Shown piece by piece: positions 1 to 53,916 of a DNA stretch of 53,916 bases. Under the pieces are notes generated by a model that was not told where the DNA came from, made no database searches, and worked only from the letters and a program-made list of their open reading frames with translations. A program made the translations under genes and the position numbers. Source of the stretch: Moniliella sp. 'wahieum' (Eukaryota); contig RSEE01000086.1 of NCBI GenBank assembly GCA_003971905.1, forward strand, positions 248,001-301,916, in the 5' to 3' direction. How positions within the stretch are numbered: position 1 is the stretch's first letter; the number at the start of each line of letters is the position of its first letter.

Positions 1-23
1 AGTGCCCAGCTAATAGTACTGGA

Positions 24-312
24 TGTTGTACTATAGGACCTAAGTTCGTATGTCCCTTTCCCCTTCTCTCGATTCTTTGTCCTTTCTTTTCTTTCTTCTC
101 TGACACACGCTTTTGCCAATTCACTCTTCAACGCCAACAACCGGCCAATAACTGCGAGCCGTCCCCCCCTACATACCGTACCCCACGGTCATACGGTCTC
201 ACGGGCGCACGGTCGCACACGGTCTCGCACACGGTCTCGCACACGGACGTACACGTTAGACCTTCGTACCCCTTTACTATACACCACGCCGTGGCTCTCA
301 CGTCCTACGACG
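24..312. mobile_element. Possible degenerate solo-LTR-like relic
   Basis: Begins TGTTGTA and ends TACGACG (imperfect TG..CA-type terminal inverted repeat). Contains a pyrimidine tract and internal ACACGGTCTCGC repeats. No TSD found and no second copy in the window. Confidence 0.2.
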
Positions 313-1696
313 AGCAAAACCGGCTAACGGACCAACCGACCTTCTCCTTTCGTGCTGCTGGAGACCACAGCCCGTATGATGCTTGGGCCCCGCCGCCATC
401 AGTCATATGCACCGTTATTGCATCGTATGACCCATGGACTGTTGAGTACGTTTGTGAGTACTCAGACTGAGTCTCAGTACTCACTGAGAGCTGACACCCA
501 CTAGAGTTAGCGATACGGTTGTGTGTTCTAGGCCAAGAGCGACCCATGGCCAATAGATGTTCTGCGTTCGGCGTTGCGCGCTGTTATATCATCAAGTTTT
601 GTCGGGGTTCCTTTCGTGGCTTAGTTGTTACAAGTCGCGGGGATATAGTCTGAGTACTCAACACCCAGCACTGTTGTCTTATTAGTCTGACTCGAATCCC
701 ACTGCCGACCGCATTGTCTTCACCTTGATGATTTGTCTCGGGCGATGTGCGACTAAGCACGGACCACGGACCCAAAGCTGCATCCAGTGCGCGTGTGGCG
801 CACGCCCTAGAATCCAAAAGTGACCCCAAATATTATACTTTTCCTTTTCTCTAAGACCTTTCTCTTATTTGCGTATGACCATGCAGCGCAGTTGGCTGGG
901 GCGCCTTGCTGCGCAGCCACGTAACCCATGGTTCGTGCTCGGAAAACGTGGGAGTCTGTCGAGGACGAGAAGACGAGAGGCTGCACAGTGGACAACGAAA
1001 AAGGGTGCAACTATTAAAGGAACCCGCCGATTATAGCAAAACGCCTGTTGTGATGCGGCCTGTTGTGATGCGGCTCGCGCCCCTTGAGAGCCAGTCCTTC
1101 CTTTCGCCTCTCTCTCAGTAATGGTCCTGGTTACCTACTGCAACGTCCCGAAGTGCAGTGATGCAATGGTAGAGAGAAGACAGGAGCTGGATTGAATATT
1201 GAACCCAGACAGTGAGGATGAGAAGAGGGAGAAGAAGAAGGAATTGCACAAGGCCAGAGATAGAGGATAGGGATACCAGTGGCGTAGTGTCCGCGGGGAT
1301 GTGTAAGAGGGTCAGGGTGACCTCGGATTTGGCAGGTCCTTAGACCCTGGGCCAACATTCCGTCTTACCCACTGCCTCTCTCCCTTCTTTTCTGCCAATA
1401 CCAAGCCCTACTAGTAGTTGTTAGTATCTCCCACCCGGCGGGCCGCGATCTCCATCTCCTCACCTCGCAACTCAACTGTTGCAGGCTATAGCATTTTCCC
1501 ACCTTTAGTATTAGCAGGCCAACGAAGGTCATCATATGGTAGTCAAGTAGGGCGGAAGAGAGGCACAAGGAAACGTGCCAATGCAACCGCACAACGAGGC
1601 ACGAGAGAGGCCGGGGGGGCGGGGACACAAAGCAACCCAATAAACCAACCACTCAACCAAGCCAAAGAAAAACATGGAACAAAACACACGCGACGA

Positions 1697-2855
1697 TTAC
1701 TTGGTAAAGATGGACACGTCCAGCTGCTTGCCCACTGCCGTCGGGGCCAAGGTGATGGAAATGAGTTTGGCGTCCTTGTCGACCGAAAACGCGGCGCCTT
1801 CGGCACCGGGACCAGCCAACGTCACGCTCGGATCGGGGAACTGACGAACCGGGTCAAACGCAATCCCAATCGTCTTGGCTTCTTGAATAGATGGACGAGG
1901 ACCACTGGCGTGGACTCTTGGTAAACTCCAATGACTCGACCGTCGCTTGCGACAAGCGCCTCGGCGCGCCGGCTTCGTGCACAAAAATGGTACCGTACCC
2001 ACGTCGTACCTAGGTCCCGCACCCGCCCCACACACAACGGAATTTCCGTCGCAAGCGCAGACAAGAGCGACGTGGGCAGCCAGCCGTTGAGCTTGATACG
2101 GCAAATGTACGTCACCTCGGTGGCGGTAGGGGTGCTGGCGCTCGCGCCCCCCTCCGAACTGGTTCCACCAACCGGAGCAAAGACCCATGCACTCATACCA
2201 ACTCGGCGGGTCCGCTTGGCATTGTAGCTGCCCTGTTCGGGCGCATGCTCTTCATCTTGGACTGAAGTTTGGATGAGGCGGTAGGTGGGGCCCAGGGGCG
2301 CATCCGTCTCGGTCGTCGCAACCGATTGCACACCACCAAGTCGCGCGCCCAGACCAAATACGAAGGCGAGCGCATCAACGTGTAAAATTCCGATTGCTCC
2401 AACGAATAACGCTGCACGCTGCACGCAAAGTCCAGTCGTGCATCCCACAGTTTCCGCAACGAAGGTAGATTGATCGTCATGCACAGTTGCTCAGGCGTAA
2501 CACTTCCACAATCGTCTTGCCCCGCACCCATGGCAACATCGTCCGGCGCATCCCATCCAACTTCTTGCTCAACTCCACCCCGTCCTTCTCCCCGGCCGAC
2601 CACCCTGCCCTCGCCACTGGGCCAGTGCTCCTCAAGCGTAGCATACGCCCGCTTTAGCGCCGCCTCGTACTCGGCCACAGGCACGGGTACGTCTTGCTCG
2701 CAGTCAACGGCGAGGCTGGCAAGTTAATCTGCGCCTGTGGGATCCTCGCACACAGGGGGCCAGGTAGGGTCAGTGGTCAGTGGGCAGTCCAGCGGTGGGA
2801 TAGGCGCGCGGGAGGGGAACAAGCGCCACAGATCCAATCATCAATCACGTACCAT
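1697..2855 (-). CDS. START/SRPBCC-domain lipid-binding protein (frameshifted in assembly)
   Basis: ATG at 2855-2853, then a GTACGT...CTGAC...CAG intron (2852-2735). Joined ORFs give RKLWDARLD, YLVWARDLVGVQ, EVTYICRIKLNGWLPTSLLSALATEIPLCVGRVRD, typical of fungal START domains. C-terminus ...QLDVSIFTK* at 1697. Confidence 0.75.
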
Positions 2856-3469
2856 TCTTGTTGCGGGGGGGTCGGGGACTGGGGGGGGGGGTAGGTGGGG
2901 TGCGCGACGGGTGGGGCCAACGCGGTTTTATACCGCAAGCGGGGGCAGCACGCAGCCTAGAGCGGGGCAAAGAGCACCAATCCAAATCCCACGCACAGGC
3001 AAGCAACCACGTAGCGCGTATAAACAACTAGAAAATGAAAGCCTGCGTCCGCGCCGCAAGCCCTGAGCACTGGCCTCGGTCTTAGTCCCTGCATGGCCTG
3101 TGCGTCTTGCTGTCTGCTTCCTTAGCCTTAACCCTCCGGCTCCACCGGGTCGACCAGCGCGACTGACCGGACCCACCGGCTCCATCTGCTGCACTTGTGC
3201 GCTCGACCGGCTCGATGGGCCGAGGGGCAGAGAACCCAGCTGCGATCGAACCCGGGCCAGGGCAAGCGCTTGGCCGGAGTCAGGCCGGTCAGGCCGTAGA
3301 CCGTCGCGCGACGAGCGCGCCCGAGTAGTCTAGAGGCAGTAGCCCATCGATGAAGCCACCGCCAGATCAGTGAAGAGTGAATCGGCTGGCCTGCAAGAAC
3401 TTACTTACTTACCAACCCACCTGGTGCCCTGCCCGAAGCCCGAGCGCCGAGGGGTCAGCACGTGACCAG

Positions 3470-3501
3470 GTGACGCGTGACGCGTGACGCGTGACGCGTG
3501 A
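3470..3501. repeat. (TGACGCG)4 tandem containing four ACGCGT sites, next to CACGTG at 3459
   Basis: Read directly. Lies in the divergent intergenic region between the START gene and CMK1. Confidence 0.85.
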
Positions 3502-4440
3502 GGTCAGGCCTGACGCTTGGGCCCACCGTGCGCAGCCATAAGTCACGCTCACTCGCCACTGCCTCTGCCGTCTCCTTTCCCCTTGGGACCATCCCACCGG
3601 TCGCATTCGCCGTCCCCTGCCCGGCCTGTCCCCGCGGCAGATGCCCCAGGGTTTAATTGCATGGCTCGTCTGTGAGAGAGTTGTGAGGTATGGCCAAGGG
3701 GGGACTGGGGGGGGCGAGAGACCGAACATGCGTCTTTTACCGCATCAACGAGATGCAAGCGTGTTGGTTTGAATGGCAAGGTCCCAATGGCGAGGATGCA
3801 CTGATTAGTGCATGACTCGTCTTGTTCGCTTTCTTCGTCTACCAGCAAGCCGTACCACATGTGGAACGCAAGATGAGCGAAATGCGGGGCGGTGGCGCCC
3901 ACCACCCACGGAACAGCGCGACCATCAGACATCAGGCCTCAGGCCTGATGCCGGATGCCTCAGGGCGGCTGCTATATACGGATACGTCCATAGCGACGCT
4001 GCACGTTATACTTGCCCCAGATCCCCATCCCCATTCCCGACAGGAAGGGTAACGGTTAACCGTTAGCCATTGCCCCGTTCGGTAACTTTTCCTACTTGGC
4101 TCCATCTGATGCTTAGTACTTACCACTTTATTACCACCCACCCGGCCATCAAAGATAACCCTGGTGCCGGCGGGAGGCGAGTGTCGGCGAGCAGGCGGAT
4201 GATGTCACATGTCACCTGTCACCCGCCCGCTGCGCCGCGTACGCCGCACACGACGACGATAGTACCCAAAAAAGCCAGGGGCACACTAACGCTTCTTTCC
4301 ATCTGCCAACAGCGCACAAGCCGTCCCCGCGCCCCATCCCATCCCACCCAGCCTTCCTTCTCCTTCTCCTCCTTCTCCTCCCTCCCCTCCCCCCCACCCC
4401 CATCTCCATCTCCATCTCCATCTCCATCTCCCTTCCCACC

Positions 4441-5762
4441 ATGGCTGCCCCAGCAACGACAAGCAAGCGCATGCGGACCGTCCCGTGCGCCTACAAGACC
4501 GGCCGTACCCTTGGCAGCGGGACGTACGCGGTGGTCAAGGAAGCGCAGCGCATTGCCGATGGTCAACGGTACGCATGCAAGATCATCAGCAAGAAACTAC
4601 TCGAGGGACGCGAATCGATGGTGCGCAACGAAATCTTGGCCATGAAGAAAGTGTCCCAAGGGCATCCCAACATCGTCACCCTCATCGACTACTTTGAGAC
4701 GCTCAACAACCTCTATGTTGTCACTGAACTTTGCACGGGAGGCGAGTTGTTTGACCGGATCTGCGAACGCGGATCGTATTTTGAAGAGTACGTTTGGATT
4801 TGGTTTTGGCTTTTCCTCCAGATAGGTACGGCGGTGCAGAGGGAAACGGGAGGAGCAGGCGAGTGGAGGACGGCGGTGCTGAGTACTGAGTACTGACTCT
4901 TACCCATAGAGATGCTGCCCATATCATTCGAACCGTCACCAGTGCAGTCCAGTACCTGCACGACAATGGTGTCATTCACCGCGGTACGTCTGTGACTCTT
5001 CGCTGCACCCCCTCTCTCTCCCTCTCCTCTCCTCCTCCAACCCCCACCCCACCTGTGGCCGAGCCGCTGTTGATATCTTCCGCCTCCTACAGACCTCAAG
5101 CCCGAGAACTTGCTGTTCAAAAGCAAGGACGAGTCGGCCGAGCTGGTGATTGCCGATTTGGCCTGTCGCGCATCGTGGACGACGAGAAGATGGTGATGCT
5201 CAACACGACTTGTGGTACCCCGGGCTACATGGCTCCCGAACTGTTACCAAAAGCGGGCATTGGAAACCAGTGGATCTATGGGCGATCGGGGTGATTGCTT
5301 ATTTCCTTCTGTGTGGCTATACTCCCTTTGACCGCGAGTCCATGACGGAAGAGGTCCAGGCTATCGTCACGGCCAACTACGCTTTTGAACCGGCGGTGTA
5401 CTGGGCCCGGGTATCCGACCCAGCTAAAGACTTTATTCGTCGTCTCTTGGTCATCGACCAACAACAACGTATGACCGCCGCCCAGGCACTTGCCCATCCT
5501 TGGCTCACCGCGCCTATCCAGTCCCCCGCCCTCGCTGAAGGTACCACCCACAACGATCTCCTCCCGGAAATGAAACGTGCATTCAGTGGTAAGGCCACCC
5601 TCAAAAAGGCCATCAATGGCATTCGACTCATCAACCGCCTCCAAACTGAGGCTCACAAGATCGCACCCAACCCGGTCGCCCAGCTGAGGTCGAAGAAATT
5701 CAGCGCACCATACAGGCTACCGCCAATGAGGCACCCCAGCAGAGATGCTGGTCGACGAGTGA
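4441..5762 (+). CDS. CMK1: Calcium/calmodulin-dependent protein kinase (CaMK I family)
   Basis: LGSGTYAVVK, YACKIISKK, HPNIVTLIDYFET, GGELFDRI, HRDLKPENLL (after splicing), TTCGTPGYMAPE, VDLWAIGVIAYFLLCGYTPF. Introns at 4788-4909 and 4984-5092 (GTACGT..YAG). Stop position is approximate. Confidence 0.93.
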
Positions 5763-6254
5763 AGCTTCAAGAGGTACAAGTGGCAGACGAACAGAGGTGC
5801 CAGTCAGTCAACCTTTCTTTCTTTATTTCTCTCTCTCTTTGTTTGTTTGTTTGTTTTCTTTCCTTTCTTTCTTTGGGTTGGGGTTTTGTGTTTTGTATTG
5901 TTCTTGGTGCGATCGCTGGGGTAGTGGACAACCACGCCGATCGACTGTGTTGACGAGGGGGCGAGGAGGGCCTCGGGCGGCGCCTGGACCCCCGTACCCT
6001 TTTGCTTTTGGTTCCAGCCCCCCCCCCCTGACTTGTATTTGTACGAGGCTGCGTAAAGACGCCCTGATATCGCACTCGAATGGATTCCCACAACATGGGT
6101 GTTTGATCTCATGCACCCACACACAAAGCATTCAGTACTCAGTACTGAACTCAGTACTGATACCCAGTCCTCAGCCCTCGACACTCAGTGAGCACTCGGT
6201 ACTCAGCACCCGCCACCCACGCAGTAAGCTGTACTTCCTACACGTCCTGAGCAC

Positions 6255-7316
6255 TCAACTCTGAGCCGCGCGTTTGGCCTCCTTCTTGGCTCGGGCGCGC
6301 TTGACATGTTCTGGCAAGCGGGTCTCGATTTGCTTCTTGTGCTTCTTGGGCCGCCTGGTCGGGTCCTCACGCGCTTTCCGGATCTTCTCCTCTTTCCGCT
6401 TCTCCGCCTGCGCCAGACGCTTCTCCTTGATCTTGTCTTGCTGCGCTTGCCGTTCCGCTTGGACTCGTAATGAAAGTCGGCCTTGTTCTTGGCGAGCTGC
6501 GCAGCTTGCGCATCCACACGCTTCAGATGCTCCACTAGCACCGCATCCGTCTCCTGCATCGACGCGTGCGCCTCAGGATCCACCAACGCCGCAATCGCAT
6601 CCGCTGGCGCTATCGATCCTTCCCCTCGGGATGGCGTAGGTGCAGGTCGGCGAGATCCAGTCGTAGTCTTGGAAGTGAGCTTGGGTTTGGAACTAGACTT
6701 GGGCGTGGGCGTGTGCGTGGGTTGGGGCGTGGAGTTGGATTTGGGTTTGGGGTTGGGCTTGGCTTTGCTCCCTTGTTCCGCCGCCCACAACTCATCGTCA
6801 ACAGCATGCGGGTCCCAGTCATCCACAGTGGTGACGGTGGTGAGGTGGTCGCCCGTATCAAACGTCTCAAGGGTAGGTTGGTTCTTGAGTGCCTCTCCTC
6901 CCTCCTCGTTTTCCCCGTCCGGCTCTGACTCTTCCCCCAACCCACCCTCGTACGCATCGCCATAAAAGTCCCGTTCGGCCTGGACGTTTTCGCGTGCGCG
7001 GTCGCGCACTTGCTGCCGCGCTTGCCGACGCTGTGCACGTTGTTCCTCCTTGACTCGCGACTCGATCTCCCGCCGCGCATGCGCACGACGCTGTTGCTTC
7101 CGCTTCTCAAATCCAGTCAAGAACTCTTTCCGCTCCGCATCATCAAATTCCACCTGCGCTTCTTTGCGCGCCTTGCACTGTACTGCACCGGCGTCACCGC
7201 CGTCGTCCGCTTGTACGTCGGCTTGACGGCCTTGCACTCGTCTTCTTGGCCTTCTTCTTGGCGGCCAGCTGCGCAGATTCGGTGTAGGCCAGCAGGCCTG
7301 GTGTGGGCGCCTTCAT
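6255..7316 (-). CDS. RRP17: Ribosomal RNA-processing protein 17 (Nop25 family)
   Basis: VEFDDAERKEFLTGFEKRKQQRR matches the Nop25/Rrp17 signature, followed by a coiled coil, a TTVTTV segment and a lysine-rich tail with FHYESK. Confidence 0.85.
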
Positions 7317-7737
7317 GCTGTGGTGAGGGGTGGTGGTGGTGTACTGTGGTGGGGGGGCGCAGGAGGAGCACACAACCCAAGCAGCTTTCGAGAGAGAGAG
7401 AGAGCGACACGAGACAAAAAAAAATTAATCACCTGCCTCGGCTGCTCCCAGCCTGCCTCCCTCTGCCGGCCGGCGTCCATTCCGCCCTCGTGGGTGCGCC
7501 CGGCGCCGAGCGGAATTCGGCTGGACCAGCCCGACTTCTACCGTTTTTGTTTCTATAACTCAGCTACCTACCTATTATAGCTGCTCTCTTGGCATCTTGA
7601 TTAGCGAGTCACTGTGCAGATCCCATTGTGTACCACCACCCGTGCTCCCCCGCCTGCCTCCGTTCTCCTCTTGCTGCTCTTCCTGCTGCTCCCCCTCCTC
7701 CCCTCCGGCCAGACGCTGGGCGTGCGCGTGCCCGTGC

Positions 7738-9582
7738 CTAGGCCAAGGCGGCCGTGCCGTTGCTCACGCTGCGCGCGCCAAAGATCGTCGGGTGACGCGT
7801 CGGGTCAAACAGGTACCACGCCGAGTAGATGATCACGAGGCAGGTGACCACGATGAACTTCAAAAACGTCAGCGGCCCCGTTGCGTCCTTGGGCACAAAC
7901 CCAGTCCCGGCCTTGCGTGGGGTGTGGGAAAAGTCGGGCCGGTTCATCTTGAGTTCCGTGAGAGATGATGGGCAAGAAGACAGAGCAGGCAGTGTAGAAG
8001 ACGAGTACACTACGCACGACCAGCCCCGGGTACTCGAGCAACGAAGCACGCCGCACGATTACCTTGCCATGCTCCACGTGCTTCCGCGGAAGGAAGAAGA
8101 GCGCAAAGATGCTGTAGAGCGCAACGTAGAAGAAAATGGAAAAAGAGCAACGCGGGCGAAGGCGTCGTCGCTGACAACAACCGTACCGGGCCATCCACGT
8201 ACCACGCCCCACGCTCAAAGTACTTGAAGCAGCCTTCCCGTAGAATTTCCAGGTTCTCGTCCGACGCTCCAAATAGGCTGTACAGCGCCATGGCCAAAAT
8301 GTTGACACAGCTCGCAACGTCCTTCCGCGCCCAGTGCCACTGCAACAGTGCCGGCCGGATCTGCGCATCCCAATGCGTCAGCGTCAACTTGTGCGGCTTC
8401 TTGGTCTCTTGTTTCAGCCCCAGACCAGGGTACCACACCCCGCCATTGAGAATGTTGGTCAAGCGCACCACATCCCAAAACGCAACCGTCATCCCACCCC
8501 CAGTAAGCGGATGGCGCATGTTCATCGCATCGCCCACGAGGATGCAGCCACGGCGGTAACGCGACTGGCCCTGCACGCTAGGTGGAAGGAACGAGTTGGG
8601 CATGCTGCGCAGCCGTTGGCTAGTGCCCGTCTCGGTTGCATCCAGCTCTTTGAGCAGTGCCGCGCCCAGCTCACCAGGCAGGTAGGGCGCACTTGGGTGC
8701 GGATGTGCCGTTGCAGGTCGCCTTTGGACGCACTGGGCAGTTGCTCCCCAGGAACGTCAATCAAATGCGGGTGGTGTGGATCGCAAACGAGCCGTCGGGC
8801 TGCGGATTGGCCTCGCCAATTTGGTACAGCAGCACAGGTCCGCTGGGGCCTAGGACGACATGACCATGGTGCGGGTTGGGAAGCGGAGCATGTTCCAGCT
8901 CGAGCCCGACAAAGTGTCCCGTGATCTGCGGCGCGATCGTGGAGCCATAGGAGGAACGGAACTTGCTAAAAATCCCATCTGCCACAATCGTAATCGCCCC
9001 GCGGATCATCAGCTCTTCCTCGGCCCCAGCCACCTTGCGCACCGCATTCGCTCCCAGTACATGGCCACTGTGCTGGTCCTCCTCCAGGTCACGCACCGTA
9101 GCCTCGATGCAAGTCACGTTGGTCTGCGCCCGCGCCTGCGCGCGCAACTTCTGCACAAAGCGGCCGTGGTGGAACGCACGACCCTCGAGCCTCCCCGTCG
9201 GCCCGACCAGCCCGCGCGCAGAGGGCTGCACAGCGTCCAAAGCGTCGACAGAAGGGTAAGGAATGGCCACGCTGCGCTCCCCACTGAACACTTGGTAGCC
9301 TACCACAGGCACAGCCTCAATCCCTTCCAGCGTGTCCAGCAGCCCGAGACACGCCAGCGCACGCACACCCCCAGGCTGCAGCAGCTCCCCGACGATCCGG
9401 TCAGGCTCACTCCAGTCCCGCTCAATCACGGCAACGCTGCGGCCACTGCGGCCCAGCGCATACGCCAGCGACGCCCCAACCACTCCGGCACCGACAATGA
9501 CGATGTCGTACCGCGTCTGGTTGAGTTCGGCGGCAGGCACGGGCGCGAGAGCGGGCAGCGAGGGCGCGGGAATGGCTGTCAT
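7738..9582 (-). CDS. ERG1: Squalene epoxidase (squalene monooxygenase)
   Basis: DIVIVGAGVVG FAD-binding motif, EPDRIVGELLQPGG, FHHGRFVQKLR, VADGIFSKFR, HGHVVLG, MPNSFLP, GDAMNMRHPLTGGGMTVA, LREGCFKYF. Spread over several frames by indels. Confidence 0.95.
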
Positions 9583-10726
9583 GGTGGTGAGGCCTGAGCC
9601 GGGGCGGGTCAGGTGCTAATCCAGGTTAGCAGGTTAGCACAGGTTAGCTGGTCAGCCGCACCGCCCCAGCAGGCTCCACGGCGCGCACCTCTGCGTTCCC
9701 GATCAGCGCATCTGGCACCCGCCGCTAGGGTTGGCCGTGTGGAACTTTTCGGTGTGTGCGACCAGTGAGTACACACTGAGTACCCAGACTGAGTACTGAG
9801 TGAGTGCCGTTGCCACGCGCACATCGCCCATCTCACACGCAATCTCACATCTTCAATCCTCTTTCCAACTTGGTCTCTTCTCCTAGCACCGCACCAAGAT
9901 TGATGAACGTGCAGCGTTCAACGTTGAACCCCGCTACGACGTTGGCGCTTGTTGCGTACCCTCCTGCCACCTATCTCCTCTGTGCATCTTGTCTTTCAAC
10001 CATTAGGTACGCGCCTTTTAATGCATGCATTCAACACCCAAGTCTGCTTTCTATCTCGTCCTAGAAGGTGTACCGGGCTACCAGGCTTTGCTTTGCTTTG
10101 CATCTGCTCATCGGGATAGCACCCGACGGGAAAAGAAGGTCGATGATACAGAAGTGCGGCGGTGGTGATGGGGGTGGTGGGGGGTGTGCTACTACGAGCA
10201 CAGCAGAGTATTAGTTCAGAGACGTAGAACGTGCAATGAGAGAGAAACATGATAATCCAGTTCGAATGACAGTACTGTACACGATTCAGGTCCAAGTGAA
10301 GGCAGGACACAGTAGTAGCTCTTCGTTTTCGTCTTACACGGAAGCAGCAGGGGGGGGGGAGGAGAGGGGGAAGATTAACAAATGTTTTGTATGGAGGAGA
10401 TGCAAGCTGAACCTGCCAGCAAGAAAAGACAGTAAAGAAATAGAGATCGCAGGGGGTAAATGGGCCAGGGATAAGGGGCAAGGCCTAAGGAGTAACCAGT
10501 AACCCGTAAGGGGGGTAGGAATCATCAACCTTCCCGAGTCGTCCTCCTTCCATTCAGGAACGGTCAAACGACACGACCTACCAACCCCATCCGTTAGGGC
10601 ATCCAACAAGCCCCAGTGCCATCCACGATCCCACGCTCACTCTGGCGAGTTGGGTTCAGCGAAACCAAGCGGCGTGGGGCGGGCCGAGCCGGACAGCGCC
10701 GGGGTAAGCGTCCAACCCACCTGCTG

Positions 10727-13329
10727 TCAAACTCTCCGCCGTACGGGGGAACAACAACGACTTTTTCCCTCGGGACTCTCGTGCGCCGTAGCCACATAGC
10801 TAGGCGACAATAACCGCGGCGATACACATCCCTCTTCTTCCTCCATGCTCGTCTCGGACGACGAACTGGCCCGCTCGTCCCACCTGCCACCAGCCAACCG
10901 AGGAGGGTACACAGCCTCATCGTCCGGCTCTGTCGCCGCCTGGTGCACAGGCTCCGACGTAGGCTCCGACGTAGGCTCCGACGTAGGCTCGACGTAGGCT
11001 CCGACGTAGGCTCCGACGTAGGCTCCGACGTAGGCTCCGACGTAAGCTCCGACGTAGGCTCCAACACAGGCTCCTCATTTTCTTCCTCGTCCAACTTTGC
11101 TGGCGCGGCGGGGAGGTGGATGGTGGTACCGGTCGCGACGCGCCCCGCCCGCCGCGTACAAGCTGGACGATGCCGGGGGGAACGGGTTGAACGTGTCCAA
11201 CAGCAAAGGTACTGCGTTTTGCCTTGTTGTACCATCCGCGTCAGAGCAGCAATACTAGACCGCGACCCACGTCGGCCACCCGAAGCGGCACGTCCACCCG
11301 TACCACCCGTAGCGTCCGTAGCATCCGTAGCATCCGTGGCGTCCGTGGTGTCTGTGGCGTCCGTGGTGTCTGTGGCGTCCGTAGCATGTGTGAAAGTCGT
11401 AGGGCCAGACAGAGGAAACAGGCACGGTAGAGTCCCGCATCGACGGACTAGGGGGGGGCAGGAGTGCTACCGCACTCGCCTCCCTTGGTGTGGGGGGCAA
11501 GCCGGTCCGCGAGGCAAGCGACGAAGAGCAGGTGGAGAAACTGTCGGGCGAACGGCGGGAGCCTAAGCTATCAGCCTGTTGGCTTTGACTGGTCACCGGC
11601 GACGTGATCGACGTGATAGGCGACGCGGGCTTGGCTGGACCGTGCACGAATTTTTCCGTCCGACCGAGAATCGCGGTAGGTAGTCTTGCACTGCAGCTGA
11701 CCCGCGCGAGCTTGGTGGCTCGTACGACCCATGTGCCCGTGGAGGATCGCTTAGTGTGGCTACTCCCCCCTCTGCTCCTTGTACGGCGCACGACGGCGTG
11801 GTCAGGGACGAGTAGCGGGCATGACCGGCATGACCGGCATGACCGGCATGACCTTTGATGCTCGTAGAAACCGACCCAGCTGGGAAGGTGGAGCACCAAG
11901 GTACACCACCAGCGTTGAGAGGCGGACCGAGCGAACGCGTCTTGTGGTGCTTGCTGGGTCGACGGGGGGATGGAGTCGAGGCAGGTGGAGAAGGGCGATG
12001 GCCGACTGGGTGAACCGACCGGGGACGTAGGGTACTTGCAGACGACGCAGCGTAGCAACGTCCGGCTCAAACCAAGCTCTTGGCTTTGTCTGCTGCAACC
12101 GCCTGGTGGACAGCACGGGCCAAAGAGGCGGCTTGGGCTGGGCTTGGGCTTGGGCTTGAGCTTGAGCTTGAGCTTGAGCTTGAGCTTGAGCTTGAGCTTG
12201 AGCTTGAGCTTGAGCTTGAGCTTGGGCTTGAGCTTGGGCTTGGTGCGTGGGTGGGACATGCGACGAAGTTCCTGCCGTTTCCTCAGGTCGGCATTAGTTG
12301 CAGTCAACCGATCGCAAGCGAGAATCATGGCGGCCAACTCGGGAAGGCGGCAGCGCTGTTCTGGAAAAGGGCAAAAGATGCGCTTGAGGACGGCGTTGAG
12401 CGATTCGGAGATGGGCAGGATTTCAGCAAGAAAGTCCGGGTTACGGAGGTACTCGCGAAACGTGTCGTCGGTCGTCGAGGCTTGTTTCCATGGGTTGCGC
12501 CCACATACCAGATTGACCAAGATGACACCTAAACTCCACACATCGTTCGCTGCTGTATTGTACCGTCGAACACGGGAAAGGATGCCGCCCTGGCACTCGG
12601 GACCCATGTAAAACGTAGACCCACAACCAAAGTCCTTGCTTTCCCTGTCGGGCGTGGCCAGGCCAAAGTCGGAAAGCACCACGCGTGCACCGCCTTGCAC
12701 ACACAGAATGTTCTCTGGCTTGAGATCGCGATGGTAAATGCCCCGTTGGTGACAATAGTGCACTGCATCGACAAGTTGGAGAAAGACGTCTTGGATCGTT
12801 TGGTCCATTTCCGCTCGCGCACTCCCATACGCTTCGTCTTCAACCACGTACCGGCCCATGATGTGGCTCGGATCGGCACAACTGTCCAGCGTACCGGTAA
12901 CCGCGTAGCGCTGGGCCTCCGTGATCATCGCAAATAGGTCCCGTCAGGACAATGCTCCATCACCACATACACACACGTCGCGTCTTGCAACACTTGGTAC
13001 ACTGTCACCACGCTCGGGTGCACACCAGCCAGACTGTGCAGCGTAATCTCCCGTTCTTGAAACAACTTTTGACGAGCGTCCAGCCCAGCACGGTGTAGAC
13101 ACTTGACTGCGTACAGTCCGGTAATGCTAGCGTCGCCACTAGGACCTCGACCTTGGCCACTCGCCGTCGTGGCCCACGGCTGTCGCGACGCATGCAAAGG
13201 ATGGTGCAGGTCACGCGCAAGGTAGACCACCCCGTACGCACCGAGACCTAGGATGGAGACAAACTCCAGTCGGCCACCGGCAATTTGCTTCCCGAGGAGG
13301 TCGTTGTGAAGTTGGGTCTTTGCGCCCAT
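10727..13329 (-). CDS. Ran1/Pat1 (Sks1/Vhs1)-family Ser/Thr protein kinase with long low-complexity C-terminus
   Basis: LGLGAYGVVYLA, YAVKCL, REITLHS, IYHRDLKPENIL, DFGLAT, FGCGSTFYMGPEC, NDVWSLGVILVNLVCGRNPWKQA are characteristic of this family. The 3' end is approximate. Confidence 0.88.
10949..11062. repeat. 12-bp tandem repeat (AGGCTCCGACGT) x~9, encoding (EPTS)n in the kinase tail
   Basis: Read directly. Confidence 0.9.
12131..12243. repeat. Hexamer microsatellite (CTTGAG/CTTGGG)n inside the kinase gene
   Basis: Read directly; ~19 units just downstream of the catalytic domain. Confidence 0.95.
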
Positions 13330-16300
13330 GATGACTGTCTCTGTTGTGCGGGGAGTAGTAAGACGACGCGGAAGACGAAGGTCACAGTCAGTGGTCTGGC
13401 CAGTGGGATGTACGGGAGGGATGGTGGTCCATCTGACGCTATAGAGCTTGGCATAGAGGAGACGTACAGAGATGGAGGGTGGGTCGTGATGGATAAAGGG
13501 CTGGGTGGGGGGGGGGGGGGGAGGGGCAGAACGGTGCTTTATCGGATTCGAAGCACGGAATGTGTAGCGTAATTATAACGCCCAAAACACTGCAATGTTT
13601 ATTGGCGAAAATCCAGCGCGGGAGGTGCTGAGGATACAAGAGGGGCAGAAAGCTGCAGTGCAGTGCGTTGCCTCAGCAGGAGCGAGGTGGGAGCAAAGCT
13701 GTGGTGCAGCTGAGATGCTGGGGACGCCAGACGGGCAGACAGGCAGACAGGCAGACACGCGTTGAACGTTGAGCCTGGAAAATGCTGACCTGGTCGTTGG
13801 CGCAGCGCTGTTCTGGTCGGCTGGCGGGCGGGGTGAGACGGATGCAGCAGAGCAGACCGGCAAGCAGGCACACTCTTCGGCGTGTTGGGCAATCGATCGC
13901 CCTTGTCGAGGTATGTGGGTGGCGTTGGAGCTGAGGGGACGGGCTATCAACGTATCAACGCTGTTCACCGGTCAACGATGCAAAAGTAGACGGCACTGGC
14001 TGACAAAACCTCAGGCGTCAAGCTTCAAGCTCAGCTTCGGTCGGAGCTGATGTGCTGATGGAGGCTGGTGCTGGTGGCGTGGGCGGGAGAGAGAGGAGGC
14101 GAAAGGAGAGACGGACTGGCAGAGACAGGCGACGGTTTATAACCAACCACAGATTGCAGACATGCGGTCGATCTTGTATGCGAGCAGCAGTAGTTGTGCC
14201 CGGCTAGTAAAATACGCACGCGTCAGTCAAGCGCAACTGCGATGAGGGGGGGTGTGCGCTGAGGCGCTGCTGAGAGGAGCGGATGACGGAGGTGCTGATG
14301 AGCGGGGCGAAGGCAAGGGGGCAGGAGGGGAGCGGGGGCAGCGGCAAGATCTCTGAGAGGCTACGAGGATGGTGGATGCGGCCGAGGGGATGCTGGGTGC
14401 GGAACCAACTATATGGCTCGAGGATCGTCAGATCGCGGCGCCGCAAACGGAGCCTCGATCGCTGGTGCGGATAGTATATGCCAGCGGGGGGGTCGTTTCC
14501 TGAGGCATCAGCCTGATGAGGAAGGCGCGGACCAACCCAGACACGCGAGGCTATAATAACCACGTCACAGCAGACGATGGGGACCACACCCATCGATCAG
14601 TGCCCTGGCGATCGGACAGCCCACTGCCACGTGGCATCGACGGATAAACAGATGAGCCACGCATCACGCCGCCCTTCGATGGTCTAACCCTGTCACATGT
14701 CCCACATCACACATGGCATGACACGTGACTCCCCCCCTGTCTGCGGCGTGCTTTTGGCCCATGTTGATGGCGCCGACCAGCAACCACAGACGCTGCGGCG
14801 GCCGTGCTGTTGCGCCGTGCTCTCGCCTGTCCGAGCGGCTCACCACTGTCACATGTCATCCACCTCTCTCCCATGTGCACATCACCCCGTGACGTCAGAT
14901 CGAGTGCGAAGAGGCAGGGATGATCTCGAGTTGGCCTCTGGTCTTTACTAGAGGCCTTTTTTGTATGGTCGATGGACTGAACACCCCCCGTGAAATCGGG
15001 AGTTCAGAATGTACAAGGCGAGCATATCGATCCTCTCTCCCGCGTACGACACCAGCATCTAGTACATCTCTCTCCGTCGCAGTGGTGATGACACTCTTTC
15101 TCCAGTAGCATGCACTATTCAGGCGTGCCAATGGTCAATGTTCACAGTTTACCGTACTTAACAGCCTTCCAACAATTCACAGATGGGGGGATGGGGGGAT
15201 GGGGGGGGAGGTGCGGCCTCAGCCAAGAATGAACGATCCAACGTGTCGCGTGGGTTAGGACCGCTAAGGGAGCTCCAAACCCTTGCCCTCTCTGCTGCTT
15301 GCTGCATCTGTTCGGAGAGAGAGGAAAGTGGGGAATGATCATCCGTCTCTCTCTCAATCTGGTTTGTGTAGTACAGGGTAGACGGGGGTCTGTCTGCTGT
15401 CAATATATTTCATGCCATTCACTCTCTCCTGCTCCGTTTCTCCAAATGAAGCTAATGAAGCTTCCCACATCCGTCAACTGCTAATACACCCACCTTCTTG
15501 ATTAATATGGACATCACAAGAATCCATACGAGGAAGAAGGCTCCCCCCCAGATGGATGCCGCGACCATACCACACATGGGATGGGTGTCCGGCGCTCCAC
15601 CACGGTGACTTGAGTGTGAGGGGGAGTTAGGCGTTAGGCCCCCATCTCGTTGGATAAGTCTGACTCACATCCTCTTTTCTACCCCGCAGGTCTGCACTGA
15701 TGCGGTCCGTTTTCAACAGTTCCCTGCGGTAAAAGCGCATGGCGATTGATGATCAACGATGTGAGGGGAGGACGCGGGACACTTGAAGAAAGAGCAGATG
15801 AGGCGCGAACAGTGGGCTGTTGTTGGGGGACATCCATGATCGCAGCTAAGCCTACGGATGCATCATGCGCGCGTCACTCGTCCGCTACTACATCATCGTT
15901 CTGTTCCTCTGTCGCAGACTGCCAAATTCATTCGCCTGTAGTACAGTACTTGTTTACCCGGGTTGGATTGCCCTCTACTGTGGTTTGCCATCAATCCCGG
16001 CAGAAAAAGACACTCTCTCTGTGTCGTGAAAACGCTGGAAGCGGATCGAGGTGTAACTTGTCATCCGATGGGGGGTATATATAAACAGTGGCGGGGGCCT
16101 CTGCCCGTAGATTCCATGAACTGGGGCCAGTTGATTGGTGTAGGGAGATGGCCTTGTAGTGGCGATATACCCCGACGGGATATCTCGATGGGATCTCCGT
16201 CGTGATGGCAGAGACCAGCCTTTTAAATCAGGGTGGTTTGGAGTGGATGTGCAGTTTGAAAGTTTAAGGTTGCCTTGGGCGCGTGTGGTCGCACCTGCGT

Positions 16301-16358
16301 TCGTCGTCGTCTGTTCGCAGCCCAACCAACACCTCGTTCTCGTGGCGTCCTCGCCGCC

Positions 16359-17736
16359 ATGTCCAGCACGCAGGCCGCCGAGAGCAGCGAGCGCGCCGCC
16401 CAGCCCTCCCGCATGACCAGGGAGGTCGTCCACACACTCGGCCCGTCCCGCGTCTTTGCCCTGCCCACCCCGGCCCGTTCCCTCTCCTTCTCCGACTTGG
16501 GCGAGCGCCTGGCGGTGGCCACCGAGGATGGCGCCCTGCACATGTACGACTGTCTGCTGGGCACCCACCTTGGATCGCCCGACTTGGCCTCCCTCGGCGG
16601 CGCAGAGACCATCCGTTTCACTCATGGAAAGAACAAACTCCTCTTCTCCTCCCCGGGACAGAGCCGCGTGGGCTACTTTGATCTCGCTACCAACCAGCTC
16701 ATCCATTCCTTTGAAGGCCACCAGGGACGGTATGTGTCCCTGCCCGCCTCCCACCCGCATCTCTCACCCTTTCTAACCCTTTTCATAGAATTACCGCATT
16801 GGAAATGTCCCCGTGCAAGGACCAGTTCGCGTCGGGCGACGAGAACAGCGTCAAGATCTGGGACTTGGTGGAAAAAAAGTGCACTGTACGTTCTTTTCGC
16901 GTTCTGACCGCCCCCCCCCCCCCCCTCCCCCGTTCCTTTCACTCACCCACGCCTCCCGGTTTTGTTCGCCTCGCACCAGGGCAATCTGCCAGTCAAAGGC
17001 ACACCTGTCATTGCCTGGGACCCGAGCGGGCTGGTGATCGGCGTGGCATGTAGCGTCACTGGCACAGTGGCCTTGTACGATCCCAACAATCTCGGCCAAG
17101 TACGTCTCTTCTCTCTCTCCCCCCTCCCCTCCCCCTCGCCGCGTGTGCGTGTCCGCGTCCGGGTTTCCTCTTGCTAATTCTGTGTCCCCACCGCCTGCCC
17201 TGTTGCTGCTGTAGCCATTCTTGACACTTCGCCTGCGCACGAGCAAGCCCCGCGTCACCTCCTTGGCCTTCTCCAACAATGGCGAGCACATCCTCATTGG
17301 TACCGAAGGCGAACCGCATTCGATTTACGATGGGTTCGACACCGAGTCGCGCTTACTCTTTGTTTTGTTGCCACCTCCTGCACAACAGGTTTCCACTTCC
17401 TCCGCCAGCGCACCACACGGGACCAAGCTTCTGCTCTCCTCTACCAACGTACCGGCCCAAGACCTGTGCTGGTCCCCAGACAGCCGCTTCGTCTTGACTG
17501 GCTCCCCCGATGGTAGTGGCCAAGTGTGTGTGTGGGAAATCCCTGACCCACTCAAAGACGGTACCTCACCTGCCCCCAAACTGTGCCCTGCTTGGAACTG
17601 CTGCCTGGTCCCCGCTCACCCCGCGCCTCGTCGCGTTCAACCCACGGAGAGCCCTGCTGGTCACAGCAGGAGAGCAAATTTGCTTTGGTTGCCGTCCGCC
17701 GAGACGGTCGGTGCGGCTCCCAGCTCAGTCTTATAG
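16359..17736 (+). CDS. SWD2: WD40-repeat COMPASS/CPF subunit Swd2 (WDR82-like)
   Basis: Introns at 16730-16788, 16886-16979 and 17100-17214 give SLSFSDLGERL, IRFTH, NQLIHSFEGHQGRITALEMSP, VKIWDL, IAWDPSGLVIGV, PF..SLAFSNNGEHILIGT, CWSPDSRFVLTGSPDG, AFNPR, collinear with the WDR82/Swd2 pattern. Confidence 0.8.
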
Positions 17737-18195
17737 CCCCCCCTTCTTACCCTACCCTACCTTGCCTGCCTTCTCCCCCCTCCTGTACCACCACCCCTCA
17801 CCCACTCTCTTTCTCTTGGTCCCCACGCTCTCGTCCCAAACACCAAAATTTGATGGATTAGCCGACGCACTCGTCGAGTCCTTGGGTTGTTTCCTCACAA
17901 GCCAAGATGGATTCGCCTTGGGACGCACTAAGAACAGTGCTCTTTGCTTGCTTGGACCGCGTCTCCTGTTTAGACTTTTGGCCTGGCTGCTGTTGCGCTC
18001 GGTTGGCGGTTGATTCCACGCCCCTCGAACGAGATGGACAGACTTAGCGGGCGGGGGGCGGCAGGGTCGTTTTGGGGCAACACACATGCATTGAATACAT
18101 AACGGGGTCGTGATCGCGGTAGGTTGCCTGGGTGGCCCGGCACCCAATCGAATCGTATTAGGCACAGAGTTATCATAGTTATCCCCCCCCGGGGG

Positions 18196-20792
18196 CTACG
18201 AGCCGGGCGGCTGGGCCGAGATGACCTGGCCATTCAACATGACCGGTGGTGCTGGGGAAGTAGCCGGCTTGGGCTCCTTTGTTTTGCCCAATAACGCCGC
18301 CACATCCACATCCAGCTGCACATCCGGCCGCATTTGCCGCCCTTTGGCTCGGAGCGAATGTAAGTCGGCCCGTGGGGTGTTGCGGTCCACATCGCCCCCC
18401 CTTCTCGTTCTCGTTCTCGCTCACGTTCTCGCTCACGCTCTCGTTCCCGGTCCCTCTCTTTGGGCCGTTCCTTGCCTTTGTCGGGATCGGAACCGACGTC
18501 CCTGTAAGTGCCTTTGTGATGATGTTTGTGAAGGGCGGCCCTTTCCGATCCCTTGCTGCCTCGGTCCCGGTCTTTGTCTTTGTCTTTGCTCTTGTCCTTG
18601 TCCTTGTCCCGGTCCTTGTGGCGGTGCTTGCGCTGCGGGGGCAACCGTGCATCCACATAGCTGCCCTCGAGCATAGTCGCATCCACCGTCTCGTACTCCT
18701 CGTCCAACAGACTCGTCGGCGTCGGCTTGGCAGGTGCAGGCACGGCCACCGGCACAGCAGGCACAGAGGGTGACGTGGGTAACGTGCGCGAACGTGGGGC
18801 GGAAGGGTGACGAGGCCGGGCCAAGGCTCGCACCAACGCTGCCATATCCACATTGTAGAACGCAAAGCTAGTCAGGTGCGCAGGGGGGTAAGCCGTATCG
18901 TGCGCACGCGCTCCCAACGAAGGTGCCTGACCCAATGCGCAAGCGTACGCAACATCCCATCCGCATACCGCGCCGCAACACTCACCGCATCCGCAGGCGG
19001 TCCCAACTCCACCCCTTGGAACAACCGCCCCATCGAACCCGCACTGCTCGCTGTCACAGATAAGAGTACCCTCCCGCCCTGCGATTCAGCAAGGTACGCC
19101 GTATTGTACCCCAACGCTGCGAGCGCACAGGCAAATGCCCACGCTTGCCCTTCGTCCGTCGCCGGCGGCGGCTCGGGTCCCGTGTCGAGGTGAACAAAGC
19201 TTTCCATCAACTTTGACATGCCCGATCGAGCCCCGCCGAGCGCTCCCAGCCCCATCCCCGCCGCACCCGACAGCAGGGTCGAGCCCGAGCTGGACCTGAG
19301 ACCCGAGCCTGTCCCCGCGCCACTGGCGGCGCCGGCGCCACACGGCTGTGCAGCTCGGCATACGCATCCTTGGCCAAGGTGAGCGGTAACGGGCCTAGTG
19401 GCCTAGCCGTCGGACGTGTTTTGCGTTGCTCCCCTCCGCTGTCTCGCCACACGTCGGACCACGCCGGCGGGTGCAGCCCACTGGCACCCCCCACCCACAA
19501 CAGTTGCCCATCACTTCCCCCCCCCGCCCGAGTCGGAAAGACGCGTGCGCGGACGGATGGCCAGTCCAGGCAGGTGGATCTCAAACGGTAACGCCACACC
19601 CGTGTACACGGCCAACAAACGCAGCAGCTGCGCCGTAACTGCACCGCACCGTTGATCTCGGCCAAGGCAATAGCGCAAGAAGACTGGAACGGTCCCCGAC
19701 GCTCGGCCGTGAGGGCGGCAGCACAGCAGGAGGCGGAAGGACCAGCCCGAGAATGGTCCATTCGTTGTTGGCTGCACTGGCAGACGCGGCGGGGGACACA
19801 GAGGCGGAAACGGACGAGGAAGAGGAAGAGGAAGCGGATGGGCGAAGGCGGTGGGAAGGGCGGACTGAGCGTGCATGGGCAAGCGAGGCACGTGGAGGCT
19901 CCAAACGGTAGATGCGCAAGACAGAGCGGACGAGATGAGCGCGTCGCGCTTGGATGGCCGCTGCTAACGCTTGACTCTGGGCCCGGAGAGACGCGAGCAC
20001 CTGGGCCGCGTGCTCGGCCTGGCCAGCCAAGCCAGACGCGACGGGGCGGAGGTGGAGCGCACGGGCACGGCTCAGCCGCTCGCGCCGCTGGGCCAGAGAC
20101 GCCTTCTTGGCAGCCAGCGTGGCCTCGAGGGCGGCGCGGGCCGCGTGGGAGTGGTCGCGCTGGCGCGTGAGCTGGGCAAGGCGGAGGCGGGACAGGTCGG
20201 TCTGCGCACGAAGAGCACGCGCTTGGTGCGAGGGTGGCGGGCGGCATGCTGCCGATGGTGGGGAAGCGGGGCGGCAAGAAAGGCCAGCACGGCCTCCTGC
20301 TCGTCTGGCCTTGCACGGGCAGGATCTGGTCGCCGAGCAGCGAGTCGACTTGGGCGCGCAGCCGCCGGGCCATCGCGCCGATGCGAACGCGGTCGCCCAC
20401 ATGGTCCGCGATGCGGTCGTTGATGCACGTGTCGCAGTGCCACGCGTGGCGGCGCGGCGGCGCGCGTCGCACATGCGGCATTGGCCGTCGAACGGCAGGC
20501 GGCGGGAGCGGGCAGAGGGACGGGAGTGGTGCGGATGGGACGGGAGCGGCGGTGCAGCGCCCAGACCGACGCCGACGCCGAGCCCAATGCCGAGCCCGAG
20601 CCCGAGGCCAGGCGGGCCGTCGCGGCGCCTGGCGACGGCGGGTGCGAGCGGAGGCAGGGAGTGGCGGCCAATCGGCGAGAGGGCGATGCGCTGCGCTTCC
20701 CCGATGCGGATGTTGCTGTGGATGCGGATGCGGATGCTGAGGCCGATGCTGAGGCCGATCCGGCGCGGATGGACGCGGGCGGGACGGGGCAT
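18196..20792 (-). CDS. ATG14: Atg14/Vps38/UVRAG-family class III PI3K-complex subunit
   Basis: N-terminal CxxC..CxxC (CRMC, HCDTC), coiled coil, WTILGLVLP, AQLLRLLAVYTGVALPFEI, FACALAALGYNTAYLAESQG. Boundaries are approximate because of indels. Confidence 0.7.
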
Positions 20793-21815
20793 GGTACTGA
20801 TGGGGGTGGTGCTGGCAGCACGCGTAGTGGCAATCAGAAGTGGCGGCGTACTCAACTGAGTACTGATGACTGATAGCCAGTGTTATCTCCTCTGCCCCGT
20901 TCCGCCCGCCGCATTCCGCTCCGAGTCTGCCTGTCCGCCACCGGCAGCGTTGGACGCGGAGAGGCGGTCGATGGTCGAAGCGGCCATGGGTACCAGAGGA
21001 CGATGCCTTTGCTGTCCACGCCCGACAGCGTACGTGCTGCCGCACTCGGGGCCCGCGCGCCTGGCTGACCTCTCCCCCGCCGAACAGCAAGCGCATCGAC
21101 ACGCTCAAGAACGCCACCGCCGACGGCGAGGTGACCTGAGCGCGTTTCTGCTCCTGTCGCCGTCCTAGATATTATAGCCCCCCCTGGTGCGCAGCGCTGC
21201 TAACCCATCATGCCCTTCTCCAGCCCGCAGCTCCCCCGACGACATATCTACACCGTGCCACCTTCGCTGCCACTGCCTGTTTGCGTGTATGCCTGCTCTG
21301 TCGTCGATGTATGGCTGTTGTTGCTGGTGGGGGGATGGTGTGCGCGACGGATGCGGAGGGATGGGGCAGAGCGACGATGGATGGCGGCGCGGAGGGGTTA
21401 AAGGTTAAACGTACGGTACGTTAATCGTTAATCTGAGATTCTCAGCTCTCCGATCTGAATCTCAGCTGTGCGAATCCCAACCACTGCGGCCGCAGCCAGC
21501 CACCGCCCAGCCACCCACGGCCCATCCCAGACGCCCCCCACACTGCCCCTGTGCCCACCCCAGCCCACACGCAGGCGCCCTGCCCCTGGCTTCCCGCCCG
21601 CCCGCCCCGGCCCGGCGCCAGTGCGTCCCGCGCGTCCCTGGCTCGCCGTCTGGCTTTTCGCCTGCTTTTCTCTCACGGCCCCTTCTTTCTTCCCCCACCA
21701 CCTCCATCTTGTCCTCCTTCGCCACCACCCGCCACCACCTCCTCCTTCGCCACCACCGCCACCACCTCCTCCTTCGCCACCACCACCACCACCACCTCCT
21801 CCGCCTTCCCTGCCC

Positions 21816-23330
21816 ATGTGCCCATGGGTCTTGGCGGCTGCACTACGATGGCAGTGTCCCCACCCCCCTGCACAGTGGGCGACGTGAGCTACACCTCGAC
21901 CTTATCCCCCTCGTCGCCACCCTCAACACCACCGACCCCATCCTCGCCGCCTACGCCAACGTGCTCCGCGCTGCCATCCGCTTCGAGCAGGCCGGCGGAC
22001 AGTGCGTTGCCACCAAGGGCCTCCCGACATCCGCCTCGCCGTCACCTACATCATCATCTACACCTCCCTCTGCACCGTCCTCTTCTCTCTCTCTCACCAT
22101 CCTCCTCCTCAAGGTGGCCTCGAGAGCGCCAAGCGCCGCTCCCCACTGTCTGGCTCTTGGCCGCCTCCATCCTTCTCGGTCTGGTGGCCTCGGTGTTTGA
22201 TACAGCCTTCTGGACCCTCGACATGGTCAACTCACGCATCCCAAGCAAGGTCGCCGATGGCCTGTACGTGGTGGAGGACTTGATGCTCTTCCTTGTGCCC
22301 TGGGTCGTCGTTTGGGCCCTCATTGTCCGCCTCTCTGTCTCTGGCCTCCGGCCTCTTTGGCCGCACCAAGCAACTCTCGTTATCCTACCCCCCTCGCTGC
22401 TGCAATGCGCCAGCCTGGCCTGCTACGCCGTTGTCTCCACCGTGTTCACCACGTCGACAGCCGCTCGTCCCGCCGCCGCGTCCAGTGTCTGGAGCCAGCC
22501 CGCAACGTTGATCATGGGCAACGAACCTCGGCCAACGCATGCGCTGGGACCACGCTCACTATGCCACCTTGTCGCAGCGCGTGACGTCAACCTAGGCTTG
22601 GCGCGGCAATGGTGGCGCATGCGTTCCAACCGCGGCAAGGTACCTTGGCCCAGTTGCGCAGATGGTGTGGGAAAGCCCCAGACCATCCTGAGCCTTAGCT
22701 TGACCCCCACTGCGCCTTCTACCTGTCCGAAGCACGCAGGCCAAAGCACGCCTCTACCATTCGCTCCGGCCACAGCGCAGCGTGGGGTTCTGGTGGACCT
22801 TGATCCGCATCCTCCACTTCCTCGCCTTTGGATTCTGGGTTCAACCGGTACGCCGTGGCCAGCTGGGTTGTCTTGGCAACCCAGAAACTCGCCGTGGCCA
22901 TGTACCTGGAAGCAGCAATGGTTATGTGTTTCCTTTGGCTGGCATTGTGGCTGCTTTGGGCGCCACGTCGCGCTTCTTGGACCGAGAAACCATTACTACC
23001 CTTCGACTACACAACATTTGTCGCTGGCAACCCCGCCAAGGAACCAAGGCAATGCAAGAGGAACAAGAGCAGGTCGAGAATGAGTACGAGGGCAGGGGAG
23101 AGAAAGGTACACGACGACGAGCCCAACCGTCGCTGGCTGAAGTGGTGTCCATTTCCGACTTTTTGCTAGACTCACCGCCTCCACCGTTCGAAAGAACGTT
23201 GTCTCAGCCTTTTGCCCTTCCTTCATTCCCGCCTGTGGCAGCAGTCGCAAGACAGGCCGGCTTGCCCTCGGACACTACCTCTCCCGCCGAATACAGGGAG
23301 ATGACGGGCATGTGCGCCTCTGACGCTTAA
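21816..23330 (+). CDS. Hypothetical multi-pass membrane protein
   Basis: About six to seven hydrophobic segments across frames (VTYIIIYTSLCTVLFSLSLTILLL, VWLLAASILLGLVASVF, LMLFLVPWVVVWALIV, GFWWTLIRILHFLAF, MYLEAAMVMCFLWLALWLLW) and a polar tail. No family recognised. Confidence 0.6.
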
Positions 23331-23606
23331 ACCGCGGCAGTTTCTCTTGGAAGAGCGGTGCATCCTCTCCCGTCCAAACCCCAAGCCCCATGACACTTTT
23401 TCACCCCCCTTACCCGAGGTGCATAAACACCTACACACCTCTGCTTGTCGCCCGCTCACTCTCGCCTGTTTTCTTGGACGAGCCTCTGTCGTACCAACTT
23501 TGCAACCTTTTGTACTGCCCCCCTATGTGCAACGGCAGCTGTACTTGTGCATGCATCGGAATACTCGATGTTTGATACCCTTTTTACGTTGACGGATTTT
23601 AGCACT

Positions 23607-23882
23607 CGGTTAAAGGCCGCGGTAAGAAATGCGAATCGGGATTCCCGGAAGAAATGGTTTAAAAGCACGGCCATAAGCTGTAGTGGGTTTGGCCAGTATC
23701 CATCTCTCGCTATAATAGAAGTACTTAGCTTAACTTCATGTTTGCGCCAAGGTTATATCCAAGCAATTCGCACTTGTTCAATCCTAATAATAGTAAGTTC
23801 GATCAAATGCATTTTTTGGGTGGGTTAGGGTGTCCATTCTGTCCTGCGGCCACATCAACTTTCGCCATCGCGGCCTTAACCG
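23607..23882. mobile_element. Possible MITE-like relic with terminal inverted repeats
   Basis: CGGTTAAAGGCCGCG (23607-23621) versus CGCGGCCTTAACCG (23869-23882): inverted match with one indel around a non-coding AT-rich interior. No TSD seen. Confidence 0.4.
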
Positions 23883-24836
23883 TTGCGCTTCAAACTTGAT
23901 GCCCCTTTCGCACCCAGGACCACACATCCACCATCTCTCTCTGTGGCCACCTTCTCCTCCAAGGCAATGGGTAGGTTAGGGGGTAGCAGGTCATGACCAG
24001 TGTAAGCATAAAAACGTACCGCCAAATCGAAAATGCGACGATGCATGGTTGACCAAACATCGAGCAATCTATTTACCTATTACACATTTGATTTTCCTTT
24101 ATGCCTGTAGCAACAGGTGTCGAACTTATTGAGCTTCGCCCAACGGTAAATACAGATTGTCCCCCACTGGCTCCATACCCTGTAGCCGTCCGGTCGTCCG
24201 GTATGTGCCCAACGTGGACAGATGATATATCGTTTACTAAGCAGATCTTATCCTGGCCTTCACACTGCTAACTTCATCGAAGTTTAGGGCGCTGCACTGT
24301 AGGAAGAGGTGATGAACCGGTACTCAACCATGTGTGCTCCGTTCGCGACCCCCAAGAATTGACTCAACCGGTTGCAGAGCAACTGACCGTGACAAAGTGG
24401 GCGGCAGACATAAACGTGGAGCGCATCCAGACTACCGGCGAATGATGGAACCAAGAGCATTTGATGGATCAGGGGTGGAGGTGGACCAGCACTTTGACGG
24501 ACTCAATGAGGTGTCCCAGTTTCTAGAAGAGTCGTACGGTATACACACTTGAGGTGGCACGTCTGCGCCTTAGGAACCCCCGGAGATATGGAGAGCTGCA
24601 TCATGACTTAGCTGTTCGAGGAGAAACCTGGTTTCGCAACAGCTTTCGCTAGAAATCCAAGTACTAGAGGGGTGCACCCATCATGGCCACTTTCTTCCCT
24701 CTGGAAAAGTCACCCTATAGGTAATTATGGGTTTCAAAGACTGTCGATAAGAGGGTGGGCATTGAAAGAACCTACTGAAAGCCTTATCAGCAATGGTCCA
24801 CCGCATATATGTCTACCGCCGCGCTCATTTCGTTTC

Positions 24837-25057
24837 TGATGAGACCTGGAGTCCTGATGGTCCTCGAGGGTGATGCAATCATTCGCACTGGCGGTGGTGG
24901 TGGTCTAAGCCAGCCAGCAACGCCTACAGAGAACATCAAGCAGTGAGTCGCCACCACTGGGGACTAAGCTGCGGAACAAGGAAAACGAGAGAGAGCAATA
25001 ACTGAACTCCCAGGCCTCTGCATTGGCCAAAGCACGAGACAACCCGATCACTCAACA
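24837..25057 (-). mobile_element. Solo LTR of the Copia family found at 47.7-49.9 kb
   Basis: TG...CA termini, aligns end to end with 47717-47953, and is flanked on both sides by a 5-bp TSD GTTTC (24832-24836 and 25058-25062). Confidence 0.92.
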
Positions 25058-25933
25058 GTTTCCACTCGCGCTACATCCGGTCTGGCAGCGAATGGGCGTG
25101 AGAGCTAGGGAGGAGTCCTGACATGCTGTGATCACATCGCTGTCCTCTTTTGTATTGGCCGGTACTTACACAATATTCACTGGACACGTGAGTTTCTGAC
25201 GCTCACTCTGCAAAAGTGACGAATCTAGAAATCAGAGAGCGGAAGAGATTTCGGGGCGTTTCGATGGTGCTTCGAGTTTTCTTACATGATGTTTCTACGG
25301 TCATTAAGGCTGCCACCAATACCGAACAGGAGATCACACTCAAAAACAGGCCAAGTAGATCAGAAAGAGTTACAACATACTAAAAGTGGAGCTGCCGCTC
25401 TCAATTCCCGTTGGCATGATAGTTTTTTTTTTATTGTTTTTCGTGACGTAGACTGTCCAACAGACAACTATGTGGTCCGCACAGTGGCACGACACACTTC
25501 TTGTTCTGATTGAATCCGCCTGTTGAAGTACGATGCATGGAACAGAAGGTCTCCATGTTCAGTAACGTGACCGCCACATCGCAGTAACCCGGGCATAAAT
25601 AACAGACGAGGAGGATGCACGAGACATCGAAGGCACAGCAGTCAATCTCTTTGGCGCAGAGGGCACAGACGGCGAGGACGACGACCGCACAGACGACTCT
25701 GAGACTGGAGAGTGATTTGGCGGCTATACATTCCCAAGACCTCTCAATGGCAAGCCCCCAAGTCCATATTGGCCCATCGCAATGCAAAAAAGTACCCTCG
25801 AAGACGACTACACTGCATTCGATGGTGCTAGAATGAGTAGTAGTAGTATAAAATGTAATACCAATAGTAACCCAGGGAGAGCGAGCATAGGAGGATCAGA
25901 TTCGTCAGATACGTCGCCCATGGGCACGTCAAT

Positions 25934-26050
25934 GACGTTTCTGACGTTCAAGGGGGTGACGTCGGCGACATATCTGACATTCAAGGGGATGACATCGAGG
26001 ACATATCTGACGTTCAGGGTGGTGACATCGACGACGTCACTGACCTGCAG
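25934..26050 (+). repeat. 33-bp degenerate tandem repeat x3.5
   Basis: One frame reads DVSDVQGGDVG/DISDIQGDDIE/DISDVQGGDID/DVTDLQ. Confidence 0.8.
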
Positions 26051-29000
26051 CGCGCTGACAGAATTGCCTCACCCGCGGCAGATTACTCCTCTGACATTTT
26101 TGAAGGTATTTTATGTCTTAAACATAAATGATGTCTTTTGGTGATCCGCTGTGCTATCAGCCCAAAAGTAGCTGCCGATGGCGTGTTCAGGGTAGCGTAG
26201 GGATGAAAAAGTAGTACCAATGCTCCTCTATCTTATTTCTTGTGGGCGCAACGTGGGAAGAAGGGTTGGGAACCTTGGACGAGGAATGGAGAAGTAGCGA
26301 CTAAAAATTCAGCTTATGCCAGCGCAGTGAATTTTGAAAGGACCACCAGTCTCCGTATTCCTCGCTTCGTTCAAACAAGTAGCGTATATATCCTGCTGAA
26401 CAGGATACAAGTTGTTGGCATCCGCACCCGGCTCTGCAAAAGGCTTGATCCTAATCTTTCTAAGTTGGAATTCATCACGCCTGTGGTAGGAGGATGGAGC
26501 TTGCTATCTAAACCAAACTCTCACAGAGCGACTCCGACGTAAGTGGATGCGGAGCGGCTCTCGGCATCTGGAAAAACCGGCGGGGGGGATAAGAGGGCAG
26601 CAATCGCGTTGATGTGTCCCGTCCGGGCACCTATCCAAGGACCTATCTTTTTTCACATTGGACAACCCCTTTGGCATGGGATTAATCTTAGGGTCAGGCC
26701 GCTTCAACGGGGTTGCAGGTAAGTTTTATTACACCACTCACAGTCGAATACCAACTATGTACCCCTCGTAAGATCCCTTCTTTATTGGAACCACCTGTTC
26801 CCTCTTCTTCATAAAAGTACAGTACATCAGGGTCTCATGCTTGCAGTTGCCACTGCTTCGACTGCAACTGGCTCGGGACATTGAGAAAGAGTACCTGTGA
26901 ATGTCCGGGAAACGCCGGTCGTGGCCACAACTCAACGAGCATGGCCAGTGTAGAATTTCTACGACGTGAAAACCCAGAAGGGGTCTTGTGCAACGCACAT
27001 CATTCGAAGATTTGCTTCTTGCATGGTTCAGGCCAGCGCAAGGTGCGATAGCGATGGCGTCTCAGAATGATCGTTTCTTCCTCCCTTGTCTGGAAGGGAA
27101 TTATGATCTCCGTTCCATATGGGAGCTATTGCATCCAGGCTCTTATTCCTTAGTAGGTTAACACTCAAGTGTCGGGGGGTTTCAAAATACCATTCTATAC
27201 CAAGATAACAATCATTGATGAACACGGGAACGAACACCTCAAAATGGCTCAGACGAGCTGAAGCTGAATGGCTATTCCCGCTGCCCAAGCCCATACATTG
27301 ACATGTTCCCGACGCCCGTTGGGAATGAGTGAGACGATGTACGGTCACATACTCCTGCCTTTCCTATTTGTTAAACAGAAATTAAGATTATACTCGTAGA
27401 AAGAGCGTCTCATCAGTGGATCTGGTAAGTAAGTGGCGTATAAATTGTATGGCAATCTTGGGCTTGTGTTGCCGTTGCCAATTCGCTGACTGGATATGAA
27501 TTTTATGCAATTCACATTTATACAGGTGCCTAAGGCAGAGTTGTAGCGGAGTGGAAGTTTGCAGTAGCAATTGTAAATTAGTAGCAATTCTGGATATTTG
27601 GGCCTGGATGCACCATGCAGTGACTAGCGCCACGTAATGTGCCTCTGTTGGAGGATAGGGCCAGATTCCTTGCTCAGCCCTCAGTTAACTTGTGACGCTC
27701 GCCTACCCGGGCGGAAGTGTTCCCCTCACAGGATGGGTGTCGCTCCATCTGGTTCGTCTCTCTCCTGCCTCATTCCATCCAGACGTTGTTTAAATACACC
27801 GGTCAGACCCCTATTTGCCCCTACACCCTGCGTGAAGGCGATAAGGCGGCAGATACATCAGTCCCAGGTCGCACTCTAGAAGACTCATATCCATTTATTT
27901 TATTTTTCGCTATCTTCATGTACATCGTGCATACCTATACCGTCTAGTTGTGCTGTTCGCGCGGTAGTTTCCATTTATCAGGAAAGATTAGGGTCGTTAA
28001 AATTGTTGTACCATATAAATTGCGTAAACCTTGTGCGAGCACTGATCGCAATTATAAATGTAGTTGCCACACGACTTTGATTATTTTTCGATGGAGTAGT
28101 ATCTTACAGGTCATTTCCCTTCTAGCAGCTGCACTGCAGTTCAGTTCACTTCACTTTTCCAAACCTGTATCTGGACATGTGTCAGCAAAACGGCGTCTGT
28201 ATACCACAAACCCATTATGTCCTCCAACAATCCAGTGGCAGTTACCGGGGCTTTGGACGCACACTTCACAAGGGTAGTCAACAATTGAGTGAAACCTTAG
28301 TATATTCTCTTCTTTCTGTTGACATCTGTCCAAGTGCTCACATCCTGTGGTAGTAGCGAGGCCGACACTCTCCCAATAGTTAGTATTTTACACCTGGACA
28401 AATGGACTCTAACCAAACCAGTTGACAGTTCTTCATGTAATGTAGGCAAGACCGGCACGTAGATTCCCGGCTCGACGGGCAAATGCTGTGAAAAGTATGT
28501 TCAGCTGTGGGTCAGTTCTACCAACTCTAACAATTGCTCGCCCATCATCATGGGAAAATGCAATCCCAGAGAAAATATGATACCCCCTTTTGTATCGCCT
28601 GGTTCTGTTGCGTGGATGAATTACGTGCTCGAGTTATGACATGCCTGCTACCAGTGACGCTGCAGTCACCACTGAGCAGGATCTTATATTTTTCTTCTCT
28701 CTTGTATCGATTTGCGCTTTGCTCAGAATCTATGTAGGGGCATTCCGGGACTTTTCGCATTCTCCTCAGTTATCCGCAGTAATGGGACCACTTCACGGAA
28801 CGTTCATATGGTTCAGGTTCTTTCGTTGTATCCTCATTGAACCCCCTATTTTGTGCGCGTATCCTTGGCTTCACCGTTCATAACAACGGAGCCAATTCTG
28901 ATTCTATAGAAGACTATCATTCAATGCCTGGGTAGTTCATCAGACCAGAGTGTACGAGGCAGCGAGAAATAGAGATACGTCAAATATAGCATGAACTCCT

Positions 29001-31503
29001 CTATGATTCTAGTTCATTCTGTAGAGCCAGCGCATGCTCGAGTCTAAGTGGCATCACTAGATGAAGGCCTCGTTTATGGGGCGGCACCGGTGACACGACG
29101 CACATATTTATAGAAACAAACAAAAATACGCTTGTCATACTGATTCTCCATCGCTTTCCCCTTCACCACCGCATACATCCTTCGATTCCCTGATGCCTAT
29201 CGCTTTCTCGTTTCACTTCCAGTGACACACGCTGGCGGTGGAGAAGATGATTGGGTGCACGTACCACGCGCTTCATTCGAAGTCGCCCTACCTCTCAAAA
29301 AACTTAACTTTCATACCAGTTTACTAGTAAATGAAAGTGAGAGGAGCCCGTCGTCTGTATCTACTCCATCTGTCGCCGTGCTCTCTACTTTTGGCGTCGA
29401 GAGAGTGGAGCGGAACGTGTATCATTTGATCGTGCAGCTCCATTTCTGTAACGCCTGTTAAGGCCCGGCAGACTATCCGGCACAGAAAATATAGAGCAAG
29501 GTGAGCCCGACGGTGAGCCCCCACCCCCCCTCCATAAAACATCGCTCTCTACGTCGCAACGCTTGTGAACACCCGACCTTCCTTCAATCCTCCCTAGACA
29601 CCGCTCGACTGTACTCGGTCCTACCCGGGGTTGATAGTCATGTGGATTGAGGTGCACGACGGTCCCTTGACCCACTACGGTGCAACATTGGGCATCTCCC
29701 TCCGCGGACGCGGAACGGACCTCTTGACTGTAATTGGAAGGCTGGCATATGGGAGAAAAGGCGAGTCTGTGGCCGTGAGCTGCGGCAATGGTCATACAAC
29801 CAGCCGATCCCTGAACCCTACTGGAGATAAGTGAAGGACTGTAGGTTGTCGTGAGAAGGAAACGGAAGGAGGGGGTTACGTGAGGAAATGATTTATGCAA
29901 GCTTAGTACTGTACTAAGAGCTAGGTTGTTGACCCCCACCGCTTACCACCCACAGCCTCATGTGTTCGTCAACTAAGCAGGCGGGAGAGGTGGGCAAGGA
30001 GGGTTGAGACTCTGGTGTTGCCGTTGTGTGACTGCAGTGCACTGGCATATGATGCCATGGCCTTCTCTCCAGATGCGATGCAAAGCGCGGATGAATCAAC
30101 CGACAGACGGACGGAGGATGGTACTTGTTCATCTTCTGATCCGTCTATCGTATCTATAGCCCGCGAGTATGGGTCGTTGGGGGGTGGGGCTCCGAGTGTT
30201 GACAATGCCTATGCCTCTTCTGATTAGTCGCATGCCCCTCCTTGCTCTCCTGTCACAAGCAAAGAAGGACTGGCAATGAAAGCGTGGGGGAGCCCATGTG
30301 CTCTCTTCTTCTATGAGACGGATGGGCTGCGGATATGACGAGGTTGATGCTCCTCGTGCGCTCGATGATCTCGACGGCCAACCTCCCCCCCTGGCACTAA
30401 AGGAGAAACGTTAGGGGACTAACAACCCTGGGCAGCTCATCCCTCTCCTGGACATACGATCCGGATCTTGGTGGATGCACTGAGGAGCAAAGATTGGGTG
30501 ACGTCTCGGGCGGTGTGACTTTGGTACACACAGAAGAATATCAAGTTCGTTGGAAGGCACGAATTGGAAGGCACAAATGTGTATAATCTAGCTTACCCTC
30601 TCTCCCCACCTGATGGGCCACAGCCGAGCGGCGTCGCATTGAGCATACTCTGCCCCAACTCATTGCACTCAGTGTATGGCACCCCAATCGGACCTGCCGC
30701 TGACTTCTGCAAGGATCGATGGGCGGCTATATCCCTTCCATCCTCGTCCCGATCCTTAGGAGATGATTCTATAGCCACAACGCGGGCGAGAATAGGAGGG
30801 ATTGGTGTCGTCGAGGGGGCGGGGGGGGGGGGGGGGGGCGAATGCGCCAGGCTGTTTTGGGTGGGACGCCGTGGTGGCCGATAGTCAGAGGAAGCGGTCG
30901 GGAGAGATGTGAGGGATGTGTTTGGGGGTTGAAGGGGGGCAGTATATGTGCTACTCTGCCCTGCCCTCTGCCCTCTGCCCTCTGCTTTCTTTTGCGTTTG
31001 CTGTTGGATGTGTAGCTGGGTTGACCGGTACGGCTGCTTCTGTCCTGCTCCTCGCCGCACTCAGGGGGTTGCGCGTAGAAAGGGGGGAGGTGGGTGCCGG
31101 GCGAGAGACAGATCTGGCGGCGGCGGATCAGGGAGAGCATGAGCGGCGATGGCTGGAGAGTTCTTGCGCGGCATGCTGCATCGCTGTGGGGGGTTGGCCT
31201 GCTCGCCATCCCCAGCGTCCTGTCCCGCATGGACGTCATGCCGCACCCAGTCGCATAGAGCTATACCCCCGATCGACTGAGGGGAGACGAGTATCGGATG
31301 CGATGGTATTCTCACATCAACCATAACATTTAAGTCACCCCTTCAGCCCCCCCCTTGTCCCGTCCGAGCCCAGCATCCCAGCCTCCTCACTTCGAACCCC
31401 CCCCCACACCCACAACCACCACGACCGTGGGTCTTGCACGACACGTGGACGTGGACGTGGACGTGTTGAAGTGCTGCCCGCGGTGGTGGACCACAGACTG
31501 GCC

Positions 31504-33392
31504 ATGAAGACGCGCGCGGGCGCAAGTGACGAGGAGGCTTATACACACGCCGTTGGGTTAGCGATACGCTGCGGCGTGAGTGGTGCGGCACGACTCGAGT
31601 CCCGATCAGGGTGTGGCGTCACACGATGCGCACGACGTGCGAGTGCTGGAGAGTGATCCGAGTTGGTACTGGATGGCAAGCCGTCGGTCAACTTGCCTCT
31701 CAACTTGGTCTCTCGTGTAATTGGTTTGTCTCGACCGACTTGAACGAGGGCTTTCGTCTGGTCCGGGTACGTTTTTGTTGTTGGTTTTTGTGGGCTGGAG
31801 CATATGGACAGAGGAGAAACATGGGTGGGCTTGCAGGCATACAACAAGTGCTCAAGTGAAGAGGGCGCGACTGACACGACAAAAACCCCATACTGACTCT
31901 CTCTTTTTACCCTTTGGCGATGCACATACGTGCAGTGGGTGTGCTGAACTGTGCCACTGGCTGGATGCATTATTGGCTGGGCCACTACAATCTCAACTTG
32001 GACTTGGCCGATGCCGACGAGGATGAGTCGACAGTGTGACTAGTGACGATCCATGGGCGGGTGTGTGTGGATGGTTGTGGATGCGTGGCATGCGCCAAAA
32101 AGGTCGTGCGGGCGGACGAGAACCAAGTGCGTGCGTTGGGCACAGCGACGACGAGCTCGTCACCCGACAAGCCCAACCTGCTCGTCGGGGCCAACACGCG
32201 GACGTGTGCGTCGAGACGGCAAAAAGGCAGGCAAGTACTTGGACATGGAGTTGCGTCTCTCATGTGCCGATCAGAAGCGCTGGGTGGAAAGAAGTATAAT
32301 ACCGTCTCGATTTCGACCCGGCGCAGGCCGTGGCGATGGCGGATGCCGCGAATACGATGACCGTGTACGTGATTGCCGGGTGGACGTGCACGGGGGCGAT
32401 CGAGCCGGTGGCCGAGACGTGTGTGCGCGGGTGGACGAAGAAGAGCTGGAGGCGGGGACGGGGATCGATACTCCCATCTCCACGTCGATGCGGCGTCGGG
32501 CGGGTTGGTGTTGCCCTTTCTTTCCCGCCCGACTTGGTGTGGGACTGACTACTTGGCGTGGCGCGCGTCGCGTCCATCACTGCTGCGTACGGAAGCAAGT
32601 ACGGCCTCGCGGTTCGCTCGGCTTTTACTCTCTCACCTTTCCCCGCTAAGGCTGGCGCAGTACTACCACTGTATCCAGCTCGGCCGCCACTGGGGATCAT
32701 ACCGCGCCAATGTTGCGGCCGTCCGACGCACTGAGCGCATGCTGTGGCGCGCGCGCTCGAGCAGAGCGGGTACTACGACGTGCTGTCCGACGTGCTCCGT
32801 CCGCGTAATCGTGATCGTAATCATAATGCTGCTGCGGATGGTGACGGTGAGGGCGAGGGCGGTGGCGAGGGCGGTAGAGAAGATGGCGAGGCTGTTGACC
32901 ACGGCGATCCCCGCCAGACCAACTGTTGCACCACCCGTCGCTGGCCGTGGAGGCGTTCAAGTGGACCGACGGAAGCGTTTCTCCCGGCGCATCCATCGGA
33001 CGCTACCATCCGTTTGCCCTCACCAGTATGGGCAAGGGCACCAGCACGGGCACCGCCGACAGCCCCGACGCCCATCCCGCGGCGGAGCAGCTGCTGGCGC
33101 TCCCGCCCGGCTCGGTCGTTCAATCCCAATCCCAATCCCAATCCCAATCCCAATCCCAATCCCAATCCCAATCCCAATCCCAATCCCAATCCCAATCCCA
33201 ATCCCAATCCCAATCCCAATCCCAATCCCAATCCCGGTCTCCCAGTCCTTTGTCCAGCCGTCGTGCGCAGCACACAGCCACACCCACAACCGCCACAAGA
33301 GACGCACCATGTACTTGCCCGCAGTGAGCCAGACGGACGTTGCTGCGACCGCGACTGCGACGCCGTGCGAGGGGTTTGGGCGGGGGTGGTGA
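31504..33392 (+). CDS. Hypothetical protein (fragmented)
   Basis: GC-rich coding-like tract with overlapping ORFs, a GTACGT donor near 31767, an acidic/Gly linker and an in-frame dipeptide repeat. No family recognised. Confidence 0.35.
33121..33235. repeat. Perfect (CAATCC)19 microsatellite
   Basis: Read directly. Confidence 0.97.
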
Positions 33393-33974
33393 GCTGGGCT
33401 ACGTTTGGGTGGAGGCGCTAGCGTGAGCATGAGCATGGGCAGCATCTTGGGTGTGGGTGGGAACATGACAAGCAGCGTCCCGACGAGCACGAAGAGGGAG
33501 GCAGGCACCATGTCTATGTCCATGGCCATGGCCATCGTAATCGCATGTTGTGGTAGCCAGCGAAGCAACGCCCATCTCTTGTAGCAGTGCGTAGGGCGCA
33601 CTTGGCCAACCGAGGCGGGGGCGGGCACATGCCAGCGTGCCTTGGCTGGCGCCCATGCATGCGCCCCTGCGCTCCTGCCCAGCGGCTAGCCACCGCGGCC
33701 CGAGACGCAGGCCGTGGTGGTGGTGGTGCTGCTGGTGGTACTCGTGGTGGTGGTGGTGGAGGAGATGGTGGCCATCACGTGGGCAACCGACGGCTGAGGC
33801 GTGGGGAAGCTGACTGATCCTGAGCTCAGCTGAGTTAGTTGCGTGTTAGTTGGAATTTGGTTACTCAGCGCACCGCCGCCATCGGCATTGCGACTGCCAC
33901 TGCGCGCCTCCTTCTCTCTGCTCATCGCCTTTCTCTTTCCCTTTCCCTTCCCCACCCCTTCCCCTTCCGCACCC

Positions 33975-36820
33975 ATGCCGTCGCTCGCGATGCGCGGGGC
34001 GCGCGGGGCGATGCTGCTGAGCGCAGTGCTGGTGGCGCTGGTGGCTGTGGGCTTGCTGTGGTGGCGCGTGTGCCTTCTTCGGTGCCGGCGGTGCTGGCAG
34101 GGCGGGTGGACCGGTGGATCCCACCAGTACTGCGTCCGCGCGGGAAGCGGTACCCCCCATTGCCGTACGTGGGGCTGGAGGTATCCTCCACGGGCTTCCC
34201 GCGGCTCGCGACGAGCGATCCAGAAGAACTACCCAGCTACCCGCCCGACGCACTGCGTCGTGCCGCCCACCACACCGTCTTTGGCCTCGGCATCGACGAC
34301 ATTACCGGCCCCATCGTGCAGACCAACATGATGGGCTATGCGACGATGGAGCAGTTCAACCAGGGCATCCACATGCGCACCTGGGCGCGCGCATTTATCG
34401 TTGGCTCTGCCGCCTCGGGGCCGGTGAACGCCAGCTCCATTGCCACCACCACCACCACCACTGGCAATGCGACTGCCGACCCGCTCGCTGACCCGGGCGG
34501 GCTGGACCCAGTCGACGGCGCGCCGGACCGGTGGTGTGCTGGTGAACGCCGATCTGTGCATGGGCGATACGGCAATACGTCGTGCGCTGGTGCACCGACG
34601 CGCAGCGCCTACCCCGGGCTGTACGGCGAGCGGAACGTAGCGCTGGTCGGGACGCACAACCACGCCGGTATGGCCGGCTACCACAACACCCTCCTTCCCA
34701 CCGTGACCAACCTGGGCATCAGTCGACAAACGGTGGATGCGATTGTCGAGGGGTGTTACCGCGCGGTGTTGCGTGCGCACCACGACTTTGAGCAGCGTCG
34801 CGCAACGGTCGTCGATTTGGTTGAGCGCAGCACCAGCAGCCGTTCGGACAGCGACAGCCACGCTGCGGCTGCGAGCGCTGCTGCGCTGGCTGCGCTCCAG
34901 CTCGACTTTGCCAACACTTCGCTGGCGGATGCGCACGTCAACCGGTCGCCTCTGGCGTACGCGGCGAACCCCGAGGCGGAGCGGGCGTACTGGGGCAGCG
35001 AGCAGGACGATGAGTTTGCGCTGGTGCGGTTCCGGGACACGGACGGGGCAGTGCGTGGGTTTGTGAGTTGGTATGCTGTGCATGGCACGTCGCTCAAGCC
35101 GAACAACACGTTGACTTCGTCGGACAACAAGGGCCTTGCAGCGTTTCTCGTCGAGCAAAGCAAGCTGAGAAGCAAGCGCTTGCTCGGGGCCGTAGCGCGT
35201 CCGAGGCTGCGTCGGACGCGCTGGACCAAGCTCCCGGTACCATTGGCTTTATCGCCGGCTTTGCCCAGGCGTCCGTCGGCGACACGTCGCCCAACACGCT
35301 CGGATCGTTTTGCGAAGGCAGCAACCAGCCGTGCGATGCGCGCACGTCCACGTGCCGCGTACCTTTTCTCTTTGGCCTGCTGCAGCGCACCACGACCACC
35401 ACGTGTCACTCGCGCGGGCCCGGCCACGGGGACGAGGCAGCAAGGCAGATGGCCCCGACGGGCGGGTACGATTGGCGGTCGAACGAGCTGATTGGGGCCA
35501 AGCAAGCGGATACGGCTCTCAAGCTGCTGGCTTTGCCCGCGTCCAACTTTACACGCGTAGCGGGCGCAACGCGCGTGGTCAAGTGGACCGTCGACCTGAG
35601 CAACTATACCGTTACCTTACCCAACGGCACGCGGGTCTCGACCCGCCCAGCGTCGCTCGGGTTCGCCTTTGCTGGTGGCACGACCGATGGGCCCGGGCAG
35701 TTCGACTTTCACCAAGGCCACACTAAGGGCGACTGGACCAACCCTCTATGGCGGTTCCTGCGACCGGTGGTGCACGAGCCATCGGCTGCGCAACAGGCCG
35801 CGCACGAGCCCAAGGCCATCTTGCTCGACACGGGCGTCTTGACCTGGCCCTACGCCTGGAGCCCATCGGCAGTCGAGACCCAGCTCTTCCAGACAGGCAA
35901 CTTGTTCGTCCTCGTCGTGCCGGGGAGATGACGACGATGGCTGGGCGGCGGCTCAAGGCAGCTGTGCGCGCTTCGATCCGCGCGCACCTGCCTGGGTTTG
36001 ACGGGGACGTTGACCACGGCGGCGGCGTCGAGCCACTGGTGCTGCTCACCGGCCGGGCAACACGTACGCGCACTAATCACGACCGAGGAGGAGTACGCGG
36101 TCGGTGCAGCGGTACGAAGGTGGAGCCACAGTCTTTGGGCCGTGGACATTAACTGCCTTGACCGACATTTATGCGCGGGTGCTGGTGCCTGCGCTGCGGA
36201 GGGCGCGCCGCCACCGCCAAGGGGAACGTTGGTGCCGACCAACGTGGGTCGCGCACCCGAGCTGGTACCGGGCGTGGTGATCGACCGTCCTGGCGTGGAA
36301 AACAGTTTGGTCAACTGCTCCATGCGCCACAGACCACGTACCGCGTCCCACCCACTTCTGCGCCCGGCTTGGCGCCCGTCGGCGCACATGCCACCTCCAG
36401 CAACGTCACCGTCTCCTTTGTCGCGGCCAACCCGCGGAACGATGTGCGGCTGGGCCAGAGCCACTTTGTGGTGCAGCGCCTTGTCCCGTCGGACCTGCAC
36501 GTGGACGTGGACGTGGACGCGGACGTGGACATGGGGGGACGTGGCGGACGGTACGGACCGATGCGCACCACACGACGACGATGCGCTGGACGCCGACGAG
36601 CTTGGTGGGCGGGACGAGCGAGGTGAGCATTGCGTGGGCGATTGAGCCCCACACTGCGCCTGGCGTGTACCGTATCGTGTACTTTGGCGCAGCCAAGGCC
36701 TGGTCCGGCGAGTTGACCCGCTTCACCGGTACCAGCCCCACTTTCCGTGTCCTCCCGCCCGATCCCAATGGCGATGGCAATGGCGATGGCAATGGCAATG
36801 GCGATCGGGCCGACGCCTAA
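33975..36820 (+). CDS. Neutral/alkaline non-lysosomal ceramidase
   Basis: N-terminal signal anchor; GIDDITGP, MMGYA, GIHMRTWARAFIV, GTHNHAG, NRSPLAY, VHGTS..N....SDNKG, GDTSPN (GDVSPN-type catalytic motif), AGGTTDGPG, PGEMTTMAGRRL, ANPRND, PGVYRIVYFG. Confidence 0.93.
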
Positions 36821-37038
36821 CTCGCCGTTAGCGTCGCTCCTCAACCCACCCGAGCTCCATCGCGCCACACGTCTTGGCTACCTCGCTCGCTGCCGTTGCG
36901 CTTTGCCAAGCTACCTATCCCTCCTATGCCCCACACTACACACACTACATACTACACCACACGCAGAGGCAGGCTAGGATATTCAGCACGGTTCCGATTC
37001 CGACCCCTCGTGTGCTGCTCCACCTTAAGAGTTACACC

Positions 37039-40000
37039 TCAGGCGCGCAGCGGGCGGAGCCTGCGACGTCGCGCCGTGCGCGCCACGGGCGTAGCTACAT
37101 CCATCTTGACGTTCTCCTGTTGGCCAGTGGCCGAGCGGGGGCTAGGTAGCCGCCATAGCTGTCGTAGCTGCTGTTGCTGCGCCGAGACTGGTGCTGCGGT
37201 TCCGAGCATGAACGTGGGAATGAGCATGAGCATGGACGTGGGATGGGTATGGGCATGGTGAGCAGCCCCAGCTAACTTGCTCTTCTTCCCCACCGCTTCC
37301 GCCTCCGCCTCCGCCTCCAACTCCCGCTCCAACTCTCGCTCCAACTCCAACTCGGACGCGGCCGAGCTCGATGCGACGGACGAGGTGGGCGAAGAAGGTC
37401 GGTCTGGTCTCCCTCCCTCACGTTGGCATGTGGGTGGCCCTGATCCTGGTCCTGGTTCTGGTCCTGGGCTTGGGTGGCTCGTGGCGGCGGGGGAACCTCC
37501 TGTGCCTGTCCCGCTCCCGCTCCCTCTCTTTCGGACCGTAGCGCCGACGCAGAAAAGGGCAACAAGCTACGTATGGACGCTGCAGCCGGAGTGGGCGGGG
37601 GCAAGACGGTGTGCGAGTCGCGCGAAGCGCGGGGCAAGTGGAACGAGCTAACGTGCTGCTGCTCAGCGAGGGACGAAGGGAGGTACGTGCGACGCAAATG
37701 GTCCACTTCAGCCTGCTTAGCTCGAGCGCAATGGCCAACTTGAACCGTTCGTGTTCGGACGTGCACGGTGACGTTGGACGCGGACCAGTTCCAGTTCCTG
37801 GTCGGCGCTACGGCGTTCGAGACGGTCAATGCGGTCGAGCTGCGTCTGGTTTGTTTCGCGCTCAGTTTCCCGCTGGGTTTCGCGCTGCTCGAAGGTTTCC
37901 AGCTGGGCATGGGCCGAACGTAACTCGTCCTGCACCTGCTGCAGCTGCATCTGGAGCGCCGCGAGGGTGCCCTGAGCCTGGTCGCGCAGGTGCTGCGCTT
38001 GGACGCACTCATCGCGCGCGAGACGGAGCGCAGTATCGCGCTCATGCAGCTTTTGCAACGCATCTTCCTGAGCACGCTGAGCGTCCTCGAGTTGTCGCCG
38101 CGCCTCGTCACGCGCCTGCTCGGCATGGCGCATCCTCTTCCCACCCTTGCTCGCTAGCACGTTGCTCGTCGAGCCACAACCGACGCTGCTCCTCGGCTTC
38201 GTGCTCGGCTTGCTCCCACGCACGTTGGACCGCAGCGTGCTGCGCCTCTTCTTGCTCCTCCAGCGCACGCTGCAGCTCAGCCACTTGCGCTTCCGCATCG
38301 TACAACCGCTCCCGTACGTCCCGCTCTCGTCCCCATCTCCATCTCCATCTCCATTTGGTCCTTCGCTTTGATCTGGCGCTCGCGCTCGCTCTGGGGCGCC
38401 TCGGGACCCAATGTCGTATGCTCCACCAAGGACACACTGTGCATCTCGGCCCACCTACGCTGATGAGCGAGTAAAGCAGCCTGAGCATCCTGACTAGCCT
38501 GGAGGACAGCTTCCTCTCGCGCACGCTGCACTTGGACTTTAGTTTCTTCCTCTGCGCTGTTGAGGGCGAGGGTGAGTGCAGCACACTGGTCTTGCAAAGC
38601 TTGCACTTGCGTGTTCCAGCGCGCACGTTGCCTTGCGTGCGCACGGTGCGCTTGCTCCACACGACGCGCTAGGTCAGGTAGGTAGTGCAGCGCGGCGAGC
38701 GGCGCAGCCGCAGCCGTAGCTGGAGATGATACCGCCCCGGACGAGGTAGGTACCGAGGCGCCCACTGTCGACGGCGCAGAGGCCGGGCGGGCCAAGGGCG
38801 AGGGCGAGGGCCAAGCCAGGGGGGCCTGGGTAGTCAACGCGGTTTGGTAGGACGTTTCGTGGTGCGCATGGACGGTACCTTGGTGGTCGGTCTCTGGCTC
38901 GGGCTCGGGGTTGGGGACGCGCGACACCGACGCCGATGCCGATGGGACAGCAACCCACGCAAGTAGGTCGCATAGGCCACATGGGCCCGATCTAGATCGT
39001 GAACCGCATGGAGCAAGTCACTCTCGCTCGCGCTCGACCCATCCCCATCCTGATCCCCATCCACATCCCCGTCCCCGTCCTGATCTCCATCCCGATCCCC
39101 GCCCGCATGCTGGTTCCCATCCTCACCCCGATCCAGACGCCGATCGAGACCGCGAATTTCCCGCGGGCTGGGTCGACGTTGCGAGGAAGGGTATAGCGAC
39201 GAGGCGCTCGAGTACGGGTGGGGCGAGAGCGTCGGGGTGCTACCGTAGGATGGGGTAGCCGGTACGGCAGGTGTGGCAGTGAGATGGGCCGTGGGATGGA
39301 CGGTGGTGCTGGGGGGAAGAAGACCATTGCGATGAGCATGAGCATGAGTATGGCCAAGGGGGAGCAGAGGCGACGAGGCGGAAGGTAAAGGCGCGCGCTC
39401 TGTGCGCGGGGGCGAGGGGCCGGGGGAGGATGTGGGGAGCGAGGGGGCAACGGGGCCAGTACCAGTACCAGTTCCAGTTCCAGTAGCAGCGGTAGTAGCA
39501 GTACCCGTGCCAGGAGGCTGCGGGCGAGGGGAGAAAGAGGCCCGACGACTTGCTTCGGAAGGGTGCAAGGTGGAGCGAGTGGTGCCGTCTGCTGCGTGGG
39601 CGGGGAGGAGGCAGAGGGGGATTGCGAGTGAGAGTGAGAGGGGAGGAGGGCGACTGTGGGAGCGGGACGCGACGTGGGTCCGAAGCGAGCGACACCGACA
39701 CGTCCGATACGTCCAACGCGGGGGGAAGGGCGTCGCGGGCGCGGGGAGGGGAAGGGGCGACGTGCTGCACGTGGTTGAAGGGGGAGTAAGGGTCGTGTTG
39801 TGGCTGGCTCGTGCGCGCCGATACGGTTGCGGGCGGGGCGAGCGGAGGTGGGGGCACGGCCGAGGGAGCAAATCGTGCGAGGGAGACGAAGAAGGCGGTT
39901 GTAGTGCTCCTGCTGGTGCTGGTGCTGGTGCGGGGGAAGACGAAGACGATGGGGACGCAGCTTGCGTCTGGGCATAGCCGCGCTGCAAGTTGCTGCCCTC

Positions 40001-40427
40001 GCGGAGGAGGGTGCTGAAGGACAAGCTCTCCTCGTCGGCGAGCAGCGGTGGCTGTGGCGGGGCGCGCGAGGCAGCGGTGGCAGAGCGCGGGGTGGGGAAG
40101 ACGGGCCGCAGGCTGGGCTCGGGCGCAGGGTCGAGGAGGAGCGAGAGGGAGCCGTCGTCAAAGAGGCTGTCGTTGGCGGGGACAGAGAGGTGGGTGGTGT
40201 GGCAGCAGTGGCGGTGGCGGTGGCGGCGGTGGCGGAGGCGGGACGCACACTGGGAGACTCGAGATGGTCGTTGATGCTGATGTTGGAGAGCGAGAAGGAG
40301 GAAAGGCTCATGCTGCTCTCCTCGCCATTGTCGTAGAGGCGCTTGCCGAAGCGGACGGAGCTGCCGACCGTGTCGGTGGACTTGCGGCCGTGGCCGCGGC
40401 GGAGGATGGAGGTGGGGGTGAGATCAT
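37039..40427 (-). CDS. Large hypothetical protein: Ser/Pro-rich N-half, coiled-coil C-half
   Basis: Continuous coding-like ORF segments with long heptad, Q/E/R/A-rich stretches at ~37.7-38.7 kb. Start inferred near (M)DLTPTSILRR. Confidence 0.6.
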
Positions 40428-40797
40428 GGGGGTGGTGGTGGCGACACTGGTGGTGGTGGCGACACTGGTGGTGGTGGCGATGGTGGTGGCGGTGGCGATG
40501 GTGGTGGCGGTGGCAATGCCAATGGCAATGCCAATGGAGGACAACCAACGCGAGGGCGTGTTGTTCCGCCAAAGACGCCCCACGCGCGGGGTGGTCACGT
40601 GATTATTCTATTCCTCTCGCTCTCTCTGGTGGTTATATACTGGTCGGTGGATTTATATGCTTGCTCCCTCTCAGGGGCTAAAGCGCCCCTGGCGGCTTCC
40701 AGCTTCATCTGCCTCGTCCTCGCCCACGCCATCCCCACCTCCACCGCCACCACCTCCACCACCTCCACCACGCCATTCCATTCCCATCCCCACCATC

Positions 40798-41698
40798 ATG
40801 TCCTTCGGCACGCTCTACGGCGGCAGCCGCACCGCCAGCCGCACCTGCGTCTTCTCGCCGTTGCCCGTCTCGCTGGCCTCGACGTCGCCCACACGCCCCT
40901 CCTGCCCACCGAGCTTGCCACCCAGATCCAGCCCACCAGCCTGCCCATCTTCCAAGCCCCCGACGGCTTCTGCCTCACCGAACCCCATGCGATCGCTGTG
41001 TACTGTACGTCTCCCGTCTCTCTTTCTCTCTTCTCTCGTGTTCTGTTTCCCCTCGCCACGCGGTGGGGCTCTGGTCTGTGGGCATAACGTAGTGGAAGGT
41101 GCAATGGCTAACCTCATTCCTTGGACGGATACGATACGAATGTATACCACGACCTGTTCTTGGTTCAGTTGCCGCGCACGCTGGCCCTGCTACTGGCTTG
41201 GCGCACCACGCCTCGCTCCTGGGTCCTGACCGGCGCACCGAAACCCTCGTCCTGTCCTGGCTCGAATGGGCCGACACGCACCTCTTTGCCCCGGCCTTGC
41301 TCTTGGCCCACCGCCACTGGCACCTACCTAACCAACCCAACACCGCTGCACCCTCCACGGTGGAAACCAGCGCGCACGAGCGCGCGCAGAGAAAGGGAGT
41401 GCCCGCGCTGGCTTACCTCGAACGTACCTTGGCCACAACCAAAGCCACAACCCCAGCCACAACCACAGGTACGGACACCACCACGGTCACGAGCACAAGC
41501 GAACGCGCGTCGTGCGACGCAGCGCGACGACGTATCTGGTCGGCTCGCAGTCTCACGCTGGCCGACGTGATGGTCGTGGCCAACGTGCATTTCCTCCAGA
41601 CCGCCCTGGCGAAGGCAGAGCCCCCGACGGAGCCGAGTTGGTGTGCGTACCCCCACGTGAACGATCTGGTGTGTGCGGTAGTCGAGATTCTGCGCTAG
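40798..41698 (+). CDS. Glutathione S-transferase-fold protein, EF1Bgamma N-terminal type
   Basis: MSFGTLY, LAVARLAGLDV, LPIFQAPDGFCLTEPHAIAVY, intron 41005-41168, LLG....ETLVLSWLEWAD, LAYLERTL, YLVG..LTLADV. Confidence 0.75.
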
Positions 41699-43392
41699 CG
41701 GGGATCGTGCCGTTGCGCGCGCGACCGTCTTGCCTAGGCGAGAAGCAGGGTACGGACCACGGTACCCCGCTTCCATGCGCAACAGTAGATGGGCACGAAC
41801 AACAAGCACAACAAGAAGCACAAGCACAAAAAGAATAACACGGGGGGATCAAGTCCACGGTGACTCTACCTCATCCCTCTTCTCTCTCCTCTTCTTCTCC
41901 TTCCCCTTCTTCCACTTCTTCCATGTCTTCTTGCGTAGGCTCATCGGCTTCGCCTGCGCATGACGGTGACCGTACGCGCAAGGGCGGATGCAAGGCTCAC
42001 ACGGACACGCCACTGGCTGTCAAACCCCTGCTGCAAACTTCACTGTGAACGCAGGATCTCTTCGTTTGGGGGTTGGGTTTGGTTTTCTGGTACGGGAGTG
42101 TGCACGGGTCCATCCGAGTGGCCGGTGGACTGAGGACAGGCACCCCGCTCAACCCCCACTTACTGGGCGGCATACACGTGCACAGGGACGGTGCTCGGTG
42201 CCCATGCGTCAACCCCAATTCCAACCCAGACCAACCCAGACCAAGCCAGACCAAGCTAGACCAAACCAGGTGCACGGCCACGACAATGACGATGCACCCC
42301 ATGACCATGATCTGCATGCTGAGAGATAAGGGACAAGAGAGGCAGCAGGTGCACTGGATAGGAATTCTGTACGACGCACGGCGTGTGCACGACCCACGAC
42401 TCACGACCCAGGGGCACGTACTGGGCCAGTCCCCTAGTCCCTAGTCCCTCGGGAGTCCCTGGCTCGATACCCGGGGCGCCTGTTACTTTCCCTGCGTAGA
42501 GCGCAGCATGCAGGGGCAGGTGTGTGCCGTGCGACGCTGCGAGCAGTCGCAGCTGCCTGTACGTCCTACGGAAGGTAGCGCAACAGAGCATGGCTGGGCC
42601 GGATAGTAGGTTGGTGCTGGTAGGGAGCGCGGCGTATGCGTACGCAGTGCCAATACTCTAGGCCTACCGTACCGGGTTCCAGGTGCCAGGTGCCAGCGCA
42701 ACGGAGCGTACCTGTTCCGGCCAAGGTGGTCGATTTGGTGGTGTATTTTGGTGTATTTTTGGTGGTGTATGTACGACAGGACGAACGGGTGTAGCAAGTT
42801 GCTCCTCTACCTGGCGTGTACACTATATTAGGTACCGATCCCGATCCCTATCCCGATAGCCGTGCCGGCAGTAGCAAGTGGCACGTGGCCACTGGCGCTT
42901 GGCGCGCCGACTAACTAGTAGTAAGACCAGGCTAGACCAAGGCAAACGAGTACAAGCCAAGCTATAAGTAAGCAACCACACATACACACGCACACGAGAG
43001 ACAGACATTCAGTTGTTGTACAGAAGACAGAGACCGAGACCGAGGCCGAGACGCAGCCCCGCCCGGCTGTGGGTCTAGGCGAATAGGAAAAATTGCACGA
43101 CATGCGCGCCGAGAGCAGCGGGGCGGAGCGGAGCGGAGCGAGGAGAGAGAGGAGAGGAGAGATGTGTGCTGAAGAGAAGCACAAAACGAGAAAGCAAGAG
43201 CAAAGCAAAAGCCACAGTGGGGAGCTGGCGACCCGAAACCCAGGGACCAACTCACCAGGCCAAGGAACGCGTTTGGCGTTGGCCATCGCGAGTATACAGC
43301 AAGGGGAGGAGAAGCTGAGTGGAGGAAGAAAAGCTTAAGCGTAGCCATAGTATAGAGTATTAGCCTACTATAGGATAATGGTGTTTAGTAGT

Positions 43393-44710
43393 TCAAAAGT
43401 CCTCGTCCAAGGTGAAGGCATGCACATCCTTGGCGACGCCATCGCCATCATCGTTTTCGTTATGGTTGACGCCGGCAATCGCGTACTCGGCTACTTTCTT
43501 CTCGAAAAAGTTCGTCTTGCCCTGCAAGGAGATGTTCTCCATAAAGTCAAACGGGTTGGTCGAGTGGTACAGCTTGTCGTTGCCCAAGGCGACCAGGAGG
43601 CGGTCCGCGACAAACTCAATGTACTGGCACATGAGCTTGGCGTTCATGCCGATCAGCGCGACGGGCAAGGCGTCTGTGAGGAACGATTGTTCGATCGCCA
43701 CAGCTTCACGGATATTGGTGTTGATCGTGTCCGGGTGGGCGCGTTTGCGCAGATGGCCAAAGAGGAGACAGGCAAAGTCGGTGTGCAAGCCTTCGTCACG
43801 AGTGATGAGTTCGTTGGAGAAGGTCAAGCCGGGCATGAGACCGCGCTTTTTCAACCAGAAATCGAAGCAAACGAGCCCGAGAAGAAAATGCCTTCGACAG
43901 CAGCAAACGCGACCAAGCGCTCGGAGAACGATGAACGTTCATCCGCAATCCACCGCATCGCCCACTCAGCTTTCTGCTTGACGACTGGGATGGTCTCGAT
44001 CGCATCAAACAGGTACTCGCGCTGCGCCGGATCACGAATGTACGTGTCAATGAGCAACGAGTAGGTTTCCGAATGGATGTTTTCCATCATGATTTGGAAT
44101 CCTTAAAGCACCTTGCTTCGGGCCGCTTGCACTTCCTGCGAAAACCGCTCCACCAAATTCTCATTCACAATCCCATCCGACGCGGCGAAAAAGGCGAGCA
44201 CATGCGAAATAAAGTGTCGCTCATTGTCGTTGAGCTTGGTGTCCCAGTCGTGCAGGTCCTTGGACAAGTCCATCTCCTCCGCCGTCCAAAAGGACGCTTC
44301 GGCTTTCTTGTAGAATTGCCAGATCTGGTATTGTCGGCCACACGGAACAGGCGGGGGAGAGGGGTAGAGGTAAGCAACATGAACCAACCCAGAAAAAGCA
44401 AAGCACCATCCACATCCTCATCGGGATGCAAATGAACTCTGTGCCCAGGCCATGCCCGCCGGCGGATAACAACAACGTACCTCATTGAACTTGATGGGGA
44501 ACAAGACAAACCGGCGCGGGTTTTCCTTGAGCAGCGGTTCCTCCTTCTCGGGCAAGTCGACGTCGCCGACAAAGCGGTGCTGAATCGAGTCGAGCGGGTG
44601 GCTGCCCATGGGAGCTGACTTGGTCGCCTGCTTGGCACGCTCCACATCGGCCATCTTGAGCGTGGAAACTCGGGGTGGGCAGCGTCGTGGACAAGGGCAG
44701 AGGGGGCCAT
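43393..44710 (-). CDS. RNR2: Ribonucleoside-diphosphate reductase small (R2) subunit
   Basis: [16 protein letters not shown], intron 44480-44325, [60 protein letters not shown]-terminal FTLDEDF*. Confidence 0.97.
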
Positions 44711-44795
44711 GGCGGTAGACAGACAGAGGCGGTAGAGGAGGAGGTGGTGGTGGAAGTGGTGGTGGGGGGGAGGAAGCTGGACGCGCCCAACCCAC

Positions 44796-45145
44796 ACGCG
44801 TCTTTTATCTTTCCCGTCCGGCCGCCCCCGCCAACGCGTCGCCAGCGGCCGCACACTGACGCCGTGCCGCTCCGCCCCCATCGTTGACCCATCACCGGTC
44901 GCTAGTCATCACCAGCCCGCAAGCACCGTCGCCCCGACGCGACGCGCTAGGCGAAGCACGGAGGCAGTGTGCGGCGCGGCTGATCCGATCGGCGCGGCGA
45001 CGATTCGGACAGGCACGCCGTGTTAATTACGGTGCTGAATCACCCACGCGTCTCTGGCACTACGCAGTTGGGCGAAAAAGACGGCTTGATTGCTCCCCGA
45101 TGGGATGGGATGCGATGGGATGCGATCGGTGTGCGCGCCACGCGT
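44796..45145. promoter_or_regulatory. Cluster of MCB-like ACGCGT elements upstream of RNR2
   Basis: ACGCGT at 44796, 44834, 45046 and 45140, within ~440 bp of the start codon. Confidence 0.5.
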
Positions 45146-46163
45146 CGCGCGTATCCACCGCTTTTTGTCCATCCCTACTAGCTGCGGTCACTGCCACTCC
45201 CCCGCTGCTTGCGGCGGGCCGGTGGATACTGTGGGTAGGCTCGCGCTTGCGCTGTATAGCCTGCCTATTGTTTTTTTCGTCTCCACTCAACAGATCTCGG
45301 ATCTTAGAAGACAGTGCGAGCTGGCCAATCTCCGAGATCTTCGATCTTAGATCGGATCGGCCGCCGTCGCATGGTTTTTTTGTTCGTCTCGTCGCGTCTC
45401 GTCGCGTTTTGGTTGGCGGTCGCGTGTTGAGTACTGAGTGGCGTGTTTCGTCGCTTGTTTCGTGTGTGTGTGTTTCGGGGTGTGGTTCTTGGCGCGTTCT
45501 TGGCGTGTCGCGTGTCGCGTGTCGCGTGTTTTTGTTCCCCCCTTGCCTGTTGCTTTTTCGTCTCCCGTTCCGGCCTCTTCTTCCGGTTCCGAGCCGCGTG
45601 CCAGAGCGGGAGCATCGATCATATCTCGGTGTTACGCACAACAGAGGCCACCGCGAAAAGTGCGATGCATATACGAGGTGTCTATTAGTACGTCGCTCTG
45701 TTGGGATATCATAGCAGGCCATGATAGCCTATGCACTCAGCTAGTCAGGGTGGCCACGCATCGCGTCTCGCTCCTGTCCTTCAACACAACCATCATCATT
45801 AATCAGTAATCACCTCCCACGGATCTCACCGGTCACCTCTCAATCTCACCTCTCACCCGAGCGTTGAGTTTGGAGTGGTCTTATCGCTGCCGGCCGCGCA
45901 CCCCTTTCGTCTCTCCCTTCTGACGCGATCGAGGCCCGGTGTACCCGGCATCGAGCATCCCGCTCTAGCGCACACGTCGGTCCTAAGTAGCTGATGCATC
46001 TTTTTGCCTCCCCCGGCCGTGACCGTTCGCGCCCACACCCGCCCTCAGCACCGACACAGAAATGGGAATGAACCATGCATGAACATTGAACCTTGCACGC
46101 AAAGCAACACACAACCCAACACCACATATCATAATCACCCCATACCATACACTTGCAAAAGAA

Positions 46164-46256
46164 TGCCTCTTGGCCGAATCGAACGACCGATCTTCTCATG
46201 GAAGGACACTGATGCAGGCCTACTAGTGAGATGCTTTACCACTGAGCCAAAGAGGC
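46164..46256 (-). tRNA. tRNA-Thr(AGU) with 21-nt intron (46200-46220)
   Basis: Acceptor stem GCCTCTT/AAGAGGC, D arm GCTCAGTGGTAAAGC, anticodon stem TCTCA/TGAGA with CT-AGT-A, intron after position 37, T arm GGTCG-TTCGATT-CGGCC, downstream T-run. Confidence 0.93.
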
Positions 46257-47716
46257 TACATGATCCTCGCCCACGGCTTCGACCCACAACACCATTCTAT
46301 TCTATGGCACCGTACCGCCCACGCAGCCGAGCCCTCTTTGCGTCCCCTGGCCTTGCTCGTGTCCACACCGCAACAACAGGCCCCGCATGCACTACGTACA
46401 GCGCACCGCCCCCGTCCTCCGTCCCAGTGGCCAGTATCATAGCACAGGAAGGTACTGACAAGAAGGAGGTGGCCCCGCGGTGGTTGCCACGCTTTTCAAA
46501 CTTACTGCAGATCAGTCCTCAAAACACTGTTGGTTGGCAGTTCAAACGTCTTCAAAGTTGGCCATACTTTGCCTCGAAACGTGTGCAGAAGTTGCTAGTA
46601 TTCTCCCAGCTCGCATGTCCCAACAGGTGTGCATTTGCTCCTTAAACAGTGCCGACTGTATCATGGCCGACTTCCACTTGGCCGACCCGACGGTGGCGAT
46701 GGCCGAATGAATGGCGTGGATGGAGAAGCGAATGGCGGGAATGGCCAAACGAGTCGCGGGAAGGCGCCGGAGAGGGGAAACGGAGGCTGAGAATGGGGGC
46801 TAAACGAGGGCGCCGGGCCAAGCCAGGCTGGTTGGGGTGGTGGTGGTAAGAAACCAACCAGATCCATCGCCAGGCCAGCGCATAACAAGCGCCGCTGGCG
46901 AAAAGTTTAAACCTTTATTAATTTCACGATGCACACATCGGCTCGGCCGATTCCCATCACGCTAAGCTGGCTACCACCACTACCTCGTCCAACGCCCCAT
47001 GCCGGTTCTGCATCATTGTGCATCCCCTTGCCCTCCACCTGTGCGCATCTGAAAGCGGACTATCTGGGGAACCATACGCCATCTCTCATTCTCAGATCCA
47101 CCCAGTTCGGCTGGTGCGCCGCCGCTGTTTGTTCGAACATTCCGCCGTCTGGAAGCGGCCCGACCTCGTGGGAAGTGGTGTGACCTCATTACTGGACCAA
47201 TCCAGAAGCTCACCAGCTGTCCTGCAAGCCTTCAACCGTAACCCTTCAATGTGGTGTCCAATGCGGCGCTAACATATCTCAGATCTGTCCATAATTGGCG
47301 GAGCACAGGCACCATCAGTAATGACAATCCCCCGTTTCGACCTGCCCCCGGCTACTTGGACGTGACGTGTCCTCAATCCCGGACCATTCGGAAATGGTAT
47401 CGCCCCCTGTTGAAAGCCCTCAAAAGTGAGCACAATACAGTACTATCCTTTCTCTGGTCTGTCCCGAATTAGTGTAGCACGGGCGCCATCAACATCGACC
47501 CCCTCCGCCGTTTGACATTCCGTTAGATGATTGGACGTGTCCCGACTCGATCCTGGACCAATCCAAAAGCGCATCACCTCCCTGGAACGCCTGGTTCCGG
47601 TTCATTATCTGAATGTATGCAAACACCATATGCTGACAATTGGTGGAATGCGGGCTCCGTCAACAGCGACAAGTAATGCTATGGAAGGGATCGCTACCCG
47701 AAATCTCTTCTGTTCC

Positions 47717-47953
47717 TGATGAGACCTGGAGTCCGGATGGTCCTCGAGGGTGATGCAATCGCACTAGTGGTGGTGTGGTAATGGTCTAAGCCAACCAGCA
47801 ACGCCTACTGAGGAACACCAAGCAGCGAGTCGCCACCAGGGGCTAAGCTGCGGAACAAGGAAAAACAGGAGAGAGAAAAACAACGGAACTCCTAGGCCTG
47901 AGGAGGAACTGAAGGGACATTGGCCAAATAAGCACGAGCCACCTGGCTCAACA
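47717..47953 (-). mobile_element. 3' LTR (237 bp) of Ty1/Copia retrotransposon
   Basis: On the minus strand a G-run polypurine tract immediately precedes TGTTGAG...TCATCA; homologous to the solo LTR at 24837. Confidence 0.92.
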
Positions 47954-49932
47954 CCCCCCCGGGCCAAGGGACCAAAGAAACCCGTAGGCCAAACAAGTCA
48001 CGAAGAACGAAACGAGAAGAAAAGAAAGGGGAGCCAAATCGAATTGTTGAGATGTGGAAAGGAGTTTGGGAAGACCAACAGGTTTGGTGAACCAATCAGA
48101 TAAATGATCCACGCCCGGGACATGATGAACGACAAGCTCGCCACAGTGGATGCGTTCGCGCACCTCGTGGTACCACCATCGATCTCGCGGATCTTACCCA
48201 GGCTGCCAAGCTTCTCGGCAAGAGCCTTGGCTGCAGTGTGTCCACAAAGAGCTGAATCGGGTGTGCAGCAGGACAAATGCCCAGCTCAAAAAGAATGTTG
48301 CGCACAAAGAGTGCATCGCGCAAACCATCACCCATGGCCAAGTATTCGGAAGCGGCTGTGTTGCTCACTCCTTGGTTCTGTGTCTTGGTATTCCACGAGA
48401 CAGGCACACCATACACAAACACAACGTACCCGGAAACAGATCGTGAGCAGCGCTTGTCGAAGCAAAAGAAGCATCCGTATGTAGTTCAAGGAGGGGTCTT
48501 GCGCGGTCAGGTGTTAAGCGGAGAGAATGGTCAGCAGTACCCTTCAGGTATCGCAACAAGCCAACGGCAGCGTCACGGTGAGCACGAGAAGGGTCATCTA
48601 AGAAACGAACCAAAAAGGTGGCGGCAAACAAGGTGTCGGGACGAGACATGCGAGCCGACCACATGGCAGACCCGATCATAGAACGGTAGGCGTGATGCTC
48701 GTCGCGTGTGGATCGTGGTTCGTGCTCGGGACGTAGGGGAGGAGGAAGAGTGTGACTGAGCGGGAGACGGCGAGGATGGTCGTGAATCATGTCGTGTGGG
48801 TGGCAAGCGTTTCAGCAATGAATTTGGGTGGCTCACGTAGAGGCGCCCATCAATGCGGTCGTACTGGCACCCGAGGTGGAACGAAGTGGGCCATTGGATT
48901 TAATCTCGTATGACGGCGAAGCTCAACAAGGAAGGAGTCGTAGACGTCCGCCGAACGGCAAGCAACAAGAAAATCGTCAGTGTGGATGGCCAATAGAACG
49001 AGATCCAAGGATTTGGTACGACGAATGAAGAGGCAAGGCTCCGACTTGAGACTGGTAAAGCAAGACGGCCACAAAGGAAAGTACGCAACCAATCACCAAA
49101 ATTGGCCCCACTTTGATGGAGACCATAAAGACTCTTCTTCAGTTTCCAACACTTGCCTTTCCCTTCTGGGAAAAAGGGAGGCGGCCGAACATAGACCTCT
49201 TCGGTCACGTCCGCATACAGGTAGCCGCCTCAACGTCGGCTGTAAAGAGCTGGAGCCTTCCGCCTCGGAGACAGCGATCAAAGTATTGACGGCGGAGGTG
49301 CGAACCGCGGGAGCAAATGACTTGGTCCATGATCCGGGAAGCTGGCGATGTCCCCCCACTACATAACGCGCACGATACTTGACAAAGCGGCCCTCAGCAT
49401 CCGTCTTGGTACTGAGGACCCAAATACCGGGTAACACACGTGCCCCCGGAGGAATGGGCACCACCTCCTTCACCTTGCGAGAGTCGAAACGCGTCAGTTC
49501 AACGCGCATGGCAGCAAGGACATCATTAAATGCAGGGTGACCGACGAGAGCCGCACGGACTTGGGCGCCAATGGAACACCTAGTCGTATGTGTTTGAAAT
49601 CACTTGATGATTTGCAATTCAAATCGGCCCCACCTTGTTTCAAAAACCAGTAGGTGAAGAATCGCGAGCCCACTTGATGAAACCGTACAAGCTCTTGGCC
49701 CGGCCGACGGGCCGACAACCCACTAATGGGTGGTGTGTGTCCGGGTGGTGGTGTGTGGGGGGGTCACGGGGTGGTGGTGTGTGGGGGGGTGTCAGGGGTG
49801 GTGGTGTGTGTGTCACGCATGGTGGAGGGTGATGGGGGTAGGGTTAGGGTGGGGTGGGGTGTAATTTTGAACGGGGCGTCGGATGGGAAAACGGAGGGCA
49901 TATGCTGCATAGAGCGGACGATTTTATAGCGA
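47717..49932 (-). mobile_element. 5'-truncated Ty1/Copia LTR retrotransposon (integrase-RT linker, RT, RNase H, PPT, 3' LTR)
   Basis: RT motifs YRARYVVGGHRQ, SFAPAVR, EEVYVRPP, KLKKSLYGLHQSG, LAIHTDDFLV; YRSMIGSAMW..RPD; RNase H motifs HTDASFA, VSWNTKTQ, SEYLAM, SDWFTKP. No gag, protease, integrase core or 5' LTR. Confidence 0.93.
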
Positions 49933-50769
49933 GCTATCGCCTCGGCATAACTATCCACCCTTCGGGTTAGCTCGCTATCGCCTCGGCATAACTCTCACCC
50001 TTCGGGTAGCTGCTATCGCCTCGGCATAACTCTCCACCCTCGGGTAGCCGCTATCGCTCGGCATAACTCTCCACCCTCGGGTAGCTCGCTATCGCCTCGG
50101 CATAACTCTCCACCCTTCGGGTTAGCTCGCTATCGCCTCGGCATAACTTCCACCCTTCGGGTAGCTCGCTATCGCCTCGGCAAACTCTCCACCCTTCGGG
50201 TAGCTCGCTATCGCCTCGGCATAACTCTCCACCCTTCGGGTAGCTCGCTATCGCCTCGGCATAACTCTCCAACCTTCGGGTAGCTCGCTATCGCCTCGGC
50301 AAACTCTCCACCCTTCGGGTAGCTCGCTATCGCTCGGCATAACTCTCCACCCTTCGGGTAGCTCGCTATCGCCTCGGCATAACTCTCCACCCTTCGGGTA
50401 GCTCGCTATCGCCTCGGCAAACTCTCCACCCTTCGGGTAGCTCGCTTATCGCCTCGGCATAACTCTCCACCCTTCGGGTAGCTCGCTATCGCCTCGGCTA
50501 TAACTCTCCACCCTTCGGGTAGCTCGCTATCGCCTCGGCATAACTCTCCACCTTCGGGTAGCTCGCTATCGCCTCGGCATAACTCTCCACCCTTCGGGTA
50601 GCTCGCTATCGCCTCGGCAAACTCTCCACCCTTCGGGTAGCTCGCTATCGCCTCGGCATAACTCTCACCCTTCGGGTAGCTCGCTATCGCCTCGGCATAA
50701 ACTCTCCACCCTTCGGGTAGCTCGCTATCGCCTCGGCATAACTCTCCACCCTTCGGGTAGCTCGCTATC
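49933..50769. repeat. Tandem array of ~21 x 40-bp unit GCTATCGCCTCGGCATAACTCTCCACCCTTCGGGTAGCTC
   Basis: Read directly; copies differ mostly by single-base indels. Confidence 0.97.
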
Positions 50770-50785
50770 TACCCTCGGCCCTCCC

Positions 50786-50799
50786 TAGGGTTAGGGTTA
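50786..50799 (+). repeat. Short telomeric tract TAGGGTTAGGGTTA
   Basis: Read directly at the boundary between the two arrays; G-strand points toward the right end of the window. Confidence 0.7.
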
Positions 50800-53700
50800 C
50801 AAGGGCATGCCCACCCCACCCATTCAGGGTTGAGACAACTTTTGACTGGAAGACCACGGGAGTGAGTTAGTTTGAGTAGTACAAGGCTGTAGCTATCCAC
50901 CCCTACCACTCTCACTGTGATGCGACGCCTGGCCTTGGTGGGCAGTGCCGCCCTAACTTGACCCCACCCATAGGACCCAGGATGGATGCGACCATGCCAA
51001 CTTGGGATCTCAGCCTCCCAGCTCCCACTTCCCACATCAGTAGTCCCAGTCCAGGAGATGACAGTATTCAGATCCATGATCACCTGGTGGAATCGGGTAC
51101 CTGTCATAGAGAAGTGGGTGACAGACATCACCGGTCACCGTATATCGTTGAGTGAACATCACCCTTCAACGCCGACCCCAGGACCCAATCGAAGTACCTC
51201 AGTGTGTAGAGCTGGGTCAGGAGAAGCGATAGCACCGGTCCGGATCTCAATCGGACCAATACTGACCGAGTACCGTCCGTGGGAAGTCTGACCGGTGACA
51301 TCACCCTCTACTCGACCTACAGGGCTCAACCTCGACCTATTCCAGATCTGTTTCGTGCAGCTCTAGTCCTTCCGAGGTCTAGAGGGCCTGGTAGTTTCAT
51401 TCCGGTCGGACCAATATTGACGGACCGAGGTGGAGTTGAACCTGGGGTACGACCTGATACTTACAAGGGCATGCCCACCCACCCATTCAGGGTTGAGACA
51501 ACTTTTGACTGGAAGACCACGGGAGTGAGTTAGTTGAGTAGTACAAGGCTGTAGCTATCCACCCCTACCACTCTCACTGTGATGCGACGCCTGGCCTTGG
51601 TGGCAGTGCCGCCCTAACTTGACCCCACCCATAGGACCCAGGATGGATGCGACCATGCAACTTGGGATCTCAGCCTCCCCAGCTCCCACTTCCCACATCA
51701 GTAGTCCCAGTCCAGGAGATGAGCTGACAGTATTCAGATCCATGATCACCTGGTGGAATCGGGGTACCTGTCATAGGAGAGAAGTGGGTGACAGACATCA
51801 CCGGTCACCGTATATCGTTGAGTGAACATCCCCTTCAACGCCGACCCCAGGACCCAACGAAGTACCTCAGTGTTAGAGCTGGGTCAGGAGAAGCGATAGC
51901 ACCGTCCGGATCTCAATCGGACCAATACTGACCGTACCGTCCGTGGGAAGTCTGACCGGTGACATCACCCTCTACTCGACCTACAGGGCTCAAACCTCGA
52001 CCTATTCCAATCTGTTTCGTGCAGCCTCTAGTCCTTCCCGAGGTCTAGGGGCCTGGTAGTTTCATTCCGGTCGGACCAATATTGACGGACCGAGGTGGAG
52101 TTGAACCTGGGGTACGACCTGATACTTACAAGGGCATGCCCACCCCACCCATTCAGGGTTGAGACAACTTTTGACTGGAAGACCACGGGAGTGAGTTAGT
52201 TTGAGTAGTACAAGGCTGTAGCTATCCACCCCTACCACTCTCACTGTGATGCGACGCCTGGCCTTGGTGGGCAGTGCCGCCCTAACTTGACCCCACCCAT
52301 AGGACCCAGGATGGATGCGACCATGCCAACTTGGGATCTCAGCCTCCCCAGCTCCCACTTCCCACATCAGTAGTCCCAGTCCAGGAGATGAGCTGACAGT
52401 ATTCAGATCCATGATCACCTGGTGGAATCGGGTACCTGTCATAGGAGAGAAGTGGGTGACAGACATCACCGGTCACCGTATATCGTTGAGTGAACATCAC
52501 CCTTCAACGCCGACCCCAGGACCCAATCGAAGTACCTCAGTGTGTAGAGCTGGGTCAGAGAAGCGATAGCACCGGTCCGGATCTCAATCGGACCAATATG
52601 ACCGAGTACCGTCCGTGGGAAGTCTGACCGGTGACATCACCCTCTACTCGACCTACAGGGCTCAAACCTCGACCTATTCCAGATCTGTTTCGTGCAGCCT
52701 CTAGTCCTTCCGAGGTCTAGAGGGCCTGGTAGTTTCATTCCGGTCGGACCAATATTGACGGACCGAGGTGGAGTTGAACCTGGGGTACGACTGATACTTA
52801 CAAGGGCATGCCCACCCCACCCATTCAGGGTTGAGACAACTTTGACTGGAAGACCACGGGAGTGAGTTAGTTGAGTAGTACAAGGCTGTAGCTATCCACC
52901 CCTACCACTCTCACTGTGATGCGACGCCTGGCTTGGTGGGCAGTGCCGCCCTAACTTGACCCCACCCATAGGACCCAGGATGGATGCGACCATGCCAACT
53001 TGGGATCTCAGCCTCCCCAGCTCCCACTTCCCACATCAGTAGTCCCAGTCCAGGAGATGAGCTGACAGTATTCAGATCCATGATCACCTGGTGGAATCGG
53101 GTACCTGTCATAGGAGAGAAGTGGGTGACAGACATCACGGTCACCGTATATCGTTGAGTGAACATCACCCTTCAACGCCGACCCAGGACCCAATCGAAGT
53201 ACCTCAGTGTGTAGAGCTGGGTCAGAGAGAGAGTAAGCCGGTCCGGATCTCAATCGGACCAATACTGACCGAGTACCGTCCGTGGGAAGTCTGACCGGTG
53301 ACATCACCCTCTACTCGACCTACAGGGCTCAAAACCTCGACCTATTCCAGATCTGTTTCGTGCAGCCTCTAGTCCTTCCCGAGGTCTAGAGGGCCTGGTA
53401 GTTCATTCCGGTCGGACCAATATTGACGGACCGAGGTGGAGTTGAACCTGGGGTACGACCTGATACTTACAAGGGCATGCCCACCCACCCATTCAGGGTT
53501 GAGACAACTTTGACTGGAAGACCACGGGAGTGAGTTAGTTTGAGTAGTACAAGGCTGTAGCTATCCACCCCTACCACTCTCACTGTGATGCGGACGCCTG
53601 CCTTGTGGGCAGTGCCGCCCTAACTGACCCCACCCATAGGACCCAGGATGGATGCGACCATGCCAACTTGGGATCTCAGCCTCCCCAGTCCCACTTCCAC

Positions 53701-53916
53701 ATCAGTAGTCCCAGTCCAGGAGATGAGCTGACAGTTTCAGACATGATCACTGGTGGAATCGGGTACCTGTCATAGGAGAGAAGTGGGTGACAGACATCAC
53801 CGGTCACCGTATATCGTTGAGTGAACATCACCCTTCAACGCCGACCCCAGGACCAATCGAAGTACTCAGTGGTAGAGCTGGGTCAGAGAAGCGATAGCAC
53901 CGGTCCGGATCTCAAT
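50797..53916. repeat. Tandem array of ~670-bp units (4 complete plus 1 partial, running off the window)
   Basis: TTACAAGGGCATGCCC recurs at 50797, 51461, 52126, 52798 and 53467; units are near-identical apart from small indels. Confidence 0.97.

What the first reader, a model, noticed from the sequence alone, without database searches (positions are those of the whole stretch)
50770..53916. ~670-bp tandem unit grafted onto a two-repeat telomere stub: candidate telomerase-independent end-extension system
Seen: only 14 bp of TTAGGG-type sequence (TAGGGTTAGGGTTA, 50786-50799) is present, and its last TTA is also the first three bases of the first unit (GGGTTA|CAAGGGC, whereas internal units read GATACTTA|CAAGGGC). 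Beyond it lies a homogeneous head-to-tail array with no telomeric tracts between units. Known: endonuclease-deficient Penelope-like elements (Athena, Coprina), Magnaporthe MoTeR and Cryptococcus Cnl1 attach to or insert in telomeric repeats, and telomerase-negative survivors amplify subtelomeric units. Inference: a critically short telomeric 3' G-overhang primed copying of this unit through 3-nt microhomology, by reverse transcription of an RNA or rolling-circle/BIR copying of a circular or tandem template. The unit has no recognisable ORF, so it would be non-autonomous.
Basis: partly seen in the sequence, partly recalled or inferred. Interest (0 to 1): 0.8.

Follow-up and report, generated by a model that had tools for sequence, protein, structure and literature searches.

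The report
Satellite array joined to telomere stub
At what looks like an old chromosome end of a smut-related fungus, a long non-coding repeat of 675 bases starts exactly on a 14-base remnant of ordinary telomere sequence, a scar of DNA being added to a worn-out chromosome tip, but whether this repeat now caps the chromosome could not be tested.

Summary
TAGGGTTAGGGTTA (50786-50799) abuts a head-to-tail array of 4 full units and 1 partial unit (starts 50800, 51464, 52129, 52801, 53470). The copies differ almost only by 1-base deletions, which is assembly noise. The deletion-aware consensus is 675 nt. All 4 internal junctions read GATACTTA|CAAGGGC, so TTA is shared with the stub.

Both telomere-like sites point towards the window end.

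The unit has no ORF with a family match, no Rfam match, no telomere repeat and no RNA fold beyond shuffles. That argues against a retroelement.

Earlier unchecked notes report a 676-bp satellite on at least 3 other pieces of this genome, and 40-bp arrays outside decayed telomeres at 2 other ends. Two gene trees place the organism in Ustilaginomycotina, outside the telomerase-negative Microstromatales.

Best reading (0.55): a satellite block was copied or joined, as DNA, onto an eroded telomere through 3-nt microhomology. This matches the telomere-marked block boundaries known in subtelomeres.

No genome and no sequencing runs were available. Terminal position, read support and telomerase status are therefore untested.

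The parts
47948..49599 (-). Degenerate Ty1/copia-type retroelement. Only the RT and downstream part is present. The gag-protease-integrase side, which would lie to the right, is missing.
   Evidence: Pfam RVT_2 matches on 49093-49599 (E 2.2e-09) and on 48900-49229 (E 1.6e-09). 0 of 8 ORFs tested in 46900-49763 match integrase or gag. There is no LTR-size direct repeat in 46600-50000. The gene order of copia elements is established knowledge.
49730..49870 (+). G-rich block (GC skew +0.64) with a 26-nt repeat (49743-49810) and a telomere-like GTAGGGTTAGGG at 49838-49849. Read as a decayed older telomere tract.
   Evidence: Sequence read. TRF row 49743-49810. Pattern matches. Skew.
49933..50763 (+). 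Minisatellite of 21 units with a true period of 40 nt. It is C-rich on the + strand (GC skew -0.32).
   Evidence: TRF gives 21.1 copies, 95% matches and 4% indels. Unit-by-unit alignment shows 2 mismatches, 14 deleted and 5 inserted bases over the 21 units. Skew.
50764..50785 (+). Degenerate, partly deleted 22nd minisatellite unit that leads into the telomere stub.
   Evidence: Alignment to the 40-nt consensus. The piece 50764-50803 shows 8 mismatches, 6 deleted and 6 inserted positions, against at most 2 differences in any other unit.
50786..50799 (+). Telomere stub TAGGGTTAGGGTTA, with the G-strand on + and so pointing to the window end. Its last TTA (50797-50799) is shared with the end of the 675-nt unit.
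50800..53469 (+). Four full copies of the 675-nt non-coding unit (50800-51463, 51464-52128, 52129-52800, 52801-53469).
   Evidence: No Pfam match, no Rfam match, fold z-scores 0.04 and -0.21.
53470..53916 (+). Fifth, partial copy (447 nt) cut by the window end. It is the noisiest copy, with 16 deleted and 1 inserted bases.

Best explanation
The right end of the window is a layered chromosome-end region. From inside to outside it holds housekeeping genes, a copia element broken off on its 5' side, a decayed G-rich telomere-like tract, a 40-nt subtelomeric minisatellite, a 14-nt TTAGGG stub and then the 675-nt satellite.

The most likely history (inferred): TTAGGG repeats once capped the 40-nt array. 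That telomere eroded to about two repeats. The exposed end ...GGGTTA-3' was then either extended by copying from an existing 675-nt satellite array or circle (break-induced or microhomology-mediated replication, or rolling circle), or joined to a broken satellite array by microhomology-mediated end joining. Either route used the TTA shared by the two sequences.

The process worked on DNA, not through an RNA intermediate. The unit is one copy set of a satellite family that, according to earlier notes, also lies elsewhere in this genome. The junction is thus a scar of chromosome-tip capture, like the telomere-marked block boundaries of other subtelomeres.

Shown: the anatomy, the orientation, the microhomology and the non-coding, unstructured nature of the unit. 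Inferred: the order of events, the copying mechanism and the distal position of the array on the chromosome.
For: - The junction sequence and the 4 of 4 identical internal junctions.
- Both telomere-like sites lie on the + strand, each at the proximal edge of an array, with 0.10 expected by chance and 0 of 100 shuffles reaching 2.
- Context typical of a subtelomere. Genes for two kinases, Nop12, squalene epoxidase, ceramidase and RNR2 run up to about 44.4 kb. Then come a tRNA and a copia relic that lacks its 5' half where the G-rich block begins.
- The copies are identical apart from indel noise, as expected from recent copying of a homogeneous donor.
- The unit has no RT or other family match (0 of 5 ORFs), no Rfam family, no fold signal and no relative elsewhere in the window (best blastn hit 22 nt, E 0.34).
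- Earlier unchecked notes report a 676-bp satellite on 3 other pieces (e1-7649786, e1-7835305, e1-7835179). They also report 40-bp arrays just outside decayed telomere tracts at 2 other contig ends (e1-7650222, e1-7835206).
Against: - No read-level support could be obtained. No genome is held and no run was listed, so the junction rests on one noisy assembly.
- I do not know whether the contig ends where the window ends, or what lies beyond the array.
- Identity between this unit and the 676-bp satellite of the earlier notes rests on length, homogeneity and lack of coding only. The sequence look-up did not link them. It also failed to link the 40-nt array to the notes on 40-bp arrays, so that index seems not to cover those pieces.
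- Three bases of microhomology arise by chance once in 64 (my arithmetic), so the TTA alone is weak evidence.
- The + strand of both arrays is C-rich (skew -0.065 and -0.32), unlike a canonical G-strand.
- The first 9 nt of the stub align weakly to the tail of the 40-nt unit, so a little less than 14 nt may be truly telomeric.
Confidence: 0.55

Rival explanations
1. The 675-nt satellite, with the 40-nt array, is the present physical cap of several chromosomes in a fungus that has lost or sidelined telomerase. It would be maintained by recombination or rolling-circle copying, as in Microstromatales. The stub is then a preserved fossil of the switch from TTAGGG to a non-canonical array.
For: - The proximal-plus-distal array layout, and one distal motif at several ends, are features of the telomerase-negative Microstromatales. 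Circles containing 34 of their 36 distal telomeric motifs were found there (PMC13234504, sections 18, 19, 21, 22 read).
- In this window the array is distal to a telomere stub of correct polarity.
None speaks of an intact TTAGGG cap. These notes are unchecked.
Against:
- The organism falls outside the named Microstromatales clade in the ERG1 tree (clade support 98) and outside the Sympodiomycopsis kandeliae clade in the ceramidase tree.
- The paper states that the other lineages of Exobasidiomycetes keep Est2, Tpp1 and canonical repeats (section 22); whether this organism belongs to that class is unresolved.
- The unit (675 nt) is far longer than the 41-178 nt motifs described there.
- Contigs of noisy assemblies end in long repeats wherever those repeats lie.
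- TTAGGG relics are present here, whereas none were found in those species.
Confidence: 0.2
2. Assembly artefact: a chimeric or mis-joined long read attached satellite sequence to a read that ended near a chromosome tip.
For: - The whole region from 49933 onward is unpolished, with about 2% indels in both arrays.
- The assembly is noisy even in genes: the ceramidase gene changes frame 2>1>3>2 with overlapping matches.
- Natural DNA ends are over-represented at read ends.
Against: - A read ending at a live telomere should carry a full tract, not 14 nt.
- There is no adapter-like insert at the junction.
- Indel noise is similar on both sides of the junction: 21 differences in 837 nt before it and 60 in 3117 nt after it. 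There is no sign of a drop in support exactly there.
Confidence: 0.1
3. In-situ or interstitial origin. The satellite arose here by microhomology-mediated tandem duplication of a single-copy 675-nt segment lying next to an interstitial telomere relic. Alternatively, the array is internal, for example after fusion of an old chromosome end to another chromosome.
For: - Tandem duplications typically show a few bases of homology between the upstream flank and the unit end, which is exactly the TTA pattern seen.
- The window stops inside the array, so nothing shows that it is terminal.
Against: - Earlier notes place a 676-bp satellite at other, unrelated junctions and on its own 30.6-kb contig (unchecked). 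At most one locus can be the birthplace.
- Fusion to an internal satellite would tend to create a dicentric chromosome (established knowledge).
Confidence: 0.1
4. Non-autonomous retroelement copied by target-primed reverse transcription from the telomeric 3' overhang (the RNA branch of the first reader's idea).
For: - The 3' overhang ...GGGTTA could pair with an RNA ending ...UAA.
- Each unit also ends in TTA, so repeated additions could re-use the same priming.
- A stack of dead MoTeR/Cnl1-like elements is reported at another end of this genome (e1-7648826, unchecked).
Against: - No RT or any Pfam match in 0 of 5 unit ORFs, and the longest frame is 136 aa.
- No ribozyme, tRNA-like or other Rfam match in the unit.
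- Fold z-scores of 0.04 and -0.21.
- No poly(A)/poly(T) and no telomere tract at the 4 internal junctions, and all 4 complete units are full length.
Confidence: 0.03

Closest known systems
Internal (TTAGGG)n islands at subtelomeric duplicon boundaries (human subtelomeres; PMC2323237, passages read)
   Same: A short telomere tract, oriented towards the chromosome end, sits exactly at the boundary between a proximal block and a distal block. It is read as a chromosome tip translocated or copied onto an older end.
   Different: Here the stub is only 14 nt, against mostly 150-200 bp there. The distal block is a homogeneous long-unit satellite, not a low-copy duplicon. The host is a fungus.
Non-canonical chromosomal-end-specific telomeric arrays of telomerase-negative Microstromatales (Brejova et al. 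2026, PMC13234504; sections 18-22 read)
   Same: - Same subphylum.
- Tandem arrays of non-telomeric motifs at contig ends.
- Proximal plus distal arrays.
- One distal motif at several ends (here only according to earlier notes).
- The authors propose spread through circles and recombination.
   Different: - Motifs there are 41-178 bp, against 675 nt here.
- No TTAGGG at all was found there, while relics are present here.
- Est2 and Tpp1 are absent there and could not be tested here.
- The window's organism lies outside the named Microstromatales clade.
TelKO-element arrays of telomerase-negative Naumovozyma castellii (PMC6778800, passages read), and yeast Y' / Ustilago UTASa type I survivors (named in PMC13234504 section 22; one search gave the search listing only)
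   Same: A shortened telomere is lengthened by tandem copies of a subtelomeric element. A very short interstitial telomere tract (9 bp in N. castellii) is proposed as the invasion site.
   Different: Each TelKO repeat (about 275 bp) carries about 50 bp of telomere sequence, and the very end remains telomeric. Here 4 of 4 internal junctions have no telomere tract, and the end itself is unseen.
Telomere-targeted retroelements (MoTeR1/2 of Pyricularia, Cnl1 of Cryptococcus, Athena/Coprina Penelope-like elements).
   Same: A sequence attached directly to telomere repeats at a chromosome end, in one orientation.
   Different: No RT, no telomere-like repeats at or between units, no truncated copies and no ribozyme.
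Satellite-terminated chromosomes of Diptera (Chironomus units of about 340 bp, the Anopheles gambiae 2L array), recalled from memory. Composite telomeres of Meloidogyne are mentioned in PMC13234504 section 22.
   Same: Long-unit tandem repeats take the place of short telomere repeats and are kept by recombination.
   Different: Those are shown experimentally to be terminal. Here that is unknown.

Membership tests
Microstromatales-type non-canonical telomeric arrays | Arrays form the physical chromosome termini (BAL-31 sensitive; contigs equal chromosomes) | not testable with these tools
   No genome is held, no run was listed, and the window stops inside unit 5.
Microstromatales-type non-canonical telomeric arrays | No TTAGGG-like repeats in the genome | tested here: not met
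   A 14-nt exact stub at 50786-50799 and an 11-nt exact match at 49839-49849. No long tract occurs in the window.
Microstromatales-type non-canonical telomeric arrays | Genome lacks Est2 (TERT) and Tpp1 | not testable with these tools
   No genome is held. An earlier unchecked note reports a likely telomerase RNA gene.
Microstromatales-type non-canonical telomeric arrays | Motif length within the described range (41-178 bp) | tested here: not met
   The distal unit is 675 nt. The proximal unit is 40 nt, just under the range given in PMC13234504 sections 18 and 19.
Microstromatales-type non-canonical telomeric arrays | Proximal and distal arrays of different motifs on one end | tested here: met
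   A 40-nt array at 49933-50763 is followed by the 675-nt array from 50800.
Microstromatales-type non-canonical telomeric arrays | Organism belongs to the order Microstromatales | tested here: not met
   In the ERG1 FastTree the 4 named Microstromatales form a clade (support 98) without the window. The window sits in a 5-row clade (support 100) of unnamed proteins. The quick ML ceramidase tree likewise separates it from the Sympodiomycopsis clade. These are single-gene trees on partial proteins.
Telomere-targeted retroelements (MoTeR / Cnl1 / Athena-Coprina PLE) | Encodes a reverse transcriptase, or is a deletion derivative sharing its ends with an RT-bearing partner | tested here: not met
   0 of 5 unit ORFs match Pfam at E<=1, and the longest frame is 136 aa. 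A partner elsewhere in the genome could not be searched.
Telomere-targeted retroelements (MoTeR / Cnl1 / Athena-Coprina PLE) | Telomere or telomere-like repeats at element ends and between stacked copies, with frequent 5' truncation (recalled features) | tested here: not met
   There is no TTAGGG in the unit, 4 of 4 internal junctions lack any tract, and all 4 complete copies are full length.
Telomere-targeted retroelements (MoTeR / Cnl1 / Athena-Coprina PLE) | Hammerhead ribozyme motifs in Penelope-like elements and retrozymes (recalled feature) | tested here: not met
   The Rfam scan at E<=1 over 49600-52200 gave 5 sub-threshold matches, all inside the 40-nt array and none in the unit.
Telomere-marked subtelomeric block boundary | Internal telomere tract oriented towards the chromosome end | tested here: inconclusive
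   Both tracts have the G-strand on +, with genes to the left and arrays to the right. That the chromosome end lies to the right is inferred, not seen.
Telomere-marked subtelomeric block boundary | Tract coincides with the boundary between two sequence blocks | tested here: met
   The stub lies exactly between the 40-nt array and unit 1.
Telomere-marked subtelomeric block boundary | Distal block shared with other chromosome ends | not testable with these tools
   Only earlier unchecked notes speak to this. The sequence look-up gave no link.
TelKO / Y'-type ALT amplification | Each amplified unit carries a telomeric tract | tested here: not met
   There is no TTAGGG within or between units.

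The most novel reading that the evidence does not exclude
This fungus, a Ustilaginomycotina lineage outside Microstromatales, has independently replaced TTAGGG telomeres by non-canonical tandem arrays: a 40-nt array and a 675-nt array shared among ends. This window would preserve the graft point. A telomere eroded to two repeats primed copying of the satellite through 3 nt of homology. That would be the first sequence-level snapshot of how a telomerase-independent chromosome cap is installed in nature.
Probability: 0.2. Interest if true: 0.85.

Novelty: new variant of a known kind. Interest (0 to 1): 0.5.

Why it matters
If the array is only a subtelomeric block added to an old telomere, this is a clean fungal example of a process known from other subtelomeres. 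It also shows that long-unit satellites, rare in fungi, can move to chromosome tips.

If the array is the present cap, the interest is greater. The only described natural telomerase-negative fungi, the Microstromatales, have erased every trace of their ancestral repeats. The way their arrays were installed is therefore a hypothesis. A lineage that still shows TTAGGG stubs under its arrays would make that step directly readable. It would also offer a second, independent system for studying ALT-like end maintenance.

Tried and rejected
- Whole-genome search for the unit: no genome is held for this window (after a mistyped reference).
- Public sequencing runs: none was listed, and no RNA holder was listed. 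Read laying could therefore not be used.
- Metagenome contig scans with an invariant 27-nt word of the unit and a 32-nt word of the 40-nt array: 0 matches each.
- Earlier-findings look-ups by sequence, for the unit and the 40-nt array: no link to other pieces of this genome. The single hit was an unrelated bacterial window sharing 4 of 141 words.
- Earlier-findings look-up 'near': nothing.
- rDNA spacer idea: the Rfam gathering scan of the whole window found only one tRNA, and no rRNA or 5S.
- Viroid-like, ribozyme or structured-RNA template: rejected.
- Origin from the neighbouring copia element or its LTR: blastn of the unit consensus against window 1-50780 gave 14 hits of 12-22 nt, best E 0.34.
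- Head-to-head telomere fusion at CCCTAGGG (50782-50789): rejected by reasoning. A fusion gives the G-strand followed by the C-strand, which is the opposite order.
- The third exact GGGTTAGGG, at 23822, is isolated in ordinary sequence.
- The ESM Atlas look-up for taxonomy gave only generic ceramidase clusters.
- The careful ML tree did not finish in the time allowed, so the quick tree was used.
- ARAGORN did not call the tRNA that Rfam found.
Full report
**What is there**

TAGGGTTAGGGTTA lies at 50786-50799. The next base starts a head-to-tail array whose units begin at 50800, 51464, 52129, 52801 and 53470. All are on the + strand, and there are no copies on the minus strand.

There are 4 full units of 664-672 nt and a fifth of 447 nt cut by the window end. 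All 4 internal junctions read GATACTTA|CAAGGGC. The first junction reads GGGTTA|CAAGGGC, so TTA is common to the stub and the unit end.

TRF did not list this array because its longest period is 500.

**The copies are probably identical**

Against a consensus that keeps a base when at least two copies have it (675 nt), the 3117 nt of array differ by 51 deleted bases, 6 inserted bases and 3 mismatches. This deletion-biased pattern is long-read noise.

The same noise is seen in the minisatellite upstream: 2 mismatches, 14 deletions and 5 insertions in 21 units. At a lower rate it is also seen in genes. The ceramidase gene at 34,103-36,751 changes frame 2>1>3>2 with overlapping protein matches.

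Copy-to-copy differences therefore carry no evolutionary information, and fine details of the junction depend on an unpolished consensus.

- Ordinary genes run up to about 44.4 kb: two kinases, Nop12, squalene epoxidase, neutral ceramidase and the RNR small subunit. A tRNA lies at 46,164-46,256.
- A degenerate copia-type element lies on the minus strand. Only its RT is recognised: RVT_2 at 48,900-49,599 matched 2 of the 8 ORFs tested in 46,900-49,763.
- In copia elements gag, protease and integrase precede RT (established knowledge). They should therefore lie to the right of 49,600.
- Instead there is a G-rich block (49,730-49,870, GC skew +0.64). It holds a 26-nt repeat and GTAGGGTTAGGG at 49,838-49,849. 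No LTR-size direct repeat is present.
- About 80 nt further on begins a minisatellite whose true period is 40 nt, with 21 units at 49,933-50,763.
- A 22nd, degenerate unit runs into the stub.

The order is thus: genes, a broken retroelement, a decayed telomere-like tract, the 40-nt array, the 14-nt telomere stub, the 675-nt array, the window end.

Both telomere-like sites have the G-strand on +. This is the polarity of telomeres capping what lies to their left. Two such sites against 0.10 expected, with 0 of 100 shuffles reaching 2, and each at the inner edge of an array, is not chance. A third exact GGGTTAGGG at 23,822 is isolated and looks fortuitous.

**What the unit is not**

- It has no frame longer than 136 aa in a consensus trimer.
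- 0 of 5 of its ORFs match Pfam at E<=1.
- The Rfam scan at E<=1 over 49,600-52,200 gave 5 weak matches, all in the 40-nt array and none in the unit.
- Its RNA folds no better than shuffles on either strand (z 0.04 and -0.21, 20 shuffles each).
- Internal repeats are at most 19 nt.
- It holds no TTAGGG and only one CCCTAA.
- Nothing else in the window resembles it.
- No rRNA or 5S is in the window.

There is no sign of reverse transcription. There is no RT, no A- or T-tail, no truncated copy and no telomere tract between units.

**Context from the same genome (earlier AI notes, unchecked)**

- A 'homogeneous 676-bp non-coding satellite' is reported on three other pieces. On one, at least 26 copies start at the edge of an LTR-like repeat (e1-7649786). 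One is a whole 30.6-kb contig (e1-7835305). One lies at the start of a window (e1-7835179).
- Two other contig ends carry a 40-bp array 'just outside a decayed stretch of ordinary telomere' (e1-7650222, e1-7835206).
- The description of one of these arrays as GA/GAA-loop mini-hairpins fits the minus strand of the unit here, which contains CCCGAAGGG and GCCGAGGC (my reading).
- Another end is a stack of dead MoTeR/Cnl1-like elements (e1-7648826).
- One note reports a likely telomerase RNA gene (e1-7641912).
- None of the notes returned mentions an intact TTAGGG cap.

The sequence look-ups did not connect my arrays to those pieces. Identity of the 675-nt unit with the '676-bp satellite' is therefore likely but unproven.

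**Who the organism is**

- The ceramidase fragment has its best named hits in Tilletia horrida (48%) and Tilletiaria (49%), with Sympodiomycopsis kandeliae at 42%.
- The squalene epoxidase fragment is 53-60% identical to the named Ustilaginales, Microstromatales, Tilletiaria and Exobasidium proteins alike (Jaminaea rosea lowest, at 53%), and 61-76% to its four closest unnamed proteins.
- In the ERG1 tree the 4 named Microstromatales form a clade (support 98) that excludes the window. The window sits in a 5-row clade (support 100) of unnamed proteins.
- The quick ceramidase tree agrees.

The window therefore comes from a Ustilaginomycotina lineage without a named close relative in these searches, and outside the sampled Microstromatales. 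These are single-gene trees on partial proteins.

**Comparison with what is known**

- Brejova et al. 2026 (PMC13234504; sections 18-22 read). Four Microstromatales yeasts lack Est2, Tpp1 and all TTAGGG. They end their chromosomes in tandem arrays of 41-178-bp motifs, often end-specific, sometimes as proximal plus distal arrays, with one distal motif on several ends. The authors found telomeric circles and TERRA-like RNA. They propose that proximal arrays are former telomeres capped by a new motif. The layout here is the same. The taxon, the unit length (675 nt) and the presence of TTAGGG relics differ, and the defining tests (terminal position, loss of telomerase) could not be run.
- N. castellii survivors (PMC6778800, passages read). 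They add about 275-bp TelKO repeats starting at a 9-bp interstitial telomere tract, but each repeat carries about 50 bp of telomere sequence.
- Human subtelomeres (PMC2323237, passage read). Internal (TTAGGG)n, oriented to the telomere, mark nearly all duplicon boundaries. This is read as tips translocated onto older ends, and it is the ordinary counterpart of what is seen here.

**Mechanism**

I commit to a DNA-level event (confidence 0.55). A telomere that capped the 40-nt array eroded to about two repeats. Its end ...GGGTTA-3' then either primed copying of an existing 675-nt array or circle, or was joined to a broken array, through the shared TTA.

The junction, the polarity and the homogeneity are shown. 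The order of events and the enzyme pathway are inferred. Break-induced replication, rolling circle and microhomology-mediated end joining leave the same scar and cannot be told apart from this sequence.

Three bases of homology occur by chance once in 64, so the TTA is suggestive only. The same TTA pattern would also arise if the satellite had been born here by a microhomology-mediated tandem duplication. That rival is weakened only by the unchecked notes of the satellite at other loci.

**Rivals**

- A present-day telomerase-independent cap: 0.2.
- Assembly artefact: 0.1. A chimeric read would be expected to carry a full telomere tract, and noise is similar on both sides of the junction.
- In-situ or interstitial origin: 0.1.
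- Retroelement: 0.03.

**What remains open**

Everything that needs the genome or reads remains open. No genome is held, no run was listed, and two metagenome scans found nothing. Supplementary tables of PMC13234504 (motif sequences) were not consulted.

**Verdict**

The reverse-transcription branch is rejected, and the 'system' claim is unproven. The finding is moderately interesting now. It would become highly interesting if reads show that the arrays are terminal in a genome without TERT.

Noticed in passing
window 49730-49870: A G-rich block (GC skew +0.64) with 2.6 copies of a 26-nt repeat and a telomere-like GTAGGGTTAGGG. It lies exactly where the copia element loses its gag-protease-integrase half. 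It looks like an older chromosome break healed by telomere addition.
   Followed up: partly
window 49933-50763: On the minus strand the 40-nt minisatellite unit contains the mini-hairpin motifs CCCGAAGGG and GCCGAGGC. This matches the description of 40-bp terminal arrays noted on two other pieces of this genome. The array may be a shared subtelomeric element of this fungus.
   Followed up: partly
window 34103-36751: The neutral ceramidase gene changes reading frame at least three times, with overlapping protein matches. It is either indel noise of the assembly or a pseudogene. Squalene epoxidase (7805-9582, minus) is also split over frames.
   Followed up: partly
window 46164-46256 (minus): Rfam calls a 93-nt tRNA (51 bits), probably with an intron. 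ARAGORN run over 45500-53916 did not call it.
   Followed up: no
window 24000-30000: A stretch with clearly lower G+C (0.48-0.50, against about 0.6 elsewhere). It has no ORF of 150 aa or more between 23,330 and 29,385, and it carries a 33-nt tandem repeat at 25,940-26,060. Its nature is unknown.
   Followed up: no
window 19207-21117, 21551-23083, 38992-40572: Long open frames (510-636 aa) in very G+C-rich DNA (up to 0.69) without any Pfam match. They may be lineage-specific genes or composition artefacts.
   Followed up: no
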